Part shown: positions 1 through 64,000 of the stretch, piece by piece | Layout: every line of letters begins with the position of its first letter | Numbering within the stretch: position 1 is the stretch's first letter | Assembly: GCA_041500125.1 (NCBI GenBank) | Contig: JBGQLP010000004.1 | Span: 9,332-73,331, forward strand | Source: Gemmatimonadota bacterium | GTDB lineage: Bacteria > Gemmatimonadota > Gemmatimonadetes > Gemmatimonadales > GWC2-71-9 | Length of the DNA: 64,000 nucleotides | Reading direction: 5' to 3' | Made by a program: the position numbers and the translations under genes | Notes under the pieces: generated by a model | What the model was told of the DNA's origin: nothing | Databases searched by the model: none | Seen by the model: only the letters and a program-made list of their open reading frames with translations

Positions 1-157
1 CTCGCGCCCGTTCCGTCGCTCGAAGACTGTCCGCCTCCGCTCGACCCTCACCCACGTCCGCACTTCGCACCCAAGAGCGGGCCGGCCGGCCGCAAGCGGC
101 CCCGATCGCGACCAGCGCTCCGAGAGCCGCAGCCTGAACTCGACCTGACCTGATCAT
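1..157 (-). CDS. Lipoprotein, N-terminal fragment (gene runs off the window start)
   Basis: Absent from the ORF track because it is open at the window edge. Minus-strand ATG at 157..155 with GAGGAGAG 5 nt upstream. Translates MIRSGRVQAAALGALVAIGAACGRPARSW: basic n-region, hydrophobic core, lipobox-like GAAC. Confidence 0.4.
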   Translation of the reverse strand, partial: MIRSGRVQAAALGALVAIGAACGRPARSWVRSADVGEGRAEADSLRATERAR

Positions 158-307
158 GTTGGCTCTCCTCGGGCTGGATGGTGAGTCGGAATACTAGAGC
201 TTCGCGATCAAGGATGGGAACCAGGGATCGTGCCGATTGTTGTCAGATTGATCGGGCGGCCTCTAGGACCGGCCATAGGATCCCACCTTCAGATAATGAG
301 AGTAGCG

Positions 308-1216
308 ATGTCGCTCCGCCCAGTTAAGGAGATCATTCACACCACGCCGACCATCGAGGGCGCCGGCGTGAAACTCCAGCGCGCCTTCGGGTTTGGCAAG
401 ACCAGAGAGTTCGATCCCTTCCTGTTGCTGGATGATTTCCGCAATGAGAACCCATGGGACTATCTGGCCGGATTCCCCTGGCACCCGCACCGCGGGATCG
501 AGACCATCACCTACGTGCTCGCCGGCTCGGTAGAGCATGGTGACAGTCTCGGCAACCGGGGCAAGATGACGGCCGGAGACGTACAGTGGATGACGGCGGG
601 CAGCGGGATCCTGCACCAGGAGATGCCCAAGGGCGACGCCCAGGGACGGATGCACGGCTTTCAGCTGTGGGCCAACCTGCCCTCGACGCTCAAGATGACC
701 GACCCGCGCTACCAGGACATCCCGGCGAGCGCGATTCCCGAGGTCACGGACGACGACGGCACCCGGGTGCGGGTGATCTCGGGTGAGTTCTGGGGAAAGC
801 GGGGGCCGGTGGAAGGCGTGGCCGCCGATCCGAGCTACCTTGACATCTCGGTCCCGCCCGGCAAGCGGAAGCAGCTCAAGGTCGAGACCACCCGCAACGC
901 GTTCGCCTACGTGTTCGCCGGCTCGGGCACGTTCCGCGACGCCTCGGATCCGCAGGCAGTGCTGACCGAATCAGGAGCCGACCCGAATGCGCCGGCCCGG
1001 TACGACGCCAGCAATCACTCGCTGGTGCTGTTTGACCGGGGCGACGAGGTCGTGGTGCGGGCCGGTGCCGAGGGGATCCGCTTCCTGCTGGTCTCGGGGA
1101 AGCCAATCGAGGAGCCGGTCGCCTGGCACGGCCCCATCGTGATGAACACGCAGGACGAGCTGGAGCAGGCGGTCACCGAGCTTAGGGCCGGCACCTTCAT
1201 CAAACGGCGCCCGCCC

Positions 1217-1234
<18 letters not shown>
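308..1234 (+). CDS. Pirin family protein
   Basis: ORF 230..1234. Start moved to ATG 308 (MSLRPVKEI...), a typical pirin N-terminus. Cupin metal-site motif [13 protein letters not shown]; bicupin length. Confidence 0.85.
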
Positions 1235-2632
<1,398 letters not shown>

Positions 2633-2700
2633 CCGGCACGCTCCTGAAGGTGGGATTGGCAGAGTGATAGTGTCTGCGGGCCCGTCTCGCCAGGGGGGTG

Positions 2701-2853
2701 CTATCTGATGCCGTACTCGTCATGCCGGCGCCACCACACGTACGGCGGGGTCTGGGGCCAGCCTTCGGGCGAATCCTCCCAGTCTTCCTGCCGTCCGAGC
2801 GGCGTCAGATCGAGGAAGACGCCCGGCATGGCCTTCCTGTCTTTGGTTTTCAT
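2701..2853 (-). CDS. Small hypothetical protein (50 aa), below the ORF-track length cutoff
   Basis: Hand translation: [53 protein letters not shown] at 2853..2851, TAG at 2703..2701. Lies 32 nt downstream of the 168-aa hypothetical gene on the same strand. GC3-rich codons. Confidence 0.3.
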
Positions 2854-2885
2854 GATGCAGGTTCCCCGTCTAATGGGTACGAGTG

Positions 2886-3392
2886 CTAGGCGGGCGGACG
2901 GCGCCGGATCATCTCCGCCACCACCACCCGCAGCCCGGCGACGTCATCCGGGCTTGGCTCGCTGGGAGTCGATTCCCGCTCTGGTTCCTCGTCGCCTACG
3001 GAGTCAACGGTGATCGAGTGCCAGCGGGTTCCGCGGAAGCTGCCGTCCGGCTCGAACCGTCCACCGACGCTCTCTTGACGAATCATGACCGGCGCATCGC
3101 ACTCGGATGGCGGAAGACCTCGGCTCAGCCCCATGCGGTAGAGCACGGCATCGGATGCGCTGAGTAGCGCTCCCTCGCCGTCGAGGATCACCAGGATCAT
3201 GCGTGAGCCGGTCAGGCCGGCCGAGAGGTAGAGAGCCAGTTGCTCCCAGCCTGCCACGGCCCAGCCGGTTGGACTCGCCAGCACCTCAGGCGGAGCAACT
3301 GGTTGCCGCCGAGGCACGGCATCCGCCGGGAGTGGTCCCAGCAGCACGTGCCAGGGAGGCCGCGATGGCGTATCGGAGCTCTGATCTACCAT
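2886..3392 (-). CDS. Hypothetical protein
   Basis: 168-aa ORF with ATG start and plausible composition. No motif I recognise. Acidic and Pro/Ser-rich C-terminal part. Confidence 0.5.
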
Positions 3393-3659
3393 GGTCTTTC
3401 GTTGAATGTCGCGGCGTCACTCGGCTGGTGCCATCTCGCTAGTCCGGATCCTCCTTGCACATTGCCCGGGCGGGGCACCCGGTCTGCCCAAGCATGACCT
3501 CACGGAGGGGATGAGGTCGAGGCTCCATGTTGTTGGTAAATAACTGATTGTCAGCGATGGTCGCGAGACGACATCAACCGCGTAGCTGTTTCACGATCCT
3601 TGCTCAGTTCGGTCCTCCCGCCACCATCAAAACCAGGAGTCGAGGGAGGTCTGAACCAT

Positions 3660-4304
3660 ATGAGCCAGCCATTTTCCGGGATCCCCGATCCAGGCGCCCC
3701 GCGTCCGTTCAAGAGGCGCTTTCAACCGAGTGTCGTGCAGGACATGCTGCGGGCGGCGCTGCACGGTGCGCAGCGGCATTGCGATGGAGCGCTTCGCGGA
3801 GCGAAGCGGTACGGCCAGGAGCTGTGGTACCGGGGCAGGCGCCATCCGCGCACCGTCGGCATCATTGGCGGAGCCGTCGCAGTGACGCTGGTCGGCGCGT
3901 ACGCCCTCAGCGCCTCCGGAGCCGGGCGATCGCTGTGCCCTACGGGTGGCCCGAAGGCGCCGCAGTTTCTCCTGCTGATGGACCCAGTGCTCAATCCGAC
4001 AGCGGGATCGGAGCTGGACATCCATTACGATGTGTGTGGATTGACCTCGGGGACGCCTTATCGCGGTCGGGTGCAACTCTCCCAGCAGAAGCCGGGCGGA
4101 AAGAGCGGAAAGAAACGGTCACCCAAGCCCAAGCCGCTGGTGGCCGCATTCCACGGTAAGGTCGATGGCGTCGCTACCCGCCTGAGCCAGCAGCTGGATC
4201 TCGCTTACACCAAACCAGGCACCTACGCCCTCGAGCTTTCCGTGGTGGATAATCAGGGGCGGGAGCGCAAGCGAGTACAGAAGGTTGTGATCACGGCGAA
4301 GTAA
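3660..4304 (+). CDS. Hypothetical single-pass membrane protein with extracytoplasmic beta-rich domain
   Basis: ORF 3600..4304. ATG 3660 follows GAGGGAGG about 10 nt upstream. One TM (IIGGAVAVTLVGAYALSA), then a beta-strand-like C-terminus (YALELSVVDNQGRERKRVQKVVI). Confidence 0.55.
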   Translation: MSQPFSGIPDPGAPRPFKRRFQPSVVQDMLRAALHGAQRHCDGALRGAKRYGQELWYRGRRHPRTVGIIGGAVAVTLVGAYALSASGAGRSLCPTGGPKAPQFLLLMDPVLNPTAGSELDIHYDVCGLTSGTPYRGRVQLSQQKPGGKSGKKRSPKPKPLVAAFHGKVDGVATRLSQQLDLAYTKPGTYALELSVVDNQGRERKRVQKVVITAK

Positions 4305-4309
4305 TCTCC

Positions 4310-4816
4310 TCACCGCCGGGTGTCGGCGGTGGGGCCGTACAGCGAAGGTAGCGGCACGTTGCGCAGCCGGAGGTACACCGAGAGCTGGCCGCGGTGATGG
4401 ATCAGGTGGCTCAGGATGAAACCGCGCAGGACCGCGGCGCGCGGCATCGAGAATATCGTGGTCCCCCGATTCTTCAGTGTCCAGGTCACGCCCATGGCGC
4501 CGTCGGCTACCGAGCCGAGTGCGGCGCGGGCCTCGCGCACGTGCCGGTCGAACCGCTCGAGCAGCTCCGGAACAGTCGTGAACGGCTCCTGGGCGATCGA
4601 GGCGTTCGCCGGCGAGCCGAGGTCGAGCTCGGGCTGCTCTAGAACGCACTTGGCCCAGAGGGGCAGCGTCGCAATGTGGGCGGCGAGCTCGCCCAGCGGG
4701 GATGACTTGGGATGCGGCTTCCACGCCGCATCGGCTGCGGGCACGACTTCGAGCAGTTTCCGCGTGTTCGCCATCTCATGATCGAACTCGGGCAGCAGGG
4801 TCTGAGCGATGGACAT
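4310..4816 (-). CDS. DinB family protein
   Basis: 168 aa. DinB/YfiT-like four-helix pattern with His motifs (ELAAHIATLP, HLIHHRGQLSVYLR). GGAGG 5 nt upstream of the ATG. Confidence 0.85.
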   Translation of the reverse strand: MSIAQTLLPEFDHEMANTRKLLEVVPAADAAWKPHPKSSPLGELAAHIATLPLWAKCVLEQPELDLGSPANASIAQEPFTTVPELLERFDRHVREARAALGSVADGAMGVTWTLKNRGTTIFSMPRAAVLRGFILSHLIHHRGQLSVYLRLRNVPLPSLYGPTADTRR

Positions 4817-4930
4817 TGTAGCCTCCGTACTGCGACAAGGGCGATGGCCCGAGCGCCCGTTTTCCGCTCCAGGCGAGCCGCCCGCGTTTCGGCCGCCGCG
4901 GACGAATGGTGCGGCTCGCGAGCAGATCCC

Positions 4931-5224
4931 CTATAGTAGCATCTCCCTCAGGGTGACGTGTAGGCTGGAGACTACCGCCCTATCGCTAACCCAGGCGAAG
5001 GTCTGGTCGGTACTGGTGCTACCGGACTCTTCGGCCCCCTCGGCAGCAGCTCGGGCAGGTTCGCCAGCTCCCACCTGCAGGTTCCGCATTACTTCGGAGC
5101 GGTTCATCGCCTGATCGACCAGCCGCCCGACACCCGCGGTGTCAACGACGGGCTGGGGCGCGGCAGTTTGGGCGGCCACAGGAGCGGTGCCGGCCAGGGT
5201 CAGTAGCAAGCACAAGAGCCGCAT
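4931..5224 (-). CDS. Small secreted hypothetical protein
   Basis: ORF 4931..5368 trimmed to ATG 5224, giving signal peptide MRLLCLLLTLAGTAPVAAQ. The remaining roughly 75 aa are low complexity. Weak call. Confidence 0.35.
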   Translation of the reverse strand: MRLLCLLLTLAGTAPVAAQTAAPQPVVDTAGVGRLVDQAMNRSEVMRNLQVGAGEPARAAAEGAEESGSTSTDQTFAWVSDRAVVSSLHVTLREMLL

Positions 5225-5331
5225 GGGCCAGATGCCTTCATGTTCAGGTGGAGGTAAATGCGCCATGGGTTTTATACCGGTGGAACGCCGCCGTGCAAGT
5301 GGCTTCCTTGAGTCCCGCCATCCCTCTATAG

Positions 5332-6708
5332 TTGGAGATGACCACCGAACTCCGAAAGCCTCCACCACTGAGGACCCCGCTCGTGGCCAAGGAAAGCCTC
5401 ACACTCACCGACAACCGCACCGGCAAATCCTACGAGGTGCCGATCGCGGACGGTACCATCAAGGCCACCGATCTGCGCCAGATCAAGGTGTCGGAGGACG
5501 ACTTCGGCATGATGACCTACGACCCCGCGTTCATGAACACCGCCGCCTGCCGCAGCGCCATCACCTTCATCGACGGCGACAAGGGAATCCTGCGCTATCG
5601 CGGATACCCGATCGAGCAGCTGGCCGAGCGGGCGTCGTTCCTGGAGGTGGCGTATCTGCTGTGCGAAGGCGAGCTGCCCAATCGGGAGCAGCTGACGAAG
5701 TGGGAAGAGGAGATCAAGTTCCACACCTACGTCCACACCAATATCACCAAGTTCCTCGAGGGCTTCCGCTACGACGCCCACCCCATGGGCATGCTGCTCG
5801 GCGTGGTCGGCGCGCTCTCCACCTTCTATCCCGACGCGAAGAACATCCACGATCCGGCCAACCGCTACCTCCAGAGGGTCCGGCTCCTGGCCAAGCTGCC
5901 CACCATCGCGGCGTTCGCCTTCCGCCACTCTCGCGGGCTGCCCTACGAGTTCCCCCGGAACGACCTGGATTACATCGGGAACTTCGTGAACATGACATTC
6001 AGCATCGGGGGGCGGCACCAGCCCAACAAGGTGCTGCAGCGCGCGCTGGAGATTCTACTCATCCTTCACGCCGACCACGAGCAAAACTGCTCCACCAGCG
6101 CGGTGCGCGCCGTCGGCTCGTCTCACGTAGACCCCTTCTCCGCGGTGAGCGCGGGGATTGCCGCGCTGTACGGCCCGCTGCACGGGGGAGCCAACGAGGC
6201 CGTGCTCCAGATGCTGGACGAGATCGGCGAGGTGAAGAACATCCCGGCCTTCATCGAGAAGGTGAAAGGCGGCTCCGACCGGCTGATGGGGTTCGGGCAC
6301 CGGGTGTACAAGTCGTACGATCCCCGGGCCAAGCTCATAAAAAAGGTAGCCTACGACGTCTTCGAGCAGACCGGGCTCAGTCCCAAGCTGGAGATCGCGC
6401 TCGAGCTGGAGCGCATCGCGCTGGAAGATGAGTACTTCATCAAGCGGAAGCTCTATCCCAACGTGGATTTTTATTCGGGCTTGATCTACCAGGCCATGGG
6501 ATACCCGACCGACTACTTCACCGTGCTCTTTGCCATCGGGCGGGCGCCCGGCTGGCTGGCGCAGTGGGAGGAGATGCTGCTGGACAAGGACCAGAAGATC
6601 GCGCGCCCCCGGCAGATCTACGTGGGGTCGGAGGAACGGCCGTATCTACCGGTCGAGAAACGAGGAGATAGACGCAAAGTCGAGAGGGAGAGAGTCAGCA
6701 AACGGTGA
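5332..6708 (+). CDS. gltA: Citrate synthase (type II)
   Basis: 458 aa. Motifs GYPIEQLAE, GPLHGGANEAV, GFGHRVYKSYDPRA. TTG 5332 or ATG 5338 as start. 14-aa basic C-terminal extension running into the repeat element. Confidence 0.95.
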   Translation: MEMTTELRKPPPLRTPLVAKESLTLTDNRTGKSYEVPIADGTIKATDLRQIKVSEDDFGMMTYDPAFMNTAACRSAITFIDGDKGILRYRGYPIEQLAERASFLEVAYLLCEGELPNREQLTKWEEEIKFHTYVHTNITKFLEGFRYDAHPMGMLLGVVGALSTFYPDAKNIHDPANRYLQRVRLLAKLPTIAAFAFRHSRGLPYEFPRNDLDYIGNFVNMTFSIGGRHQPNKVLQRALEILLILHADHEQNCSTSAVRAVGSSHVDPFSAVSAGIAALYGPLHGGANEAVLQMLDEIGEVKNIPAFIEKVKGGSDRLMGFGHRVYKSYDPRAKLIKKVAYDVFEQTGLSPKLEIALELERIALEDEYFIKRKLYPNVDFYSGLIYQAMGYPTDYFTVLFAIGRAPGWLAQWEEMLLDKDQKIARPRQIYVGSEERPYLPVEKRGDRRKVERERVSKR

Positions 6709-6783
6709 GAAGTGAGAGGTAAGAAGTGAGAGGGGAGAACCAGCCGCGTCTCCCTCTTACCTCTTACCTCTTACCTCTTACCC
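6705..6783. repeat. Family A heptad palindrome (GTRAGAR arm / CTCTTAC arm), copy 1
   Basis: Left arm GGTGAGAAGTGAGAGGTAAGAAGTGAGAGGGGAGA, apex cagccgcg, right arm TCTCCCTCTTACCTCTTACCTCTTACCTCTTACCC. Fills the whole gltA/speA convergent gap and contains both stop codons. Confidence 0.75.
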
Positions 6784-8757
6784 TTTTCTCTCCCCGCTCA
6801 CGCTCTCTTCTACCGGAACATCGCCTTCCAAGTAGGTGTAGCCTTCGAGTCCTGCGACATAATCCGCGATAAAGCTGTTGGCCTCCTGCCGGCTCAGATC
6901 CTTGGCGTTACCGACCTTGCGGCGGAATGTCGCCAGGAGATCGGAGGCGCTGAACTGCACGTAGTTGAGCACCTCGGTCACCGTGTCCCCATGGACCAGA
7001 TCGGTGACTTCGTAGCCGTGCTCGGTGAGCCGGACGTGCACCGCATTGGTGTCGCCGAAGAGGTTGTGCAGGTCGCCCAGAATCTCCTGGTAGGCGCCGG
7101 TGAGGAAGATGCCGAGGATGTACGGCTGGCCTTCATCCACCGGATGCAGCTCCAGCGAGGGCTTGCCCTTGCGGCCGCCGGTGAAGCGATCGATGACTCC
7201 GTCCGAGTCGCAGGTGACGTCCTGGAGCGTGCCCCGGCGGGTGGGAGGCTCGTTCAGCCGGTGGATGGGCATGATGGGAAAGAGCTGATCGATGGCCCAG
7301 TTGTCCGGCAGCGACTGGAAGACCGAGAAGTTGCAGAAGTAGCGGTCCACCAGGGCCGACTCGATGTGGTTCACGATCTCGGGGAACGAGGTCTTGTCCT
7401 CGCCCATGGCGTTGGAAATGGCGTTCAAGGTGACCAGGTAGAACTGATCCGCGTCCGCCTTGTCCCGGAGGGAGAAGACCCCGCTGGCGAAATATTCCTG
7501 GGCCCGCTCCTTGGCGAACACGACGTCGTGGAAGACCTCCTCGATCCGGTCCTGGGTGAGACCCTCCAGATTCTCCGCCATCTCGACCAGGAGTGGGTGG
7601 GGCTCTTCCCGTAACTTCGGCGCTATGGGCTCGACCTGGGACTCGACGTCGATGACGTTGATCAGCAGCAGCGAATGGTGGGCGGTCAGCGCGCGGCCCG
7701 ATTCCGAGATGATGTGCGGCATCGGCAGCTCCTCGGTCCGGCACACCGAGCCGAGGGTGTACACCACGTCGTTGGCGTATTCCCGCATCGAATAGTTCAC
7801 GCTGGCGGGACGGGTCGAGCGGGAACCCTCGTAGTCCACGCCCAGTCCTCCACCGACGTCCACATGGGTGATGTCGAATCCCATGTTCCGGAGCTCGGCG
7901 TAGTAGCGGCCGATCTCTTCCAGCCCCGCCTTGACGTAGCGGATGTCGGTGATCTGGCTGCCCAGGTGGAAGTGAACCAGCTTGAGGATGTCCTTCCGGT
8001 CCAGACGGTCGAGCCGGTCGAGGAGCTTCATCAGTTCGACCGAGTCCAGTCCGAACTTGGACCGTTCCCCGCCGCTCTTGGCCCAGCGGCCCGAGCCTTC
8101 GGTTGCCAGTTTGATGCGCACCCCAGCGGTCGGCTTGACGTTCATCTCGTCGGCCACCTTGAGCAGGACCTCCAGCTCGCTGAGCTGCTCCAGGACGATC
8201 ATCACGGTGTGCCCCAGCTTCTGGCCCATCAGGGCCAGCCGCATGAACTCCTCGTCCTTGTATCCGTTGCAGACGATGAGATGGTTGGTTCCCTCGTTGA
8301 GGCCAAGCACGGCCTGCAGCTCCGGCTTGCTCCCGCACTCGAGGCCCACCCCGTGCGGGGCGCCGAACTCCACGATCTCCTGCATCACGTGCCGCTGCTG
8401 GTTCACCTTCACCGGGTACACCGTGGTGTAGGTGCCCTCATAGCCGAACTCCTTGATGGCGTTGCTGAACTCGGTGGCGAGCGCCTGGATCCGGGAGCGG
8501 AGGATGTCGGAGAAGCGGAGCAGGAGCGGCAGTCCGACTCCCTGGGCATGGAGGTCCATGGCCAGGTGGTAGAGATCGAGGCCGCGCTTCCGGTTCGCGT
8601 CGGGATGAACGGTGACGTGACCCTCGGGGTTGACCCGGAAATAGCCCAGGCCCCACCCGCTCATGTTGTAGAGCTTCTCGGCGTCCTTGGTGGTCCAAGT
8701 GGGCGGGGCAACGGTCGTGGCGATGGTGGATCTCCTGGAGGGAAGGCGAAGGGGCAA
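6778..8757 (-). CDS. speA: Biosynthetic arginine decarboxylase
   Basis: 659 aa. N-terminal WTTKDAEKLYNMSGWGLGYFRVNPEGHVTVHP and PLP-Lys context TTVYPVKVNQQ. The ORF-track start is TTG 8757. There is an AGGAGA further in, but no canonical start codon follows it, so the start is uncertain. Confidence 0.9.
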   Translation of the reverse strand: MPLRLPSRRSTIATTVAPPTWTTKDAEKLYNMSGWGLGYFRVNPEGHVTVHPDANRKRGLDLYHLAMDLHAQGVGLPLLLRFSDILRSRIQALATEFSNAIKEFGYEGTYTTVYPVKVNQQRHVMQEIVEFGAPHGVGLECGSKPELQAVLGLNEGTNHLIVCNGYKDEEFMRLALMGQKLGHTVMIVLEQLSELEVLLKVADEMNVKPTAGVRIKLATEGSGRWAKSGGERSKFGLDSVELMKLLDRLDRLDRKDILKLVHFHLGSQITDIRYVKAGLEEIGRYYAELRNMGFDITHVDVGGGLGVDYEGSRSTRPASVNYSMREYANDVVYTLGSVCRTEELPMPHIISESGRALTAHHSLLLINVIDVESQVEPIAPKLREEPHPLLVEMAENLEGLTQDRIEEVFHDVVFAKERAQEYFASGVFSLRDKADADQFYLVTLNAISNAMGEDKTSFPEIVNHIESALVDRYFCNFSVFQSLPDNWAIDQLFPIMPIHRLNEPPTRRGTLQDVTCDSDGVIDRFTGGRKGKPSLELHPVDEGQPYILGIFLTGAYQEILGDLHNLFGDTNAVHVRLTEHGYEVTDLVHGDTVTEVLNYVQFSASDLLATFRRKVGNAKDLSRQEANSFIADYVAGLEGYTYLEGDVPVEESVSGERKG

Positions 8758-9010
8758 TTGTAATTAGATCGAGAGGCCGAGGAAAGCGGGTTTCGCGCCC
8801 CAGTCCCAGTAGCGGGCGCGCTACAGGAGCGGTCTGTCAGGCCCACGCCTCACTCGGGAGCGGCCCACTAAATCATTCCGGTACAAGCTCTTCGGCTGAG
8901 TCAGCCCGGCCCATTCTCCCCGGCAGCATCGGCACAAAGATCGCATTCCTGAAGGGGCGTAAGTGCAAGAATCACCACTGCCAAGCTGCTAATCCGCAAT
9001 CGAGGATTGA

Positions 9011-9670
9011 ATGAAACGGTTTTCCGCTGCCACCCAACTCCGGGTTCAACTGGTCTTTGCGCGGGCGCTGGAGGCGCTGGCGGAGACCTATCAACTGCAG
9101 GCGGCCGAGTTCGTCCGCCGACTCAAGTCCCGCCTCACGGTGGACGAAGCGCTCCAGCGTTACTTCCGCGAGGTCGGCGTGCCCGCGGCCCTGGAGGAGA
9201 CGGTTCGGGCGCGCGCGTTGATCTCGTTGTCCGGGCTGATCGAAAACGGCTCCCGGCAGGAGACCCGGGCAACGAACTGGACCATCCTTCGGCCGGACCA
9301 GCTGCTGATGGCGCTGCGCCGGCGGGTGCAGTACGTCGAGGAGACCAATCTCGATTGCCGGCTGGCGGCATCGATCTCGGGCGAGGCCGTGGCCGCGACC
9401 CACGTCCGGATGGCGCTGGAGACCGCCGAGGTGCTGGCTGATGAGGTGGCGCCAAACGAGGCCATCATGCTCTACATCCGCAGCTTCAATCTGCCTTCCA
9501 TCGATGCCCAGGTGGTCTACCGCACGGCGATGGCGCAGTGGGCCGAGCTGCACCCGCTTCCGGGTGAAGCCCAGGCACCGGGACGGCTGCCGGCTCCTCC
9601 GATCACGGCGGGACGCCCCCGGCTCGAGCTGCGTTCCCGTCCTGAGTTCGGCTTGCGGGTGATCGTGTAG
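9011..9670 (+). CDS. Hypothetical protein (predicted all-alpha)
   Basis: 219 aa. ATG with GAGGA 5 nt upstream. Balanced composition, unlike the Arg-rich antisense ORF 8972..9832. No recognisable motif. Confidence 0.6.
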   Translation: MKRFSAATQLRVQLVFARALEALAETYQLQAAEFVRRLKSRLTVDEALQRYFREVGVPAALEETVRARALISLSGLIENGSRQETRATNWTILRPDQLLMALRRRVQYVEETNLDCRLAASISGEAVAATHVRMALETAEVLADEVAPNEAIMLYIRSFNLPSIDAQVVYRTAMAQWAELHPLPGEAQAPGRLPAPPITAGRPRLELRSRPEFGLRVIV

Positions 9671-9785
9671 AGGGAGCGGGGAAGCGGGAAAGCGGGGAGG
9701 CAACAACGAGGTAGCGCAGCGCGGCGCCGTGCCCGGCCGGCTCCCGGTTATGTTTCTCCGGAGCGGACCGAGCGAGGGCGCGGCA

Positions 9786-10862
9786 ATGAAATGGTCGTAT
9801 AGGATCGGACAGATCGCAGGCACCGACATCAAGGTGCACGTGACGTTCGTGCTGTTGGTGGTTTGGTGGGGGGTGATGGGCTACCAGGAGGGCGGGCCGG
9901 GCGGCGCGCTCACGGGCGCTTTGTCCCTGCTCGCCCTTTTTGCGTGCATTCTCCTCCATGAGTTCGGCCACATTCTGATGGCACGCCGCTTCGGGGTGCG
10001 CACTCCCGACGTCATCCTGCTTCCCATCGGCGGCGTGGCCCGGCTGGAGCGAATCCCGGACGAGCCCAAGCAAGAGCTGCTGATCGCCCTGGCGGGCCCA
10101 GCCGTGACGCTGGCGATCATCGTCCTGCTCTACCTCATCCTTCAGCTCGGTGGTGGCCCGGTCACGATCGGCGAGTTGACTCCGGACACGCCTTTTCTGG
10201 CGCAGCTGATGGCCGTCAACATCTACCTGCTGCTCTTCAATCTGATTCCGGCGTTTCCTATGGATGGTGGCCGAGTGCTGCGGGCCATATTGTCGAGCCG
10301 GCTGGGTCTGGTCCGGGGCACCCGGGTGGCGGCGAAATTGGGGCAGATGCTCGCGGTCGTGGGTGGGCTGTACGGGATCACCAAGCCCGCACCGCTCCTG
10401 GTGCTGGTGGCCTTCTTCGTGTTTCTGGGCGCCAATGCCGAGGCGACCTCGGTGGAGACCCGTGTGGCTGGTGAGGGGCTGCAGGTGCGGCAGATGATGG
10501 TGACCAATTTCCGCACCGTCCCGGTGCACGCGACGCTCAATCAGGCGGTGGAGCTGTTGCTGAGCGGGGAGCAGCGGGAATTCCCGGTGGTCGACAATCT
10601 GGGCCGCACCGAGGGAATTCTCACCCGCGACAATCTGATTCGGGGCCTGGCACAGCGAGGGGCCGACTCGACGGTGGCGGACGCCATGACCGCTGGGGTT
10701 CCAAGCGTGGCGCCCACGTTGAGCTTTCAGGAGGCGCTCGAGCGGCTGCGCTCCAGCCGGTTGCCGGCCTTGCCGGTGATCGACAGCGCCGGGTCGCTGG
10801 TGGGTCTCTTGACGCTGGACAACATCACCGATTTGCTGCTGGTCCGGCGTGCGCGAGGCTGA
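9786..10862 (+). CDS. Site-2 protease family (M50) metalloprotease with C-terminal CBS pair
   Basis: ORF 9729..10862 trimmed to ATG 9786 (MKWSYRIGQIAG). HEFGH and NLIPAFPMDGGRV motifs, multiple TMs, CBS-like C-terminus. Confidence 0.85.
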   Translation: MKWSYRIGQIAGTDIKVHVTFVLLVVWWGVMGYQEGGPGGALTGALSLLALFACILLHEFGHILMARRFGVRTPDVILLPIGGVARLERIPDEPKQELLIALAGPAVTLAIIVLLYLILQLGGGPVTIGELTPDTPFLAQLMAVNIYLLLFNLIPAFPMDGGRVLRAILSSRLGLVRGTRVAAKLGQMLAVVGGLYGITKPAPLLVLVAFFVFLGANAEATSVETRVAGEGLQVRQMMVTNFRTVPVHATLNQAVELLLSGEQREFPVVDNLGRTEGILTRDNLIRGLAQRGADSTVADAMTAGVPSVAPTLSFQEALERLRSSRLPALPVIDSAGSLVGLLTLDNITDLLLVRRARG

Positions 10863-10904
10863 CCCGCCCCGATCCTCCCCGAGCGAATTATCAGTAGTTG
10901 GGCC

Positions 10905-11049
10905 GGGGGTGGAGCAGGCGGCACGGCCATGGGTTCGAAGGCAGGCTCCCAGGGGAGTGGTGAGGTGGTTGTCGAGGAGCCTGCCGGAGAGCCCATGTCC
11001 GTGACTGCCTGCGCGGGGTGGGGGCCTGCCTTCGGGATAGCTCCACCCC
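10905..11049. repeat. Composite long inverted repeat in the M50/M1 convergent gap
   Basis: Outer pair GGGGTGGAGC (10905-10915) / GCTCCACCCC (11039-11049). Inner pair CGAAGGCAGGC (10936-10946) / GCCTGCCTTCG (11024-11034). Asymmetric internal loops. Confidence 0.4.
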
Positions 11050-11071
11050 ACCCATCCCCCACCGGTGGACT

Positions 11072-12979
11072 CTAATGTGACCGCTCGTTATTGGAGCGAT
11101 CCACGTCCGGCAGCGCCCGCCGCGGATCCACCACCACCTTTGTGACCGATTTTCCCTCCCGAATCCGATAGGCAAAGCGGGGCCCCAGGTTCCACATCTC
11201 GACCGGGAGCTTGATCCGCTCGGTCGATCCGTCCCCGTAGGTGAGCTCCATCTCCAGCGGCAGCGTCATGGTCCCCCGGTTGGCCAGAAAGATCTTCTCC
11301 CCACCGATCGAGTCGACGGCCTGATCCAATCGAGCCGTGGAGTAGATCCAGTCGCGCCAGAACCAATCGAGATCGACCCCAGACGCATCGCGCATCACCC
11401 GAAAGAAGTCGGCCGGCGTCGGGTGCTTGAACGCCCAGGCCTTGATGTACTCCCGGAAGGCGTGATCGAAGCGAGGCTTGCCCAGCACCTCATAGCGCAG
11501 GGTCTGCAGCATGAGCGCGGGCTTCTGGTAGCCAGTCCAGAATAGATCCTTCGACTCGACCGGCCGGCTGATCAGCGGCTGCTCCTGCCCCGGGGCGGTG
11601 TGATCCGGATACAGGTGCAGCGGGTGGACCTCGATGGTATCGCCGTACTGGGTGCCATCAAAGTAGTGCGCCGCCCCCGCCAGATCGATGAAGGTGTTGA
11701 AGCCTTCGTCCATCCAGGGGTAGAGCCGCTCGTTGGAGCCCACCACCATGGGGAACCACTCATGTCCGAACTCGTGGGAGAGCACCCACTGTTGCTCCTC
11801 CCGGGACGGGCTGTTGGGCACGAAGGTGAGCATGGGATACTCCATGCCCTCGATCGGACCCTCGACCGTGGTGGCCTGGGGATAAGGATAGCGGTACCAC
11901 TGCTCGCTGAAGTACTTGATCGCCTCGTGCGCCATCCGGTTGGCCTCTTCCCAGCGGTTGGCCTTCGGGCGATAGAAGGTCTGGATCAGGATTCCGTCAT
12001 ACGAGCTCGCATCCCAGCGCAGCTCCGGTCCGGCGGCAAACGCAAAGTCGCGGACATTGTCCGCGGTGAACCGCCAGGTGAGCTGTCCCTTGCCCGAGGG
12101 CCGGGTTCGCTCCGCGTGCCCCGCCTCATCCGCGGTGATGATTGCCACCGGGTGGGTGGAAGTCCGCGCGATGGCCAGCCGGCTCCGCTGCCCTGCGGTG
12201 AGGACCTGCTCCGGGTTCCGCAGGACGCCGGTGGCAGCGACTACATAGCCCATGGGCACGGTGAGAGTCACATCGAAGCTGCCGTACTCCAGGTAGAACT
12301 CCCCCGCCCCGATATAGGGCTCGTGGTTCCATCCCCGGACGTCGTCATACACCACGAGACGAGGGTACCACTGGGCGATCTCATAGAGCGACCCGTCGTG
12401 GCCCATGCGGCCCGCGCCGTAGTCGGGCACCGGAAAGTGCCACGCCAGCTCGAGGTCCAGGGCTCCGCCGGGCGGAAGGGGCCGGGGAAGATCGACCCGC
12501 ATGGTGGTCCCGTAGACCACCGGGCGCACTGGGCGCCGGAGCACGGTCACCCGCTCGAGCGTCACGCCGCCGTTGAATCCCTTACAGGAGAAGTCGAAGG
12601 TCGAGCCGAGGAAGACCAGCGCAGGCTGATCGAGCTGATTGGTGACACTGGTGGGAGCGCAGATGTTCTGCTCTACGAACATCCAGAGATAGGAGAGCGT
12701 GTCGGGCGAGTTGTTGGTGTAATGAATGGTCTCCCGCGCTTGCAGCCGGCGTTGCGCGGTGTCGAGCGTGGCCGCAATTCGGTAATCGGCCCGCTGCTGC
12801 CAGTAGCGTGGCCCGGGACGGCCGGAGCCGGAGCGGTATTCGTTCGGAGCGGGCAACGGGAGCGGCCGGAACGGAGAGAGCGGAGCAGCTACCGTGTCGC
12901 CGGAAGGCCGCGTCTGCGCCTGGACCGAGCCCTGGAGGGCGGCGACGAGAATGAGCACTCCGAGAACGGCACGCGCCAT
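11072..12979 (-). CDS. M1 family metallopeptidase (aminopeptidase N-like), secreted
   Basis: ORF 11072..13045 trimmed to ATG 12979, giving signal peptide MARAVLGVLILVAALQGSVQAQ. Gluzincin motif HEFGH-X18-E (HEFGHEWFPMVVGSNERLYPWMDEGF). Confidence 0.85.
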   Translation of the reverse strand: MARAVLGVLILVAALQGSVQAQTRPSGDTVAAPLSPFRPLPLPAPNEYRSGSGRPGPRYWQQRADYRIAATLDTAQRRLQARETIHYTNNSPDTLSYLWMFVEQNICAPTSVTNQLDQPALVFLGSTFDFSCKGFNGGVTLERVTVLRRPVRPVVYGTTMRVDLPRPLPPGGALDLELAWHFPVPDYGAGRMGHDGSLYEIAQWYPRLVVYDDVRGWNHEPYIGAGEFYLEYGSFDVTLTVPMGYVVAATGVLRNPEQVLTAGQRSRLAIARTSTHPVAIITADEAGHAERTRPSGKGQLTWRFTADNVRDFAFAAGPELRWDASSYDGILIQTFYRPKANRWEEANRMAHEAIKYFSEQWYRYPYPQATTVEGPIEGMEYPMLTFVPNSPSREEQQWVLSHEFGHEWFPMVVGSNERLYPWMDEGFNTFIDLAGAAHYFDGTQYGDTIEVHPLHLYPDHTAPGQEQPLISRPVESKDLFWTGYQKPALMLQTLRYEVLGKPRFDHAFREYIKAWAFKHPTPADFFRVMRDASGVDLDWFWRDWIYSTARLDQAVDSIGGEKIFLANRGTMTLPLEMELTYGDGSTERIKLPVEMWNLGPRFAYRIREGKSVTKVVVDPRRALPDVDRSNNERSH

Positions 12980-13120
12980 GAGAGCCCCAGTGGGTGATTG
13001 ATCGCGAGAACATACCAGAGGTGGGCGGGCGGGCAAGCGGCCCAAGTCGCCCCTGGCGCAGCGGGCTCTGCGTGCGCATTCTTGGCGCGCTCAGTTTTTC
13101 ACCCCTCAACAGGAGATCGT

Positions 13121-13993
13121 ATGCGCCGTTCGGGTAGCCTATCTGGCCTGGCAATGGTCGCCGCCTGCACCCTGGTCGCTTGCAGGTCTGACCGCCCCAC
13201 TCCTCAGGTTGCCGACTCGACCACGACCTCGACCGTCACCCCGCGCTCGGAAACAGTAACTGTCACCGCTACCGATTACGCCTTCGATGCCCCGGCGCAG
13301 GTGCCGGCCGGAGCCACGACGCTACGCCTGGTCAACCGGGGGAAGCAGCTGCACCACGCCCAGCTCATCAAAATGGAAGAAGGAAAGACGGTAGAGGATG
13401 TGCTCAAGGCGATGCGGACTCCCGGTCCGCTACCCGGCTGGATCAAGTTCGTGGGCGGGCCGAACGCCGTCGTGCCCGGGCAGGAAGCGGTGGCGACCTC
13501 AGGTCTCGCTCCCGGTCACTATGCGTACCTGTGCTTCATTCCCGGAGCGGACGGAGTGCCCCATATGGCCAAGGGGATGATCCGGCCCTTCGAGGTCACC
13601 GGCACCGCCGCCGAGTCCGCGGAGGAGCTTCCCGCCGCTGACGTGACCATCACGCTGGCGGACTATGATTTCCGAACCTCCGGGCCGCTCACTTCCAGTA
13701 CCCACACCATCAGGGTCGAGAACGCCGGGCCGCAGTTACACGAGTTGGTCCTGCTCAGGCTGGCCCCGGGGAAGAAGGTCGAGGACTTTGCCCACTGGGC
13801 CGAAACCGGGATGAAGGGGCCGCCCCCGGCGGAGCCGGTCGGAGGCGTAGCGGGTCTGGATAAAGGAGGCCGCGGATCTTTCACGGCAAACCTGACCCCC
13901 GGCGACTACGGCCTCATCTGCTTCGTTCCGGACGCCAAGGACGGAAAGCCGCACCTGGCACATGGGATGATGAAAACGATCAAGGTGGGCTGA
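13121..13993 (+). CDS. Lipoprotein with two tandem cupredoxin-like domains (putative copper-binding)
   Basis: ORF 12998..13993 trimmed to ATG 13121 with AGGAGA upstream. Signal plus lipobox (LVAC). Two homologous halves each carry H...C-X9-H-X4-M (YLCFIPGADGVPHMAKGM and LICFVPDAKDGKPHLAHGM). Confidence 0.6.
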   Translation: MRRSGSLSGLAMVAACTLVACRSDRPTPQVADSTTTSTVTPRSETVTVTATDYAFDAPAQVPAGATTLRLVNRGKQLHHAQLIKMEEGKTVEDVLKAMRTPGPLPGWIKFVGGPNAVVPGQEAVATSGLAPGHYAYLCFIPGADGVPHMAKGMIRPFEVTGTAAESAEELPAADVTITLADYDFRTSGPLTSSTHTIRVENAGPQLHELVLLRLAPGKKVEDFAHWAETGMKGPPPAEPVGGVAGLDKGGRGSFTANLTPGDYGLICFVPDAKDGKPHLAHGMMKTIKVG

Positions 13994-14567
13994 GGCAGCG
14001 TTTTCGGCGAAAATCACCGGGCAGGCACTCGAAGCCCGACCCAGACCACAGGCCCGTGCGCCGCGCGCGGGCCTCTTTTTGCGCCCGTTCCAGACGCTCG
14101 GCATACTTGACGTTGGGAGGCACGGTGTACAGCACCGCCCAGCCGTCTTGCACCATGGCCTCGTTGACCAGCGTCGAGCCGATCCACACGTAGGCCAGTA
14201 CCCGGCCGTAGCGGTCGGTGGGGGCGACATCGCGTTGGAGCACGACGGTGGTCCCAGGAGGCAGAAGTTTGAGCAGAGCTCGGCGGGCCTGGTCCCCGAA
14301 CGGACGCTGCTGGCGTTCAGGGCTATCCACGCCGATCAGGCGAACCTTTTGCCCATCCCGGCAGTAAAAGGTGTCGCCGTCGACCACGTGGCTCACCACG
14401 CAGCCAGCCTCTTGCGGTGGTAACCGCGGAGGTGCCGCGCAGGCCAAGGGTTTGACGCTGAGGGCGAGCCCGCAGAGGACGGCGGTTCGAGTCAACACGG
14501 CCGGAATGTAGAGAGCCCAGAGCACAATGGCATCATCTTTCGAGCGCGAAGGCCCCGGATTCCACAT
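13980..14567 (-). CDS. Thermonuclease (SNase-like) family protein
   Basis: SNase motifs VVDGDTFYCRDGQKVRLIGVDSPE and DRYGRVLAYVW. Start ambiguous: TTG/ATG candidates at 14609, 14594 and 14567, or GTG at 14525. All but the last overlap the divergent gene. Confidence 0.7.
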   Translation of the reverse strand: MWNPGPSRSKDDAIVLWALYIPAVLTRTAVLCGLALSVKPLACAAPPRLPPQEAGCVVSHVVDGDTFYCRDGQKVRLIGVDSPERQQRPFGDQARRALLKLLPPGTTVVLQRDVAPTDRYGRVLAYVWIGSTLVNEAMVQDGWAVLYTVPPNVKYAERLERAQKEARARRTGLWSGSGFECLPGDFRRKRCLSPP

Positions 14568-15486
14568 CGCGGTGACGGGCGGCAGCGGTCTCATCGGCGC
14601 CGCACTCATCCACCATTTGATGCCGGATCAACACCACCGCATCACCCGCCTGGTCCGGCGCCCGGCTGGCCCGGGTGAGCTTACCTGGGATCCTGTGGGG
14701 CGCAAACTGGATCCAACCGCGCTCGAGGGGCTCGATGCCGTGATCCACCTGGCAGGAGAGAACGTGGGGGCGCGCTGGACCGCTGCCCGCAAGCGGCGGA
14801 TCAGGGAGAGCCGGGTGACCGGTACGAAACTGATCAGTGAGACCATCGCCCGTTTGCGGCGACCTCCCGGAGTGCTGATCTCCGCCTCGGCGGTGGGCAT
14901 CTACGGAGACCGGGGTGACGAGACTCTCACTGAAGCCAGCACCGTCGGAGACCCAAGCAGCGATTTTCTGGTCTCAGTGTGCCAGGAGTGGGAGGCGGCG
15001 GCCGACGCGGCGCGGGCGGCCGGGGTTCGAGTGGTGCACCCCCGGTTCGGGGTGGTGCTGAGCCCGGCCGGCGGAGCGTTGGGAAAGATGCTGCTCCCGT
15101 TCCGGCTCGGTCTCGGCACGCAGATGGGCCGAGGCACTCAATGGGCGAGCTGGATCTCGATCGACGACGCGGTGGGAGCGATCCATCACGCGCTGAAGAC
15201 CGACGGGTTGCGCGGGCCGGTGAACGCCACCGCCCCCAATCCGGTGACCAACCGCGATTTCACCCGAACCCTCGGCCGAGTGCTCCGGCGCCCGACTCCA
15301 CTCAGGCTGCCGGCAGCGGCGCTTCGGCTGGCTCTGGGAGAAATGGCGGAGGAAACCCTCCTGGCCAGCGCGCGGGTGTTGCCGGCCGGGCTGCTGCGGT
15401 CAGGGTATGAGTTTCGCCATCCCGATCTGGAGACGGCGCTGCGCCATGTGCTGAGGAAGGAGCCCGGGAGTAAGTTTCCAGTATGA
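14527..15486 (+). CDS. TIGR01777/YfcH-like epimerase family protein (SDR with DUF1731 C-terminus)
   Basis: 319 aa. Rossmann motif [12 protein letters not shown] close to the N-terminus. Family-typical length and C-terminal [12 protein letters not shown]. Confidence 0.8.
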
Positions 15487-16196
15487 CCCAGCAGCCGAAA
15501 GCCGTGGTTCTTCTGAGTGGAGGGATGGACTCGGCCACCACGGCGGCCATTGCCCTGAGCCGCAGTTTCGACGTGCATGCCCTGACCTTCCAGTACGGCC
15601 AGCGCCACGCAGCCGAGCTGGAGGCGGCGCGCCGGGTCGCGAGCCACCTGGGAATTCGCCGGCACATCGTGTTGGATATCGACCTCCGCCCTTTCGGAGG
15701 ATCCGCGCTCACCGGCGAGCTGGAGGTACCCAAGGACACGCCGATGGAGCAGATCGGACAGCGGATCCCGGCCACCTACGTCCCGGCCCGGAATACCATC
15801 TTCCTGTCGTTTGCCCTGGGCTGGGCCGAAGTGCTCGGCGCCTCCGACATCTTTATCGGGGCGAACGCGATGGACTACAGCGGCTACCCTGACTGCCGGC
15901 TGGAATACATTCAGGCGTTTCAGCGTATGGCGGACCTGGCCACGCGCGCCGGGGTGGAAGAGGGGCGGCGGCTTACCATCCACACCCCCCTCATCGAGCT
16001 GTCGAAGCGAGAGATCGTGGAGCGCGGGCTGGCGCTGGGCATCGATTACGCGATCACCCTCACCTGCTACGATCCCGCGCCCGACGGCGCCGCGTGCGGC
16101 CGCTGCGAGGCCTGCCTGATCCGGCTCAAAGGGTTCCGGGAGGCGGGCCTGGAAGATCCCGCTCCGTATCAGACGGTGAGCGGGGAAGCAATATGA
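15483..16196 (+). CDS. queC: 7-cyano-7-deazaguanine synthase
   Basis: PP-loop [12 protein letters not shown] and C-terminal zinc cysteines [14 protein letters not shown] overlap with the upstream gene. Confidence 0.95.
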
Positions 16197-16828
16197 CTTA
16201 TGCGGTGAAGGAGATCTTCTATACCCTCCAGGGAGAGGGCGCCAACACCGGACGCGCGGCGGTGTTCTGCCGCTTTGCCGGTTGCAACCTGTGGACCGGC
16301 CGGGAAGAGGATCGCGCGGAGGCAACCTGTCAGTTCTGCGACACTGACTTCGTGGGCACCGACGGTCCGGGCGGGGGCAAGTTCGCCTCGGCGGAAGCGC
16401 TGGCCACGGCCGTTGCCGCAGCCTGGCCCGACACCAATCCGGCGCGACGCTTTGTGGTCTGCACCGGCGGGGAGCCGCTCCTCCAGCTCGATGCCCTGCT
16501 CATCAGTGCACTCCACGCCGAGGGGTTCGAGGTGGCGGTGGAAACCAACGGGACGTTGCCGCCGCTCGACGATATCGATTGGCTCTGTGTGAGCCCCAAG
16601 GCCGCGGCCCCGTTGGTCCTTCGGGCGGGCGACGAGCTCAAGCTGGTGTTCCCGCAGCAAGGGGTAGATCCCGCGCAATTCGAGCAGCTCGGGTTCGAGC
16701 ACTTCTTCCTTCAGCCGATGGATGGCCCTGAGCTGGAGGCCAACACCACTTCGGCGCTCCAGTACTGCCTGGCGCATCCGCGCTGGCGGCTCAGCCTGCA
16801 GACGCATAAGCTTCTCGGGATTCCGTAG
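16193..16828 (+). CDS. queE: 7-carboxy-7-deazaguanine synthase (radical SAM)
   Basis: ORF 16094..16828 trimmed to ATG 16193 (ATGA overlap with the queC stop). [31 protein letters not shown] followed by C-X14-C-X2-C cluster spacing. Confidence 0.9.
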
Positions 16829-16926
16829 GCGGGGCAGACGGGCAGCGGGGCAGTTCGCCCTGTTGAGCGCTGTCTTTGTGTGCGCTATTGCCGCCCCGCC
16901 GCCCCGCTGCCTCCTCTGCCCCGCTG
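16826..16926. repeat. Family B GGGGCAG-arm palindromic element, copy 1
   Basis: Starts on the queE stop: TAGGCGGGGCAGACGGGCAGCGGGGCAG. Core contains CTGTCTTTGTGTGCGC. C-rich arm CCGCCCCGCCGCCCCGCTGCCTCCTCTGCCCCGCTG ends 3 nt before the next start codon. Confidence 0.65.
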
Positions 16927-16929
16927 AGA

Positions 16930-17547
16930 ATGAACGGCTACTCCGACCGCATCAATCACGCGTTCGCCTTTGCCGCGAAATATCACGGTGCCGTTGCTCC
17001 AGCCGGAGCCGGCATGGATTACCTGGCGCACCCGGCCAACGTCGCCATCATCCTGTCCCGGTACGACTGCGACCAGATCACGATCGTCGCGGGGATCCTG
17101 CACCACGTCTTGGAGGACGCCGTCCCTGCCCAGCGGGCGGTCCTGGAACGCAAGATCGCGAACAAGTTCGGGCCGGTGGTCCTGGCGGTGGCCAAGGATG
17201 CGCTCGAGCCCAGGTTCGACCCCCGAGGTAGCGAGCGCGCGTGGCAGGCTCGGAAGCAGGAATACCTGACCCAGCTCTCCATTGCAGAGCCCCGAGCGCT
17301 GGACATCTGCGTGGCCGACGAGATCCATGCCTGCGGATCCACCATGACGGCCCTGCGCCGTCTGGGAGTCGAGTACCTCCGGGCCGTGTCCCGGGCCGGC
17401 TCGGAGCAGACCATCTGGTGGTACCGCTCGATGCTGGAAATTCTGGCGGCGCGCTCGGACTGGCCCCAGCGGGAAATGATCTCGGAATTGAGACTGATGA
17501 GCGCAGACCTGGTGCGCAGCCTGCGGCAACGAGAGGTGGATCTGTGA
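16930..17547 (+). CDS. HD-domain protein (RelA/SpoT-type hydrolase-like), variant HH motif
   Basis: ORF 16876..17547 trimmed to ATG 16930. Motifs AAKYHG, YLAHP and GILHHVLED, where the family normally has LHDVxED. Confidence 0.7.
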   Translation: MNGYSDRINHAFAFAAKYHGAVAPAGAGMDYLAHPANVAIILSRYDCDQITIVAGILHHVLEDAVPAQRAVLERKIANKFGPVVLAVAKDALEPRFDPRGSERAWQARKQEYLTQLSIAEPRALDICVADEIHACGSTMTALRRLGVEYLRAVSRAGSEQTIWWYRSMLEILAARSDWPQREMISELRLMSADLVRSLRQREVDL

Positions 17548-19058
17548 GGCGGTTCCGAACGCTGGCGTGGGTGATCGCGGTCGCGGGGTGCGCGGGCAAC
17601 GCGCCGCCCCCCATTCCGCTCAACCCGGTTCGTTTCTTATCCATCAACGATGTGTACGTCGCCGACACTCTGGCCGACGATCGCGGCGGGCTGGCACGGG
17701 TCGCGACGGTCAGAAAGCGCCTGGCCGATCAGGGGCCGATCGTATTCGTGCTCGCCGGCGACGTACTCAGTCCCAGCCTTACCAGTAAGTATTATCGGGG
17801 CCGGCAGATGATCGAGGCGCTGAACGCGGCTAAGCTCAACTACGCCACGTTCGGCAACCACGAGTTCGACTTCGACGCCGACACCCTCCTCGCGCGGATC
17901 GCCGAGTCCGATTTCAAGTGGATCTCCAGCAACTGTACCCGGCCTGACGGCACGCCCTTTCCCAAGGTGCTCCCCTGGGACACGCTGAGAGTCTCGGGGC
18001 ACAAGGTGGGATTGTTCGGGCTAACCCTGGAGGACACCTACCCGAGCTATGTGCGGTGCTCCAATCCCGATACCGCGGCGCACCGGGTCATCGAGACGCT
18101 GAGCTCGGAAGGCGCCGATCTCATCGTGGGTCTGACCCACCAAACCATGGACGCGGACCGCAACCTGCTGGGCCGAGAATCGAAGCTCGATCTGATCCTC
18201 GGCGGCCACGAGCACGAGGCCCAGGACTCCGTCGTGTCCGGTCGTCACGCGGTCAAGGCTGACGCCGACGCCAAAACCGCCCAGTTCGTCACCCTGTGGG
18301 GCGGCAAGGGCAACTGGCGCCAGGCCGTTGGCCTGGTCGTGATCAACGGCGCGCTCCCTGCGGATACTGCCGTGGCCAAAGTGGTGGCCCAGTGGGGCGA
18401 CAGCCTGCAGCGTCAGCTGGGCCCGGCACGCCCGGTCGGCCGAACAGCGGTCTGGATCGGTCCCTCGAACGGAGTGTCCCGGCGCAAGGAGTCGGTGCTG
18501 GGTGACCTGGTCACCGACGCCATGCGAGCGGGCACCGGCGCCGATGTCGCGCTGCTCAACTCGGGCACGCTCCGGCTGGATCATCCCATTCAGCCGGGCC
18601 CCATCACCAATCATGAGCTGGAGGCGATCTTTCCCTTTGCCGACCAGACCCGGGTGATCACCTTCCCGCTGACCGGTGCCCGGCTGAGGCATCTGTTGGA
18701 GCATGGGGTTTCGGAGACAACCCTCGGCACGGGAGGATTTCTCCAGGTGTCGGGCCTGACGTTCACGTACGACCCTCACCGTCCCTCGGGGACCCGGGTC
18801 GTGGGCGATCTCCACCGGGCCAACGGCAAGGTGGTCGCCCCGGGAGATACCGTCACCGCGGCGTTCGGCGTCTACATGGCGTGCGAGGGGGGAGATGGGT
18901 ATTCGGTGCCCGAGGCGGAATCTGCCTGCGGCCAGAGGCTCTCTGCCCCCAGGGCGGTGGACCTGCTCACCCGATACATCACCGACTCATTGGCAGGGCG
19001 GATCGACGCACCCAAGGATGCCCGGGTGGTGGAGGCCAAAACGACAAATCCCGGCTGA
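17544..19058 (+). CDS. 5'-nucleotidase / metallophosphoesterase lipoprotein
   Basis: ORF 17241..19058 trimmed to GTG 17544 (GTGA overlap with the HD gene stop, GAGAGGTGGA upstream). Signal plus lipobox VAGC. Motifs GDVLSPS, GNHEFD, GGHEHE. 5'-nucleotidase C-terminal domain. Confidence 0.85.
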   Translation: MRRFRTLAWVIAVAGCAGNAPPPIPLNPVRFLSINDVYVADTLADDRGGLARVATVRKRLADQGPIVFVLAGDVLSPSLTSKYYRGRQMIEALNAAKLNYATFGNHEFDFDADTLLARIAESDFKWISSNCTRPDGTPFPKVLPWDTLRVSGHKVGLFGLTLEDTYPSYVRCSNPDTAAHRVIETLSSEGADLIVGLTHQTMDADRNLLGRESKLDLILGGHEHEAQDSVVSGRHAVKADADAKTAQFVTLWGGKGNWRQAVGLVVINGALPADTAVAKVVAQWGDSLQRQLGPARPVGRTAVWIGPSNGVSRRKESVLGDLVTDAMRAGTGADVALLNSGTLRLDHPIQPGPITNHELEAIFPFADQTRVITFPLTGARLRHLLEHGVSETTLGTGGFLQVSGLTFTYDPHRPSGTRVVGDLHRANGKVVAPGDTVTAAFGVYMACEGGDGYSVPEAESACGQRLSAPRAVDLLTRYITDSLAGRIDAPKDARVVEAKTTNPG

Positions 19059-19243
19059 GCTGAGTGCTCGCCGGGACCGGAGCTTTAGCAGTTTTAATCA
19101 CCCAGGCTGCAAAGCCAAAATCCCTGGGGCCCCAAAGGGCTATGTCCCTCAATTGCTTGCTGAAGGAATGTAATCGGCACCCGGCTGCGGCACAACCCAC
19201 CTAAACGCCTCCCCCCAGCCTCGGGGTGCGAGTATTATAGCAC

Positions 19244-20578
19244 ATGGGTTTAACTCCTCACCCATCGCTCGCCACACTACCCAGCGCCTTTGCAGCCGCC
19301 TGCCGGCTCTCCCGGACCGAGGGGGAGCTGTTCGAGCGCTGCCGGATCGCGCTGGTTCGTCGATTCCAGAGCGAACGGATCTGGCTCAACCTGGTCTCCC
19401 CGGCCGATTCCGTCCGCCGGGTGGGCCCGGGGACGGGGTACGAGGACGCCGTCGAGGTAGCCCGTCTGGCCAGCGGCCAGACCGAGGTCATCATCCACGC
19501 CGACCCTTTGGTCGCCCAGGAGATGCGCCCGGTGGCCATGTCGCTGGCCCTGGGCCTGAGCGTGGTCCTGGAGCTACGCAGCATCCTCCTGGAGCGACAG
19601 GCGGCGCTGGATGATGCCGTCTTCCAGCTCCGAGCTCTCCGGCAAGTGGCTCGCCTGCTCTCATCGGTGCATTCGACCGAAGAGACCGAGCAGCTCATCC
19701 TGGATTTCATGGCCGAGGTCTTCTTTGCCTGGTGGGCCTGCCTCTATCGGCCGCAAGGCGAAAGCTACACCCCCAGCGTGTTTCGCTCGCTCAACGACCG
19801 GCTGCGGCCGGCGCCGATTGACCGCATCACCCTGGACCAGGCGCTACCGCCGGGGAGCACTGCCATCGGCGGTGACGATGTCTCGGTGGCGGATCTGGTC
19901 GGGCCGGGGGCCGAGCTGGTGGTCCCGCTCGACGCGGGGCCCGAGCGAATGGCCGTGCTGGTGCTGGGATCGCGCATCAGCGACAAGCTGTATGGCCGGG
20001 CCGAATCGGAGCTCGCCGGGACTCTCTCCTTTGCGGCGGCGATCGCGCTCAAGAACTCCGAGCTGGTCGAGCAGCTCCACAGCGCCGCCACCACCGACGA
20101 GCTGACCGGGCTGTGCAATCGACGAGCCCTGGAAGACCGGCTCGCCGCGGAAATCTCCCGCAGCCTGAGGCATCAGCTCCACACCAGTGTGCTCCTCCTC
20201 GATCTCGACCGTTTCAAGGTGGTCAACGACACCATGGGTCACGCCGCCGGCGACCGCCTCCTGGTGCAGGTGGGCCAGGTGCTGCGGCGGCAGTGCCGGG
20301 CGCTCGACGTGGTTGGACGGCTGGGTGGGGATGAGTTTCTGGTGATTCTGCCGATGACCAAGCCCGCGGAAGCCCGGGTGTTCGTGGCGCGAGTGCAGGC
20401 CAGCCTGCGGGAGATCGAGAAGACCAACCCGGAATTCGGCGCCTGCACCCTGAGCATGGGAATTGCCGAATCGCCCCAGCACGGTACCACGGTCAGCAGC
20501 GTCCTGGCGGCGGCGGACAACGCCCTCTATCGCGCCAAGCGCGGCGGCAGGAACACAGTCGAGGTCGCGGAGGCCTAG
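19244..20578 (+). CDS. Diguanylate cyclase (GGDEF) with N-terminal GAF-like sensor region
   Basis: DELTGLCNRRALEDRL, LLLDLDRFKVVND, GRLGGDEFLVIL. I-site RALD lies 5 residues before GGDEF. Confidence 0.9.
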   Translation: MGLTPHPSLATLPSAFAAACRLSRTEGELFERCRIALVRRFQSERIWLNLVSPADSVRRVGPGTGYEDAVEVARLASGQTEVIIHADPLVAQEMRPVAMSLALGLSVVLELRSILLERQAALDDAVFQLRALRQVARLLSSVHSTEETEQLILDFMAEVFFAWWACLYRPQGESYTPSVFRSLNDRLRPAPIDRITLDQALPPGSTAIGGDDVSVADLVGPGAELVVPLDAGPERMAVLVLGSRISDKLYGRAESELAGTLSFAAAIALKNSELVEQLHSAATTDELTGLCNRRALEDRLAAEISRSLRHQLHTSVLLLDLDRFKVVNDTMGHAAGDRLLVQVGQVLRRQCRALDVVGRLGGDEFLVILPMTKPAEARVFVARVQASLREIEKTNPEFGACTLSMGIAESPQHGTTVSSVLAAADNALYRAKRGGRNTVEVAEA

Positions 20579-20584
20579 CCGACA

Positions 20585-21130
20585 ATGTCGCAATCGGAGT
20601 TTACCCTGCTGGGTGACGCGCTCTGGCTGGACTTCGTGAACACCGCCCGGGGCCGCACGCCTCTCCCGCCTGACCTCCTGCCCGACGGGGCCGCGATGGA
20701 GCGCTGGGCGCTGGCCCAGAGTCTCCATACCAACGGTGATTCCCTCCTCCTGCTGGATGTTCTGCGACTGCGGGACCGGCTCACGCTCTTGGCCGAGGCG
20801 CTGCACGGAGGACTGCAGCCTCCCGCGGGTTCGATTGCAGCCATCAACGAACAGCTCGCCCGGGGTGACGGGTGCCACCAGCTCACCCGAGTGGGAGGCG
20901 GGTGGCAGCTGCGGTTTGCCCCCATCCGGCGACCGGGGCTGCTGGAGGCAATCGCGCAATCTGCGGCGTCCAGCCTGGCCAATCCCTTGCTCTTCGTCCG
21001 CCGCTGCGCCGGCGACGGCTGCTCCCTCTTTTTCGCCGACGACTCCCCCAATCAGAGCCGGCGCTGGTGCAGCGCGACGGTCTGCGGCCGGGAGGTCAGA
21101 GTCGAGCGACGCCGCGGGCTCCTGCGCTGA
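20585..21130 (+). CDS. CGNR zinc-finger domain protein (ABATE + zf-CGNR)
   Basis: 181 aa. C-terminal RRCAGDGCSLFFADDSPNQSRRWCSATVCGREVRV. Confidence 0.85.
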   Translation: MSQSEFTLLGDALWLDFVNTARGRTPLPPDLLPDGAAMERWALAQSLHTNGDSLLLLDVLRLRDRLTLLAEALHGGLQPPAGSIAAINEQLARGDGCHQLTRVGGGWQLRFAPIRRPGLLEAIAQSAASSLANPLLFVRRCAGDGCSLFFADDSPNQSRRWCSATVCGREVRVERRRGLLR

Positions 21131-22881
21131 CCGCGACGGAGCCGCTTCGCTACTTCCAACGCACCCAGGACGCGTTGGGCGCCCGCTATCGGCTGGAGCG
21201 GACCGTGGCCGCGACGTCCGAGCAGGTTCTCTTCGAGGCCCACGACCAGATCCTGAAGCGCCGGGTCAGCCTCCGGGTGAACTTCTACTCCGAGGCCGCC
21301 ACCCGCGCCTGGTTTCTCCGGGAAGCGGAAGCACTGGGCCGGCTGGATCACCCCGCCATCCGCCATGTCTACGATGCGGGCATCATCGGCGATCTGGCCT
21401 ACCGGGTGGGCAACTGGATTGACGGGGAAGGCCTGCAACAGGCGCTGCATCGGGGGCCGCGTCCCATCCCCATGGTGCACAGCCTTGCCCGGGACATCCT
21501 GAGCGCGCTGGAGCACGCGCATGGCTACGGCATCATCGTCCGGCGCATCGTTCCACCTTCGGTGCTGCTGAGCACGGCAGGCCGGGGGACGGTGACCGAT
21601 CTGCGCTTCTGCAGTTATGTGCTGCCCGCCATCCCCCCCGGCATCGTGCCGGCGGCACTGAGCTATATGGCCCCCGAGGTGCGGAATGGGGCGCCCGGCG
21701 ACGCCACCAGCGACGTGTACACCGCAGGGGCCTTGCTCTACGTCGCGGTCACTGGACAGGAGCCGGCCCTCGATCCGAGCGCCGTTCGACGGCCAACCGA
21801 ACTGAGGCCGGCCTGTCCCCGCGCGCTCGAGCGCATCATTCTCCGGGCGCTGCAGCCGGCTCAGGACGACCGCTACCTCACCGCAGCGGAGATGCTGGAG
21901 GACTTCCTGTCCGATGCAGGCACCTTCGAGACCCCGGCCGTGGCGGTGAGCCCGGGCTCGCTGGCAGACGCGGAGGATAATGCCCGCTGGGAAAAACGGC
22001 TGCGCCGGGCGCTGGGCGACGACTACGAGCTGCTCAGCCTGCTCGGCACCGGCGGATTCGGCCGGGTGTACCGGGTGCGGGACCTCCAGCTGGAACGAAT
22101 GGTGGCGCTCAAGGTGCTGCAGCCGCTCCTGACCCGCGATCCCGAGGTCGTCGAACGATTCCGGCGGGAAGCTCAGCTGGCGGCGGGGTTGAGCCATCCC
22201 AACATCGTGAACATCTACGACATCGCCGGGCGCTCCGGACTGCTCTGGTACACGATGGAACTGATCAACGGGCCGAGCCTGGCCCAGCTGGTCGAGCGGG
22301 AAGGACCGCTTCCTCTCGATCGGGTGCTGCGGCTGCTGCGGGAGGCGCTCTCCGCCCTGGCTCACGCGCACGGGTCGGGCCTCGTGCACCGCGATATCAA
22401 ACCGGAGAATATGCTCATCGACCAGACCGGGAGCCTGCAGATCACGGACTTTGGGCTCGCCCTCGCGCTCCGGGGAAAGTACGGCGGCGCCACCAGCCAG
22501 AGCGGGACGCCCCAGTTCGCCAGCCCGGAGCAGCTCCTGGGAGAGCGGGTGGATCAGCGGTCCGATCTCTACAGCCTGGCCGCGGTGGCATACTACGCCC
22601 TGCTGGGAACCGCGCCGTTCCCAGGGATGACGGTAGAGCAGGTGTTGGCCAAGCAAACTACCAACCAGTTTCCCACCTCGCGGGGGCAGCGGGACGACGT
22701 GAGCGAGGCGCTGGAGCAGGTGCTCGACCGGGCCCTGAGCGCGGACGTGGATCAGCGCTACTCCTCGGCGGCGGAATTCCTCCAGGCGGTGAACCAGGCG
22801 ACGGGCAGTCCAGCACGAGAGCCCGTGGCCGATTGGGCTCGGGCGGCGGCCCGCTGGTTCCGCGGCTCCCCCCTTGACTAA
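21067..22881 (+). CDS. Tandem pseudokinase-kinase Ser/Thr protein kinase
   Basis: First domain is degenerate: G-loop AATSEQ, VSLRV for VAxK, VRRIVPPS for HRDxKPxN, DLR for DFG. Second domain is intact: GTGGFGRVY, VALKV, HRDIKPEN, DFG, SPE. Start uncertain (GTG 21067 in frame; alternatives CTG 21127, TTG 21175). Confidence 0.85.
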   Translation: MQRDGLRPGGQSRATPRAPALTATEPLRYFQRTQDALGARYRLERTVAATSEQVLFEAHDQILKRRVSLRVNFYSEAATRAWFLREAEALGRLDHPAIRHVYDAGIIGDLAYRVGNWIDGEGLQQALHRGPRPIPMVHSLARDILSALEHAHGYGIIVRRIVPPSVLLSTAGRGTVTDLRFCSYVLPAIPPGIVPAALSYMAPEVRNGAPGDATSDVYTAGALLYVAVTGQEPALDPSAVRRPTELRPACPRALERIILRALQPAQDDRYLTAAEMLEDFLSDAGTFETPAVAVSPGSLADAEDNARWEKRLRRALGDDYELLSLLGTGGFGRVYRVRDLQLERMVALKVLQPLLTRDPEVVERFRREAQLAAGLSHPNIVNIYDIAGRSGLLWYTMELINGPSLAQLVEREGPLPLDRVLRLLREALSALAHAHGSGLVHRDIKPENMLIDQTGSLQITDFGLALALRGKYGGATSQSGTPQFASPEQLLGERVDQRSDLYSLAAVAYYALLGTAPFPGMTVEQVLAKQTTNQFPTSRGQRDDVSEALEQVLDRALSADVDQRYSSAAEFLQAVNQATGSPAREPVADWARAAARWFRGSPLD

Positions 22882-22957
22882 AAACGGTCGCTATACAGAT
22901 TTGTCCCCGCGATTTGGTCACTACCTGAAGGCTGACCTACCGGTGTAACGGCACTCA

Positions 22958-22996
22958 GAGACCCGGCTGCATCGCGGCGGGTCTTTTCATTTTTTA
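22958..22996 (+). terminator. Intrinsic terminator after the kinase gene
   Basis: GACCCG-gctgcatcgcgg-CGGGTC followed by TTTTCATTTTTT. Confidence 0.6.
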
Positions 22997-23082
22997 TGAC
23001 GCAGGACGGGCCTGCGCTCATAAAAACTCGGCGTTCCGGACAGCCCGGCGCCGGCGCAGGCAATAAACATGGAGTAGGCGCA

Positions 23083-23295
23083 ATGGCTCGCACCATCGGC
23101 ACGGTGAAGTGGTTCAACGACGCAAAGGGTTTTGGTTTCATCACCCCGGAGAATGGGGACAAGGACTGTTTTGTCCATCACACCGCCATCAAGGCGGAAG
23201 GCTTCCGCAGCCTTTCCGAGGGCGACCGGGTTGAGTTCGACATCGTGCAGGGTGCGAAGGGCCCCGCCGCAGAGAACGTGACCAAGGTGAAATAG
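23083..23295 (+). CDS. cspA: Cold-shock protein (CspA family)
   Basis: ORF 22996..23295 trimmed to ATG 23083 (GGAGTAGG upstream). [36 protein letters not shown] (RNP1/RNP2 motifs). 70 aa. Confidence 0.95.
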
Positions 23296-23363
23296 GGCGC
23301 ACCTCCTCGTGCGCCTGGTCTAAAACCAAACGGGCCGCTCTCAACGAGCGGCCCATTTGGTTT
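23296..23363. terminator. Two hairpins after cspA, the second a bidirectional-type terminator
   Basis: GCGCAC-ctcctc-GTGCGC, then AAAACCAAACGGGCCGCTC-tcaac-GAGCGGCCCATTTGGTTT (A-run before, T-run after). Confidence 0.6.
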
Positions 23364-23447
23364 GGTCTAGGGTCTAGCCGTCTAGGGCCTAGCAGTAGTA
23401 GACGTCTTTATTTAGACGTCCTTCCTAGACGTTTGACCTAGACCCTA
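23364..23447. repeat. Family C CTAG-rich heptad palindrome
   Basis: GGTCTAG GGTCTAG CCGTCTAG GGCCTAG CAGTAG TAGACGTC ... TAGACGTCC ... CTAGACG ... CCTAGACCCTA. Six CTAG in about 85 nt. The infA stop (TAG 23447..23445) is the first unit of the minus-strand arm. Confidence 0.6.
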
Positions 23448-23663
23448 TTTGTGTCTATAAATCACCCGTCCTCGCGTCAGATCATACGGCGACAACACCA
23501 CGCTCACCCGGTCGCCCTCCAATACCCGAATCTTGAACTTGCTCATCTTTCCGGCCGCATAGGCCAGAATCTCGTGCCCGTTCTCCAACATCACCCGGTA
23601 GTTCCGGTCAGGCAAGACCTCGGTCACCACCCCTTCCATCTCGATTCCTTCTTCTTTGGCCAT
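23445..23663 (-). CDS. infA: Translation initiation factor IF-1
   Basis: ORF 23445..23678 trimmed to ATG 23663. [40 protein letters not shown]... 72 aa, S1-like fold. Confidence 0.95.
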
Positions 23664-23754
23664 CCAGTATCTCCACAAGAATTACCGGGAATCCTGGTAC
23701 CCGGAGGGCCAGGAGGAAGGAAGCGCTTCAATCTTGCCGCACCAGCGGCGGGAA

Positions 23755-25467
23755 TCAACTGCGGGGGAGCTCCGCCCGGACTTGCGCGATGTGGCTCTCC
23801 ACCAGCTGGACCAGCTCTCCGATGGCATCGGCGTCGAAGGTGAGCTGGGCACCGGCGGTGCGGTAGATCTCCGGAAGGCTGTGAACGGCACCCAGTCCCA
23901 GCGCTCTGCGGTAGCGGGCGACGGCACCCCGAGGATCCTTCAGGCTGTTGCGCCAGATTTGCAGTGCACCGATCTGGGCAATGCCGTACTCGATATAGTA
24001 GAAAGGGTACATGAAGATGTGGAGCTGCCGGTACCAGCGGGCCACCCGCTCCTGCTCCAGCCCACTCCAGTCCACTCCTCGCTCGAACCGGCTCCTCAGC
24101 CGGAGCCAGGCCTGGTCTCTCGCGGAGGGATCGTCGCCCTGACCGCTGGTGTAGATCCAGGTCTGGAACGCATCAACCGACGCGATATGGGCCAGGCTGA
24201 TGAGCACATCTTCGAGGTGTTCGAGCCAGGCCCGTCGGGCATCGTCCGAGCTGAAGTATCCGGTCGGCTCCGCCAGATAAGGCGCCGCGAGAAACTCCAT
24301 GGACATGGAGGCCAGCTCGGCGGCCTCGGACCCGGGGTGACGTTGCCAGATGAGAGGAAGGGGGTGGGAAGCAAAGGCGTGGAAGGCGTGCCCCGCCTCG
24401 TGAAGCAAGGTCATGACGTCTTCCACCAGCCCTACCGCGTTCATGAAGATGAAAGGCCTGCCGTGAAAGTGCAGGGTCTCGCAGTATCCCCCCGGCGCCT
24501 TGCCCTTCCGGCTCTCCAGATCCAGCAGACCCTCGTCGATCATGGTCTGGAATTCGCCCCCGAATGCGGGGTCCACCCGCTCGAACACCTGCTTGGCTTT
24601 GTTGACCAGCTCGCCGGCGTCGGCGAAGGCCCGCAGCGGCTTGTCCCGGTAAGGATCCACCGAAAGATCCCAAGGGCGGAGCACATCCACACCGAGCTGT
24701 CGGCGCCGGGCCTCCAGTACCCGTTCGACCGCCGGAGCGACCCAGCGCTCGATGGCCTCGTGAAAGCGCTCACAGTCCGCCGGCGTGTAGTCGAAGCGGA
24801 ACTTGGCGGGAAAGACGTAGTCCCTGAAGTTGGCAAAGCCCGCGTTCCGGGCGGCCTGGGTACGAAGCTCGTACATCCGGTTGAAGAGACCGGCCAGCTC
24901 TCCACGCTTCTGAACGTACGGCTGGCTGCCGGCGCGGAACGCTCGCTCCCGAACCGCCCGGTCGGGGCTCTTGAGAAAAGGCTGCAGCTGGGGCAGCGGC
25001 CGTTCCACCCCATCCCACTCGACGGTCATCGATCCGGTGATGCGCTGGTACCGGGTGCTGTGCTCCTCCAGCTCCGCGAAGATGGGGACGTTCTCATCGC
25101 GGAAGATCTCGATCTGAGTGCGGAAGCGCGCCAGCGTGGTGGACAGCGCCGGCGTGGAATAGCCCGACTCCACCAGCCTCCGAGCCAATTCCACGCTTCG
25201 CTCCTCCATCCGAGGGAGAACCTCGGTGGAGAATCGAAGGTGATCGGCCTCCTTTTCCTGGTTCCCGGTCTCGACCGTGTAGGCGATCATGGCCCGCGCG
25301 GCGGCTTCGGTAACCAGCTCCTCCAGCCGGGACCACTCGCGCAGCCATCCAGGGATCGTGGCGGGCTCCAGTGGCCGCGCGGCGAGATCGTCGAAGTAGG
25401 GGGCAACGTCTCCCCAGGTCGCCTTGGCAAAGGCTGCAGGAGACGGGGGCAAAAGAGACACGGTCAC
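23755..25467 (-). CDS. pepF: Oligoendopeptidase F family (M3B) metallopeptidase
   Basis: HEAGHAFH zinc motif. ORF 23755..25596 trimmed to the GTG at codon 44 (25467), which has AGGAG 5 nt upstream. N-terminus VTVSLLPPSPAAFAKATWGD. Confidence 0.85.
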   Translation of the reverse strand: MTVSLLPPSPAAFAKATWGDVAPYFDDLAARPLEPATIPGWLREWSRLEELVTEAAARAMIAYTVETGNQEKEADHLRFSTEVLPRMEERSVELARRLVESGYSTPALSTTLARFRTQIEIFRDENVPIFAELEEHSTRYQRITGSMTVEWDGVERPLPQLQPFLKSPDRAVRERAFRAGSQPYVQKRGELAGLFNRMYELRTQAARNAGFANFRDYVFPAKFRFDYTPADCERFHEAIERWVAPAVERVLEARRRQLGVDVLRPWDLSVDPYRDKPLRAFADAGELVNKAKQVFERVDPAFGGEFQTMIDEGLLDLESRKGKAPGGYCETLHFHGRPFIFMNAVGLVEDVMTLLHEAGHAFHAFASHPLPLIWQRHPGSEAAELASMSMEFLAAPYLAEPTGYFSSDDARRAWLEHLEDVLISLAHIASVDAFQTWIYTSGQGDDPSARDQAWLRLRSRFERGVDWSGLEQERVARWYRQLHIFMYPFYYIEYGIAQIGALQIWRNSLKDPRGAVARYRRALGLGAVHSLPEIYRTAGAQLTFDADAIGELVQLVESHIAQVRAELPRS

Positions 25468-25531
25468 GATGACTCCTCGTTTCTGGAACTTTGACCGACA
25501 AGTCCCAGATATAACGACGGTCCGGCGGCGG

Positions 25532-26929
25532 TCACAATCCCGGCGGCCGCAGCCGGTGAAATCCAGTGCGCTCCTGATAGCGGATTCCGATCGCAAGCAG
25601 GGTCTCCTCCGACAGGGCCCGGCCGGTGAGCTGGAGGCTGGTCGGTAATCCTGCCTCTCCCACGCCGTTCATCAGAAAGAGTCCCGGCACCCCACAGAGA
25701 TTGGCCGCCCCCCCGATGCTGGCGCCGCCCGGGTGGTTGGGATACACCTTGTCGAACGCGCTGTCGAGGGGCCATGCGACGGTAGGAAGTGACGGAGCGG
25801 CGATGGCGTCGACTCGGCTCAGCAATCGATCCAGCGCCTCCGCGCCCAGCCGGCGGACCCGGAGCGCCCGGAGGTAGTCCTTGGCCAGGATCACCTGTCC
25901 AGGATAGCCGCCCAGCCGATCCTCCGGAGCGGTGAGCTCGGTGATGCGGCCGCTCTCGAATAGCGGCTCGAACGCGCTGGCAGCCTCCGCGTCGATGATG
26001 AGGCTGGCGGCCGGGTCGAAGGGGAGCTCGGGAAGCTCGAGATCCTCGATCAGATCGCCTTCCTCCCGCAAGATCTCGATCGAGGCCTCGAAGTTCCGCA
26101 ACACCTCCGGCTGAGTCTTGTCCCGGGTGCCACGAAGAATTCCCAGACGATATGTGCGGGAGCGACCCTTGCCCGGAGCCACGAACCTGGCCGCGATAGC
26201 GGTGGGATCCTGCGGGTCGGGTCCCGCAATCGCGGCAAGGATAAGCCCACAGTCATGGGCGGTGTGCGCCAGCGGACCCAGCTTGTCCATGGTCCAGCTC
26301 AGTGCCATGGCGCCATGGCGACTCACCCGGCCGTAGGTGGGCCGCAGTCCGGTCACGCCACAAAACGCCGCTGGAAACTGGATCGAGCCCCAGGTCTCCG
26401 ATCCAATGGCAAACGGCACCAGCCCGGCCCCCACCGCCGACCCGGGCCCACTGGAAGAGCCGCCCGACCATCGCGCCGTATTCCAGGGAGACTTGCCCGG
26501 ACCGGTGAAGCTGGCAAACGCCTGGTTGTATCCCATCCCGCCCGCGAGCTCGACCATGCTCAGCTTGGCACACAGCACGGCCCCGGCCTGCCGAAGCCGG
26601 TGAACCACCGTGGCATCGCCCTGGAGCATCTGGTTGCGATACGGCTGCGCCCCCCAGGTGGTGGGTGCGCCCTGGGTCGCGAGCAGATCCTTGACGCCGT
26701 ACGGAATGCCGTGCAGGGGGCCGCGAATCTTGCCGCCGTGCATCTCGCGGTCGCGCTGGCCCGCCTCAGCCAACGCCGACTGCCGGAGCACCGTGACCAC
26801 CGCGTTGTACCGAGGACCGAGCAGCTCCAGCCGCTCGAGAAAATGACGGGTCAGCTCGGTGGCGGAGACGCGCCCGGAGCGCAACAGCGCACCGAGCTCC
26901 GATATTGATAGGAATGAGGGATCGGTCAC
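25532..26929 (-). CDS. Amidase signature (AS) family amidase, no signal peptide
   Basis: 465 aa. Catalytic Lys in GIPYGVKDLL and Ser-cisSer in GGSSSGPGSAVGAG. GatA-like fold. ATGA overlap with the upstream small gene. Confidence 0.9.
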   Translation of the reverse strand: MTDPSFLSISELGALLRSGRVSATELTRHFLERLELLGPRYNAVVTVLRQSALAEAGQRDREMHGGKIRGPLHGIPYGVKDLLATQGAPTTWGAQPYRNQMLQGDATVVHRLRQAGAVLCAKLSMVELAGGMGYNQAFASFTGPGKSPWNTARWSGGSSSGPGSAVGAGLVPFAIGSETWGSIQFPAAFCGVTGLRPTYGRVSRHGAMALSWTMDKLGPLAHTAHDCGLILAAIAGPDPQDPTAIAARFVAPGKGRSRTYRLGILRGTRDKTQPEVLRNFEASIEILREEGDLIEDLELPELPFDPAASLIIDAEAASAFEPLFESGRITELTAPEDRLGGYPGQVILAKDYLRALRVRRLGAEALDRLLSRVDAIAAPSLPTVAWPLDSAFDKVYPNHPGGASIGGAANLCGVPGLFLMNGVGEAGLPTSLQLTGRALSEETLLAIGIRYQERTGFHRLRPPGL

Positions 26930-27258
26930 GGACGCGGGGTCCGGCGGGGAGCCATGAGGAGAAAGTCGGGCTCATCCCCATTGGTCAGCTCCACCTTCTT
27001 GAGCTGGTCCACCCGCTCCAGTCCGGACTGAATCTGGCGGGCAATGCCGGCGAGATCTTCCGACGACAGCCGCGACCCGTACTGAGCCCGAATCACCTCG
27101 GTCAGAGACTTGGCGAGCGCACCGGGGTCTGCTCTGACTGCTTCGGCTCCGCCGGTCCAGAGAGGCAGGCGGATGGACTCCGGTGGCGAGCCGATCAGAG
27201 GAGCAAGCGCCGCCGCAGCGAGCGATTCGGCGAAGGCGCGGCGGGAGATATCGCTCAT
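26926..27258 (-). CDS. Small protein with twin-arginine signal and GatC-like C-terminus
   Basis: 110 aa. MSDISRRAFAESLAAAALAPLIG (SRRxF plus h-region). C-terminal LSSEDLAGIARQIQSGLERVDQLKKVELTNGDEPDF resembles GatC/AtzG-type amidase partner subunits. Start and stop codons overlap both neighbouring genes. Confidence 0.6.
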   Translation of the reverse strand: MSDISRRAFAESLAAAALAPLIGSPPESIRLPLWTGGAEAVRADPGALAKSLTEVIRAQYGSRLSSEDLAGIARQIQSGLERVDQLKKVELTNGDEPDFLLMAPRRTPRP

Positions 27259-29198
27259 GAAATGGTCTCGCCCTGCCCCGCCGACCCGGCGCGGCCTTGC
27301 CGATGGTAGAGGTACGCCAGCAGCAGAAAGACCAGACCGAGAATGAAGACGGAGCCCACCCGATAGAGCGCGTCGAGCGACGAAAGGTCGAAGACGAGGA
27401 CCTTCACCACAGCGAGTCCGGCCACCCCGAGTCCGGCAACCCGGGCCGGCTTGAGCTCACGGCGGAAGCCCACCACGACGAGCGCGGCCGCGAACACCAG
27501 CCACCAGGCGCTCACCGCCAGACCCGCGGAAAGGCTGGCGGTCTGGGCCGAGAGGGACCGCAGCACGAAGTAGCGCTGGATCTCGCCGGTGACGCCGAAG
27601 AGCACCATCGCACCGGCCACCACCCACAGGATGGCCTGCACCACGGGGCCAGGACCGGATTCCGAGGTCACCTTCCAGAGTTTTCCAGCCAACGCGACGG
27701 TCACCGCTGCCGCGCCCCAGAGCGCCAGCGCCCAGGATCCCACGAAGGCGGGATCGGCGGGCGTCCGCTGCGCGACCGCGCCGGTGAAGAGCTGGTCGAG
27801 GGCGGCCCACAGCGTGGCGACCGCGTACCAGCGGCCATCCTCTCGATTGAGCCGGTGATCGAGCGCCGCCCAGAGCACGGCGAGCGCCAGCAGCGCCCAC
27901 ACCCGTTCGATGCCGTCCCAGTGCCGCCACACGGCAATGCCCAGCGCGGCCGCCGCGACGACCGCGAAGATCGGGCGGGGCCGCTGGTATCCCGCAATCA
28001 GGTACGGCACGGCCACGATCAGCGAAACCATGCCCTCATGCCCGTCGAACCATGGCGGCGCCAGGCCATGCACCGCCCATCCGAGCAGAAATGGCGTCAA
28101 GAAAAAGTAGACCGCCTCACCCAGGGACCAAGTCGGCACACTGGAATTCGGCAGTCGGAAGATCGGCAGGGTCAAATCGGAGCGCAGCGCGAACCACCAG
28201 ACCGGCGCGGCCAGCACGATCCCGCCGAGCAGGACGGCCCAGGGGCTTCCGAGCTGGTGACTAGCGGCGCTCACGAAAGTCCAGCCACCGGCAAACGACA
28301 GGAACCTGGTCTCCGGCCAGCGCTCCCGGAGGCCGACGTGGATGCCGGCACTCCCCCCGAGCACGCCGTACAGCAGAACCCCCCAGGCGGAGCCACGGTC
28401 CGCCGCGCCGACGTAGGCCACGCCGAAGAAGCTCAGCGCGACGATGAACATGGCCAGGCGCCAGCGGCGGCGTGCGGCCACGAAGCCGAGCCCAGCGGCC
28501 ATGCACGCGAGGTAGAGAAGAAGCAGATCGGCGTCGGCCTGGTTCCGGCCCAGCAGCAGCGGAGCGAAGAACGCGCCCAGGGCTGCCGTGGTCCCCAGCG
28601 CCTCGACGTCGATGGCATAGGCGATCATTGCCAGGGCGACGGAGACCAACGCCAATCCGATGATGCCGGTGGTGGGCGGCAGGACCCCGTACAAGCGCGC
28701 CGCGGCCCAGACACTCAGATAGATGATGGCGGCGCCGCAGCCGATCAGGGCCGCGCCATAAGTGCGGTAGCGCGGATGGAGCCGCCAGCCGACCGCTCCC
28801 ACGATGAAGCCGGAGATGGCTCCGCCGATACAGCGCATCAGGGGTGAGATCCAGCCCCGATCGAACGACAGCCGGAGGAGATAGCCGGCGGCGAGGATGA
28901 GGGCGATCACGCCGACAGCCAGGAGGACGCGCTGGCCGATCCATTGTTCGGAGGAGAGAAGCGGGGCCGCGGGGCGGAGGGGCGGCGGGGCAGATGTGGG
29001 CGGAGCGACGGAACGGGGTGGCGGGGCAGGTGACGACGGAATTGGCGTTGCTGTTTGCGTCACCGCTCCCCGGCTTTCCTGCGGCGCCGCATGCTGCCCC
29101 ACCACCCCGCTGCCCCGCTGCCCCACCAGCGCCCCCACCAATTCCTCGAGCTGGGTCACGCGCCTCTCAAGGCGCTCGATCCGGGCGTCCTCGCTCAT
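27255..29198 (-). CDS. DUF2339-like polytopic membrane protein
   Basis: 647 aa. N-terminal coiled coil (RIERLERRVTQLEELV), Pro-rich linker, then roughly 18 hydrophobic segments. This architecture is typical of DUF2339. Confidence 0.75.
   Translation of the reverse strand: MSEDARIERLERRVTQLEELVGALVGQRGSGVVGQHAAPQESRGAVTQTATPIPSSPAPPPRSVAPPTSAPPPLRPAAPLLSSEQWIGQRVLLAVGVIALILAAGYLLRLSFDRGWISPLMRCIGGAISGFIVGAVGWRLHPRYRTYGAALIGCGAAIIYLSVWAAARLYGVLPPTTGIIGLALVSVALAMIAYAIDVEALGTTAALGAFFAPLLLGRNQADADLLLLYLACMAAGLGFVAARRRWRLAMFIVALSFFGVAYVGAADRGSAWGVLLYGVLGGSAGIHVGLRERWPETRFLSFAGGWTFVSAASHQLGSPWAVLLGGIVLAAPVWWFALRSDLTLPIFRLPNSSVPTWSLGEAVYFFLTPFLLGWAVHGLAPPWFDGHEGMVSLIVAVPYLIAGYQRPRPIFAVVAAAALGIAVWRHWDGIERVWALLALAVLWAALDHRLNREDGRWYAVATLWAALDQLFTGAVAQRTPADPAFVGSWALALWGAAAVTVALAGKLWKVTSESGPGPVVQAILWVVAGAMVLFGVTGEIQRYFVLRSLSAQTASLSAGLAVSAWWLVFAAALVVVGFRRELKPARVAGLGVAGLAVVKVLVFDLSSLDALYRVGSVFILGLVFLLLAYLYHRQGRAGSAGQGETIS
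28971..29126. repeat. Family B-like GGGGCAG-arm element embedded in-frame in the DUF2339 gene
   Basis: Plus-strand G-rich arm 28971-29030 (GCGGGGCCGCGGGGCGGAGGGGCGGCGGGGCAG...GGTGGCGGGGCAGG). Core with CTGTTTGCGTCACC. C-rich arm 29093-29126 (CTGCCCCACCACCCCGCTGCCCCGCTGCCCCACC). Same polarity as the intergenic copies. Confidence 0.45.
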
Positions 29199-30424
29199 CA
29201 GGCTTCAGCTCCTTCCGCCGCCGGCTTGGCGACTCTGGGATGCACGTCCACCTGGAACGCCATGATGCCTACCAGCGCCACAACGCCGCCCGCCACGTAA
29301 AAGGGCCAGCCATGGCCCAGCCGCTGGAAAGTGATGGTCGCGAGGATGGGGGCCAGCACCCGGGCCAGACCAGCGAAGGTCTGGGCCACGCCCATGGTGG
29401 TTCCCAATTCTCCCGGCTCAGAATATCGCGACATCAGCGAGGTCGTGGCCGGAAACAGGAGTGCCGTACCGATGGGTACCAGCGGAATGACGACTGCGAG
29501 TGTCCAGAGATCGCGAGGAAGCGGATATAAAGCAAGCCCGAGTACCAGAAGAACGGTGCCGATGCGCATCGCCCAGGTCTCGCCGATCTGATCCACGATC
29601 GGGCCCAGCAGCAGGCTTCGCATGACGAAGGAAAGGACCCCGACGTAGAGAAAGATGTACCCGATGCTCTTCTCGTCGATCCCGAACTCGGCCCCCAGGT
29701 AAAGGGCGAGGACTGACGTCATGGACGCGAATGCGATCATGCCAACGCCATAGATCCACAGCAGCCTGGCGATGGGTGTACCCGGATGCCGCAATGCCAT
29801 CCAGGCCGGATGCCAGATCGGCTTCCGGCCTCTGGCCGGCAAGGCGCTGGGCTCCGTATGCGACTCGGGCAGCCATTTCCAGGCAAAGAAGACATTGATG
29901 AGGCACAGCGCCGCGGCGATCATCCCCGGAGCCGCCTGACCGAAGTGGGCCGCAAACGATCCGATCGCTGGTCCCAACATGACGCCGGCGGACGTCGCGG
30001 CCGAGAGCCAACCGAGCGCCCGGGCTCGATCGGCCGGGTCGACGGTATCGGCCACATACGCCTGGGCCACCCCCGTGGTTCCTCCGCCCGCGCCCTGCAC
30101 CAGGCGGGAGACAAAGAGCAGCCAGACCGAGTGGGCCAGTCCGAACACGACGTACGCCGCGGCCGACGCGCTCAGTCCGATCAGCAGCGCAGGCCGCCGG
30201 CCATAGCGGTCGGACACCCGTCCCCAGATGGGTGCGGACACCAACTGCGCCACGGAAAATGATGCGATGAGCCGCCCGATGGTCTCGGGCGTGGCATGGA
30301 GTTTCAGCGCGTAGAACGGAAGCAGTGGCAGCACGATCATGAACCCGATCATGTCCACGAAATTCACGGCGATCAACACGGCGAGCCGGCGGAACTGACC
30401 GCCCGTACGACGAGCCTCGCTCAT
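29198..30424 (-). CDS. MFS transporter
   Basis: 408 aa, about 12 TMs. MFS signature GRVSDRYGRRPALL between TM2 and TM3. Confidence 0.85.
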   Translation of the reverse strand: MSEARRTGGQFRRLAVLIAVNFVDMIGFMIVLPLLPFYALKLHATPETIGRLIASFSVAQLVSAPIWGRVSDRYGRRPALLIGLSASAAAYVVFGLAHSVWLLFVSRLVQGAGGGTTGVAQAYVADTVDPADRARALGWLSAATSAGVMLGPAIGSFAAHFGQAAPGMIAAALCLINVFFAWKWLPESHTEPSALPARGRKPIWHPAWMALRHPGTPIARLLWIYGVGMIAFASMTSVLALYLGAEFGIDEKSIGYIFLYVGVLSFVMRSLLLGPIVDQIGETWAMRIGTVLLVLGLALYPLPRDLWTLAVVIPLVPIGTALLFPATTSLMSRYSEPGELGTTMGVAQTFAGLARVLAPILATITFQRLGHGWPFYVAGGVVALVGIMAFQVDVHPRVAKPAAEGAEA

Positions 30425-32079
30425 CCGGCGTTCCTTCGCTCGGCACCGACGGCAAACACCGCCGCGCTCACCGCCATCAGCACGACCCCATACGCCGCCG
30501 CCACGCCGACGTCGGACTGCCGGAGGCTGGACAGAATCTCCATCGAGATCGGCCTGGTGTCATAGGTATAGAGCATGACGGAAGTCACGAAATCGCCGAA
30601 GGCGGTCACAAAGGCCAGGCTCGCTCCCGCAACCAGCGCGGGCCGGAGGAGGGGAAGCGTCACCCGCCGGAGCGTGCGCCAGCGTCCGGCTCCCAGCGTT
30701 GCGGCGGCTTCGTCGAGCGAAGGATCCAGCGCCCGGAATCCGGCGAGCACAGCCCGGCTGGTGATCGGCAGATTCCTTACGAGATAGGCCAGGGGAAGGA
30801 TCCAGAGCGTTCCCACCAGGATGAACCGCCCGGCCAGGGGCGCATGAACGCTGAATGCGGTTGCCAGGGCGATGGCAAACACGGTACCCGGGACCGCCCA
30901 GGGGAGAGCGAGCAGCCCCTGAATGGCACCTCCAACCCGCTCCCGGCGGCGAACCGATACGATACCGGCGACCACCGCGATGAGCACCGCGGCAATCGTG
31001 GCGGCGCTGGCCAGCCAGAGACTGTTGAGCAGCGGGCGGGCTCGCACCGGGTCTTGGATCAGGGTGAGATAGTTGCGCCAGGTGTACGCCGGAGGTACCG
31101 GCTCAGTGGTCCAGGTTCCGGCCGGCACAAAAGAAACCAGCAGCAGGGTGAGATGGGGAAGCAGAAGCACCAGGGCCAGACTCCACCCTACCACGGCAAT
31201 GGTCACGCGCACGGCGGGGCGCCGAATGGGCACCAGCGCCGGAGCCACGCCCTTCCGTCCTCCTGCCGGGCTCTCCACCACCCGGGATCCCCGCAGCAAC
31301 CAGAGGGATGCGAGCGCTACGAGCGTGAGGGAGACGGTTTCAATCATCGCGAGCTGGTCGTCGCCATTCAGCCGGGTGGCCACGATCTGAGTGGTCATGA
31401 CGCGGAAGCCGCCGCCGAAGATGTAAGGAGCGCTGAACGAGGCGAGCGCGGTCATGAAGGTGAGGAGGGCGCCCGCTCCGAGCGAAGGATACAAGAGCGG
31501 GAGCACCACCCGCCGGAGCGTCCGTATGCGACCCGCGCCGAGGCTGGCGGCGGCCTCGAACACGGCGGCGTCGAGCGAAGCCAGCCCGGCGCGGGTGAAG
31601 AGATAGAAATACACGTACATCGAATAAGCGTGTACCAGGAGGATGGCACCGGCGCCCTGCAGCCGCCACGGCGGCTGCTCGAGGCCGAGGAGCCGTTGAA
31701 CCAGCAGCGACGCGAAACCGCTCTCGCCGTAGAGAAACAGAAAGGCGATCACCCCGACCAGCGGCGGGAGCACCGCGGGAAGTGCGACCAGGGCCCCCAG
31801 GATCCTGCGGCCGGCAAAGTCGTAGCGCCAGAACAGGAAGGCGAGGGGAATACCGATGGCGCCGGCCAGCGCCACGGTGGCCAACGAGATCCACAGACTG
31901 CCCCAGAGCGCGTAGGCCTCGTTGCGCCGGTGCAAGAAGAGCCGAACGAAGTCGAGGGTCCATCCCTCGGGGCCGCGAAAGCCGCCTACCAGGACGAGGA
32001 CGAGAGGGTAGACGATGAGCCACACCAGGAGCACGAGGAGCGCCCCGCCCAACCATCCAACCCGCCGGCCGCGGATCAT
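30421..32079 (-). CDS. ABC transporter permease, fused two-domain type (iron(III)/thiamine-class)
   Basis: ORF 30421..32367 trimmed to ATG 32079 (ATGA overlap with the ATPase stop). Two MetI-like halves, each with an EAA-type loop (FEAAASLGAGRIRTLRRVVLP and DEAAATLGAGRWRTLRRVTLP). Confidence 0.85.
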   Translation of the reverse strand: MIRGRRVGWLGGALLVLLVWLIVYPLVLVLVGGFRGPEGWTLDFVRLFLHRRNEAYALWGSLWISLATVALAGAIGIPLAFLFWRYDFAGRRILGALVALPAVLPPLVGVIAFLFLYGESGFASLLVQRLLGLEQPPWRLQGAGAILLVHAYSMYVYFYLFTRAGLASLDAAVFEAAASLGAGRIRTLRRVVLPLLYPSLGAGALLTFMTALASFSAPYIFGGGFRVMTTQIVATRLNGDDQLAMIETVSLTLVALASLWLLRGSRVVESPAGGRKGVAPALVPIRRPAVRVTIAVVGWSLALVLLLPHLTLLLVSFVPAGTWTTEPVPPAYTWRNYLTLIQDPVRARPLLNSLWLASAATIAAVLIAVVAGIVSVRRRERVGGAIQGLLALPWAVPGTVFAIALATAFSVHAPLAGRFILVGTLWILPLAYLVRNLPITSRAVLAGFRALDPSLDEAAATLGAGRWRTLRRVTLPLLRPALVAGASLAFVTAFGDFVTSVMLYTYDTRPISMEILSSLRQSDVGVAAAYGVVLMAVSAAVFAVGAERRNAG

Positions 32080-33146
32080 GCCGGGCGTCCGGGAAAGAGA
32101 TGGATACCACCGCCCGCTCTCCGGCTCGGCATCACCCCGACGCGGTCGCCGGCCTTTACCGATCGGGGTGGGCCGCTCACCTCCAGCGACGCGCCGCCAT
32201 CGGTCACTACGGTATAGAGACTGGCGGAACCGGTAAACCGACGTTCTACGACTCTCCCCATCAAGGCCCCGGGTGTGGGCGCCAACAGACGAAGCGCCTC
32301 TGGCCGGATCAGCATGAGCGCCGGACCCTGCAGCGGACTGGGCGTCACTCCCTCGGTGAGGTCCCATTCGACCCCCTCGACCGAGACGCGCATGCCGCGA
32401 TCACTCGGGCCCAGCACCGTCACTGGAATGCTGCTCGACCGCCCCACGAACTCCGCGACAAACTCGTTGGCGGGCGCGGCGTACAGATCCTCGGGCGTGC
32501 CAGCCTGCTCCAGCCGGCCGGCCCGAAGGACCGCGACACGATGACCGAGATCGAAGGCCTCGTCCTGCTCGTGGGTGACGAACACCGTCGTGATTCCCAC
32601 CCGGCGGATGAGCTCGCGAATCTCCCGCCGGGTCCGTTCCCTGAGCGCGGGGTCGAGATTGGAGAGTGGCTCGTCCAGCAACAGGACCCGCGGCTCTGGG
32701 GCGAGCGCCCGGGCCAGTGCCACCCGCTGCTGCTGCCCGCCCGACAGCTGGCCGATCCGCCTGCGCTCGAAGCCGGCGAGGTCGACCAATGCCAGAGCCC
32801 GCGCCACTCGTCGCGCGAGCTCGTCGCCCCGCACACCCAGTGACTCCAGGCCAAAGGCCACATTCTCTCCCACATCGAGGTGGGGGAACAAGGCATAGTG
32901 TTGGAAGACCATGCCGAAGCGGCGGGCCACCGGCTCGACGCCGGTCACATCGTCCCCCTCCACCCAGACCCGGCCTTCGTCCGGAATCTCGAAACCGGCG
33001 AGCAGTCGCAAGGTTGTCGTCTTGCCGCTGCCGCTGGGCCCCAGCAACGCGAGCATTTCCCCTCTTTCGATCGAGAGGGAGAGGTCATCGACCGCGGTGA
33101 TGCCGTCGAAGCGTTTGGTCAGGTTTTCCAGGCGGAGGAAGGTCAA
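32076..33146 (-). CDS. ABC transporter ATP-binding protein (FbpC/PotA-like with C-terminal TOBE-like domain)
   Basis: Walker A GPSGSGKTT, signature LSGGQQQRVALARAL, Walker B LLLDEP. TTG start. Confidence 0.9.
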   Translation of the reverse strand: MTFLRLENLTKRFDGITAVDDLSLSIERGEMLALLGPSGSGKTTTLRLLAGFEIPDEGRVWVEGDDVTGVEPVARRFGMVFQHYALFPHLDVGENVAFGLESLGVRGDELARRVARALALVDLAGFERRRIGQLSGGQQQRVALARALAPEPRVLLLDEPLSNLDPALRERTRREIRELIRRVGITTVFVTHEQDEAFDLGHRVAVLRAGRLEQAGTPEDLYAAPANEFVAEFVGRSSSIPVTVLGPSDRGMRVSVEGVEWDLTEGVTPSPLQGPALMLIRPEALRLLAPTPGALMGRVVERRFTGSASLYTVVTDGGASLEVSGPPRSVKAGDRVGVMPSRRAGGGIHLFPGRPA

Positions 33147-33167
33147 GGACGCTCGAGGAGCTAGAGT

Positions 33168-34196
33168 CTAAGGCCTACCAGTTCCGCGCACGTGCTGATC
33201 CCAGTAGCTCATCCATGCCGGTCCCAAGCGTGATAGGAGGTCCCAGTCCATGTCGGCGACCACCATCTCGCGCTCGACATTGGCCACCCAGGCTGGAACC
33301 GAGTCCAGTGGCAGATCGGTCCGGGCGGGGAGGCGGAACACTTCCCGTGCTGCCAGCAGCTGCGCTTCTCTGCTCCCGACGTAATCAATGAAGGCTCGGG
33401 CTGCTCCAGGGTGTCTGCTTCCCCGCACCAGCCCGATGGCATCATCGATCACAACGGTCCCGCTGCGAGGAAAGACGTAACCCAGCGGCATGCCTTTGGC
33501 CTGGCTAATGAGGATGTCCTGCAGGTCCCACAGACTCACCAGGCCCTCCTGCCGCGCGAGCTTCTCGTACAGGAGCGCCGGGCTGACGGTGTAGGTCTTC
33601 GTCTGAGCGTCGAGACGCCGCAGCCACTCCATCGCCCGGGTTGTGTCGCCGGTCTCCCGCAGGCTGCGCAGAATGATGAGACCCCAGATGGCCCGCATAG
33701 TTCCGCTCGCCATCGGGTCACGAATGATGACTTTGTCCTTCCAGCGAGGGGCGAGAACGTCGTCCCAATCCTGAGGTGCCTCGGCCCGCGGCACCGCGCG
33801 GCTGTTGAAGGCAATGACCGCCGGGGTTCGATACGCTGGGTAGTAGAACCCAGTCCGCCGTTCGGCGTTTGCGGCCAGGTGGTCGGCCCAGTCTGGACGG
33901 TACGGCTCGAGCACCGAGTCATGAACTCCGCGATCGAAGATGGTGGATGGTCCACCAAACCAGACATCGGCCTGCGGATTCACCCGTTCGAAGCGCAAGC
34001 GGTCCAGTATTTCCTGGGAGCCCATGTCGAGCCACCGCACGTCGATGTCCGGATGGCGCCGCTCGAAGGCATGCTCCAAGAGCTCCAACTGATCGCGACC
34101 ATGCGGCGAGTAGAGCACGAGGGGGGTGCGGGTGTCGTGAGTGCAAGCCGTCAGGAGGGCGAGGGCGGAGAGGACGGCGAGGACCCTCTCCGTCAT
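33168..34196 (-). CDS. ABC transporter periplasmic substrate-binding lipoprotein (family 1 SBP)
   Basis: 342 aa. Signal plus lipobox LLTAC. Iron(III)/thiamine/polyamine-type SBP features (VLYSPHG..., DVWFGG). ATGA overlap with the PIG-L gene stop. Confidence 0.8.
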   Translation of the reverse strand: MTERVLAVLSALALLTACTHDTRTPLVLYSPHGRDQLELLEHAFERRHPDIDVRWLDMGSQEILDRLRFERVNPQADVWFGGPSTIFDRGVHDSVLEPYRPDWADHLAANAERRTGFYYPAYRTPAVIAFNSRAVPRAEAPQDWDDVLAPRWKDKVIIRDPMASGTMRAIWGLIILRSLRETGDTTRAMEWLRRLDAQTKTYTVSPALLYEKLARQEGLVSLWDLQDILISQAKGMPLGYVFPRSGTVVIDDAIGLVRGSRHPGAARAFIDYVGSREAQLLAAREVFRLPARTDLPLDSVPAWVANVEREMVVADMDWDLLSRLGPAWMSYWDQHVRGTGRP

Positions 34197-36940
34197 TTCC
34201 TAAGCGCCAACAGATTCGCAAACAACCGGTAGGCCCCCGGCACCCCCGCCGGCAGCTGACGGAAGAAGCTCAGGCCGGTGTAGACGTAGGTTCCCTTCCC
34301 CACCGGCGCGATCAGCAGTCCGCCCTCGAGCGGCGCTTCCCCAGGATCATGAGTCTCCAACACTGGCCGATAGTGCCGGTCCCAGCTTCGGGCGAAATAG
34401 AGTCCCCGCTCCTGCACCCAGCCCTGCCAGTCGGCGTTCGTCAGCCGATTGGGGAATCGTACGGCGAGATGGTCTGCCGCGAGGATGTGCACCGGCGCGT
34501 TCTCGTCCACCACCCGGTCGTGACTGACCGGAGGACCAGGCCGGGACGGCGCGGTCCCCCCGGTCCGGCCGCCGGGGCCTTCATCCAGACGGAGCGGCTG
34601 CCCGCCGACCTTCATCGGGTAGGGCGCGAATCGTCCATTGAAGAATGGATGCTGCTGATACTGTACGATGACGAGACCGCCCCTCCGGGCGTAGCTCAGG
34701 AGGCGGTCGTTGTTCTCGACCAAGGCCGAATCGGTTTCATATGCCCGCGGTCCCACGATGATGGCGTCGAACCGGTTCAGATTCCCCCGCTCCAGGGTCC
34801 CCCGGTCCAGCAGCACCACGGGCACGCCGACACTCTTCAAAGCCTCGGGCACCAGGTCGGCTGCACCGCGGATGTAGCCCACTCGCGCCAACCGCGGCAG
34901 GAGCAGGGACCCTACTCGGATGGTGGCCAGGGCCGGCTTGGTGTAGGACCGGGGACGGATGTGCGGGTAGTCGACGGTAAACACGCCGACATCGTACGTC
35001 TCCCCGCTCTTGTCCTGCGCGACTGCCCGGATCTGGGCGCTGGCGCTCGCAAGCTTTGCGGGCGGTCTCACATCGAAGCTGAACGTGCCCCGCTCGTCCT
35101 CCCGATCGAACCGGAACTGCTGCGGCGCCACCGCCGGCCAGCCTCGGGGCATCTTGAGGGTGACGGTGCCGGAGGTCGAATCCCTGGCGCCGTGGGTCAG
35201 CGTGACGGTAAAGCGATGCGGAGCGGTGGAGCTCACCGGCCAGAGCTCGGTCGCCGGATCGATTTTCACATCCACGCGTGGCACCACCGTCACCGGCCGG
35301 CGCACCTCGCCGCGCGCCTGGTCGTTGAATCGAAATACCGCCTCTTCCAGTCGGGCCGCGCCGAGGCTGTCGGATTCCCCGGAGTTCACCTCGACCGAGC
35401 CGAGAAAGGTGGGCGACTCGAACGGCTCTCCATAGGGCAGGCTGCCGGTGAGATGACCCTGATCCTGGGCTTCGGGCCAGCGATAGAGATCTCCATCGCG
35501 GGGCAACATGAGGAAGTACGGAGTGGACGGCGGCTGCTCGAGAACGGTGTAATCGACCGCGACGGTCCCCACCTGGCCAGGCGGGATAGTCTGCGGACTG
35601 GGATCGTGCTCCGGGCTATCACAGTCGCCCAACGGGATGCACTCGGCCGCACGCATGTCGGCGATGCGAGTCTGATCCGAGGCATTCCACGAAGAGAGCG
35701 TCCAGGCCAGCTTCTGCCCGGTCACCACCCGGTCATCGTCTACCACCACATCGAAGACCACCCGACCCAGATGCCATGCGGCCGCGTTGAGGTGGCCGAG
35801 CTGGTCCTCCAGCTCGATGCCACGGGTGTAAAGGACGCCTCGCTGAGCCGATGACGCCTGGGGAGGGGCTGATACGGCCCGGTCCAGATCGCGGGCGGCC
35901 CGGGCCAACAGGCTTCGCTGGCGCGACAGATCGCCTCGAGCCGCGACCACCGAATCGATCCGCACCGCGTAGCGGCCCAGCTCCGGCACTGGCTCCGTGG
36001 CATGGACCAGCTCGGCGGATTGGGCAGTCCGCCGCTCACCCAGCGGCATGGCCGCAATAGTGGTGTCGATGCCGGCAAACAACCCAGCGGCGCCGGCGCC
36101 GGTGCGATCTTCGATCAGCGCCAGCCGGACGTTGGATGGTCCGATCCGCTGTAGCTGCCCCATGTCCTGCGAACGGTGCAGACTCCGCCCCGCCATTGCG
36201 ATCTGATGATAGGACTTACCGACGGCCGGGTCGAGCACGCCACCGTTCAGCGTCAGAGTGGTGGCCGTCGTGTCGAAGCGAGTGCTCCGGTACAGCTTCG
36301 AGGGACTCCAGGGAACTAGCCCCTCCTCGCTGAACAGCTCCCGAAAGCGAGTGGAATCTCCGGCCACCCGGAATGCTTCCTGGGCGGCCCAGCCGGCGGC
36401 CTGGTGCTGTCCGTGCCCATCTCGCGGCGTTCCGCTGAAGATTGACACGATGATCTGGGGACGAAATCGCCGAACGATACGTACCACATCCTTGAGGATC
36501 GTGTCCCGGGGCCAGTGTTGCCAGGTCTCTTCCAGGGTCTTGGAGTAGCCGAAATCGTAGGCCCGGGTGAAGTACTGGCGAGCGCCATCCAGCCGGCGTG
36601 CGGCCAGCAACTCCTCGGTCCGAAGCAGCCCGAGCGCCTCACCCAGCTCCGGGCCAATGAGGTTCTGGCCCCCCTCTCCCCGGTTGAGCGAGAGGTACCC
36701 CGCCTCGGCCCCCATTCCTCGGACCAGAATGGTCAGGAGCTCGGTGTCCTCGTCATCCGGGTGCGCGCCAATCATCAGCACCCGCTTGTAGTGCCCCAGC
36801 ATCCGGAGCTCCTGATCCAGCGCCACGGCTCCGCCGCTCGACGGCGGCTCGAGTTGCCCCGGGAGAGGTGGTGTCAGGTAAAAGAGCAGAGCGAAGAAGG
36901 AGAAACCGACGGAGAGCGATCGGCGACGCACAGACCCCAA
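34193..36940 (-). CDS. Large PIG-L/LmbE family de-N-acetylase with C-terminal ThuA/GATase1-like region, secreted
   Basis: 915 aa. Signal peptide. PIG-L motif VLMIGAHPDDEDTELL...NRGEGGQN. The long C-terminal extension ends in a putative amidotransferase-like fold. Confidence 0.8.
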   Translation of the reverse strand: MGSVRRRSLSVGFSFFALLFYLTPPLPGQLEPPSSGGAVALDQELRMLGHYKRVLMIGAHPDDEDTELLTILVRGMGAEAGYLSLNRGEGGQNLIGPELGEALGLLRTEELLAARRLDGARQYFTRAYDFGYSKTLEETWQHWPRDTILKDVVRIVRRFRPQIIVSIFSGTPRDGHGQHQAAGWAAQEAFRVAGDSTRFRELFSEEGLVPWSPSKLYRSTRFDTTATTLTLNGGVLDPAVGKSYHQIAMAGRSLHRSQDMGQLQRIGPSNVRLALIEDRTGAGAAGLFAGIDTTIAAMPLGERRTAQSAELVHATEPVPELGRYAVRIDSVVAARGDLSRQRSLLARAARDLDRAVSAPPQASSAQRGVLYTRGIELEDQLGHLNAAAWHLGRVVFDVVVDDDRVVTGQKLAWTLSSWNASDQTRIADMRAAECIPLGDCDSPEHDPSPQTIPPGQVGTVAVDYTVLEQPPSTPYFLMLPRDGDLYRWPEAQDQGHLTGSLPYGEPFESPTFLGSVEVNSGESDSLGAARLEEAVFRFNDQARGEVRRPVTVVPRVDVKIDPATELWPVSSTAPHRFTVTLTHGARDSTSGTVTLKMPRGWPAVAPQQFRFDREDERGTFSFDVRPPAKLASASAQIRAVAQDKSGETYDVGVFTVDYPHIRPRSYTKPALATIRVGSLLLPRLARVGYIRGAADLVPEALKSVGVPVVLLDRGTLERGNLNRFDAIIVGPRAYETDSALVENNDRLLSYARRGGLVIVQYQQHPFFNGRFAPYPMKVGGQPLRLDEGPGGRTGGTAPSRPGPPVSHDRVVDENAPVHILAADHLAVRFPNRLTNADWQGWVQERGLYFARSWDRHYRPVLETHDPGEAPLEGGLLIAPVGKGTYVYTGLSFFRQLPAGVPGAYRLFANLLALRK

Positions 36941-37011
36941 CCGTAAGAGTTGAGGCTGGAAGCTAATGGGTCCGGGGCGCCTCGGGCGGGATGATCCCGG
37001 TCCGGCCTTGG

Positions 37012-37515
37012 CTACTGTGGGGCGTCGCCCAAGGGGGTATTCCGGCAGGCGGTCCGGAAGTCCGGATGGCGGAGCCAGAGATAGAGTCCCATGCAGAGCG
37101 CCGCGAGCGTGTTGGCGATCACGACTGCCCAGAAGGGGAAGAGCTCGTTGGTGCGCTCGGAGAACACCTCGAGCAGGCCATAGAACAGCACCTCGAACAC
37201 CAGAAACACGGGCAGCAGGGCGTAGCGAACGACCGGGTCGCGGACCCCCCAGTGGATCAGGATGACCAGGCCCATGCCGAGCAGCGCGAAGACGGCAAAG
37301 TGAAAGGCGGTATAAACCAGGATCGCGCCAAACACGAGGTGGCTGGTGTCCGGCGTCGAGTCGCCGAACAGGACCACCTGTCCCAGCAGGCTGGGGGTCT
37401 GGAAGGGATGGCCGGCAATCGTATCGAGGATCAGAAACCAGATGGCGACCGAGAGACCGCCGATGATCCCGACGTCGGTACCCTCCGACAGGGTCGAGTG
37501 GGAGTTATCCAGCAT
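37012..37515 (-). CDS. Hypothetical integral membrane protein
   Basis: 167 aa, about 4-5 TM segments. No recognisable motif. Confidence 0.6.
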   Translation of the reverse strand: MLDNSHSTLSEGTDVGIIGGLSVAIWFLILDTIAGHPFQTPSLLGQVVLFGDSTPDTSHLVFGAILVYTAFHFAVFALLGMGLVILIHWGVRDPVVRYALLPVFLVFEVLFYGLLEVFSERTNELFPFWAVVIANTLAALCMGLYLWLRHPDFRTACRNTPLGDAPQ

Positions 37516-37616
37516 GGCTACCCTCCGGAGCAGCCCCTCGAATCAGTGACGTGCAATAACTGGGTTTGCATCACATTGGGGCGGGCGGGTCCAGAACGCA
37601 AGGCATCGGGGGAGCG

Positions 37617-37943
37617 TTACCTGGGCTTAGCCGCGGCGCAGCGATCGCAGAGGCAGAGGCGAAGCAGCTGCTCAAAAGTGTAGATGCCGGTCCCGTGGCC
37701 GTCGCTCCAGTTCACCCGGAGCCCATAGGCGCCAACCAACTGGAGCGACAGTGGACGGATGTCGGATGGCACGGCTGCGGGATCGAGGAGGGGGCGGCCG
37801 CTCATTTCTTCCACACAGCCGGCGCAGGGGCACGCCAGGCGGAGCCCGCGGGCTGGGAAGAAGCCCTCGTGCTCCTGCTGATCCCATTCGATGAGGATGC
37901 CGTCGTCCCGGCGGTTGATGGCGTGGGGGATGGGGTTGTTCAT
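37617..37943 (-). CDS. DUF971 domain protein
   Basis: 108 aa. [34 protein letters not shown]...[15 protein letters not shown] matches the DUF971 (gamma-BBH N-terminal-like) pattern. Confidence 0.8.
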
Positions 37944-38042
37944 GGCTATGGGCTATTGGCTATGGGCAAATCAAAACAAGAAACCCCCCGGATCACCGGA
38001 GGGTTTCCGACCATCGGAGCAGCCAACAGCGAATAGCCAAGA
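37944..38042. repeat. Family D GGCTATG-heptad inverted repeat flanking a canonical terminator
   Basis: Arm 1 is GGCTATG GGCTATT GGCTATG GGC (37944-37967), abutting the DUF971 start codon. Arm 2 is CAGCCAACAGCGAATAGCCAAG (38020-38042), just after the sigma gene stop. Confidence 0.5.
37968..38009 (-). terminator. Intrinsic terminator of the sigma-factor gene
   Basis: Minus-strand RNA: GGAAACCCUCCGG-uga-UCCGGGGGGUUUC followed by UUGUUUUGAUUU. Confidence 0.7.
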
Positions 38043-38047
38043 GACCT

Positions 38048-38941
38048 TTAAGCCACCAGATCCCGGAGCCGGTCCCCAGTTTCGCCCTCTCGCAGCCGAA
38101 GCAATGCCCGGTCGCGTAGCTGGCGGATCCGTTCACGGGTGACTCCCATCATCCGGCCGATCTCTTCGAGCGTGCGGCTATTCCCGTCATCCAGGCCAAA
38201 ATACAGTCGCAGCACCTTGGCGTCCCGGGGCGGGAGGGCGGCGAGGGCCGCTTCGATGTCCCGCGTCTGGCTGTTAGCCATGGTCGTCATGTCGGTGCTT
38301 TCCTGCTCCCCGCTGGTGAACCGCTCGATCCGTTCGTTGCCCTCGCCATCCCGGGTGGGATGGTCGAGCCGCACCGCTTCGGAGTTGAGGGCGCTCAACG
38401 AGCGTACCGCCTCCACCGTGAGACCGGTGGCGCGGGCGAGCTCCTCGGTTGTCGGCATCCGACCCAGACGATCCTTCAGCAGAGTCGTGGTCCGGCCGAG
38501 CCGGCTGAGGTCGGCAGTACGGTTGAGCGGTACCCGGACCGGCCGGCCGTGGCGGGCAATGGCTGCCTGGACCGCCTGGCGAATCCACCATACGGCATAC
38601 GAGATGAACTTGACGCCACGATCGGGGTCGAACTTCCGCGCGGCAGTCATCAGTCCGAGGTTTCCTTCGCCGATCAAGTCGACCAGGGGCACCCCACGAT
38701 TTTGGAACTTCTTGGCCACCGAGACCACGAACCGGACGTTGTGCCGCGCCAGCTTTTCCTGGGCTGTCACGTTGCCCTTGAACGCCCGGCGGGCGAGCTC
38801 CATCTCCTCCTCGCGATTGAGGAGGGGAACGCGGCTGATCTCGTCGAGATAGAGATCGAGGCTCTCCCGGCCTTCATCGATTGCACGGGCGATCTGCGCC
38901 GGTCGTACGGGGCGACGCTTGCTACGCGCCTTGATTGTCAC
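38048..38941 (-). CDS. RNA polymerase sigma-70 family factor (RpoD/RpoS-like, short form)
   Basis: 297 aa. Region 2 (VRFVVSVAKKFQNRGVPLVDLIGEGNLGLMTAARKFD, YAVWWIRQAV) and region 4.2 (TLEEIGRMMGVTRERIRQLRDRAL). GTG start with GGGAGG upstream. Confidence 0.9.
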   Translation of the reverse strand: MTIKARSKRRPVRPAQIARAIDEGRESLDLYLDEISRVPLLNREEEMELARRAFKGNVTAQEKLARHNVRFVVSVAKKFQNRGVPLVDLIGEGNLGLMTAARKFDPDRGVKFISYAVWWIRQAVQAAIARHGRPVRVPLNRTADLSRLGRTTTLLKDRLGRMPTTEELARATGLTVEAVRSLSALNSEAVRLDHPTRDGEGNERIERFTSGEQESTDMTTMANSQTRDIEAALAALPPRDAKVLRLYFGLDDGNSRTLEEIGRMMGVTRERIRQLRDRALLRLREGETGDRLRDLVA

Positions 38942-39218
38942 GCTACTAGCCTCCCTAAGGGACCCTGTCCCCCTGCTCGGTTACCAGCCACGACTGAGGC
39001 CGAGCCAAATTCGAAGTCGGCCAATATAGCACCTAAGATGCGAGAAATCAACACCTTAGATAAACCGTGGCGGGACGGATAGTTGCGGCGACTCCGGGAA
39101 GGAAACCGGCCACACGAGTCTTACGACGTCGCTGTATGCAACTTTGGCAGGACGACGGTAGTGGCGCGAGCTGCTTCGTGCCAGTCTGAAACGATGGACT
39201 AGGTGAGAGTATTCCCCG

Positions 39219-39866
39219 CTATTTCGAAGGTCCTCCCATTCCGGGCATCTCCTGAGGCTTCTCGGTGATCGAGGACTTGGCCCCATTTCCCTGCGATGTC
39301 AGCTCCATCTGATGGTTCTCGCCCACTGACTTGACCAGCGAGAAGGGCACCCCGGGAGAGATCCAACTATCGGAACCGTACTTGGCGCTGTGATAATGCT
39401 GGGCCTGGAAACGGCCGGCCGGGACCGTAACGGCTTCCTTGCCGACCAGGGTCACGTCCTGACAGATGTCACTATACAGGTTCTGCTTTTCCATCTGGCC
39501 CCGAATCATCTTCATCATCATGCCGTTCATCTTCATGGCCGGTTTGTCGCCGGCCTTGAACACGATTTCCTCGACATCCCCCATCTGCATTAGCGAGCCG
39601 GGGACCAGCATTTGATAGACTATGTTGCGCTCTTTGTTGTCTCCCTTCATCCGAAGCTCGACCCAATCCATGGTCTTGCCACCCCGCTGCTCGGCTCCGA
39701 TGACCGCGTAGCGCACGGTGTAGGGGTCCTTCTTGTTGTACAGGGCCTTGTACTCGGCCCAGCGGCCGACCGCGGGAAACTTGATCTGGTCCAGGCAGTT
39801 GGCCTGGGCGAGAGCCGGGAGGTTCACTCCCGCCGCCAGGGCCAGTGAGAGGGTAAGCGCTCGCAT
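39219..39866 (-). CDS. Secreted hypothetical protein, Met-rich segment
   Basis: 215 aa. Signal peptide MRALTLSLALAAGVNLPALAQA. Met cluster PAMKMNGMMMKMIRGQM. GAGGA upstream. Visibly lower GC than its neighbours. Confidence 0.6.
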   Translation of the reverse strand: MRALTLSLALAAGVNLPALAQANCLDQIKFPAVGRWAEYKALYNKKDPYTVRYAVIGAEQRGGKTMDWVELRMKGDNKERNIVYQMLVPGSLMQMGDVEEIVFKAGDKPAMKMNGMMMKMIRGQMEKQNLYSDICQDVTLVGKEAVTVPAGRFQAQHYHSAKYGSDSWISPGVPFSLVKSVGENHQMELTSQGNGAKSSITEKPQEMPGMGGPSK

Positions 39867-39891
39867 ACTGCGTCCTCAGTGTAGGTGTGAC

Positions 39892-41298
39892 CTAATGCAT
39901 GCCCGAGCCGGAGAGCTGCTTGACCAGCTCACCGACCACGTTCTTGGCGTCACCGAATAGCATCCAGGTTCGATCGGAAAAGTATAGCTCGTTATCGATC
40001 CCGGCGAACCCGGGATTCTTGCTCCGCTTGATGGCGAACACCGTCCGTGCCTTGTCGGCGTCGATGATGGGCATCCCGAAGATGGGACTGGTCTTGTCGG
40101 TGCGAGCCGCGGGATTGACGACGTCGTTGGCCCCCACCACCAGAGCCACGTCGCACTGAGGCATCTCCGAGTTGATCTCGTCCATTTCCACCAGATCAGT
40201 GTATGGAATATTGGCCTCGGCGAGCAGCACATTCATGTGACCAGGCATGCGCCCAGCCACCGGGTGGATGGCAAACTTGACCGTCACTCCCCGCTTCTTG
40301 AGCTGGTCGTAGAGCTCGCGGACTTTGTGTTGCGCCTGGGCCACCGCCATGCCGTAGCCGGGCACAATGACGACTAGGTTCGCTTCCTCCAGAACCTGAG
40401 CAGCCCCCTCGATCGTCTCCGACTTGTAGGTCTTCTGTTCGCCACCTGCGGCAACCTGCTTCGTCTGGCCGAACGCGCCGAACAGCACGTTGGTGAACGA
40501 CCGGTTCATGGCCCGGCACATAATGATGGCCAGGATCAGGCCGCTGGAGCCGTCGAGGGCGCCGGCCGTGATCAGCAGCTTGTTGTCCAGCACGAATCCC
40601 ATCGCCACCGCCGACAGGCCGGCGTAGGAGTTCAGGATGGCGATGACCGTCGGCATATCCGCCCCGCCGATGGGGATGATCAGCAGGACCCCGAACAGGA
40701 GGGCAAGGACGATGATGACGGGAAAGACCATGGGGGCCCAGGACGCGGCCGGGTTCAGCGTGAGCGCGGCGCCCACCAGCAGGGCGCAAGCCAGCAGGCC
40801 GAGGTTGGTCAGATTCTGGAGCGGGTAGGTGACCGGACGCTGGGGAATCCATTTCACTTCCTGCAGCTTGCCCGCTGCCATCAGGCTGCCGGTAAAGGTG
40901 AGATACCCCAGCAGGATCTCCACGATGATGGCAACCATCCGGAAGGTGGTGAGGTTCTCCGGTCCTTCCGACACCCAGAGGTAATACTTGGCGGTGCCGA
41001 CGAGACCCGCGGCCAACCCGCCGAAGGCGTGGGACAAGGCGGTTCGCTGCGGCACCGCGGTGAGCGGCACCCGCGAGAGCGGCACCCCCACGATGAATCC
41101 GGCGATGATGGCCAGCGCGATCCAGCCGTGGTGCACCACCTCGGGCTGAGCCCAGGTGGCCACGATGGCGATGGCCATCGCCGCCACGCCGGAGTAGACG
41201 GCTTTCCGGGCGGTAGCCGGCGTGTTCATCCAGTGCAGCGCGAAGATGAAGAGCACCGTCGCGACCAGATAGGCCAGCTGGACGATCCCGTGAGTCAT
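39892..41298 (-). CDS. pntB: NAD(P) transhydrogenase subunit beta
   Basis: 468 aa. N-terminal TM domain plus C-terminal NADP(H) domain (GYGMAVAQAQH, HPVAGRMPGHMNVLLAEA). Confidence 0.95.
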   Translation of the reverse strand: MTHGIVQLAYLVATVLFIFALHWMNTPATARKAVYSGVAAMAIAIVATWAQPEVVHHGWIALAIIAGFIVGVPLSRVPLTAVPQRTALSHAFGGLAAGLVGTAKYYLWVSEGPENLTTFRMVAIIVEILLGYLTFTGSLMAAGKLQEVKWIPQRPVTYPLQNLTNLGLLACALLVGAALTLNPAASWAPMVFPVIIVLALLFGVLLIIPIGGADMPTVIAILNSYAGLSAVAMGFVLDNKLLITAGALDGSSGLILAIIMCRAMNRSFTNVLFGAFGQTKQVAAGGEQKTYKSETIEGAAQVLEEANLVVIVPGYGMAVAQAQHKVRELYDQLKKRGVTVKFAIHPVAGRMPGHMNVLLAEANIPYTDLVEMDEINSEMPQCDVALVVGANDVVNPAARTDKTSPIFGMPIIDADKARTVFAIKRSKNPGFAGIDNELYFSDRTWMLFGDAKNVVGELVKQLSGSGMH

Positions 41299-41609
41299 GG
41301 GCGCTGGTCCGGCCCGGGCTTCCGCTCGGTCTTGAACATTTTGAGCATCCGGTCGGTGATCAGGAAACCGCTCACGATGTTGGTCATGGAGGCAAAGAGG
41401 GCGATGGCCCCGAGAATCCGGATCCCCCGCGGGTAGTCCGCGCCAGTCACGATGATCGAGCCGACCACGGCGATGGCCGATATGGCGTTGGTGATGGACA
41501 TGAGCGGGGTATGCAGCAGGCGGGACACCCGTCGAATCACCCCAACCCCAATGAATGACGCGAGCACGAAGACGAACATCATGGACCAGAGATCGAGCGG
41601 CTGGGTCAT
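41295..41609 (-). CDS. pntAB: NAD(P) transhydrogenase subunit alpha part 2
   Basis: 104 aa, 3 TMs. Overlapping start and stop codons with both pnt neighbours. Confidence 0.9.
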   Translation of the reverse strand: MTQPLDLWSMMFVFVLASFIGVGVIRRVSRLLHTPLMSITNAISAIAVVGSIIVTGADYPRGIRILGAIALFASMTNIVSGFLITDRMLKMFKTERKPGPDQRP

Positions 41610-42757
41610 GTTCCCACCTTCTTCAGAGCGTCCTGGGTCTTGGGGTGTCTCACCGCACCATCGTGCGTGATCACCGCGCCTTGCTGGATGTCGTCGCTGA
41701 GGTCGAGCTGAAAGGCTTTGTCTTTAGTGAAGGCCTGGACAAAGGCGGTAAGGTTTCGGGAAAACAGCAGGCTCGCGTGCAGCGGCATGGTAGCCGGGAG
41801 GTTGAGCGGGGCAAGGATGGTGATTCCATTCACCATCACGGTCTCTCCCGGGCGGGCCAGCTCACAGTTGCCTCCGCCGTCGGCCGCCAGGTCCACGATC
41901 ACTGCGCCTGGCTTCATGGTCCTCACCATCTCCGCCGAGATCAGCTTCGGGGCGAACACTCCTCCGATGAGCGCAGTGGTGATCACCGCGTCCGACTGGG
42001 CGCACTGCGCCGCCAGGAGCTCCCGTTGGCGCAACCGGTCCTCCTCGGTCAGCTCCTTGGCGTACCCCCCTCCGGCTGATGCCTCCTCCTTCAGCTCGAT
42101 GCCGACATACTTCCCGCCCACGCTCTCGATCTGCTCCTTCACCTCCGGTCGCACATCGGTGGCAAAGACGTTTGCTCCCAGCCGGCGCGCCGTGGCGATG
42201 GCCTGAAGGCCAGCTACACCCGCGCCAATCACGAACACTTTGGCCGGAGGGACGGTCCCGGCGGCGGTCATCAGCATGGGGAAGTACTTGTTCAGCTCGA
42301 CCGCAGCGAGGAGCACGCCCTTATACCCGGCGATGTTGGCCATGGAGGAGAGTGTATCCATGGACTGGGCCCGGGTGGTCCGGGGGATCGCATCGGTGGA
42401 GAAGGCGGTAACCCGGCGTGAGGCAAGGGCCTGGACGGCACCGAGGTTTCGAAGCGGCATGAGCGAGCCGACATAGATAGCGCCAGAACGCATCCACCCC
42501 ACCTCATCCCGTCCGGCTTCCCTGCCCGCCGGGGGGTTCACCTTCAGAACGATGTCGGCGCCGAGAACGGCGGCGGGATCGGATTCGATAGCCACACCGG
42601 CTTCCCGATAGGCCGAATCGGGGAAACCCGCGGCGTCGCCGGCGCCGGCCTCGACCGAGATCGCGTAGCCGGCCTGAATTAGTTTCTTTGCGGACTCGGG
42701 CACGAGCGCGACACGGCGCTCGCCCGCCGAAGTCTCCTTCGGGACTCCGATGCGCAT
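41606..42757 (-). CDS. pntAA: NAD(P) transhydrogenase subunit alpha part 1
   Basis: 383 aa. AlaDH/PNT N-terminal and NAD domains (VIGAGVAGLQAIATARRLGA). Confidence 0.95.
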   Translation of the reverse strand: MRIGVPKETSAGERRVALVPESAKKLIQAGYAISVEAGAGDAAGFPDSAYREAGVAIESDPAAVLGADIVLKVNPPAGREAGRDEVGWMRSGAIYVGSLMPLRNLGAVQALASRRVTAFSTDAIPRTTRAQSMDTLSSMANIAGYKGVLLAAVELNKYFPMLMTAAGTVPPAKVFVIGAGVAGLQAIATARRLGANVFATDVRPEVKEQIESVGGKYVGIELKEEASAGGGYAKELTEEDRLRQRELLAAQCAQSDAVITTALIGGVFAPKLISAEMVRTMKPGAVIVDLAADGGGNCELARPGETVMVNGITILAPLNLPATMPLHASLLFSRNLTAFVQAFTKDKAFQLDLSDDIQQGAVITHDGAVRHPKTQDALKKVGT

Positions 42758-42790
42758 TGGATTCCACTCTAATTGGTGATCGTTCAGTAC

Positions 42791-42813
42791 GAAGTCTAGA
42801 GTCTAGACCCTCA
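42791..42813. repeat. Family C mini-copy (GTCTAGA GTCTAGA CCCTCA)
   Basis: On the minus strand the stop TGA (42813..42811) is followed directly by GGGTCTAGACTCTAGAC. Compare TAGGGTCTAGG after infA. Confidence 0.4.
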
Positions 42814-43293
42814 CAACTTAATCTTGGGCAGCTCGATCCCCGGAGCCAGTCCGCCCGTTAGGCGCTTCAGCTCGGCGTTCAGCTGCTTCTCGACCTCGTC
42901 CAGCCGCAGCTTCTCGGTCTGCACTCGTCCAGTCGCCTCCGACTGCACCGAGGCAATCTGCCGCTTGATCGGCTCCACCTTATCGCCAACCAGACTGTCG
43001 ACCTTCGCCCGAGCCATCTTCTCGGCCTTCGCGATCTCTTCGCCCATGACTGCCTGAATCCGGGAAGCGACTGCTTTGTCGAGATTACTCGAGACGGAGA
43101 ATGTCGGCTTGGCGAGGCTGCCGCCGAGCTCGGCCACGACCTGGAGGTCGTTCAGCCCCGAGATCACCCGCATGACCAGCCGCTCGAGGTCGTTCAGGTT
43201 TCGTCCTGCCGTGTCAGCAATCCAGCTCACCTTCTTCGACGCGATCGACCAGCGGCCGAGCAAATCGGCCGGGTGTTGGTCCAGTCGGTCCAT
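42811..43293 (-). CDS. Coiled-coil protein, possibly the 3' remnant of a TIGR03545/AsmA-like gene
   Basis: ORF 42811..43386. First ATG at 43293 overlaps the upstream ORF in another frame. C-terminal 130 aa are coiled coil (SNLDKAVASRIQAVMGEEIAKAEKMARAKVDSL...). No N-terminal domain. Confidence 0.4.
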   Translation of the reverse strand: MDRLDQHPADLLGRWSIASKKVSWIADTAGRNLNDLERLVMRVISGLNDLQVVAELGGSLAKPTFSVSSNLDKAVASRIQAVMGEEIAKAEKMARAKVDSLVGDKVEPIKRQIASVQSEATGRVQTEKLRLDEVEKQLNAELKRLTGGLAPGIELPKIKL

Positions 43294-43577
43294 ACCGGCC
43301 GGAGAGACGGTGCCGTGAGCAGGCTCAGGCCTATTTTGTCGAACAGAGGATCCAGCAGAAACCCGATCGGCACGAACAACGCCCACCCCAGCATGCCGCC
43401 CCCGAACGACAGATTGAGCAGCACCAGGAGGGAGAAGATCACCAGGTTATGCAGATTGACCAGAGGGGTGAGCCCCAGCGCCGAGCCGAGCGCCATGCCG
43501 GCGGCCACCTGGCCGGGTGTCCCCGCCGAGTGCAGCGTCTTGATGATGGACTGGATCAGCTTGAGGAGGGCAAGCAT
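43227..43577 (-). CDS. TIGR03546/DUF2062-like small membrane protein, apparently C-terminally truncated
   Basis: 116 aa. MLALLKLIQSIIKTLHSAGTPGQVAAGMALGSALGLTPLVNLHNLVIFSLLVLLNLSFGG...DPLFDKIGLSLLTAP. Ends in an Arg-rich out-of-character tail (CSAAGRSRRRR) where a final TM would be expected. Confidence 0.5.
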   Translation of the reverse strand: MLALLKLIQSIIKTLHSAGTPGQVAAGMALGSALGLTPLVNLHNLVIFSLLVLLNLSFGGGMLGWALFVPIGFLLDPLFDKIGLSLLTAPSLRPVWTDWTNTRPICSAAGRSRRRR

Positions 43578-43591
43578 AGGGGGAAAAGTAT

Positions 43592-43655
43592 GGGAGCCAG
43601 GAGTCAGGAGCTAGGAGTCGGGAGCCGCCTGCTGGCTCCTAGCTGCCGACTCGCA
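43592..43655. repeat. Family E: five tandem RGGAGYY heptads plus partial complementary arm
   Basis: GGGAGCC AGGAGTC AGGAGCT AGGAGTC GGGAGCC (43592-43626), then gcctgct GGCTCC TAGCTGC CGACTC. Lies in the divergent gap upstream of thrA. Confidence 0.5.
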
Positions 43656-43677
43656 GCTATGTTATCCTCTCGAATCT

Positions 43678-46194
43678 ATGCCACGACCCCGCCGCGCACC
43701 GCAGGTGCATAAGTTCGGCGGCGCCTCGCTGGCCGACTCCGCCGCCGTCCGTCACGCCGTCGAGATCATTCAGAGCTACCGTCCGGAGCCCACGGTCGTG
43801 GTCGCCTCCGCAATGGCGGGCGTGACGGATGCGCTCCTCGAGGTGGCTCGGCAAGCCGGAAGCGGCGACGAGCGCACCGTCGCCTCGCTCATCTCTCAGC
43901 TGCGGTCCCGGCACGCCGAGGTGGCGCGCGCGCTGTTGCCCGCGGGCCGCTCCCGCGCGGGGATGCTGGCGCACGTGGCCGAGGTGTTCCAGGAACTGGA
44001 GGCGCTGGCGCAAGGACTGCGGCTCCTTCGAGAGCTCACGCCCCGGACCACCGACTACTTAATTGCGCGAGGCGAACGGCTCAGCGCCCGCCTGTTCGCC
44101 GAGGTCCTGGACCAGACCGGCCACAAGGCGAAGTACGTCGACGCAGCCGATCTGGTGCACACCGACGCGGCCTTCGGCCACGCCTCGCCCGACTTCGGAC
44201 GGACGGACCGCAGCGCGCAGCGCCTGCTGCTGCCGCTCCTCGCTCGTGGCCTCATTCCGGTGGTTCCCGGATTCGTCGGCGTCACCCCCGGAGGAGAAGT
44301 CGCGACCCTGGGGCGGGGCGGTTCGGACCTCACTGCCACGCTCCTGGCGCGAGCACTCGGCGCCTCTCAGGTCTCCCTCTGGAAGGACGTGCCCGGTTTG
44401 CTCACCGCCGACCCGCGGGTGGTGCCCGACGCCCGGGTGATTCCCCAACTGCATGCTCGGGAAGCGGCGGAGCTAGCCTACTACGGTGCCAAGGTGCTTC
44501 ACCCTCGCGCCTTGATTCCGCTGGCCGGGCGGCGCATCCCCATTTACATCCGGCCGTTCGCGGATCCCAAATCGGAGGGAACCGAAGTCTCCGAGCGGGT
44601 GGCGCCGGGACGCTTTCCGGTCAAAGCGCTGACGGCGGCTGGCGGGCAGGCCCTCATAACCGTCACCGGTAACGGGATGCTCGGGGTACCCGGCATCGCG
44701 GCTCGCACGTTCGCAGCGCTGCATACCCGCAAGATCTCGGTCTCGCTCATCTCCCAGGCATCCTCGGAGCATTCGATCTGCTTCAGCGTGCCGGAGCCTT
44801 TTGCCGAAGCCGCGCAGCAGAGCCTGCTGCGGGAGTTTCAGGGAGAGATCGGCCGACGGGAGATCGACGGCGTGGAGGTGAGCCCCGGGATGGCCACCGT
44901 CGCCGTGGTCGGACTCGGCATGCACGGCACCCCGGGAGTGGCCGCGGCGGCGTTTTCGGCGCTGGCCGCCGGAGGCATCAACGTGGTGGCAATCGCCCAG
45001 GGCTCGTCCGAGCTGAACATCTCCGTGGTGGTGGCCGCCGAGGAAGCGGCTGAAGCCCAGCGCCGCATCCACACTGCTTTTCAGCTGTCACGCATCGCTG
45101 GCGGGTCGGTGGTCCAGCCCGAGCGCATGGAGCTGGTGCTCCTCGGGTTCGGCCACATCGGACGAGCCCTCGCAGCGCTCCTGGGGCAGGTGGAGCGGCC
45201 GTCGCTTTCCCTCCGGGTGGCCGCGGTCATCGACCGCTCCGGTTTCGTGTTCGATCCCCAGGGGATCAGCACTCGGCGGCTGGTCTCTCTGGCGGCGGAG
45301 AAGAAGAAGGGACGGCCGTTGGCCGAGCTGCCCCAGGGGACTCGGGCCAGTACCGAAGAAGCGGTGGCGCACATTGCGGGTTACGCACTGACCCGTCCAG
45401 TGCTGGTGGACCTCACTGCTGACGACACCGCGCCGGCTCTGGAACAAGCCCTGACTCGGGGCATGGATCTCGTCCTGGCCAACAAGCGTCCGCTGGCAGA
45501 TCGGCGCAGCGTGAGCGATGCCCTGTGGCAGACAGCGCGGGCCCGAGGCCGGCGCATCCTACACGAGGCGACGGTAGGAGCCGGGCTTCCAATCATCGAC
45601 ACCTACCACAAGCTGGTCGAATCGGGTGACCGGGTCGAACGGATCGAGGGACTTCTCTCCGGCACCCTGGGCTACGTCATGAGCGAGGTGTCGGCCGGAG
45701 TTCCGTTCTCGCAGGCGGTGCGCAGCGCGATGAAAAAGGGCTACACCGAGCCGGACCCCCGCGATGATTTGTCGGGAATGGACGTCGCACGGAAAGCTCT
45801 CATCCTGGCCCGGCTACTCGGCTATCCCGGAGAGTTGCGCCGCAACTCGGTGGAATCACTGGTTCCGAAGTGGGCGCGCTCCATCTCGCTGAAAGAGTTT
45901 CTCGAGCGGCTCGAGGTGATCGATCCGGTCTGGAAGCGGCGGATGGAAACCGCCGCGGACGAAGGATGCGTCCTACGCTATGTGGCGCTGGTGACCCCGG
46001 CGAGAATCGCCGTCGGAGTGCGGTCGGTTCCGACGACCAGCCCGTTTGCCGGCATCAAGGGCTCCGACAATCAGCTGGTCTTCACCACCGCGAGATATAA
46101 GTCCAACCCGCTGGTGATCACGGGGCCGGGAGCTGGCGCGGAGGTTACCGCGGCGGGCGTGCTGAACGACATTCTGAGGCTGGCGGGAGCGTGA
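43678..46194 (+). CDS. thrA: Bifunctional aspartokinase / homoserine dehydrogenase
   Basis: 838 aa. VHKFGGASLADS kinase N-terminus, two ACT regions, C-terminal homoserine dehydrogenase domain. Confidence 0.95.
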   Translation: MPRPRRAPQVHKFGGASLADSAAVRHAVEIIQSYRPEPTVVVASAMAGVTDALLEVARQAGSGDERTVASLISQLRSRHAEVARALLPAGRSRAGMLAHVAEVFQELEALAQGLRLLRELTPRTTDYLIARGERLSARLFAEVLDQTGHKAKYVDAADLVHTDAAFGHASPDFGRTDRSAQRLLLPLLARGLIPVVPGFVGVTPGGEVATLGRGGSDLTATLLARALGASQVSLWKDVPGLLTADPRVVPDARVIPQLHAREAAELAYYGAKVLHPRALIPLAGRRIPIYIRPFADPKSEGTEVSERVAPGRFPVKALTAAGGQALITVTGNGMLGVPGIAARTFAALHTRKISVSLISQASSEHSICFSVPEPFAEAAQQSLLREFQGEIGRREIDGVEVSPGMATVAVVGLGMHGTPGVAAAAFSALAAGGINVVAIAQGSSELNISVVVAAEEAAEAQRRIHTAFQLSRIAGGSVVQPERMELVLLGFGHIGRALAALLGQVERPSLSLRVAAVIDRSGFVFDPQGISTRRLVSLAAEKKKGRPLAELPQGTRASTEEAVAHIAGYALTRPVLVDLTADDTAPALEQALTRGMDLVLANKRPLADRRSVSDALWQTARARGRRILHEATVGAGLPIIDTYHKLVESGDRVERIEGLLSGTLGYVMSEVSAGVPFSQAVRSAMKKGYTEPDPRDDLSGMDVARKALILARLLGYPGELRRNSVESLVPKWARSISLKEFLERLEVIDPVWKRRMETAADEGCVLRYVALVTPARIAVGVRSVPTTSPFAGIKGSDNQLVFTTARYKSNPLVITGPGAGAEVTAAGVLNDILRLAGA

Positions 46195-47156
46195 AGCCAA
46201 AGGAGCAGAGCTTTACCGCGTTCGCCCCTGGTGGGGTGGGTAACATCGGGCCCGGACTCGACATCCTCGGACTCGCGCTCGCCGGCGAGGGCGACACGGT
46301 GCGGGCGGAGTGGAGTGGAACACCCGGCATTCAGATCCGCGACCCGGGACATCGCGATCTCCCTCGTGATCCGGCCCGTCACACCTCGGGCCTCGCCGCG
46401 CGCGCGGTCCTGGACAAGGTGGATGACCGTCGCCATCTGGAGCGCGGTATTGCGCTCACGGTGCGGAAGGGCCTGCCGCTCTCCGGTGGCCAGGGCGGAA
46501 GCGCCGCCTCTGCCGTCGCGGGCGCGGTGGCGGTGAATGCCCTGTTGGGGGAGCCGTTGGACCGGCTGGAGCTGGTCAACGCGGCTCTCGCGGCTGAAGA
46601 GAGGGTCGCTGGCCGGCACGCCGACAACATCGCGCCAGCATTATTCGGCGGCATTGTCCTCATTCGCTCGATGGAGCCGCTCGACCTGGTCCCGCTTCCG
46701 GTCCCCGCCGAGCTGCTGGTGGTGGTGGCACGGCCCAACCAGCGAATGCGAACCGCTGACGCGAGAGCAGTCCTGCCGGCAGCGGTCTCCCGTGCGGTGG
46801 CGCTCCATCAGGCCGCGCAGGTCGGCGCCCTGATTGCCGCCCTCGCCAGCAACGATTACGAGTTGCTCGGCCGCGCGATCGACGACCGCATCGCGGAGCC
46901 AGTGCGGGCCGGGCTGCTCCCCGGATTTCGCGAGGCAAAGCTGGCCGCGCTGGCGGCCGGAGCACTCGGCAGCTCGATTTCCGGCAGCGGGCCCACCGCC
47001 TTTGCCTTGGTGCGGGGACCGGATGTCGCCAAGAAGGTGGCGGAGGCTATGGCGGCAGCCTACGCCGCCTCGGGCCAGCGAAGCGAGGTACGGGTGACAA
47101 CGGTGGACCGCGAAGGGGCTCGGCTGGTTCCCGACCTGGAGGGAGCACATCGGTGA
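46191..47156 (+). CDS. thrB: Homoserine kinase
   Basis: GHMP kinase motif GLPLSGGQGGSAASAVAG. Overlapping start and stop codons with thrA and thrC. Confidence 0.9.
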   Translation: MKPKEQSFTAFAPGGVGNIGPGLDILGLALAGEGDTVRAEWSGTPGIQIRDPGHRDLPRDPARHTSGLAARAVLDKVDDRRHLERGIALTVRKGLPLSGGQGGSAASAVAGAVAVNALLGEPLDRLELVNAALAAEERVAGRHADNIAPALFGGIVLIRSMEPLDLVPLPVPAELLVVVARPNQRMRTADARAVLPAAVSRAVALHQAAQVGALIAALASNDYELLGRAIDDRIAEPVRAGLLPGFREAKLAALAAGALGSSISGSGPTAFALVRGPDVAKKVAEAMAAAYAASGQRSEVRVTTVDREGARLVPDLEGAHR

Positions 47157-48448
47157 GATTCCAGACCCAGCGCCCGGCGAGCTGGCAGACCTGCATCGCC
47201 TGCGGGAACGAGGTGGTGGAGACCGATCCTCATCCCCGCTGCGGCCTGTGCGGCGGCCTACTGGAGATCCATCACCGGCCTCCGGCCATCACCGCCCAGG
47301 AGCTGATCCAGCGCTTCACCGAGCGGCGCGGGGGGCCACCGGGAGCAACTGCATCCGGCGTGTGGCGCTTCCGCGAGATCGTGTTGCCCTCGGCAGACGC
47401 AGTGGTGTCGCACCCCGAGGGAAACACGCCGCTGCTGCACCGGGTGGCGCTCGACCGCTGGGTGGGGCTCGACCACCTGCTGCTCAAGCACGAGGGCCAC
47501 AATCCGACCGGCTCCTTCAAAGACCGCGGCATGACGGTCGGAGTGACTCAAGCGCTCCGGATCGGCGCCACGGCAGTGGCTTGTGCCTCGACCGGTAACA
47601 CCTCCGCGTCGTTGGCGGCCTATGCCTCGCAGGCAGGGCTGCCGGCGCTGGTGTTGGTGCCGCTGGAGGGAGTCGCCTCCGGCAAGCTGGCGCAGGCCCT
47701 CGCCTATCGGGCTCGAACCATTCTGGTACGGGGCGATTTCGACGATTGCCAGCGCCTGGTAGAACAGGCCAGCAACGAGCTGGGAGTCTATCTGCTGAAC
47801 TCGATCAATCCGTTTCGGATCGAGGGCCAGAAGACCATCGTACTGGAGCTGTTGCAACAACTCTCCTGGGACCCGCCCGACTGGATCGTGCTCCCCGCCG
47901 GCAACCTGGGGAATACGGCCGCATTCGGGAAGGCGCTACGCGAGGCGCAGGAGTGGGGATTGATCTCGCGACGCCCCCGCCTTGCGGCGGTGCAGGCATC
48001 GGGTGCCGCTCCCTTCGTTCGCAGCTTCGAGCAGGGCTTTGCCCAGCGGCACCGGGTCAAGGCGGACACAGTGGCCACGGCGATCAAGATCGGTAACCCG
48101 GCCTCGTACGATCGAGCGGTGACCGCGATTCAGGAGACCAACGGAGTCGTGCTCTCGGTCCATGACGCCGAGCTGCTCGAGGCCAAGGCGGCGATCGATG
48201 CCTCGGGGGTGGGATGCGAGCCGGCCAGCGCGGCGGCAGTAGCCGGGGTGCGGCAGCTCGTCACCCAGGGCCTGATCCAGCCATCCGATCGAGTGGTGGC
48301 GATCCTGACCGGACACATTCTCAAGGACCCGGGTCTCCTGCTCCGGTACCATCAGGAGATGGAGCCTCCTCCGCCGGGGGCCAACCGACCCATCGAGATC
48401 GAGGCCGACCTGGCGGAGGTCGAGCGGGTGCTGCGCCATAAGGGGTGA
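47153..48448 (+). CDS. thrC: Threonine synthase
   Basis: 431 aa. PLP-Lys motif GSFKDRGMTVG. N-terminal Cys4 zinc ribbon. Confidence 0.95.
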   Translation: MRFQTQRPASWQTCIACGNEVVETDPHPRCGLCGGLLEIHHRPPAITAQELIQRFTERRGGPPGATASGVWRFREIVLPSADAVVSHPEGNTPLLHRVALDRWVGLDHLLLKHEGHNPTGSFKDRGMTVGVTQALRIGATAVACASTGNTSASLAAYASQAGLPALVLVPLEGVASGKLAQALAYRARTILVRGDFDDCQRLVEQASNELGVYLLNSINPFRIEGQKTIVLELLQQLSWDPPDWIVLPAGNLGNTAAFGKALREAQEWGLISRRPRLAAVQASGAAPFVRSFEQGFAQRHRVKADTVATAIKIGNPASYDRAVTAIQETNGVVLSVHDAELLEAKAAIDASGVGCEPASAAAVAGVRQLVTQGLIQPSDRVVAILTGHILKDPGLLLRYHQEMEPPPPGANRPIEIEADLAEVERVLRHKG

Positions 48449-48540
48449 GAAGTGAGAGGTGAGAAGTAAGAGGTTCAGCTACGAACCAGGCCGCTCACCT
48501 CTCAGCTCTCACTCTTACCTCTTACCTCTTACCTCTTACC
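48444..48540. repeat. Family A heptad palindrome, copy 2
   Basis: GGTGAGAAGTGAGAGGTGAGAAGTAAGAGG ... CTCACCTCTCAGCTCTCACTCTTACCTCTTACCTCTTACCTCTTACC. Contains the thrC stop (TGA 48446-48448) and the convergent gene's stop (TAA 48538..48536). Confidence 0.75.
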
Positions 48541-49786
48541 GCTCTTTCGACACCTTCCAGATCTTCTGGTTCTGATCGGCCGAGATGTAGAGCGATCCAT
48601 CGGGGGCCACAGCGAGCCCGCTGGCGCGGAGATCCGTAGGCCCCTCCTTAGATGTCGCGAAGGTCGAGTACTCCCCGGAAGGCCGTCCATCCTTGAACGG
48701 CACGAACACGACGCGGTAGCCCGCCTGGGGCAGTGGGGCGCGATTCCACGATCCATGGAACGCCACGAAGAGCCCGCCCTGGTATTGCGGCCCGAACTGA
48801 TCGCCGTTGTAGAACGCGAGCGCCAGAGGGGCCCAGTGGCCGGGGAAGGCCAGCAGCGGGTTCTTGGCTGAGGCGCAACGACCGACCTTCTGTCCGTCGC
48901 CGCCGTACTCGGGGGCGAGCACCTTCTTCTTGTAGTCGTTGCTGTAGTAGCAGTAGGGCCACCCGAAATCATCGCCTCCGCCCACCTTCACCAGCTCCTC
49001 CGCCGGATTGTCGGCGTTAGCCTTGTCGCTGAAGCCCCAGTTGTCCCCCAGCTGATCGCGGCCGTGCACTGCGGCGTACAGGTCTTCACTCCCGGTATTG
49101 GTCGTGAGCGCCAGCGGATTCCTCAGCCCCGTGGCAAACCGACGTCCGTCTTCGAACCGCTGGCCCACCCGGTCGGCAGAGAACTGCCAGATCCCCGCCC
49201 GCCGCTCCAGCTCTCGACACGGGTCCAGGCCGGGTGAGTGATCCCGGCGATCGGACCTCTGACAGCTGTTGCTGGCCGATCCGACGCTCACGTACATCTC
49301 CCCACCGGGACGAAAGGCCAGACTCTTGGCCTTGTGGTTGCCATCGTCGGGAAGACCGCTGACCACTGTTTCGCCCTGGCCTTCCGGTACCAGCTTACCG
49401 GGTGTGAGTCGATATCGCAGGATCCGATCGTTCAACGCGAGATAGAGATACCCGTTCCGAAGCTGCACGTCGTTGGCCCCGCCGGGTCCAAAGCTCGCGC
49501 GCTGGTCGGGCTTCCCGTCGCCATTGGTGTCGCGCAGTGCGAGCACACCATTCGCGCCGCTGGCAATGGCCGCGTAGAGATCGCCGTTGGGAGCCACCGT
49601 CAGCTGACGCACCGCGCCGATGCCGCTCGCCACCACCGTCGCGCAAGCGCCTTGGGGGAGCACCAGCCCGCCGTTATCAGGATCGCATCCCGAGGGAGTC
49701 TGAGAGGGAGAAATCGTCATCCAGCCGAGGATCAGCGGCGTCATTGCTAGTGTCGCGGCTCGGAGAATGGGATATGAAGACGCCAT
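48536..49786 (-). CDS. PQQ-dependent sugar (sorbosone/glucose) dehydrogenase-like beta-propeller protein, secreted
   Basis: 416 aa. Signal peptide. GLRNPLAL..., GRDQLGDNWGF, DDFGWPYCYY are typical of the SGDH family. Confidence 0.8.
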   Translation of the reverse strand: MASSYPILRAATLAMTPLILGWMTISPSQTPSGCDPDNGGLVLPQGACATVVASGIGAVRQLTVAPNGDLYAAIASGANGVLALRDTNGDGKPDQRASFGPGGANDVQLRNGYLYLALNDRILRYRLTPGKLVPEGQGETVVSGLPDDGNHKAKSLAFRPGGEMYVSVGSASNSCQRSDRRDHSPGLDPCRELERRAGIWQFSADRVGQRFEDGRRFATGLRNPLALTTNTGSEDLYAAVHGRDQLGDNWGFSDKANADNPAEELVKVGGGDDFGWPYCYYSNDYKKKVLAPEYGGDGQKVGRCASAKNPLLAFPGHWAPLALAFYNGDQFGPQYQGGLFVAFHGSWNRAPLPQAGYRVVFVPFKDGRPSGEYSTFATSKEGPTDLRASGLAVAPDGSLYISADQNQKIWKVSKER

Positions 49787-50019
49787 GAAGAGAACCGTTC
49801 TTGGAGTTATGAGAGGGAGCCGGAGCCCCGGACCACCGCTGGAAGATACAGTGGCCCGGCCTTTGCCAGAGGGGCCGCGGAACCCCCCGCAGGGGTTTTC
49901 AGAGGGGAAATGTGGTTTTGCCTATTGCAACTGGGCGGCGTCTGTTTACTGTTGGACACGGTAGTTCTGCTAGTTCCCGAGGCACCACACGGTTCTCACC
50001 CATTTTTGGGAGACTCGCG

Positions 50020-50385
50020 ATGGCCACCAAGAGGAGAAAGACTGCCGGTAGGAAATCAGCCAAGAAGCGCGCGAAGCGGCCAGCTGCACGGAAGAAGACC
50101 GCGAAGAGAGCCAAGAGGAAGTCCACCACCAAGCGCAAACCGAATCCCGCGTTCATGAGGCCGTTACAACCCAGCTCGACGCTCGCCAACGTAATCGGCA
50201 GCAGCCCCATGCCCCGGACCCAGGTCATCAGCAAGCTCTGGGCGTACATCAAGAGAAACGGACTGCAGGACTCGAAGAATCGCCGGGCCATCAATGCCGA
50301 CGAGAAGCTCCGCCCGTTGTTCGGGGGCCGGAGTCAGGTCACCATGTTCGACCTGGCAAAGATCGCGAACAAGAACCTCAGCTAG
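50020..50385 (+). CDS. SWIB/MDM2 domain protein with Lys/Arg-rich N-terminal tail
   Basis: ORF 49912..50385 trimmed to ATG 50020. Tail MATKRRKTAGRKSAKKRAKRPAARKKTAKRAKRKSTTKRK, then SWIB core MPRTQVISKLWAYIKRNGLQDSKNRRAINADEKLRPLFGG. Confidence 0.85.
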   Translation: MATKRRKTAGRKSAKKRAKRPAARKKTAKRAKRKSTTKRKPNPAFMRPLQPSSTLANVIGSSPMPRTQVISKLWAYIKRNGLQDSKNRRAINADEKLRPLFGGRSQVTMFDLAKIANKNLS

Positions 50386-50410
50386 ACCCGGCACTGCCGG
50401 CGCAGTACCG

Positions 50411-50442
50411 AGGGCGCTCCCGCTGGGGCGCCCTTTTTATTT
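50411..50442 (+). terminator. Intrinsic terminator after the SWIB gene
   Basis: AGGGCGC-tcccgctgg-GGCGCCCT followed by TTTTTATTT. Confidence 0.6.
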
Positions 50443-50472
50443 GAAGGAGGCCCCCTCTATCTTCCTCGCCCT

Positions 50473-52146
<1,674 letters not shown>

Positions 52147-52149
<3 letters not shown>

Positions 52150-52284
52150 GCGGGGCAGCGGGGCGGCGGGGCAGGTTCCTTCTGAGCCAAGCACCTGTCA
52201 TCCCGAGCTTAGCGGGACCACTTCGAGGCTCTCACTGTCTTGGTGTGCACCGTCTACCGCCCCGCTGCCCCGCTGCCCACCTGC
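52147..52284. repeat. Family B GGGGCAG-arm palindromic element, copy 2
   Basis: Starts on the ettA stop: TAGGCGGGGCAGCGGGGCGGCGGGGCAGG. About 80-nt core containing CTGTCTTGGTGTGCAC. C-rich arm CCGCCCCGCTGCCCCGCTGCCCACCTGC. Confidence 0.65.
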
Positions 52285-52294
52285 GCCGCTATTA

Positions 52295-54454
52295 TTGGCC
52301 ATGATTAACCCACAGAGCAGCATCCCTTACCTGCCTGCCCGAGTCGAGGGACTGGCAGAGATCGCGATGAACTTGTGGTGGAGTTGGAGCCGCGAAGCCC
52401 GCGCTCTCTTCCACTCCATCGACGAGGCCCTCTGGCATCGCACCCGCCACAATCCGCTCGAGCTGCTCTGTCGGGTCGATCCGGCCCGGATCGCCGCCTG
52501 CGCCAGCGACAGCGAGTTCCTCCGCCGTTACGACGAAGTCATGGAACGGATGGCGCAGGAGGGGGACCACGGCAACACCTGGTTTGCCCGCAATTACCCG
52601 AATCTGAACGGCCGGCCGGTGGCGTACTTCTGCGCCGAGTTCGGGCTGCATAACTCGGTACCCATCTACTCCGGCGGTCTGGGCGTGCTGGCCGGCGACC
52701 ACTGCAAGTCGGCCAGCGATCTGGGGGTGCCGATGGTGGGCGTGGGGCTCTTCTATCGTAAGGGCTACTTCGACCAGCGTCTGAGCCTGGAAGGGTGGCA
52801 GGAGGACAGCGACGAGGAGTACGATGTCAGCTCCACTCCTCTGGTGCCGGTCAGCGGACCGAACCGCCAGCCCTGGCTCACCACCGTTCAGACTTCGGGT
52901 CGTCCGGTCCATGTGCGGGCATGGCGCATGATGGTTGGACGGGTACCGATCTACCTGCTCGACACCAATCTGGAAACCAACCACCCGGAAGATCGGGGAC
53001 TGATGAACAAGCTCTATGCCGGCGGGCCCGAGCTCCGCGTCCGCCAGGAGTGGATTCTCGGAGTCGGTGGTGTCCGCGTGCTCCGGGCCATGGACATCAA
53101 TCCCGGGGTGTGGCACGCCAATGAGGGCCACGCGGCCTTCATGCTGGTCGAGCGAGTCCGGGAATTGGTCTCCGGCAGGACGCCGTACCAGGAGGCGCTG
53201 CATCAGGTCCGCCAGCAAAGTGTCTTTACCACCCATACCCCGGTTCCCGCCGGGCATGACGCGTTTCCCGCCGATCAGTTGGAAGCCTGCACCGGGCCGA
53301 TCTGGGAAGAGATGGGCATCGATCGCAAGACGCTCTTCGCCCTGGGCGCGCACCCCTCCCTTCCCGGACAGTTTCACATGACAGTGGTGGCCATGCGGCT
53401 CTCCGGCCGGGTCAACGGGGTTTCCCGCCGGCACGGCCAGGTGAGCCGGAATCTCTGGCGCGATCTCTGGCCTAATCGCCCGTGGGAAACGGTGCCGATC
53501 GGCCACGTGACCAACGGAGTGCACCTGGCAACCTGGATGGCGAGCCCGATCATGGCGCTGCTGGACGAGCACCTGGGTCCGGATTGGGGAGATCGAATGG
53601 AGGAGCCGGGTTTTTGGGATCAGGTGCTCACCTTGAACCACGGCAAGCTCTGGGAGGCGCATCTGCGGCAGAAGCGAGCGCTCGCCAACTTCATCCGGGA
53701 GGACGCGCGGCGCCGCTTTGCCGGACAGCTGAAGGAAGCATCCCAGGTCGTCGGTGCCGGAACTCTGCTCGATCCGATGGCGTTCACCATCGGCTTCGCC
53801 CGCCGGTTCGCCACCTATAAGCGGGCCAACCTGATCTTCCGGGACATCGAGCGGCTGCGTCGCATCCTGGCCGATCCCTGGCGGCCGATTCAGATCATCT
53901 TCGCCGGCAAAGCGCATCCCGCGGACAACCCGGGCAAGGAGGTGCTGCAGAGCGTGTATCAGTTCACCCGGGACCCCACGTTCGAAGGGAGGGTGGCCTT
54001 TCTCGAGGACTACGACATGCACCTGGCCCATCTGCTGGTGCAGGGCGTGGACCTCTGGCTCAACCTACCGAGGGTTCCGCTGGAAGCGTCGGGGACCAGC
54101 GGCATGAAGGCGGCGCTGAACGGCGTCCCCCAGCTGAGCACGCTCGACGGCTGGTGGCAGGAGGGCTACGATGGGCTGAGCGGATGGGCCATCTCACCTG
54201 CGGGGGAAGGCGCGGATGCCGACGCGGCCGACGCGGAAGACTTCTACCGCCTCCTGGAGGAACAGGTCGTTCCGCTCTATTACACCCGGAACGCGCAAGG
54301 AGTGCCGCTGGGCTTCGTAGAGAAGATGCGCCACGCGCTCCGTCTGGCGGGAAGCCGGTTCACCGCGCGGCGGATGATGCGAGAGTACGTACAGGAATAC
54401 TATGCCCCAGCGATGGGCGGGGAGACGTCAGGCGACGACCCACCCACGGCGTGA
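52295..54454 (+). CDS. glgP: Alpha-glucan phosphorylase (GT35, TIGR02094 type)
   Basis: 719 aa. YFCAEFGLHNSVPIYSGGLGVLAGDHCKSASD. PLP-Lys context EASGTSGMKAALNG. Confidence 0.9.
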   Translation: MAMINPQSSIPYLPARVEGLAEIAMNLWWSWSREARALFHSIDEALWHRTRHNPLELLCRVDPARIAACASDSEFLRRYDEVMERMAQEGDHGNTWFARNYPNLNGRPVAYFCAEFGLHNSVPIYSGGLGVLAGDHCKSASDLGVPMVGVGLFYRKGYFDQRLSLEGWQEDSDEEYDVSSTPLVPVSGPNRQPWLTTVQTSGRPVHVRAWRMMVGRVPIYLLDTNLETNHPEDRGLMNKLYAGGPELRVRQEWILGVGGVRVLRAMDINPGVWHANEGHAAFMLVERVRELVSGRTPYQEALHQVRQQSVFTTHTPVPAGHDAFPADQLEACTGPIWEEMGIDRKTLFALGAHPSLPGQFHMTVVAMRLSGRVNGVSRRHGQVSRNLWRDLWPNRPWETVPIGHVTNGVHLATWMASPIMALLDEHLGPDWGDRMEEPGFWDQVLTLNHGKLWEAHLRQKRALANFIREDARRRFAGQLKEASQVVGAGTLLDPMAFTIGFARRFATYKRANLIFRDIERLRRILADPWRPIQIIFAGKAHPADNPGKEVLQSVYQFTRDPTFEGRVAFLEDYDMHLAHLLVQGVDLWLNLPRVPLEASGTSGMKAALNGVPQLSTLDGWWQEGYDGLSGWAISPAGEGADADAADAEDFYRLLEEQVVPLYYTRNAQGVPLGFVEKMRHALRLAGSRFTARRMMREYVQEYYAPAMGGETSGDDPPTA

Positions 54455-54457
54455 AGG

Positions 54458-55978
54458 ATGAGGATGGCAACCCTGCATCAGCCGGCGCGCGAGCCAGCGA
54501 GCTCATCGCCGCCGCTCAGAACCGCCGGAGGCCAACCGGTCTCGGTCGTTCATGTGACCGCGGAGTACTACCCTTACGCCCGGACCGGTGGCCTGGCTGA
54601 AGCGGTGAGCGGTCTCGCCAGGTTCCAGCGGGCTGCCGGGCTCAACGTTGCCGCCATTCTCCCGCTCTACCGTACCGTTCGTGATGTCGACCCCGACCTG
54701 GAGCCGGTCGGACAGCCCTTCATGGTGCCGATGGGATCGCACAATGAAGAGGCCCGGGTCTTTCGGGTGGCCGGTGCCCCCGCCGGGCCGCAGGTCTTCT
54801 TCATCGAGCACCTCGACTACTTCAACCGGCCCGGCATCTACGGCGAGAACGCGGTCGACTATCCCGACAACGCCCGACGGTTCGCCTTCTTTGCGCTGGC
54901 CGCGGCCACTGTGCTCCCCCGTCTGGTCCCTGGCCCGGTCCTGCTCCACGCCCACGACTGGCACACCGCGCTGACACTGGTCTATCTCCGGACGCTGATG
55001 GCGGAGCACTCCAACGGGGTGACCGCGGTCCTCTCGGTTCACAACCCCGGCTATCAAGGCCATTTTCCACCGGACGTGATGACCCAGATCGGATTGCCGT
55101 GGGGGCTCTACAACTGGCGGCAGCTCGAGTGGTACGGGAAGGTGAACTTCCTCAAGGGCGGGCTGGCCTTTGCCGATTTCGTCACCACGGTGAGTCCGAC
55201 CCAGGCCGAGGAGCTGCGCACAGCCGGGGGAGGATTCGGCTTGCACGACGTCTTCATCTGGCTGGCGGACCGGCTGGTCGGCGTGCTGAACGGGATCGAC
55301 CAGAAGACCTGGAATCCCGCCACCGACAACCAGATCACCGCTCAGTATTCGGCGGAGGCTCTCGAAGGAAAGCGACGATGCAAGGCGGCGCTGCAGCGCT
55401 CGTTCGGCCTTCCCCAGCGTCGGAAGGTCCCTCTCTTCGGAATGACCGGACGGATGGTTACCCAGAAGGGATTGGACCTGATCCTCCAGAGCAGCGACCT
55501 GCTGGCCATGGATGCCCAATTCGTGTTTCTGGGCAGCGGCGAACAGAAATACGAGAGCGCCCTGGTCGAGCTGGCTTCGTCCGCTCCGGACCGCTTCGGC
55601 GTGCAGCTGGACTTCACCTACCGCCTGGAGCACCGGCTCATGGCCGGCGCAGACCTTTTTCTCATGCCGTCGCTGTACGAGCCGTGTGGGCTCACCCAGA
55701 TGCGGGCGCAGCGATACGGCTCACCCCCGATCGTGCGCCACGTCGGCGGACTGGCCGATACCGTGGAAGACGCGCTGACCGGTTTTGCCTTCGATCCCTA
55801 CACGCCGGAGGCCTTTCAGGAGGCAACTTTCCGAGCGCTCGATACTTTTCATCATCCCTCGAGGTGGCACACCATCATGCGGCAGGGCATGGCCCGCGAC
55901 TTTAGTTGGGAACGGTCGGTCGCCACTTACCTGGACGTCTACCGCCGGGCCGTAGCCCGGTCGGGCGCAGCCCGGTGA
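54458..55978 (+). CDS. glgA: Glycogen synthase (GT5)
   Basis: VVHVTAEYYPYARTGGLAEAV (KTGGL-type motif) and C-terminal EPCGLTQM. N-terminal roughly 28-aa extension, so the start could be later. Confidence 0.9.
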   Translation: MRMATLHQPAREPASSSPPLRTAGGQPVSVVHVTAEYYPYARTGGLAEAVSGLARFQRAAGLNVAAILPLYRTVRDVDPDLEPVGQPFMVPMGSHNEEARVFRVAGAPAGPQVFFIEHLDYFNRPGIYGENAVDYPDNARRFAFFALAAATVLPRLVPGPVLLHAHDWHTALTLVYLRTLMAEHSNGVTAVLSVHNPGYQGHFPPDVMTQIGLPWGLYNWRQLEWYGKVNFLKGGLAFADFVTTVSPTQAEELRTAGGGFGLHDVFIWLADRLVGVLNGIDQKTWNPATDNQITAQYSAEALEGKRRCKAALQRSFGLPQRRKVPLFGMTGRMVTQKGLDLILQSSDLLAMDAQFVFLGSGEQKYESALVELASSAPDRFGVQLDFTYRLEHRLMAGADLFLMPSLYEPCGLTQMRAQRYGSPPIVRHVGGLADTVEDALTGFAFDPYTPEAFQEATFRALDTFHHPSRWHTIMRQGMARDFSWERSVATYLDVYRRAVARSGAAR

Positions 55979-55989
55979 GCGCGCGCTCG

Positions 55990-57672
55990 ATGGACTTCGT
56001 GTTCACCTTGCACAGTCATTTGCCCTATGTCCTGAACCACGGCCGCTGGCCCCACGGGAGCGACTGGCTCTGCGAAGCGGCGCTCGATACCTACCTGCCG
56101 CTGCTCGAAGTGTTCCGCGGACTGGCATCCGATGCGGTACCGGCGCCAGTGACCATCGGCTTCACCCCAGTGCTCGCCAACCAGCTCACCAATCCGACCT
56201 TCGTCACTGAAATGGAGGCTTTCTTCGATCAACGGATCAAGGCCTGCGATGAGGCGCCGGGCTCGCTCTCTGCCACCGGGGAAAGTCACCTGCTTCCCCT
56301 GGTCGGCTTCTGGCGGGAACGGCTGGTCCGGCTCCGCCGGCTGTTCGACGATATCGATCGAGACTTGATCGGAGCGTTCCGTGCCCTCGAAGCGGCAGGT
56401 CGCATCGAGATCATCGGGTCGGCCGCCACTCACGGCTATCTCCCACTGCTCGCCCGGGATGAGAGCATCCGGCTCCAGCTGGCCGTCGGGGTCTCGGAAC
56501 ACCGCCGCATTTTCGGCCGCTCGCCCAGCGGATGCTGGCTGCCGGAGTGTGCCTACCGCCCGCGCGGCGCCTGGGAACCCTGGCCGACAGCTCCTCGCAC
56601 CGGGATCCGGCGGGGCATCGAGGAACATCTGGCCGATGCGGGGTTCCAGTTCTTCTTCGTCGATGCCCATCTGGCGGCGGCCGGCCGGCCTCTCGGTCTC
56701 TCCGGCGATCCTGCGGGCGATCCCATCGTCCACGCGCCGGCGTCTCCTGGAATTCCCACCGAGCCGCTGCGGTCTCCGTACCGCGCGTACCGAGTCGCCC
56801 ATGGACCCGTGGCCGCCTACGTGCGCGATCCCCGCGCCTCGATGCAGGTCTGGAGCCGCTTCGAGGGCTATCCCGGGGACGCGTGGTATCTCGAATTCCA
56901 TAAGATGCGCTGGCCCGGCGGGCTCAAGTTGTGGCGGGTGAGCGGTCCCGGCGTCGACCTCGGCGACAAACAACCGTACAACCCCGAGGCCGCGGCCGAC
57001 CGGGCCCGAGGCCACGCCGAGCATTTCGCTCATCTGCTGGCGGGAATCTCCGCCGGTCAGTCGCAGAACCGCGAGGGGGTGGTGGTCGCGCCGTTCGATA
57101 CCGAGCTCTTCGGGCATTGGTGGTTCGAGGGTCCGGACTTTCTGGGAGATACCTACCGAGCCCTGAACCAACACCTGCATGCGATTCACCCCACTACCGG
57201 CTCGCGCCACCTGCAACAGCATCCCCCGCGGGCAGCGATCCGGCTGCCCTGGGGATCCTGGGGCGCCAACGGTGACAGCAGCATGTGGCTGAGCGAGCAG
57301 ACGGCGTGGACCTGGGAGCGACTCTGGCCGCTGGAGCAGTCGTTCTGGGATGTCGCGCCCAGCGCCCTCGCCTCTCCAGCTGCCGGCCCGGTGCTGGCTC
57401 AGGCCGCCCGGGAGTTGTTGCTGGCTCAGTCATCGGATTGGCAGTTCATCATCTCTACCGGCGCGGCAGCGGACTATGCTGAGCGGCGGTTTCGGGAGCA
57501 TTGTGCGGACGCCGAGCAGCTGATCGCGGCCCTGAGTCCGGGTCGAGAGCAGGATCTGGAGTCAGCGCAACGGCGCGCGGAGGAGTTGGGACAGCGGGAC
57601 CAGGTCTTCCCCAATGTCCTGCCGGCGATTGCAGCGGCGCTCGGCGGCTCCCGCTCGCTGGTCGTCAGCTGA
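55990..57672 (+). CDS. GH57 family 1,4-alpha-glucan branching enzyme-like protein (DUF1957 type)
   Basis: ORF 55906..57672. ATG 55990 gives MDFVFTLHSHLPYVLNHGRWPHG, a typical GH57 N-terminus. Alternative start GTG 55975 overlaps the glgA stop. Confidence 0.8.
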   Translation: MDFVFTLHSHLPYVLNHGRWPHGSDWLCEAALDTYLPLLEVFRGLASDAVPAPVTIGFTPVLANQLTNPTFVTEMEAFFDQRIKACDEAPGSLSATGESHLLPLVGFWRERLVRLRRLFDDIDRDLIGAFRALEAAGRIEIIGSAATHGYLPLLARDESIRLQLAVGVSEHRRIFGRSPSGCWLPECAYRPRGAWEPWPTAPRTGIRRGIEEHLADAGFQFFFVDAHLAAAGRPLGLSGDPAGDPIVHAPASPGIPTEPLRSPYRAYRVAHGPVAAYVRDPRASMQVWSRFEGYPGDAWYLEFHKMRWPGGLKLWRVSGPGVDLGDKQPYNPEAAADRARGHAEHFAHLLAGISAGQSQNREGVVVAPFDTELFGHWWFEGPDFLGDTYRALNQHLHAIHPTTGSRHLQQHPPRAAIRLPWGSWGANGDSSMWLSEQTAWTWERLWPLEQSFWDVAPSALASPAAGPVLAQAARELLLAQSSDWQFIISTGAAADYAERRFREHCADAEQLIAALSPGREQDLESAQRRAEELGQRDQVFPNVLPAIAAALGGSRSLVVS

Positions 57673-57675
57673 CGC

Positions 57676-59661
57676 ATGGCCCCAATCCGCTTCGTCTTCG
57701 GCGTTCACCTGCACCAACCGGTCGGCAACTTCGACCACGTCTTCGAGCAACACGTCCGCGACGTCTACCGCCCGATCCTCGAACATCTTCCCGAGCGCGG
57801 ATTTTTTCCCATCGTGCTGCACCTCTCGGGGCCGCTGCTCGAGTGGCTGGAGGCGCACGACACCGTCTACCTCGACTGGCTGGGCCGCCTGGTAGCTGAC
57901 CGTCAGGTGGAGCTGCTGCTGGCCGGCTTCTACGAGCCGGTGCTCGCCTCCCTGCCCCGGGCGGATCGGGTGGAGCAAATCCAGTGGATGCGCGAGGCTA
58001 TCCGGGGCCGCTTCGGGGTCGACGCTCAGGGTCTCTGGCTTACCGAGCGGGTCTGGGAACCGGAGCTCGCCGCCGATCTCGCCGATGCCGGAGTTCGCTA
58101 CGCATTGGTGGACGACCGTCACTTCCTGGTATCCGGTTTTGCCGCCGAGCGGCTACACGCCCCCTTCTATACCGAAAGCGACGGCAAGCGGGTGGCGCTC
58201 TTCCCCATCGACGAGCGGCTGCGGTACCTGATCCCGTTCCGTCCACCGGAGGAGACGGCCTCCTACCTGCGCGAGCTCCGGGGCGCGGGCCAGCGACTCG
58301 CCGTTCTGGCCGACGACGGCGAGAAGTTCGGCGGATGGCCGGGCACCAAGGAGTGGGTCTATGAGCGGGGATGGCTGGATCGTTTCGTGGCAACCATGGG
58401 TGAGCTGGTCGAGCGGGAAGAAGTCCAGCTCAGCACCTTGACCGATGCCCTCGACCAGGTACCGAGCGGCGGTCTCGCGTACCTGCCGACGGCATCGTAC
58501 CGCGAAATGGAAGGCTGGTCCCTCCCACCCGACGCGGCGCTCAGGTTGATCCGGCTCGAGCGCGATCTGGGCGAGGCCCGCCTTGCCGGCCCCGATGGAG
58601 CGCTGATCCGCGGGGCTCACTGGCGCAATTTCCTGGTGAAGTACTCCGAGTCCAATCGGATGCACAAGAAGATGCAGGCGCTCTCCCTGATGTGCCGGGC
58701 CGCGGGAGATCCGCCCAGGGCTCGGCGCGCAATTGGCCGGGCGCAATGCAACGACGCCTACTGGCACGGCGTATTCGGAGGGCTGTATCTGCCTCACCTC
58801 CGGGAAGCCATCTGGCGAAACTTGGCCCAGGCCGAGCGGGAGCTGCGCCAAGAGGAGCAACTGAGAGTGGAGGTCGTGGACATCGATGGCGACGGACACG
58901 ATGAGATCTGGGTGCACTCGGACCAGTTCTCTGCCACCGTGAGTCCCCGGCGAGGCGGTGCAGTCGAGGAGTACACCCTCTTTGCTACGGAGACCAACTA
59001 TGCCAACACCCTGACTCGCCGCCGGGAGGCTTATCACGACACCGCGCTCGAAAACCAAGCCGAGGCGACGCGTGACTCGGACTCCGGGATGTCCAGCATT
59101 CACGACATCGAGGAAGGACTCCGGCTGGACCAACGGCCGCCGCTCGACGCAGAGGATCGCGCGCTCTTCCTGGATCGGGTACTGCCGGGCGCACTCCCCC
59201 TCGACTCCTACTCATCCGGAGACTACTGGCCGGTTCGATCCTGGGCCCAGTCGCCCTGCCAGTTCACCATCGAGCGCTCAGCCGACGCGGTCGAGATCCG
59301 CTGTTCCTTCGCGGGTCCCGATGGAAGTCATGAGGCTTTGAGCAAACGGTTCCGGTTCGAAGCCGATGGCGCCCTGACGGTGAGCTATCGTTGGAACCCC
59401 GCCATCGGCCACCCGGACGACCGCTTCGCGCCCGAGCTCTCGCTCTTCGCGCCGCTCGAGCTGCGGACGGAGCCGGACGCAGAGATCTGGACCTTCGCGA
59501 TCGAGACGGTGGCAAAGTCGGAGCGTGGGTTGGATCGCACCAGGCAGGGAGAGTCGGTGACGCTGCGGTGGCCGGTCCACCTGGGAGAGGCAGTGGTGGA
59601 GCTCGGGCCCGCAAGCCGCACGATCGCCGTGCATGCGGAGGCCGGGAAGGCAGCGGACTGA
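57676..59661 (+). CDS. GH57 family alpha-amylase / 4-alpha-glucanotransferase-like protein (DUF1925/DUF1926 type)
   Basis: 661 aa. N-terminus MAPIRFVFGVHLHQPVGNF. EKFGGWPGT and NDAYWHGVFGGLYLPHLR motifs. Confidence 0.8.
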   Translation: MAPIRFVFGVHLHQPVGNFDHVFEQHVRDVYRPILEHLPERGFFPIVLHLSGPLLEWLEAHDTVYLDWLGRLVADRQVELLLAGFYEPVLASLPRADRVEQIQWMREAIRGRFGVDAQGLWLTERVWEPELAADLADAGVRYALVDDRHFLVSGFAAERLHAPFYTESDGKRVALFPIDERLRYLIPFRPPEETASYLRELRGAGQRLAVLADDGEKFGGWPGTKEWVYERGWLDRFVATMGELVEREEVQLSTLTDALDQVPSGGLAYLPTASYREMEGWSLPPDAALRLIRLERDLGEARLAGPDGALIRGAHWRNFLVKYSESNRMHKKMQALSLMCRAAGDPPRARRAIGRAQCNDAYWHGVFGGLYLPHLREAIWRNLAQAERELRQEEQLRVEVVDIDGDGHDEIWVHSDQFSATVSPRRGGAVEEYTLFATETNYANTLTRRREAYHDTALENQAEATRDSDSGMSSIHDIEEGLRLDQRPPLDAEDRALFLDRVLPGALPLDSYSSGDYWPVRSWAQSPCQFTIERSADAVEIRCSFAGPDGSHEALSKRFRFEADGALTVSYRWNPAIGHPDDRFAPELSLFAPLELRTEPDAEIWTFAIETVAKSERGLDRTRQGESVTLRWPVHLGEAVVELGPASRTIAVHAEAGKAAD

Positions 59662-59666
59662 GATCC

Positions 59667-60320
59667 TCAGGCTGAGCGAGGGGCCCGAGCCGGGTCCGGG
59701 GCGCGGCGCCACCCGAGATAGAGGAAAACCACCGCGATGGTCTGCACCAGGTGGTACACCGCGTTGTGGTCGAAGTAGACCGGATGGAGAGTCACCCGCG
59801 CCTGCTGCAGCACCGCCGCCCCGGCGGAGAGGAGTAGACCCGCGAGAATTAACCTCCACCCTACGCTGTGGCTGCGCACCGATTGCCACGCTGAGGCCAG
59901 GAGCAGCAGGATAAGACTCGGGACGTAGAAGCGCACGATGCTGGTGAACGAGTCGTCCAGGAGAATCACAACCACGGCAAAAGCTGCCGCATAGGCGAGC
60001 ACGACCGACCGGCGGAGCCGTGGCGCCAGCTGCGGCAGCAACAGACCGAGACCGAGGTCGAGCATGGTGGCCCCGGCGACCACGATGGAGAGCGCCACCG
60101 GCTTCCACGCAAGCGACCCGGGCAGAGTGGTCGTCCCGGCGGGGAAGAAGGCGTGGAAGACCGCGCCCCAGGCGGCCGCGCTGGCTAGAGCTGCCAACAG
60201 GACCGCGCCGGTTCGCTGCAACCTCCGCCCGGCGGCGTCCCTCCAGAGTCGCCACCCCAAGTAGGCCGCCAGGAGAGCCAGCGCGACGTCGGTACCAGCG
60301 ACATCGGGATCGTGGATCAC
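59667..60320 (-). CDS. Hypothetical integral membrane protein
   Basis: 217 aa, about 6 TMs. Start overlaps the GDPD gene stop (ATGA-type). Confidence 0.55.
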   Translation of the reverse strand: MIHDPDVAGTDVALALLAAYLGWRLWRDAAGRRLQRTGAVLLAALASAAAWGAVFHAFFPAGTTTLPGSLAWKPVALSIVVAGATMLDLGLGLLLPQLAPRLRRSVVLAYAAAFAVVVILLDDSFTSIVRFYVPSLILLLLASAWQSVRSHSVGWRLILAGLLLSAGAAVLQQARVTLHPVYFDHNAVYHLVQTIAVVFLYLGWRRAPDPARAPRSA

Positions 60321-61303
60321 TGATCCCGCAGCTGCTTGGCTAGAATGGGCCGATCCGTGATCACCCCGTAGGGATTCTTCGCCAACGCGCGCCGGATGTC
60401 GCTCTCGTTGTCAGGGGTCCAGATGAAGCTGGGCCAGCCTTTCGCGATGAGCCGGTTGATCACCTTCTCGTCCACCTCGTGGTTGATGCTCAGCATATCG
60501 GGCTTCACGATCTTGCGCAGCGCACGGCGGATGAACTCCTGCCGCAAGATCCAGGGAAGATTCACCAGGTCTCCCTCCTTGATCTCCGCCCGCAGCTGGG
60601 GATTCCAATTGGTATCCATGAAGATGAAAGCCGTGCGTACGAACGGATCGAGGCGCTTCACCCGGTAGAGCACCAACGGGTTGAACGAGCTGAGTACGAC
60701 GCTCAGGTGGGCATCGTATCGCTCGATGATCTCGACCGCTCGCTGCTCGATGCCGGTAGGCGCCAGGCCGGGCACCTTCAGCTCGACCATGAGGGTGCCA
60801 CGTCCCTTCACCGCGCGCACGAAATCCGCGAATGTGTGCACGTTGGCTCCCGTCAGTCCAGCCTGATACTTGGGGCCCAGATCGAGGGCGAGCATCTCCT
60901 TCAGCGTCTTGTCGGCCACCCGTCCGGTGCCTGAAGTCAGCCGGTCGACGCTCAGGTCATGGAAGATGACCAGCTCGCCGTCCTGGGTGAGCTGCCCATC
61001 CAGATCTACTCCATCCATGTCCACGTCCAGCGCGTGCTCGACGGCAAAGAGGCTGTTGTCCGGGCCATGATCGCCGAAGCCGCGATGGGCAAAGATGAGT
61101 GGGTGGGGTGTCGGCACCACCAGGGTGCCGTGATAGGCCGGCTCACACCCGAAGAAGTAGATGGCCACCAGCGCCAGCAACCCGCCGACGGCCCGAACGA
61201 CGTGACGCCGGCGCAGGCGATACCGCGGCGGAGGCGGCTTAGCGCGCCCGGTTACGACCGTAAAGGGCGTAGAACTGGTTGCTGAAGGTTTCATCGGGGT
61301 CAT
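60317..61303 (-). CDS. Glycerophosphodiester phosphodiesterase family protein, membrane anchored
   Basis: LIFAHRGFGDHGPDNSLFAVEHAL...DGVDLDGQLTQDGELVIFHD. ORF 60317..61420 trimmed to ATG 61303 (alternative 61294). Either start overlaps the 3' end of the upstream gene by about 60 nt. N-terminal TM (VGGLLALVAIYFF). Confidence 0.75.
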   Translation of the reverse strand: MTPMKPSATSSTPFTVVTGRAKPPPPRYRLRRRHVVRAVGGLLALVAIYFFGCEPAYHGTLVVPTPHPLIFAHRGFGDHGPDNSLFAVEHALDVDMDGVDLDGQLTQDGELVIFHDLSVDRLTSGTGRVADKTLKEMLALDLGPKYQAGLTGANVHTFADFVRAVKGRGTLMVELKVPGLAPTGIEQRAVEIIERYDAHLSVVLSSFNPLVLYRVKRLDPFVRTAFIFMDTNWNPQLRAEIKEGDLVNLPWILRQEFIRRALRKIVKPDMLSINHEVDEKVINRLIAKGWPSFIWTPDNESDIRRALAKNPYGVITDRPILAKQLRDQ

Positions 61304-62747
61304 AGAACCTCTTCCGTTCGAAGGCTGCTCGTGCCGTGGGGTAGGCGCGATTGAGCTGCTCGGCGGTGGGATAGAGCTGGTAAGTGAGGTAGTAGGTTCC
61401 GTCTTGTTCGATCGCGGCATCGACCAGCTGCCGGGTGACGGCTGCCGCGTGATCCTGAGCGGCGCGGTCCAGCCCGACGTTGCTCATCTGGATGATGGCG
61501 AAGGCTGCACGCCGCGGTGCGTAGGCCAGGGCCGGCGTGGCATTGGGAGACACGTAGCGCACCGTCGAGCTCAGGACGTTCATCTTGCCGGCCACCAGGA
61601 TGTTCCTGAAGCGATCCATGAAGAGGACGAAGTTCTCGACCGGCACGTAGTATTCCTGGATGATGTCGGTGTTCCGCGGCGACCGGTAATCCAGCAGCTC
61701 CAGGGGCGCGAGCGGAGGACGCATCGAATTGTTGCGGGACATGATGCGAGCGTCTCCCGACCCCAGTTCGACTCGCTTCTGAAGCTTCCACCGCAGTGAC
61801 TTGGCCCACTCGAAGCGGCGGGAGAGACCGAAGAAGAACTTGTCCCGCCAGACGTTGGTCTCCTCGGTGAGCTCAAAGCTGCCGGCCTGGCCAGGCCGGG
61901 CCCGCCGCCAGCTCACCACCACCATCTCTCGCAGGAAGGAAGCGGGGCTGGGATCGATCGAAGGACGGGCCAGCATCAGCACCACTGCAGAGTCAGCTTT
62001 GATGTGCTGCGCGAAGTAGGCTGGAAACTCGGTGTAGTCCATGGAGGTCGCCCGCTGCTCATAGAGCTCGTCGCGGGTAACCCTGAGGGTCACATCCAGG
62101 ATCACGCCATACATACCGTACCCGCCAATGACGAGCGAGAAGAGCTCGGGGTTCTCGCTCCGGCTCACCGAGACCACCCGGCCGTCGGCCAGGAGCAGCC
62201 GGAAACTCTCGACCACCTCCACGAACTGGGTGACGTCGATATCGCGGCCGTGCGCGTTGGCGCTCAGTGTGCCCCCGACGGTGAAGATGTTCGACGACTG
62301 CATCACCTTGAGGGCCAGACCCCGAGGGGCGATCGCGCGTTGCACTTCATCCCAGGTGGCTCCGCTCTCGACCGTGATGGTCATCGCCACCGGATCGATG
62401 TCCCGAATCCGGTTGAAGCCGCGCATGTCGAGCACAATGCCGCCGGGCGTGTAGGTGTGGCCTCCTTGGCTATGCCGGCTGCCGGAGATCGACACCTTGA
62501 GCCTGCGCTGCCGTGCCTCCCGCAGAACAGCGCGCAGCTGCTCCAGCTCCCGGACCCGGTCCACTCGCTGCACCCGGGCCGGCGCCAGGCGGGCAACGTC
62601 GCTCCGAACCAGGGGATCATGCTTCCGGAAGATCTCGCCGTAGTCAATGACGAAGCTGCTGGAGTAGATGACCAGCAGGAGCAGAGTGCCGCCGAGAACG
62701 GCCGCCAGCCGTCCCGGAGAAAGGCGGCGGGTTGCTCGCCTCAGCAT
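61239..62747 (-). CDS. FAD-binding (FAD_binding_4 / PCMH-type) oxidoreductase with N-terminal membrane anchor
   Basis: 502 aa. TM (LAAVLGGTLLLLVIY). ISGSRHSQGGHTYTPGGIVLDMRGF and TVGGTLSANAHGRD motifs. Confidence 0.8.
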   Translation of the reverse strand: MLRRATRRLSPGRLAAVLGGTLLLLVIYSSSFVIDYGEIFRKHDPLVRSDVARLAPARVQRVDRVRELEQLRAVLREARQRRLKVSISGSRHSQGGHTYTPGGIVLDMRGFNRIRDIDPVAMTITVESGATWDEVQRAIAPRGLALKVMQSSNIFTVGGTLSANAHGRDIDVTQFVEVVESFRLLLADGRVVSVSRSENPELFSLVIGGYGMYGVILDVTLRVTRDELYEQRATSMDYTEFPAYFAQHIKADSAVVLMLARPSIDPSPASFLREMVVVSWRRARPGQAGSFELTEETNVWRDKFFFGLSRRFEWAKSLRWKLQKRVELGSGDARIMSRNNSMRPPLAPLELLDYRSPRNTDIIQEYYVPVENFVLFMDRFRNILVAGKMNVLSSTVRYVSPNATPALAYAPRRAAFAIIQMSNVGLDRAAQDHAAAVTRQLVDAAIEQDGTYYLTYQLYPTAEQLNRAYPTARAAFERKRFYDPDETFSNQFYALYGRNRAR

Positions 62748-62842
62748 GGGTCACCCGAGATGGTCGACATGGACTTCAGTATCGGAGGGGGTACAGCGGG
62801 TCTTAACGAAAACGGGGCGGCGGCCTTGGGGTTGCTGTCGCC

Positions 62843-63094
62843 CTACTTCCCCAGCTCCCGGGCACGCGCATCCACTGCATCCTTCGCGGTCTTGAGGTCG
62901 ACCCCGTGCAGCTGCCGGTACGCTTTGATAGCGGCGATCTTCTGGCCGGTCTGAAGCAGACCATCGATCCCTTCCGGACTTGGTGGGGCCGCGCCCAGAC
63001 TGGGCCGCCCGGCAGTACCGGCGCGCTCACCCCGCCGGCTCAGCGCCCCCAGCAAGAGAACCAGCGCGATGGCGCCCAACCAATACCAGCTCAT
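62843..63094 (-). CDS. Small membrane-anchored protein with ribosomal L7/L12 C-terminal-like motif
   Basis: 83 aa. TM (WYWLGAIALVLLLGAL), then GQKIAAIKAYRQLHGVDLKTAKDAVD, which resembles the L7/L12 CTD helix-turn pattern. Confidence 0.5.
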   Translation of the reverse strand: MSWYWLGAIALVLLLGALSRRGERAGTAGRPSLGAAPPSPEGIDGLLQTGQKIAAIKAYRQLHGVDLKTAKDAVDARARELGK

Positions 63095-63109
63095 TGACTC
63101 GTCTCCATC

Positions 63110-63421
63110 TCAGCCGGCTGACTCGGTTGGGAGCGGGACTGCGGCCTGGGGGCCGACTACCGTCGTCCAGGGCCGCACTCGCCATCGAGTCACCAGCCCC
63201 TGTTTGACGTACGGGTCACCCGCCGCGAATTCCTCGGCCACCGCCGGCGTCTCGCTCTCGAACAACAACACCGCGCCGTCAACCGGCTCCGCCAGCGCCC
63301 CGGCCAGCACCAACTCACCCCGCTCGACGAAGGGATGCGCGTACTGCAGATGGGCCCTTCGGTACGGCTGCCGGCGGGCCACATAGTCGTTCGCAACCTC
63401 ATAGAAGAGCAAATAGTGCAT
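63110..63421 (-). CDS. YciI family protein
   Basis: ORF 63110..63538 trimmed to ATG 63421. MHYLLFYEVANDYVARRQPYRRAHLQYAHPFVERGELVLAGAL...DPYVKQGLV. 103 aa. Confidence 0.85.
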   Translation of the reverse strand: MHYLLFYEVANDYVARRQPYRRAHLQYAHPFVERGELVLAGALAEPVDGAVLLFESETPAVAEEFAAGDPYVKQGLVTRWRVRPWTTVVGPQAAVPLPTESAG

Positions 63422-63518
63422 GCAGCCCTCCATCCCCGCAAACCCCCGGGGAGAACGAGTTTCACCGATGGCGCGTGTCTTGCCTTTCGCACCGCTATCC
63501 CCAACCGATGCGGCCCCG

Positions 63519-64000
63519 ATGCTCAGGAACAGTGCCAATCATCATGTCCGATTGCAATACGCGCTCGCGGTTTGCGGGACGCTGGTGCTGGCAGCCTGCG
63601 CCTCCAAGTACTCCCAGGTTCCGGCTCGCCTGGAACTGGCGCCCTACGGTCGCGTCGCGCTGGTCACCTTCACAGCCGATCAACCCAACACTGGAATGAG
63701 CTCGCTCGCCACCCAGCGATTTGCCGAAGCGCTCCTGGCGAGCCAGACCGGCTTCGAGCTGCTCGAGCTGGGCGGCGCCGATTCATCGCTGAAGGATCTG
63801 TCCCCGAGCACCGATGCCGCTGAGCTGGCCCAGGCGCTGGGCAAGAGGAAGAACGTGCCCGCGGTATTCGTGGGCTTCCTCAAGGTGTCGAACATGAAGC
63901 CGAGCGGACATATCGATGGCTCGGGAATGAACGTCCGGGCCGGTGTCTCTGCCGAGCTCACGGTACGCTTGCTGTCCACCAGCACCGGTGGAACGGTGTG
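63519..64000 (+). CDS. Lipoprotein, N-terminal part (gene runs off the window end)
   Basis: Absent from the ORF track (no stop inside the window). ATG 63519 gives MLRNSANHHVRLQYALAVCGTLVLAACASKYSQVPARLELAPYGRVALVTFTAD..., with lipobox LAAC. Open reading frame to position 64000. Confidence 0.55.
   Translation, partial: MLRNSANHHVRLQYALAVCGTLVLAACASKYSQVPARLELAPYGRVALVTFTADQPNTGMSSLATQRFAEALLASQTGFELLELGGADSSLKDLSPSTDAAELAQALGKRKNVPAVFVGFLKVSNMKPSGHIDGSGMNVRAGVSAELTVRLLSTSTGGTV

Follow-up and report, generated by a model that had tools for sequence, protein, structure and literature searches.

The gap of 69 nt between the convergent genes gltA and speA in a Gemmatimonadales MAG is filled by an imperfect palindrome (positions 6705-6782 of the window, i.e., the whole stretch of 64,000 nucleotides analyzed here) that consists of two facing arrays of 7-nt units. 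On balance, we favor the interpretation that such inverted heptad microsatellites have grown in place and that the hairpin they form is a putative two-way terminator or 3'-end stabilizer; for the gltA/speA hairpin, the role of a bidirectional terminator appears plausible. The gltA/speA element (hereinafter copy 1) is a new family of an already described type of repeats, and the additions to the previous description are the compensated evolution of the arms at orthologous junctions and a census of such arrays across phyla.

The left arm of copy 1 (6705..6739, plus strand) reads as five heptads, GTGAGAA GTGAGAG GTAAGAA GTGAGAG GGGAGAA, with a purine content of 89% and stop codons in all three plus-strand frames. 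It is followed by a 9-nt loop (ccagccgcg, 6740..6748), delineated from the sequence and the predicted fold, and by the right arm (6749..6782), TCTCCC and four copies of TCTTACC, which on the minus strand reads as GGTAAGA repeated four times. The resulting stem of approximately 33 bp is imperfect, with one mismatch per heptad that is either G.U or A.C. In the plus direction, stops at 6706, 6713, 6720 and 6727 leave no frame open beyond 17 nt, and the right arm closes the three minus-strand frames over the same distance. The stem is bordered by a short A-containing flank, AGCAAACG (6697..6704, plus strand), which comprises the last codons of gltA, and by a pyrimidine/U-rich tail, CCTTTTCTC (6783..6791), located directly 3' of the stem on the plus-strand transcript; the two flanks pair with each other in the MFE structures, and the minus strand of the latter encodes part of the variable tail of SpeA. 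A previous sequence-only reading of this DNA had described the whole gap as an imperfect palindrome of 7-nt units, with the stop codons of gltA (TGA, 6706-6708) and speA (TAA, complement of 6778-6780) inside the outermost units, with stops closing every frame within 17 nt in each direction and with periodic G:U and A.C positions in the arms. The present analysis agrees on each of these points; the transcription of copy 1 given there is correct overall except for two bases ('ac') missing at the apex.

The two-unit pattern GTRAGARGTRAGAR, with one mismatch allowed, matches the window 14 times, compared with 0.11 matches expected from shuffled sequences, and all 14 matches fall within 6705-6781 and 48445-48539. 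Furthermore, TRF detects period-7 arrays at both arms of copy 1 (5.0 and 4.3 copies). The predicted RNA fold of copy 1 has an energy of -49.6 kcal/mol on the plus strand (z -6.3) and -50.0 kcal/mol on the minus strand (z -4.9), with none of 200 shuffles as good in either case; copy 1 thus is far more stable than shuffled sequence on both strands, a comparison that had been named in advance as a check. The junction is identical in L121 (GCA_041481955.1), an assembly obtained independently for the same species, both assemblies being MAGs in which repeat copy numbers are possibly collapsed.

The genes on both sides of copy 1 are well defined. The gltA gene (5383..6708, plus strand; the longest ORF starts at 5332) encodes a type I citrate synthase (NF004126, 600 bits) and terminates in the first heptad unit. 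The C-terminal tail of the protein, ...RGDRRKVERERVSKR*, is conserved, with a few substitutions, in all 120 orthologs among the matches listed, so the position of the stop is ancestral; the length differences between the orthologs are due to N-terminal start calls. For the same reason, conservation of the tail in the orthologs listed, we rejected the possibility that degenerate heptads extend upstream over 6650-6704 and that a 14-aa GltA tail beyond the HMM is derived from the array. The idea of an array-derived C-terminal tail partly holds for the biosynthetic arginine decarboxylase SpeA (6778..8757, minus strand; NF003763, 840 bits), the stop codon of which belongs to the outermost right unit: past ..PVEE, the tail varies among relatives and overlaps the hairpin. 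In the related locus L205, the speA frame passes through two units and stops in the third one, so coding through the arm is tolerated.

The second copy in the window (48445-48540) has an anatomy like that of copy 1 and lies at the end of the thrABC operon, facing a convergent gene, exactly where the operon terminator would be expected. Its left arm (48445..48474, plus strand), GTGAGAA GTGAGAG GTGAGAA GTAAGAG GT, carries within unit 1 the stop codon (TGA, 48446-48448) of thrC (47153..48448, plus strand), the last gene of the thrA-thrB-thrC run (43678..48448). The loop region (48475..48493, from the sequence and the predicted fold) is followed by the right arm (48494..48540, minus strand), CTCACC TCTCAGC TCTCAC and four copies of TCTTACC, the outermost unit of which holds the stop codon (TAA, complement of 48536-48538) of a convergent 416-aa gene (48536..49786, minus strand) whose orthologs match the Pfam families TrAA12/GSDH (sugar dehydrogenase-like). 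TRF reports period 7 with 3.9 and 6.4 copies for the two arms. The two copies share not only the GTRAGAR unit but also the asymmetry of the arms (GTGAGAR on the left and the reverse complement of GTAAGAG on the right), and all four gene stops are located in the first unit. Octamer arms in the same architecture are found at three additional sites in the window: at 52150..52290 (GCGGGGCA in three copies ... GCCCCGCT), directly 3' of a stop codon (TAG, 52147-52149) and ending 4 nt before the next gene; at 28961..29124 (GCGGGGCG / GCTGCCCC), in the intergenic region after an MFS gene; and at 16832..16924 (GCGGGGCA-type / GCCGCCCC), directly after a TAG.

Comparison of the gltA/speA junctions included eight distinct cases (the window, L205, L123, L212, L204, L122, L124 and L206); seven junctions have 81-91% nucleotide identity in the flanking genes, and for L212 the amino acid identity in GltA is 98%. 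A hairpin is kept at all eight gltA/speA junctions with a gap, including those without repeats, and the unit, the copy number and the loop content vary; the folding z-scores range from -2 to -14. The arms are built of GTRAGAR in the window and L205, of GTGAGAA/TTCTCAC in L123, where a palindrome is inserted as well, and of GTRAGCG/CGCTYAC in L212, L204 and L122, with a 21-nt super-unit and A-tract/U-tract flanks (AAAAAGC-stem-GCUUUUUGG) in L204; L124 and L206 have plain hairpins. Between L212 and the window, the flanks are homologous but every unit shows an A to C replacement, with the matching change in the opposite arm. In general, arm-wide changes of the unit at these junctions are compensated in the opposite arm, as judged by unit-level comparison, the arms being too different in unit number for alignment. 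The comparison of five thrC junctions produced an empty site with a 26-nt gap and no hairpin (L210), a plain hairpin (L208), a two-unit proto-array (L209) and a palindrome of five GTGAACG and ten CGTTYAC units with both stops in the outermost units (L211). At the orthologous junction in L125, 3 nt separate the two stop codons, so that a hairpin would not fit. Some orthologous junctions (L210 and L125) can therefore do without the hairpin. Judging from these sequences, the graded turnover, the proto-arrays and the different heptads at orthologous sites, together with the conserved C-terminus and stop position of gltA, argue for growth in place by slippage rather than for a mobile cassette.

In 1.8 Mb of sequence from many phyla, we identified 83 inverted arrays with 7-10-nt units (63 of period 7 and 15 of period 8). 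When a gene end is defined as an ORF of at least 100 codons that ends between -15 and +21 nt from the outer edge of the array, 55% of the array sides are at gene ends, compared with 6.7% at random positions, and both sides are at gene ends in 31% of the inverted arrays (0.8% at random). The arrays thus are not equally frequent away from gene ends, and further copies are present not only in the window but also among other Gemmatimonadales and in additional phyla; these were two further checks that had been named beforehand and, together with the folding results, they bear out the original claim of a repeated element that forms a hairpin and is associated with gene 3' ends. Of the Gemmatimonadales gaps examined, 27 are convergent, 49 co-directional and 28 divergent, and period-7/8 arrays are found in 11, 10 and 4 of them, respectively. 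The short tandem repeats within 181 kb of sequence from this order are mostly of period 7 (16 arrays) or 8 (29 arrays), with one array each of periods 5 and 6. The arms are 85-89% purine or pyrimidine, and the purine-rich arm comes first in 72 of the 83 inverted pairs; no pyrimidine-first hairpin was found among the GTRAGAR pairs in the matches listed, and the purine-first tendency of non-repeat convergent hairpins is weak (10 of 14). Tolerance of G.U pairs and replication-strand bias were considered as sources of this polarity and rejected because both are symmetric for a palindrome and so leave it unexplained.

The pattern scan of contigs for GTRAGAR returned at least 120 loci, the copies per genome and the taxonomic spread being lower bounds; among the matches listed, individual MAGs carry the unit on several of their contigs, and its hosts belong to many phyla, Hymenobacter, Prevotella, Acidobacteriota and Verrucomicrobiota being among them. 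Of the 143 GTRAGAR arrays among the matches listed, 59 are entered by an open frame of 100 codons or more, and these frames stop in unit 1, 2 or 3 in 28, 15 and 13 cases, respectively, so that the preference for the first unit, again among the matches listed, is approximately 2.6 sd above one third (hand calculation). About 17% of the listed GTRAGAR arrays that lie on a gene's stop have no pairing partner, and therefore stop-anchoring does not require a hairpin. The arms run to 5-18 units, and stop-free units (GCGGGGCA, AGGAGAG, GAGGAAG) occur in the same position, architecture and polarity. Separately, we observed a MITE-like palindrome of about 100 nt (GTCAYCCYGAGCG...CGCTCRGGRTGAC) that is repeatedly nested in the loops of array hairpins, in two phyla; a literature search for the termini of this nested palindrome returned nothing relevant.

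Several known classes of elements resemble the heptad palindromes in part. The REP/BIME of enterobacteria and pseudomonads are abundant intergenic imperfect palindromes at gene 3' ends that can stabilize upstream mRNA and, within about 15 nt of the stop codon, affect translation termination; REPs are single palindromes of 20-40 nt with a conserved sequence, mobilized by RAYT transposases. The heptad hairpins also are intergenic imperfect palindromes at 3' ends but, instead of one conserved palindrome of that size, they consist of tandem arrays in which the unit varies among sites and species. As in bidirectional intrinsic terminators, one stem-loop in a convergent gap would serve both transcripts, putatively in the present case, and the upstream flank is partly A-rich and the downstream flank partly U-rich (6697-6704 and 6783-6791), clearly so in L204; such terminators have 5-15 GC-rich pairs, but the heptad stem comprises approximately 33 bp of tandem repeats interrupted by a mismatch every 7 nt, begins on the stop codon and in most copies appears to be accompanied by a weak U-tract or none.

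Among heptamers proper, the cyanobacterial STRR repeats, such as CCCCAGT, reportedly were described by Mazel et al. in 1990; their units and hosts differ from those of GTRAGAR. As far as it is summarized in PMC4679880, the study of Mrazek et al. (2007) found heptanucleotides to be the most abundant long tandem repeats with 5-11-nt units, proposed slippage as their origin and explained their exclusion from coding sequence by 7 not being a multiple of 3; inverted-array pairing, stop-codon anchoring and polarity are not among the features summarized there. The closest relatives are the Xanthomonas GGGAATC and Nostoc GGGGA(C/T)T heptamers, tandem arrays of 2-26 copies that are overwhelmingly intergenic, rarer between divergent genes, not tied to mobile elements and variable in length and sequence at loci conserved among closely related species (Rehm et al. 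2015, PMC4692102). The Xanthomonas heptamers are located 0-50 bp from stops, on the coding strand, are transcribed and form 70-75 convergent inverted array pairs per genome with stem-loop capacity (PMC4692102). The gltA/speA and thrC arrays likewise are intergenic, inverted in convergent gaps, stop-adjacent and variable between relatives, with the purine (G)-rich strand outward. With at least three tandem copies next to the stop on the coding strand, a convergent stem-loop pair and variation among relatives, they belong to the heptameric inverted-pair subtype; they differ in the host phylum, Gemmatimonadota, in having stop codons inside the unit and in the lack of G-tracts, because of which GTRAGAR cannot form a G-quadruplex. 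The at least four tracts of at least three G that characterize G-quadruplex heptamers are not present in GTRAGAR but would be provided by the window octamer GCGGGGCA. The TAACTGA heptamers of Beggiatoaceae, Cyanobacteria and Bacteroidetes, similarly to GTRAGAR, carry stop triplets that close all three frames, overlap ORF ends by at most 18 nt, are intergenic and patchy across phyla and show indels in 7-nt steps between strains (MacGregor 2015, PMC4679880). However, TAACTGA arrays are nearly all direct repeats (one is inverted) and mostly lie just upstream of starts, with a translational role proposed (PMC4679880), whereas GTRAGAR arrays are inverted pairs at 3' ends. The Rfam search of the window at gathering thresholds returned no match and, at E<=1, only generic miRNA-precursor hairpin models with 16-35 bits, compared with gathering scores of 47-168; a literature search for the unit strings returned nothing relevant, and the GTRAGAR sequence was not found. 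Hence the sequence-only reading was right not to recognize the unit as a named family, in Rfam or the literature, but the kind of element, convergent inverted pairs of heptamers adjacent to stop codons, had been described (PMC4692102).

According to the scenario that we favor, both convergent transcripts would fold one stem immediately behind their stop codons, and this stem would end and/or protect both mRNAs and limit antisense read-through into the neighbor. The arms may arise by replication slippage of a 7-nt segment containing the stop (unit = G + TGA/TAA + 3 nt), and their complementarity would be held by selection for pairing and/or by arm-to-arm template correction; arm complementarity could also be preserved by template-switch repair alone, without selection. 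Outward growth would be halted by essential coding sequence, such that the outermost unit comes to supply the stop codon. The closure of three frames would be a consequence of arithmetic, given that the unit contains a T-purine-purine triplet and that its length is not divisible by 3; with stops in every frame, ORFs enter the arm by no more than about 17 nt. The plus-strand tail of copy 1, CUUUUCUC, contains 6 U in 8 positions and the minus-strand tail, GUUUGCUG, contains 4 in 8; across all such palindromes, at least 5 T in 10 nt are found in 13 of 134 tails, a measure that is confounded because A/U flanks pair and are absorbed into the predicted stem. No consistent T-run following the 3' arm was detected in the Gemmatimonadales copies among the matches listed, and a scan for consensus (simple) terminators did not call the gltA/speA element. 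A canonical U-tract appears not to be general among heptad palindromes. At 23323-23363, the genome that carries the heptad stems also contains a textbook terminator of the A-tract/stem/U-tract kind, and therefore the organism has no need of heptad stems.

The same arrays might be a neutral by-product, with slippage occurring wherever intergenic space allows, the arms homogenized by intrastrand template switching and the hairpin devoid of a selected role. This explanation, which we consider unlikely, is compatible with the rapid turnover of copy number and unit sequence, with the absence of arrays and even hairpins in L210 and L125, and with the occurrence of single arms without a partner; it also has precedents in the heptamers that, in the summary given in PMC4679880, form the most frequent class of long simple repeat in many prokaryotes and are ascribed to slippage, and in the Xanthomonas arrays, for which no function could be found (PMC4692102). 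It does not account, however, for the hairpin at all eight gapped gltA/speA junctions, even without a repeat, or for the arrays being commoner in convergent than in divergent gaps, and strand-symmetric slippage fails to predict the purine-first polarity because the reverse complement of a palindrome is the palindrome itself, whichever its polarity. There is even less reason to believe in a mobile cassette, the REP/MITE-like element inserting at or defining gene 3' ends and spreading within and between genomes that the sequence-only reading had envisaged. The recurrence of GTRAGAR at two window loci with the same arm asymmetry and, among the matches listed, its spread over several contigs within individual MAGs and over many phyla would be expected of such an element, and the palindrome of about 100 nt nested in the loops is genuinely MITE-like. 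Against this, both window copies lack terminal inverted repeats apart from the arrays and a target-site duplication at their edges, orthologous sites are graded (none, proto-array, other unit) instead of being cleanly filled or empty, the unit takes in the local stop codon and differs by site (GTGAGAA, GTGAGCG, GTGAACG), the flanks remain homologous despite a complete change of the unit, and such repeats show no association with mobile elements (Rehm et al., PMC4692102). The notion of an element that targets gene ends is thus not supported, the heptads at orthologous junctions showing a graded turnover in place.

A selected translational backstop, in which arrays close all frames after the stop and catch read-through or frameshifted ribosomes before the hairpin or the antisense of the neighbor, appears similarly improbable. 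The stops are without exception oriented toward the incoming gene, the first unit is favored among the listed frames and holds four of four stops in the window, and partnerless arrays still lie on stops, all as such a backstop would require. Yet three units suffice to close all frames, far fewer than the longest arms contain, the stop-free units share position, architecture and polarity with the stop-bearing ones, and speA of L205 crosses two units before stopping. Moreover, stops make up three of the four T-purine-purine triplets. A purine-rich unit that includes a T therefore probably contains one and, when the period is not divisible by 3, stops in all frames are to be expected. The 'all-frame stop cassette' proposed earlier is therefore accurate in that the frames are closed but overstated as a designed feature, for which arithmetic suffices. 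Finally, the arms might form a DNA-level or protein-binding structure (cruciform, triplex, G-quadruplex or sites for a repeat-binding protein) involved in replication, recombination or chromosome organization, to which we assign hardly any probability. The strand bias of the arms, the at least four G-runs of the octamer family GCGGGGCA and the formation of G4 in vitro by the Xanthomonas and Nostoc heptamers (PMC4692102) are in line with such a structure, but GTRAGAR has no G-runs, and units are freely replaced in close relatives while pairing is kept, which disfavors a sequence-specific binding protein. The polarity relative to incoming transcription and the association with gene ends point instead to a role at the level of RNA or transcription.

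In many bacterial genomes, no long simple repeats are commoner than heptamers, to which the papers describing them could not assign a function. The gltA/speA locus provides a clean comparative series in which, between the same two conserved genes, the hairpin is rebuilt from different units in each relative and, together with the cross-phylum statistics on gene ends and polarity, this series leads to a testable hypothesis of a two-way transcript-end structure with a defined polarity. A bolder joint reading, which we offer tentatively and consider unlikely to hold as a whole, is that inverted pairs of 7-8-nt microsatellites might be pan-phylum polar hairpin terminators without a U-tract (spanning Gemmatimonadota, Bacteroidota, Acidobacteriota, Verrucomicrobiota, Xanthomonas and others), born from facing stop codons by slippage and arm-to-arm correction. 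The purine-first order would then be a mechanistic need, for example if the pyrimidine-rich 3' arm forms a weak RNA:DNA hybrid replacing the U-tract, and the loops would be a preferred landing site of the GTCAYCCYGAGCG...CGCTCRGGRTGAC palindrome. If the transcript-end role is false, the arrays would represent a striking case of selfish or neutral microsatellite growth bounded only by coding sequence. If it is true, gene callers and terminator predictors should model heptad arrays, a mode of termination without U-tracts would be revealed in GC-rich lineages, and terminators would be shown to arise de novo from stop codons via slippage.

The gap between the convergent genes gltA (type I citrate synthase, 5332/5383..6708, + strand) and speA (biosynthetic arginine decarboxylase, 6778..8757, - strand) is 69 nt long and is entirely covered by a palindrome (copy 1) that includes both stop codons. 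The left arm begins at 6705 with five heptads, GTGAGAA GTGAGAG GTAAGAA GTGAGAG GGGAGAA, and is followed by a 9-nt loop (ccagccgcg), TCTCCC and four TCTTACC units ending at 6782. The gltA stop (TGA, 6706-6708) lies within the first left unit and the speA stop (TAA, complement of 6778-6780) within the outermost right unit. The sequence, ORFs and stop positions confirm the gap-filling, stop-anchored heptad palindrome described in the sequence-only reading, the sole slip in its transcription being two omitted apex bases. TRF detected period-7 arrays on both arms, and, at one mismatch or fewer, the two-unit pattern GTRAGARGTRAGAR occurs 14 times in the window (65% G+C), where 0.11 occurrences are expected. 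Copy 1 folds at about -50 kcal/mol on both strands (z = -6.3 and -4.9), with 0 of 200 shuffles as good on either. An independent Gemmatimonadales MAG contig (L121, GCA_041481955.1), with a 100% identical gltA protein, carries the identical junction.

A search for further copies revealed a second one in the window (copy 2, 48445-48540), with the same anatomy and similar stability, between thrC, which ends a thrA-thrB-thrC run, and a convergent sugar-dehydrogenase-like gene; the stops of both genes again fall within the outermost units. Compared across genomes, the thrC junction ranges from a 26-nt gap without a hairpin (L210) through a plain 10-bp hairpin (L208) and a two-unit proto-array (TAAGAGATAAGAGG ... 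CTACCTCTCACC, L209) to the four to seven units of the window and to a different heptad in L211, where GTGAACG x5 faces CGTTYAC x10 with both stops in the outermost units. Throughout this series, the array unit consists of G, TGA or TAA, and the following three bases, which matches the prediction of tandem duplication of a stop-containing segment and not that of insertion of a ready-made cassette. Elsewhere in the window, 25 nt upstream of a thrA-like gene (43678), in a gap that is divergent by the gene map, lies another heptad hairpin (43593-43652; GGAGCCA GGAGTCA GGAGCTA GGAGTCG GGAGCC / CTGGCTCCTAGCTGCCGACTC), which could be a thr operon leader/attenuator or another repeat hairpin.

The convergent arrangement of gltA and speA is conserved in relatives. 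Because the gltA C-terminus (...RGDRRKVERERVSKR*) is kept with few substitutions across all 120 orthologs among the matches listed, the stop position is ancestral, and the array starts exactly at it. Eight distinct gltA/speA junctions were recovered, seven of them with 81-91% nucleotide identity in the flanking genes; for L212, gltA amino-acid identity is 98%. The arms are GTRAGAR arrays in the window and L205 (where speA continues across two units to a stop in the third), perfectly complementary GTGAGAA x5 / TTCTCAC x5 in L123, whose loop carries an inserted palindrome of about 70 nt, GTRAGCG / CGCTYAC in L212 and L122, and plain non-repetitive hairpins in L124 and L206. In L204 (11330-11500), three different heptads combine into a 21-nt super-unit (GTRAGCG GGACTAG RACRAGC); this higher-order repeat has its mirror in the opposite arm, and the flanks (AAAAAGC ... 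GCUUUUUGG) resemble a classical bidirectional terminator. All these junctions fold better than shuffles (z from -2 to -14). In L212, homology with the window is seen immediately beyond the right arm, and every unit has C in place of the window's A, with the complementary change in the opposite arm; thus, a hairpin is retained while its sequence is replaced, the arms changing jointly. Judging from these comparisons, arrays have grown and turned over in place with their arms compensated. At the ends of speA (beyond ..PVEE; window 6778-6830, L205, L124, L212) and thrC (beyond ..ERVL; P0121-P0240), the final 2-10 residues vary among close relatives and are partly encoded by hairpin arms, so gene ends move with repeat turnover.

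An exact scan for GTRAGAR x3, with one representative genome per species, yielded at least 120 loci. Among the matches listed, Gemmatimonadota are the largest group, accompanied by Bacteroidota, Verrucomicrobiota, Planctomycetota, Acidobacteriota, Cyanobacteria and others, and many of the loci are palindromes with the copy 1 design, including GTGAGAR x7 ... YTCTCAC x14 between two convergent stops in Hymenobacter piscis (L075). Of the 143 GTRAGAR arrays among these matches, 59 are entered by an open frame of 100 codons or more, with the stop in unit 1, 2 or 3 in 28, 15 and 13 cases, respectively; about half of the 59 are 5' hairpin arms and about one sixth clearly are not. A TRF census irrespective of unit, covering 206 loci (1.8 Mb), gave 83 inverted array pairs, 63 of period 7 and 15 of period 8, and 181 kb of Gemmatimonadales sequence unselected for arrays contained 29 arrays of period 8, 16 of period 7 and one each of periods 5 and 6. 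The arrays are not equally common away from gene ends: on 55% of sides, the end of an ORF of 100 codons or more falls between -15 and +21 nt from the outer edge of the array, compared with 6.7% for random positions; this holds for both sides in 31% (random, 0.8%). Among Gemmatimonadales gaps, period-7/8 arrays are present in 11 of 27 that are convergent, 10 of 49 that are co-directional and 4 of 28 that are divergent.

The window also holds an octamer family whose 8-nt unit lacks stops (GCGGGGCA / TGCCCCGC; also AGCGGGGA), the G-rich arm coming first in every case; the G-runs could form quadruplexes. Three palindromes of this family (16832-16924, 28961-29124 and 52150-52290) have the copy 1 design, and those at 16832-16924 and 52150-52290 start immediately after TAG; a single arm occupies 9675-9698, and the arrays at 9675, 16832 and 52150 start 0 to a few bases past a TAG stop. 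Orthologous palindromes occur in L122, L204 and L205. The longest ORF at 27255-29198 (- strand) extends a DUF2339 membrane-protein gene too far at its 5' end (Pfam match from residue 88), so the palindrome at 28961-29124 is intergenic. AT skew is strong over 26-32 kb (up to 0.31), a stretch of minus-strand membrane-protein genes (MFS, ABC permease, DUF2339).

Within the loops of heptad and octamer palindromes, we noticed a palindromic element of about 75-100 nt with termini GTCAYCCYGAGCG..AGCGARGG and their inverse (L123:11379-11450, L212:5368-5465, L075:5986-6086, L077:7125-7224 and L030:3221-3324; truncated copy, L122:11435-11495; half-site, window 52197-52208). Its hosts are Gemmatimonadales and Hymenobacter, including three gltA/speA junction orthologs, and a literature search with its terminal strings gave no match. 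It looks like a MITE targeting these hairpin loops; alternatively, arrays may form around it.

Of the four T-purine-purine triplets, three are stops, and a 7- or 8-nt period visits every frame; any purine-rich unit that contains one T will therefore probably block every frame in the space of three units. The all-frame stop cassette proposed from sequence alone therefore stands insofar as all frames are closed, but this is largely arithmetic; ORFs stop at the array edge because of this property, which need not be the reason for the arrays' existence. The same argument has been made for TAACTGA arrays, with ORF-end overlap of at most 18 nt (MacGregor, PMC4679880). On the minus strand, the ATG of gene 37617..37943 is immediately preceded by CATAGCC x3 (37944-37967), which resembles the TAACTGA arrays that MacGregor found right in front of start codons; positions 37979-38006 hold a separate stem, GAAACCCCCCGG/CCGGAGGGTTTC.

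In 72 of the 83 inverted pairs of the TRF census, the arm met first on the + strand, and hence on both transcripts, is the purine-rich one; the exceptions are mostly compositionally balanced, and no pyrimidine-first hairpin was found among the GTRAGAR pairs in the matches listed. Non-repeat hairpins in convergent gaps show a weak trend in the same direction (10 of 14). Stops are not the sole cause, since stop-less units (GCGGGGCA, AGGAGAG, GAGGAAG) are also purine-first, and replication-strand effects cannot account for it, since the reverse complement of a palindrome is the palindrome itself. The polarity is set relative to what comes in from outside, transcription and translation. There are three candidate causes: arrays may be seeded on stop codons of the T-purine-purine type; where an arm runs into the end of a gene, C-terminal extensions rich in purines (Glu/Lys/Arg/Gly) may be tolerated and those rich in pyrimidines not; and a pyrimidine-rich 3' arm may substitute for a U-tract, an RNA:DNA hybrid being weaker when the RNA 3' arm is pyrimidine-rich. 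At L068:2690-2800, six TAGGAGGC octamers, each holding TAG and a perfect Shine-Dalgarno-like GGAGG, face four non-complementary YTCTCAC heptads; each arm presents stops to the incoming gene, and the hairpin model does not account for this locus.

The anatomy and stability of the arrays, their recurrence, their position at gene ends and their polarity are established. At copy 1, the stem would form in both convergent transcripts immediately past the stop codons and would end or protect both, as a bidirectional terminator or 3' stabiliser; a terminator-like hairpin, as the sequence-only reading had it, is plausible, and we lean modestly towards this 3'-end role. Three observations speak against a canonical intrinsic terminator: most copies have a weak U-tract or none, the hairpin is missing at some orthologous junctions, and a textbook terminator occurs in this very genome at 23323-23363. 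The latter, AAACCAAACGGGCCGCTC-tcaac-GAGCGGCCCATTTGGTTT, is bidirectional, lies downstream of gene 22996..23295 and is immediately followed by GGTCTAG x4 heptads with TAG in all frames, the two together spanning 23323-23393. The main rival explanation is a neutral, functionless microsatellite. In the proposed mechanism, arrays would originate by slippage, selection and/or template-switch correction would maintain arm pairing, and growth would halt at essential coding sequence. The REP/MITE-like mobile cassette also envisaged earlier is unlikely given the absence of terminal repeats or target duplications at the edges of copies 1 and 2, the graded orthologous sites and the stop-derived units; the copy 1 element does not qualify as a MITE or a REP.

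The closest description is that of heptamers in Xanthomonas (GGGAATC) and Nostoc (GGGGAYT) (Rehm et al. 2015, PMC4692102), which are intergenic, on the coding strand 0-50 bp from the stop and sometimes overlapping it, form convergent inverted pairs (70-75 per genome), are rare between divergent genes, vary between close species, are transcribed and have no link with mobile elements, their function being left unresolved in that paper. The GTRAGAR element shares every architectural feature of this class except G-quadruplex potential. It is absent from Rfam, and a literature search with its sequence gave no match, so the GTRAGAR unit indeed belongs to no named repeat family, even though its kind is known. 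As it is neither a MITE nor a REP, it represents a new family of an already described kind of repeat, and adds a host phylum to that kind. The comparative evidence for a conserved hairpin with defined polarity exceeds the published descriptions, and the significance of the element would be greater if it proved to be a polar, U-tract-independent terminator.

Follow-up and report, generated by a model that had tools for sequence, protein, structure and literature searches.

What is a 101-nt hairpin built of tandem repeats doing inside a bacterial operon whose genes otherwise overlap? The question arises at positions 16826-16926 of the window (the whole stretch of DNA analysed, 64,000 nt), which belongs to contig C4 of a 3.48-Mb, 65% G+C, 155-contig genome, here called G000. 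The genes run in the order queC, queE, HD-domain gene, 5'-nucleotidase gene. queC lies directly upstream of queE with a 4-nt overlap, and the stop codon of the HD gene overlaps the 5'-nucleotidase gene; the element is therefore the sole real gap in the gene run. In many bacterial genomes, heptamers and octamers are the units of the most strongly over-represented long simple repeats, and we know of no accepted origin or function for these repeats. The history of one such element can be followed at the queE-HD locus across 98 species: a single old acquisition in a tightly coupled operon, without complete loss in 31 species, where an invariant geometry keeps stop and start together and the arms are conserved beyond synonymous sites as the core drifts. 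The reading that we favour, with a probability of roughly 60%, is that the insert is a gene-less hairpin of inverted octamer arrays from a class whose larger members carry PF05635 genes, and that it loops itself out and is tolerated in the manner of REP elements.

Anatomy of the element

The upstream gene, queE (7-carboxy-7-deazaguanine synthase, a radical SAM enzyme; 16193-16828, plus strand), was identified from its ORF, its translation and a Pfam Radical_SAM match. Its TAG stop codon (16826-16828) forms the base of the stem, and the MFE fold has the final base of this stop paired. The G-rich 5' arm (16829-16853, plus strand) consists of three tandem octamers with a period of 8, GCGGGGCA GACGGGCA GCGGGGCA, and a final G. 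The core, which forms the loop, is 37 nt long (16854-16890, plus strand) and holds an inner 5-bp hairpin between AGCGC (16866-16870) and GCGCT (16882-16886). The C-rich 3' arm (16891-16926, plus strand) is complementary to the G-rich arm; it is made up of about four degenerate octamers, CCGCCCCG CCGCCCCG CTGCCTCCT CTGCCCCG, followed by CTG, and corresponds to the period-8 array that TRF reports at C4:26221-26255. The element thus fills the space between the queE stop and an AGA spacer, which with the ATG start codon occupies 16927-16932 (plus strand, ATG at 16930). The gene for a RelA/SpoT-type HD protein (HD_4; 16930-17547, plus strand) follows directly after the spacer. The initial annotation had described complementary G-rich and C-rich arms around a core, a small hairpin within that core, three GGG(G) runs in the G-rich arm and a position between two co-directional genes, and here coordinates and sequences agree to the base. 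The arms are also, as it had stated, free of stop codons apart from the flanking TAG, and a TGA is present in the 3' flank (CTGAGAATG).

RNA from the plus strand is predicted to fold into one long interrupted stem of 34 pairs with an energy of -66.1 kcal/mol (z = -3.4). RNA from the minus strand likewise gives one long interrupted stem (-68.9 kcal/mol, z = -4.8), and none of 200 dinucleotide shuffles reached the fold energy of the element. No Rfam match at the gathering score was found anywhere in the window.

The queE-HD junction across relatives

Evidence for the history of the insert came from a comparison of 98 orthologous queE-HD junctions, placed on a tree of QueE and HD proteins; the relatives are soil MAGs named "Gemmatimonadales bacterium". 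In one clade of 31 species (support 99/95), every species carries an array hairpin in the gap, which measures 37-176 nt. In the other species the gap is mostly 2-23 nt, for example TGA GA ATG or TAA CCGGCCCGTC ATG. The 3' flank of many occupied alleles, TGAGAATG, is identical to the whole junction (TGA GA ATG) of some empty alleles, among them L016 and L124. Across 51 distinct occupied alleles, the predicted stem has its start at a median position of -1 nt relative to the end of the stop codon, and at its other end a median of 4 nt separates it from the ATG. In the predicted folds the whole insert is looped out, so that the queE stop and the HD start lie side by side, about 5 nt apart, much as they do where the element is absent. 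The same juxtaposition of stop and start would also arise trivially if complementary arrays fill the entire gap.

Sister species within the occupied clade differ in both the unit (GCGGGGCA, GCGGGGAA or the 9-mer CGGGAAGGA) and the core. The distribution of allele types does not match the gene tree, a pattern that points to the exchange of intergenic alleles among species. A CGGGAAGGA-type allele with the tail TTAATTCTCTCGAG.CCATCGACGCC is found in L004, L007 and L101, which belong to three separate subclades and whose sisters carry GCGGGGCA or GCGGGGAA alleles. The presence of this allele in three subclades suggests recombinational exchange between species.

Nine species share the allele with the 37-nt core, and their alignment allows the rate of change in arms and core to be set against that at synonymous sites. 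In relatives with 47-55% identity at 4-fold sites, the G-rich arm is 84-100% identical and the C-rich arm 74-86%, compared with 34-62% for the core, which evolves at about the neutral rate. The most extreme case is L088, where all 25 positions of the G-rich arm, including the imperfect GAC unit, are identical and 4-fold sites are 47% identical. Among orthologous alleles the C-rich arm is 74-94% identical. The arms lie far above synonymous-site identity and the core does not; hence selection or concerted evolution keeps the arms constant. Their conservation could be due to concerted evolution or to allele exchange instead of selection acting on the queE-HD locus.

Turnover is also evident between close relatives. 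A composite flank query identified 38 orthologous element sites in the closest relative, G008, with flanks 90-99% identical. About 20 of the 38 sites keep the same family with a changed number of units. At about 11 sites both the unit family and the core are different (for example, GAGCTGG replaced by GGCTATG, and AGGCGGGT by GCGGGGCA), and about 4 sites are empty or cut down to a one-unit hairpin. Other Gemmatimonadales samples have other units at very different densities, from 17 pairs per 400 kb in G025 to no array pairs in 180 kb of G033.

A genome-wide class of inverted arrays

The queE-HD element is one member of a large class. TRF at a score of at least 36 reports 126 arrays of period 7 and 149 of period 8, compared with 2 of period 5 and 5 of period 10. 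Neighbouring arrays form 84 strict inverted pairs versus 2 direct pairs, and a more sensitive search for partners raises the number of array hairpins in the genome to about 110, all with arms of tandem 7-9-nt units. There are at least 12 unit families, including GTGAGAG, GGGCGGAC, AGGCGGGT, GCGGGGCA, GCGGGGAA, GGCTATT, GGGAGCT, GGGAAGGAC and CACAGAGGA. Polarity is nearly invariant: as judged by G-C skew, the G-rich arm lies 5' of the C-rich arm in 217 of 219 partnered arrays (p about 6e-62). The two arms almost always have the unit in common, with 83 same or similar pairs in purine-then-pyrimidine order; the exceptions among neighbouring arrays are one same-unit pair in the reverse order and two with unrelated units. 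The queE-HD copy has the unit GCGGGGCR, one of these families; read from either strand, its G-rich arm comes first, and its short core is unconstrained. With 101 nt in total and a core of 37 nt, the copy is typical of elements with a median length of 121 nt and a median core of 54 nt.

Cores of different copies are unrelated, with the exception of the 9-mer CACAGAGGA family. That family (CACAGAGGA/CCTCTGTGT) is unlike the others in having homologous cores of about 130 nt with the ends TTCACCACAGAGG...CCTCTGTGGTGAA; copies lie at C102:4857-5463 of G000 and on seven other contigs (among them C117, C21, C28, C47, C57 and C85). One 9-mer CACAGAGGA copy adjoins the sole PDDEXK_3 (GxxExxY, PF13366) gene of the genome. 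A core motif next to the C-rich arm, GGTGTGC, was considered and set aside as too weak, being present in 7 of 78 cores with about 2 expected from the whole-genome background. At C57:1155-1875 of G000, the housekeeping gene hslV has a G-rich arm of the GTGAGAG family upstream and a C-rich arm downstream, 654 nt apart; these are either two half elements or one arm pair that encloses a cellular gene.

Gene calls by our own crude caller, made on MAGs, underlie the statistics on gaps. By these calls, co-directional, convergent and divergent gaps hold elements in the same proportions as the background. The distance from the upstream stop codon is about 0 nt, and the next start follows after a median of about 25 nt. 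A stretch of that length has no room for a promoter, so that transcription must pass through most co-directional copies.

The initial annotation had placed the queE-HD copy in a repeat family (family B) with GGGGCAG arms and had proposed a search for related copies. The search returned two more copies in the window and about 11-14 GCGGGGCR-armed pairs genome-wide; the exact word TAGGCGGGGCAG occurs 3 times. The shared arm type and variable core bear out the idea of a family; any likeness among the cores of family-B copies is not significant, and no core homology was found among them, the queE-HD core being unique in the genome. On its own, the word GGGGCAG shows no enrichment in the window, with 28 copies where 24 are expected. 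The non-random feature is the tandem, inverted arrangement rather than the single word GGGGCAG.

A second intergenic family-B copy lies at 52147-52290 (plus strand). It begins with TAG GCGGGGCAG and, like the queE-HD copy, starts with TAGGCGGGGCAG; its 84-nt core contains half of an unrelated palindromic repeat. Several array hairpins with differing arm units hold this dispersed repeat, GTCATTCCGAGCGTAGCGAGGAATC ... GATTCCTCGCTACGCTCGGAATGAC, within their cores. It is found at 52175-52256 in the window and elsewhere in G000 at C22:32737-32893, C98:4900-5030, C120, C142, C36 and C20, and solitary copies occur too. A family-B-like copy at 28971-29127 (plus strand) falls within a 647-aa minus-strand ORF (27255-29198), where it is in frame in a membrane protein and encodes a Pro/Ala-rich linker at about codons 25-76; the G008 counterpart of this stretch is of equal length (216 nt) and strongly diverged. 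An outer inverted repeat, GGGCGGGTGCCCTC...GAGGGCACCCGCCC, surrounds a family-B element and recurs (G000 C15:17834-18031, G008 L070 and G000 C13:21168-21190), which hints at nesting of different hairpin repeats.

Association with PF05635 genes

A link between the arrays and a protein family came from the genes that lie between arms. The family, PF05635, is that of the 23S rRNA intervening-sequence protein (S23p/Avd-like), which is encoded by a small gene. In G000, four of the five PF05635 matches are bracketed by inverted arrays with the G-first polarity, the units being GGCTGTT, GGCGGGTA, CGGACAGG and GGACGGAGA. Most of 15 PF05635 matches examined in five relatives are likewise bracketed by inverted arrays, and genus-wide about 24 of 30 PF05635 genes are bracketed by inverted arrays of 7-9-mers with that polarity. 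The cores of these cassettes measure 417-533 nt. Family-B arms bracket a PF05635 gene in G016 (AGCGGGGC x4.6 and CTGCCCCG x9.2), and GCGGGGCA arms do so in G017, with short ones in G008; no gene-bearing family-B copy was found in the G000 assembly. One orthologous cassette has GGCGGGTA arms in G000 and GCGGGGCA arms in relatives, around proteins that are 75-79% identical, and therefore unit and protein are not strictly coupled.

The 37-nt core of the queE-HD element holds no PF05635 ORF. Only from the shared architecture do we infer that gene-less copies such as this one may derive from PF05635 cassettes. Many short-read MAG contigs stop within a few bases of a PF05635 gene (G006:C421, G011:C91/C286/C240, G021:C299, G023:C85, G007:C141 and others). 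This is expected if the flanking arrays break assemblies, so that cassette counts from MAGs are probably underestimates. A paper connecting inverted heptamer arrays (PMC4692102) with S23p rRNA intervening sequences (PMC4990558) was not found in the searchable literature.

Mobility and processing

Transposition of the MITE type was considered as a source of the copies and rejected: flanking direct repeats of at least 3 nt occur in 10 of 83 elements, with 9.25 expected from shuffled pairing. A TGAG repeat at the queE-HD locus is suggestive of a target-site duplication, but the feature is not general. A REPIN/RAYT system fared no better, with PF01797 (Y1 transposase) present once in G000 and absent from the array-rich G008 and G025. 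The spacer conserved among REPIN copies also has no counterpart here, the cores being unrelated and the queE-HD core unique.

An RNase III processing site, which would split the operon mRNA by an IVS-like excision, was likewise considered. The RNase III domain PF14622 was not found in G000, the one genome searched for it; PF00636 is absent from G000, G008, G004, G025, G032 and G033, several of which are 99-100% complete; and a tblastn search of G000 with E. coli Rnc found no homolog. The lineage thus seems to be without RNase III, and for this reason an RNase III site is rejected. To our knowledge, Deinococcus is another group without RNase III. No intervening sequence was found in the 23S genes of three relatives, which are 2949-2980 nt long.

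Alternative explanations

The initial annotation had suggested that the element could act as an attenuator or insulator rather than a simple convergent terminator. The negative part of this suggestion holds, given the lack of a U-tract, the 3 nt to the next start and the element-free relatives with a junction of 2-10 nt. An operon insulator is unlikely. In this model, transcription would end or be strongly attenuated at the hairpin downstream of queE, and a promoter within the core, or at another place, would drive the HD and 5'-nucleotidase genes. The stem is very stable (-66.1 kcal/mol) and the core contains a weak TTGAGC-17-TATTGC pattern. A G-rich 5' side and a C-rich 3' side are typical of terminator stems too, and the polarity of the element matches this. 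However, a consensus scan found no intrinsic (Rho-independent) terminator in the element on either strand, the stem being followed by AGAAUGAACGG and not by a U-tract, and canonical U-tract terminators do occur in the genome (for example, at 23323-23363). The scan also gave no promoter match in the core; the core evolves neutrally, and its candidate hexamers are not kept across the nine aligned species. The stem ends 3 nt from the ATG, and genome-wide about 70% of co-directional elements lie less than 50 nt from the next gene, which argues further against insulation.

A different view is that the arms are purely a by-product of slippage, a local SSR that grew on both sides of a small hairpin, functionless and unrelated to other loci. 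Long SSRs with 7-nt units are known to be prone to slippage (Mrazek 2007, cited in PMC4679880). Unit number does vary between close relatives, as in the extra unit of G008, and one-unit "seed" versions exist at some G008 sites, such as the ortholog of C17:50813. Yet a few units recur at dozens of loci and across species, both arms always have the unit in common, with a polarity of 217:2, and the imperfect GAC variant is kept in place across species with saturated synonymous sites. Templating of one arm by the other through quasi-palindrome correction was also rejected, since the two arms of an element resemble each other no more than they resemble arms from elsewhere in their family. These data make slippage as the whole explanation quite unlikely.

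Alternatively, the arrays, as DNA or RNA, could be a putative phased series of sites bound by a trans-acting protein, such as the four-helix-bundle PF05635 protein, that maintains or spreads the arms; binding, and not the hairpin itself, would then be the active principle. The tight bracketing of PF05635 genes by arrays, the conservation of arms far above neutral with cores left free, and the unit common to both arms are all consistent with this proposal. We nevertheless consider it very unlikely, since an orthologous PF05635 protein (75-79% identical) is accompanied by different arm units in different species, the largest families (GTGAGAG and GCGGGGCA) are without a cognate gene-bearing copy in the G000 assembly, and in six genomes the number of PF05635 copies does not follow the density of arrays. 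Finally, a G-quadruplex formed by the G-rich arm in DNA or RNA could act as a switch for the flanking genes, as related GGGAATC heptamer arrays of at least four units fold into G4 structures in vitro (PMC4692102). The structure prediction proposed in the initial annotation spoke against a G-quadruplex: the arm has three G3+ runs only, and neither strand contains a G4 motif. Any G4 would also compete with a duplex of about -66 kcal/mol, and many sister families, such as GGCTATT, GTGAGAG and AGTCTAG, are unable to form one. Such a switch is extremely improbable.

A proposed self-looping insert in a coupled operon

The favoured reading, a gene-less array hairpin that folds itself out of the operon message, accommodates both the fixed geometry and the drifting core. 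In occupied and empty alleles alike, no Shine-Dalgarno sequence lies within usable reach of the HD start, and so the HD gene probably depends on coupling to termination at queE. The stem would loop the insert out, keeping the queE stop and the HD start side by side. As the insert would loop itself out, stop and start would remain adjacent and the operon could be read through, and the insert may be tolerated for this reason. A ribosome reaching the queE stop would melt the outer stem and free the ATG.

In the RNA, the element may behave as an intra-operonic stem-loop of the REP/BIME kind, a barrier to ribosomes at the queE stop and to 3' exonucleases. The net effect would be to slow the approach to the stop, protect the upstream message and cause some attenuation, shifting the ratio of queCE to HD expression. 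This REP-like effect is proposed with low confidence, and the element is probably not an efficient terminator.

A broader and more tentative proposal, which we consider less likely than not, is that the PF05635 and PDDEXK_3 cassettes and the gene-less hairpins make up one widespread class of insertion element not yet described in the literature. Under this proposal, a trans-acting process would keep the arms constant as cores drift, and elements would survive in operons, in coding linkers and in rRNA by means of stems that loop the inserts out, the queE-HD stem being a case in which stop-start coupling would be preserved. The G-first polarity and the PF05635-bracketing arms frame the questions of how arms are maintained, whether PF05635 proteins bind them, and how long stems fare in a lineage without RNase III.

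Comparison with known systems

REP, BIME and REPIN sequences of Proteobacteria are dispersed intergenic hairpins of about 100 nt, often found in operons beside stop codons. The array hairpins described here are like them in hairpin size, dispersal, proximity to stop codons and the presence of several families per genome, and the likely RNA effects of REP/BIME elements (mRNA stabilisation, attenuation and ribosome stalling at nearby stops) are those proposed above for the queE-HD copy. The arms here are tandem repeats, whereas REP has a fixed palindrome of 20-40 nt, and cores are unconserved among copies. Unlike REPINs, the arrays show no correlation with a RAYT (Y1 transposase) gene.

The PF05635 cassettes have a parallel in rRNA. 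The helix-45 23S IVS of Coxiella burnetii consists of 28-bp terminal inverted repeats and a loop of about 430 nt with a PF05635 (S23p) gene (PMC4990558). Both are long stems around a gene, with cores of 417-533 nt in the cassettes described here. The 23S IVS folds out of its host RNA and is hence tolerated (PMC4990558), and the same may be true of the queE-HD element, which has the long terminal-inverted-repeat stem of an IVS-like cassette (34 pairs). The queE-HD copy differs from an IVS in having no ORF, in lying between protein genes and not in rRNA, and in having arms of tandem octamers. RNase III excises IVSs, and it was not found in this lineage.

Long SSRs with units of 5-11 nt, together with the cyanobacterial STRR repeats, form the wider class with which the arrays can be compared. 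Rehm et al. (2015; PMC4692102) described intergenic heptameric SSRs, GGGAATC in Xanthomonas and GGGGAYT in Nostoc, some of them in "convergent" pairs. Like the queE-HD element, these have short, G-rich tandem units and lie in intergenic positions near the upstream ORF; their arrays often come in pairs whose G-array is first on the plus and then on the minus strand, matching the polarity seen here, and turnover between related species is fast in both cases. Set against arrays of this type, the queE-HD element has the tandem units, the convergent pairing and the dispersed, unstable copies; it cannot form a G4, having no motif, unlike the GGGAATC arrays. The unit is 8 nt here, compared with 7 nt in Xanthomonas and Nostoc. 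This genome has at least 12 unit families, compared with one in Xanthomonas, and its arrays are as a rule paired. PMC4692102 does not describe a link to PF05635 genes or conserved arms, both of which are seen here.

Follow-up and report, generated by a model that had tools for sequence, protein, structure and literature searches.

A quasi-palindromic heptanucleotide-repeat element between the stop codons of convergent genes in a Gemmatimonadota genome

The element and its flanking genes

The window analysed here is a stretch of 64 kb from a Gemmatimonadota bacterium. Within it, thrC, whose product is named threonine synthase by several sources, converges with a PQQ-type gene of the glucose/sorbosone dehydrogenase (GSDH) family. 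Between the two stop codons lies a quasi-palindromic heptanucleotide-repeat element of about 100 bases (Table 1). In its 5′ arm the element has purine units of consensus TRAGARG, in its 3′ arm the complementary units (YCTCTYA), and between the arms a short centre. On re-reading, the letters at 48444-48540 are those described in the original prediction, and the ORF list places both stops where that prediction had them. With Tandem Repeats Finder, 48439-48474 and 48497-48540 come out as arrays of periods 7 and 14, and so does a second element of the window, copy 1. A Pfam scan covered the four ORFs that flank the two copies.

Table 1. Coordinates of the features of the thrC/GSDH locus and of the related copy in the 64-kb window
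Feature	Position	Strand	Basis or detail
thrC, threonine synthase gene	47153..48448	+	ORF list; Pfam PALP E=2.5e-67; gene call in L001
thrC stop TGA	48446..48448	+	Second in-register heptad
GSDH-family (PQQ-type) convergent gene	48536..49786	-	ORF list; Pfam GSDH E=1.1e-13; TrAA12/GSDH gene calls
GSDH-gene stop TAA	48538..48536	-	Homologous to TTA of L210 and L207
5′ purine arm, five heptads	48439..48473	+	TAAGGGG TGAGAAG TGAGAGG TGAGAAG TAAGAGG; array n=5, stop offset +7
Palindrome centre (loop)	48474..48493		Overlaps motif GAACCAGGCCGC at 48483-48494
3′ pyrimidine arm	48494..48540	+	CTCACCT CTCAGCT CTCACT, (CTTACCT)x3, CTTACC
Full imperfect stem-loop, 38 predicted pairs	48441..48543		MFE -50.3 kcal/mol plus strand, -49.2 minus strand
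Copy 1, same family	6704..6782		38 predicted pairs; MFE -49.6 and -50.0 kcal/mol on the two strands

The arms of the element count five and 4-7 units. Every purine unit of the 5′ arm carries an in-register TGA or TAA, and the pyrimidine arm, read on the minus strand, is likewise made of purine heptads with TGA or TAA. Since 7 equals 1 modulo 3 and each purine unit holds a stop, any three units leave no reading frame open. None of TGAGAAG, TGAGAGG and TAAGAGG holds more than GG in a row, and a G-tract of three or more is absent from them.

Both flanking stop codons sit inside the arms, and the last three thrC codons (CAT AAG GGG) together with the stop fall within the first two heptads. It had been proposed that no heptads lie inside the ORFs. 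This does not hold, as TAAGGGG (48439-48445) is inside thrC, exactly 7 nt before the TGA. It differs from the unit by one mismatch, and its in-register TAA is read out of frame (cAT AAG GGG TGA). Judged as the rest of the arm is judged, TAAGGGG is a unit, and thrC therefore stops in the second heptad. The purine-rich tails of the GSDH gene and of the arginine decarboxylase gene beside copy 1 also resemble decayed heptads.

Both copies, folded by prediction on either strand, have an MFE close to -50 kcal/mol (z-scores -4.1 to -6.5). A strand asymmetry by way of G-U pairs was rejected, because both strands fold equally well. As in an intrinsic terminator, a GC-rich stem-loop directly follows a stop codon; no U-run follows the stem on either strand, where GCTCTTTCG comes next on the plus strand and CCTTATGG on the minus strand. 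A consensus scan for terminators made of a stem and a T-run did not flag the full stem. Within the element it flagged only a small inner hairpin of the minus strand (48487..48472), and it picked up a terminator of the canonical kind elsewhere, at 50410-50445. The element does not belong to the canonical U-tract terminators. A search of Rfam at gathering thresholds gave zero matches across the whole window.

Copy 1 lies between the genes of citrate synthase and arginine decarboxylase. Its flanking ORFs, 5332-6708 (+) and 6778-8757 (-), stop at TGA 6706-6708 and TAA 6780..6778, as described before. The citrate synthase C-terminus VERERVSKR, followed by the stop, is found in 112 of the 120 listed homologues, and in the remaining 8 the protein ends at that position too, with -STR; the stop of this gene is therefore native. 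With a 16-mer of the right arm, allowing up to 3 mismatches, 11 matches were obtained in the window, all of them inside the two copies (mean of shuffled sequences, 0.15). The 17-nt identity claimed for the left arms is exact, and that of the right arms is exact as well, at a length of 29 nt (48512-48540 = 6754-6782) instead of the 28 nt first given. The centres differ in length and sequence. In a motif search, the centre motif GAACCAG[CG]CCG occurred in three elements only, namely copies 1 and 2 and one element of L098, another Gemmatimonadales MAG, which is suggestive of common descent of the three, in a small sample. No target-site duplications are visible at either copy (flanks AAACGG...CCCTTT for copy 1 and AAGGGG...CCGCTC for copy 2); if anything, the flanks extend the palindrome and are not direct repeats.

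Heptad arrays in relatives and in other phyla

The orthologous convergent locus was compared in relatives whose thrC is 95-97% identical. Among these close relatives the spacer between the two stops spans 3 to 87 nt. It is nearly empty, with stops 3-4 nt apart, in L210 (TGA-CCC-TTA), L207 (TAA-GAG-TTA) and L126 (TGA-GAGG-TCA), and it measures 13 nt in L208, 15 nt in L211, 33 nt in L125, 85 nt in L209 (unit TGAAGAG) and 87 nt in the window. The states form a graded series, from stops 3 nt apart through one to three heptads and mini-hairpins to full hairpins of lineage-specific units. The flanks of L210 align to the window right up to both stops. In L207 (TAA) and L210 (TGA) a stop occupies the codon position of the thrC stop, and the two stops have a single heptad between them or none. 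At other thrC 3′ ends the palindromes are made of GTGAACA, GGTAAGC, GTGAAGG, GCGAAAG, GGAGCAG, GGGACTA and further units. A clearly stable hairpin occurs in about 12 of the 30 convergent thrC/GSDH loci, and in 12 of the 30 the spacer has 15 nt or less or the genes overlap. As these last loci have no room for a spacer hairpin, the structure is dispensable at thrC/GSDH. At the orthologous site of copy 1, the element of L213 is of this family and differs in its numbers of units, and L212 has a different composite heptad hairpin.

The original prediction had taken the coincidence of stops and outermost heptads as a sign of a precise relation between the element boundary and the stop codon. A tendency of the arrays to begin at a stop was recovered. 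In TRAGARG arrays from high-GC loci, with the incoming gene validated by GC3, the stop falls in heptads 1, 2 and 3 in 10, 3 and 3 cases (p=0.016 when tested against uniformity), and in 7, 2 and 3 cases (p=0.066) when the four window arms that generated the hypothesis are left out. Another 8 rows have a gene that stops short of the array by 6-27 nt; of these, one is an artefact (an inner array of the window's right arm). A cruder test on loci of mixed phyla had given 11, 8 and 8; it judged genes by ORF length, which is not dependable in high-GC DNA, so the GC3 test was substituted. The precision was not recovered, as the stop lies in the third heptad in thrC of L126, in the GSDH gene of L209 and in the arginine decarboxylase gene of L213, and in the second in the GSDH gene of L211. 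Frame-locked insertion was abandoned for a simpler cause: in the element-free relatives L210, L207 and L126 the convergent stops are already 3-4 nt apart, and anything that comes to lie between them is bounded by both. With this claim gone, the finding is less remarkable than first judged.

The possibility that the similarity is confined to the two loci of the window was rejected, since other Gemmatimonadales MAGs have TRAGARG hairpins at numerous loci. There are two copies in the 64-kb window and several per MAG elsewhere in the order (e.g. four loci in a GEMM-2 MAG). A census of 796 kb of Gemmatimonadota DNA, not chosen for repeats, returned 30 arrays of period 7, compared with 3 of period 6, 6 of period 8 and 1 of period 9; shuffled sequences gave 0 for period 7. 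In 11 of 19 cases an array is complementary to its neighbour, where random pairs reach 2.2%; the arms of these palindromes are coupled to each other. The arrays obey a strand rule (29 to 1), the purine-rich strand being the sense strand downstream of ORFs. Their gene contexts, assigned with a home-made GC3 gene caller whose noise is too great to decide on a preference for 3′ ends, are tandem (9), convergent (8), "intragenic" (7) and divergent (6). Some arrays occupy divergent, promoter-side spacers, and some lie directly upstream of start codons. The element belongs to the 7-nt-unit palindromes of Gemmatimonadota, a large population with a fast turnover.

Among species-representative genomes, exact (CCTCTTA)3 is found in many unrelated phyla, mostly one-armed and in low-GC Bacteroidota and Cyanobacteria, and arrays of this type are present in loci of Moorena, Anabaena, Richelia and Chamaesiphon. 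Because the matches are scattered over unrelated phyla, a unit shared across phyla is no evidence of homology.

Origin and possible role

The explanation that best accounts for the element joins three parts, an array grown or copied at native stops, changes in its length by slippage, and an optional 3′ stem-loop, and we give it jointly a probability of about 0.55. The array would have nucleated at, or been copied into, a near-zero spacer bounded by native stops, and would subsequently have grown and shrunk by slipped-strand mispairing. An array that arises in such a gap would usually keep the stop in its outermost unit. Quasi-palindrome template switching, selection, or the two together may keep the arms complementary. 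The units within an arm are more uniform than the two arms are complementary (TGAGAAG/TGAGAGG vs TAAGAGG). Strict templating of one arm on the other would not be expected to give this pattern, which counts against the explanation. The identities of 17 and 29 nt and the centre motif, in copies 42 kb apart, would be unexpected from independent slippage and appear to need copying between sites. If such copying occurred occasionally, via the short terminal homology G-TGA-GAAG ... CTC-TTA-CC, it would explain the arms and centre motif that copies 1 and 2 share.

With regard to the role, after small frame changes the following units would catch the ribosome. If transcribed, both mRNAs would end in the same stem-loop of about 38 bp. 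Most plausibly, we infer, this stem-loop would be an optional 3′-end structure that hinders convergent read-through and 3′ exonucleases. The lack of a T-run after the stem and the dispensability of the structure at thrC/GSDH weigh against the explanation.

The arrays may, on the other hand, be a neutral by-product with no role at the RNA level, produced by slippage and template switching wherever non-coding DNA tolerates them, with purifying selection on the ORFs setting the boundaries. This reading, which we regard as possible and clearly less probable than the joint explanation, draws on the same loci: of the 30 orthologous convergent loci, less than half have the hairpin and 12 have almost no spacer, and the states vary among relatives with 95-97% identical thrC. 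The presence of arrays in divergent spacers and upstream of start codons agrees with it, as does the recurrence of the mostly one-armed CCTCTTA unit in many unrelated phyla, which a mutational process would give. Many lineages nevertheless retain a stable stem at this site despite unrelated sequences (the L123 type in L123, L128, L131 and L134, and heptad types elsewhere). The arm complementarity far above chance and the strong strand rule also speak against neutrality, although both could be mechanistic instead of selective.

Insertion of a mobile REP/REPIN- or MITE-like element, at or next to the stops in a fixed phase and bringing its own terminal stops, is improbable. It would fit the exact sharing of the two arm segments and of the centre motif, also in L098; the comparison of the window with L210, which resembles a clean insertion between TGA and TTA; and the over-representation of heptad 1 as the stop position (10/16). 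Yet neither copy shows a target-site duplication, their centres are unlike each other, orthologous elements vary in unit number, and the same site shows intermediates of one to three heptads and lineage-specific units. At many loci, moreover, the stops lie in heptads 2 or 3 or 6-27 nt upstream of the array, and the GTAG-type signature of REPs is absent, the arms beginning with GGTGAG or GGTAAG.

A dedicated, actively generated 3′-end module in place of passive slippage products, in which a novel enzyme or termination-coupled process would build or copy frame-independent "stop cassettes" with outward-facing stops and bidirectional RNA stems at stop codons, is improbable as well. If true, it would explain mechanistically why bacterial genomes have the excess of 7-nt repeats that has been noted for so long.

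CCTCTTA-type units are common in Bacteroidota, which make little use of Shine-Dalgarno (SD) pairing. An array of protein- or ribosome-binding sites, or a G-quadruplex as proposed for the Xanthomonas repeats, is very unlikely to be what the element represents, even though the purine units resemble the SD sequence minus one base (TAAGAGGT vs TAAGGAGGT) and the pyrimidine units an anti-SD, in sequence only, and heptamer repeats have been proposed as sites of post-transcriptional regulators (PMC4679880) and as G4-formers (PMC4692102), the units here having none of the GGG tracts that a G4 motif requires.

Whatever the origin of the arrays, the thrC/GSDH spacer of near-identical strains runs, with unusual clarity, from the absence of repeats up to a full hairpin, and this natural series can be used to study the birth and growth of repeats. 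With a stop in every unit, a repeat can extend over the ends of genes and leave the proteins almost unharmed. For annotation, heptad arrays explain the variable C-terminal tails on otherwise conserved proteins.

Comparison with known repeats

The REP, BIME and REPIN sequences (PMC2817692, PMC3116915) are, like the element, dispersed extragenic imperfect palindromes, often at 3′ ends or between convergent genes, that give stem-loops in mRNA. REPs are single palindromes of 20-40 nt whose end is a conserved GTAG-type sequence and which have a RAYT transposase as partner (PMC2817692, PMC3116915), whereas the element has about 100 nt in tandem 7-nt units and no GTAG end. Assignment to the MITEs was rejected, as no target-site duplication surrounds the terminal inverted repeats at either copy. 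With bidirectional intrinsic terminators the element shares a stable stem-loop common to both transcripts, directly after two stops; it departs from them in its very long stem (38 pairs), in the absence of a U-tract on either strand and in the overlap with the stop codons.

Mazel and colleagues are said to have described, in 1990, STRR (short tandemly repeated repetitive) sequences as tandem heptanucleotides dispersed in the non-coding DNA of heterocystous cyanobacteria. We know of no described relation of STRR to stop codons. The element is similarly one of many tandem heptanucleotides scattered through non-coding DNA; unlike it, STRR are mostly described as one-armed and in connection with fingerprinting. 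STRR heptanucleotides are also mentioned for Calothrix (PMC4692102).

Direct repeats of TAACTGA occur in Beggiatoaceae, Cyanobacteria and Bacteroidetes (MacGregor 2015, PMC4679880). They lie a few nucleotides upstream of start codons, with one indirect repeat only, and were proposed as sites of translational regulators (PMC4679880). These are also intergenic heptamers that contain stop codons and are distributed patchily across distant phyla. In contrast to such direct repeats at start codons, the units of the window form inverted arms at the 3′ ends of two genes.

The intergenic heptameric simple-sequence repeats (SSR) GGGAATC of Xanthomonas and GGGGAYT of Nostoc (Rehm et al. 2015, PMC4692102) offer a further comparison. 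In Xanthomonas, GGGAATC makes 70-75 convergent inverted pairs per genome, near or overlapping stop codons and able to form stem-loops; these repeats are mostly transcribed and vary extensively in length and sequence between close relatives (PMC4692102). A general excess of heptamer SSR in bacteria is attributed to Mrazek et al. 2007, as cited in PMC4692102; going by that citation, the over-representation has been known since 2007 without an accepted explanation. The element differs from the Xanthomonas-type repeats in the sequence of its units, which have no G-tracts (so that the G-quadruplex is inapplicable) and hold a stop codon each, in its Gemmatimonadota host, in the coexistence of many unit families and in the matching arms of each pair. 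It agrees with them in the 7-nt unit, in the typical number of about four units, in the intergenic position near or over stops on the coding strand, and in the G/purine-rich strand being the sense strand downstream of ORFs. Like intergenic heptanucleotide SSR in general, it has at least three head-to-tail units, is non-coding and placed at ORF ends, varies among relatives and belongs to an excess of period 7. The element is a member of a known, poorly understood class of fast-changing bacterial heptamer repeats, in whose palindromic form the Gemmatimonadota prove to be rich.

Anatomy and fold of the two copies

Copy 2, the heptad hairpin between the convergent thrC (threonine synthase) and GSDH-family (glucose/sorbosone dehydrogenase) genes, reads at 48444-48540 as originally predicted, and the ORF ends confirm the stop codons of both genes. 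Copy 1, its sister element between the citrate synthase and arginine decarboxylase genes, shares with it the first 17 nt of the left arm and, in the right arm, 29 nt instead of the predicted 28 (48512-48540 = 6754-6782). A right-arm 16-mer with up to 3 mismatches has 11 matches in the window, all within the two copies (0.15 in shuffles). The 5' arm is purine-rich (TGAGAAG, TGAGAGG, TAAGAGG), and the 3' arm (CCTCTTA) roughly complements it. Every purine unit contains TGA or TAA, and the pyrimidine strand is stop-less; as a period of 7 equals 1 mod 3, a run of three purine units puts a stop in each reading frame. The claim that no heptads lie inside the ORFs does not hold: TAAGGGG (48439-48445), exactly 7 nt 5' of the thrC TGA, has one mismatch to the unit and counts as a heptad by the definition of the arms, so that the thrC stop lies in the second heptad. 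Its in-register TAA is out of frame (cAT AAG GGG TGA).

Features of the window, with strand and details
Feature	Position	Strand	Details
thrC ORF	47153-48448	+	stop TGA 48446-48448
GSDH-family ORF	48536-49786	-	stop TAA 48538..48536
Citrate synthase ORF	5332-6708	+	stop TGA 6706-6708
Arginine decarboxylase ORF	6778-8757	-	stop TAA 6780..6778
Copy 2, period-7 and period-14 arrays	48439-48474, 48497-48540		Tandem Repeats Finder
Copy 1, period-7 and period-14 arrays	6704-6739, 6753-6782		Tandem Repeats Finder
8-nt-unit palindromes	16829-16924, 28961-29124, 52147-52290		GCGGGGCA / TGCCCCGC
GGTCTAG heptad arrays with complementary CTAGACC units, forming a palindrome	23364-23455, 42793-42807		TAG on both strands of unit
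GGAGCCA/GGAGTCA heptads, then TGGCTCC-type complement	43593-43650		stop-less unit
GGCTATG heptads	37944-37967		abut start codon (CAT 37941-37943) of minus-strand ORF
Conserved non-coding stretch (~130 nt)	49896-50032	+	5' of SWIB-domain gene
Canonical intrinsic terminator	50410-50445	+	3' of SWIB gene

Each copy is predicted to fold as one long imperfect stem-loop of 38 pairs, with no strand preference (MFE by strand, -50.3/-49.2 kcal/mol for copy 2 and -49.6/-50.0 for copy 1; Z-scores -4.1 to -6.5). Neither strand has a T-run after the stem, the consensus terminator scan does not call the element, and Rfam gave zero matches in the entire window. The canonical terminator after the SWIB gene, an 11-pair GC-rich stem followed by TTTTTATTT, shows that this organism employs U-tract terminators, from which the heptad stems differ. 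The thrC protein is unchanged on contigs of the NCBI assembly GCA_041476605.1 and of two Logan assemblies, in which the element is 100% identical; an assembly artefact is thus ruled out. The sources of thrC proteins with 84-97% identity are named Gemmatimonadales or Gemmatimonadota by NCBI.

The window contains further repeats, among them a stop-less heptad palindrome family. Two of the octamer palindromes open with TAG followed by GCGGGGCAG, where TAG is the stop of the upstream ORF (e.g. ORF 50473-52149); in the orthologous spacer, a variant unit, GCGGGGAA, is found in locus L125 and the palindrome is absent from L123. GCTATTG-type arrays, similar to the GGCTATG heptads, occupy divergent spacers of L123 (6386-6502) and L130. 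The stretch upstream of the SWIB gene is conserved near-verbatim, with the motifs TTGCCTATTGCAAC ... TACTGTT ... CACGGTAGTTCTGC ... GGCAC..CACGGTTCTCAC ... GGGAGACTCGCGATGGCC in this order, in L123, L125-L128, L132, L135, L136, L139, L154, L159, L161, L167, L207 and L210, across Gemmatimonadota whose thrC proteins are just 70-85% identical. Rfam gave no match for this stretch and RNAalifold only a weak stem with zero compensatory changes; it is probably a promoter with a conserved leader.

Orthologous spacers and the position of the stop codons

Among 120 thrC homologues, the C-terminus is conserved as far as ...ERVL and varies after it (HKG, HKA, KM, QR, GER, QKRER, GVNGER and others). In relatives with 95-97% identical thrC, the DNA between the thrC and GSDH stops forms a graded series: 3 nt in L210 (TGA-CCC-TTA) and L207 (TAA-GAG-TTA); TGA-GAGG-TCA in L126, with three left-arm heptads, two of them read through by thrC (tail RGER*); 13 nt in L208 (TAAGCGG TGAGCGG); 15 nt in L211, with the GSDH stop in the second unit; a 33-nt mini-hairpin in L125; an unrelated 53-nt hairpin in L123; an 85-nt hairpin of another unit (TGAAGAG/TCTTCAC) in L209, with the GSDH stop in the third unit; and 87 nt in the window. 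The L210 flanks align with the window up to both stops (...TGA, ..., TTACCGTTCCTTCGACACC vs TTACCGCTCTTTCGACACC) and both flanking proteins are equal in length and tail. The element therefore fills a spacer otherwise 3-4 nt long. Whatever lies there must have the two stops as its limits, and the native stops form part of the terminal units. Of the related strains, in which the original prediction proposed to look for empty sites, L210, L207 and L126 lack the element (stops 3-4 nt apart). An alternative non-heptad hairpin (GGTGACACGCG ... CGCGTGTCACC) lies at the same position in L123 (11291-11343), L128, L131 and L134, lineages with 83-97% thrC identity, where its 3' arm doubles as coding sequence for the GSDH C-terminus; this hairpin may represent the older state of the spacer.

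At copy 1, the citrate synthase C-terminus ...VERERVSKR* is common to 112 of the 120 homologues listed, with the remaining 8 terminating at that same position in -STR, so that the stop is native. L213 (95% identical citrate synthase) contains an orthologous family A element with different unit counts, where the arginine decarboxylase gene continues across two units and has its stop in the third (tail EEVRGKT*). In L212 (97%), another composite heptad palindrome, 166 nt long, occupies the spacer. One metagenome assembly yielded both L213 and L207, which may represent one population, with copy 1 present and copy 2 absent.

Phasing was assessed at high-GC loci in arrays of at least 3 units with at most 1 mismatch to TRAGARG, entered by ORFs of at least 80 codons with a coding-type GC3>GC1>GC2 pattern. 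The stop falls in unit 1, 2 or 3 in 10, 3 and 3 cases, a unit-1 excess over the uniform model (p=0.016) that changes to 7/2/3 (p=0.066) without the four window arms, from which the hypothesis arose. In 8 further rows the stop lies 6-27 nt upstream of the array, one being an artefact (an array internal to the right arm in the window itself). The proposed relation between boundary and stop thus stands as a coincidence above chance. On the other hand, precise phasing and phase-locked insertion are contradicted by orthologous loci with stops in units 2 or 3 (L126, L211, L209, L213). Phasing is a tendency, not a rule; the original observation was largely right and its interpretation partly so. In L181 (1357-1485) the 5' arm (GGTTACT units) contains no stop, and the thrC orthologue runs through all of it and through the loop before terminating in the 3' arm (CCAATAA units), with ~37 residues added, which shows the consequence of a stop-less outward-facing strand.

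Origin and possible role of the stem

Three features favour local slippage: the gradation among the spacers, units that differ by lineage, and arms that are uniform within themselves. Against this, the exact 17-nt and 29-nt identities of the two copies and their centre motif GAACCAG[CG]CCG, which only one other element, L098, contains (among 235 occurrences, 3.3 Mb), suggest occasional transfer of copies between sites, plausibly via the short homology offered by the stop-containing ends. Neither target-site duplications nor REP-type GTAG ends were seen at the two copies, and a Pfam scan found no transposase among the four flanking ORFs. We infer that boundaries and stops coincide because arrays nucleated where native stops leave almost no spacer between them, with a stop design that works in any frame.

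Both convergent mRNAs would end in one common long stem. Its most plausible role is that of an optional 3'-end structure, predicted to limit convergent read-through and 3' exonuclease attack, and this is indirectly favoured by the many lineages that keep a stable stem of some kind, of unrelated sequence, at the thrC/GSDH spacer. The missing U-tract counts against it, as do 12 of 30 convergent thrC/GSDH loci whose spacers are at most 15 nt long or whose genes overlap, leaving no space for a spacer hairpin. The same 12 loci speak for a serious rival, namely that the element arose neutrally, by mutation, and plays no part at the RNA level.

Heptamer repeats at large and known systems

Searching one genome per species for exact (CCTCTTA)3CC gave more than 119 matching stretches, in Bacteroidota, Cyanobacteria, Clostridia, Gemmatimonadota, Planctomycetota and others. 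In low-GC genomes most of the matching arrays have a single arm, and they often lie beside arrays of other heptads. Hairpins like those of the window occur at high-GC Gemmatimonadales/Planctomycetota loci (e.g. L028, L030, L033, L098, L101), and the similarity is hence not confined to two loci. Given its presence in unrelated phyla, mostly one-armed at low GC, sharing of the unit is no evidence of homology; the unit seems to be one that heptamer slippage commonly yields, not one inherited from a common ancestor. Exact CCTCTTA arrays of up to 16+ copies (L004-L122; Bacteroidota, Cyanobacteria, Clostridia, Halomonas, Planctomycetota, Omnitrophota and others) often lie beside arrays of CCTATTA, CTTCTTA or CCTCTCA.

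In 796 kb of Gemmatimonadota DNA, chosen solely for a thrC or gltA relative, arrays of at least 3 near-perfect units number 30 at period 7 (0 in shuffles) and 3, 6 and 1 at periods 6, 8 and 9. The palindrome units 3' of thrC vary among these loci (GTGAACA, GGTAAGC, GTGAAGG, GCGAAAG, GTGACGA, GGAGCAG, GGGACTA, CCGTTGG, GGTTACT). Neighbouring arrays at most 160 nt apart (n=19) are complementary in 11 cases and direct in 0, against 2.2% complementary random pairs; the arms of a palindrome pair are coupled. Inverted pairs of TRAGARG arrays follow a strand rule: the stop-bearing purine strand forms the 5' arm of 29 pairs and the 3' arm of only 1 (p=6e-8), and consequently the stops face incoming genes. 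Since the identical strand rule is published for the stop-less Xanthomonas GGGAATC repeats, the stops may not be its cause.

REP/REPIN, MITE and canonical terminator each fail at least one defining feature tested on the element. The element belongs to a known, poorly understood class of repeats. An excess of heptamer SSRs in bacteria is general, according to Mrazek et al. 2007 as cited in PMC4692102. TAACTGA repeats (PMC4679880) are also stop-containing heptamers, but arranged as direct repeats 5' of start codons, the position of the GGCTATG heptads of the window. The closest description (PMC4692102) concerns intergenic heptameric repeats in Xanthomonas and Nostoc, with typically ~4 units of 7 nt, 70-75 inverted pairs per genome in convergent orientation, a strong tendency to adjoin or overlap stop codons and extensive length variation among close relatives; most are transcribed. 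The window element differs from them in having no G-tracts, and the quadruplex reading therefore does not carry over.
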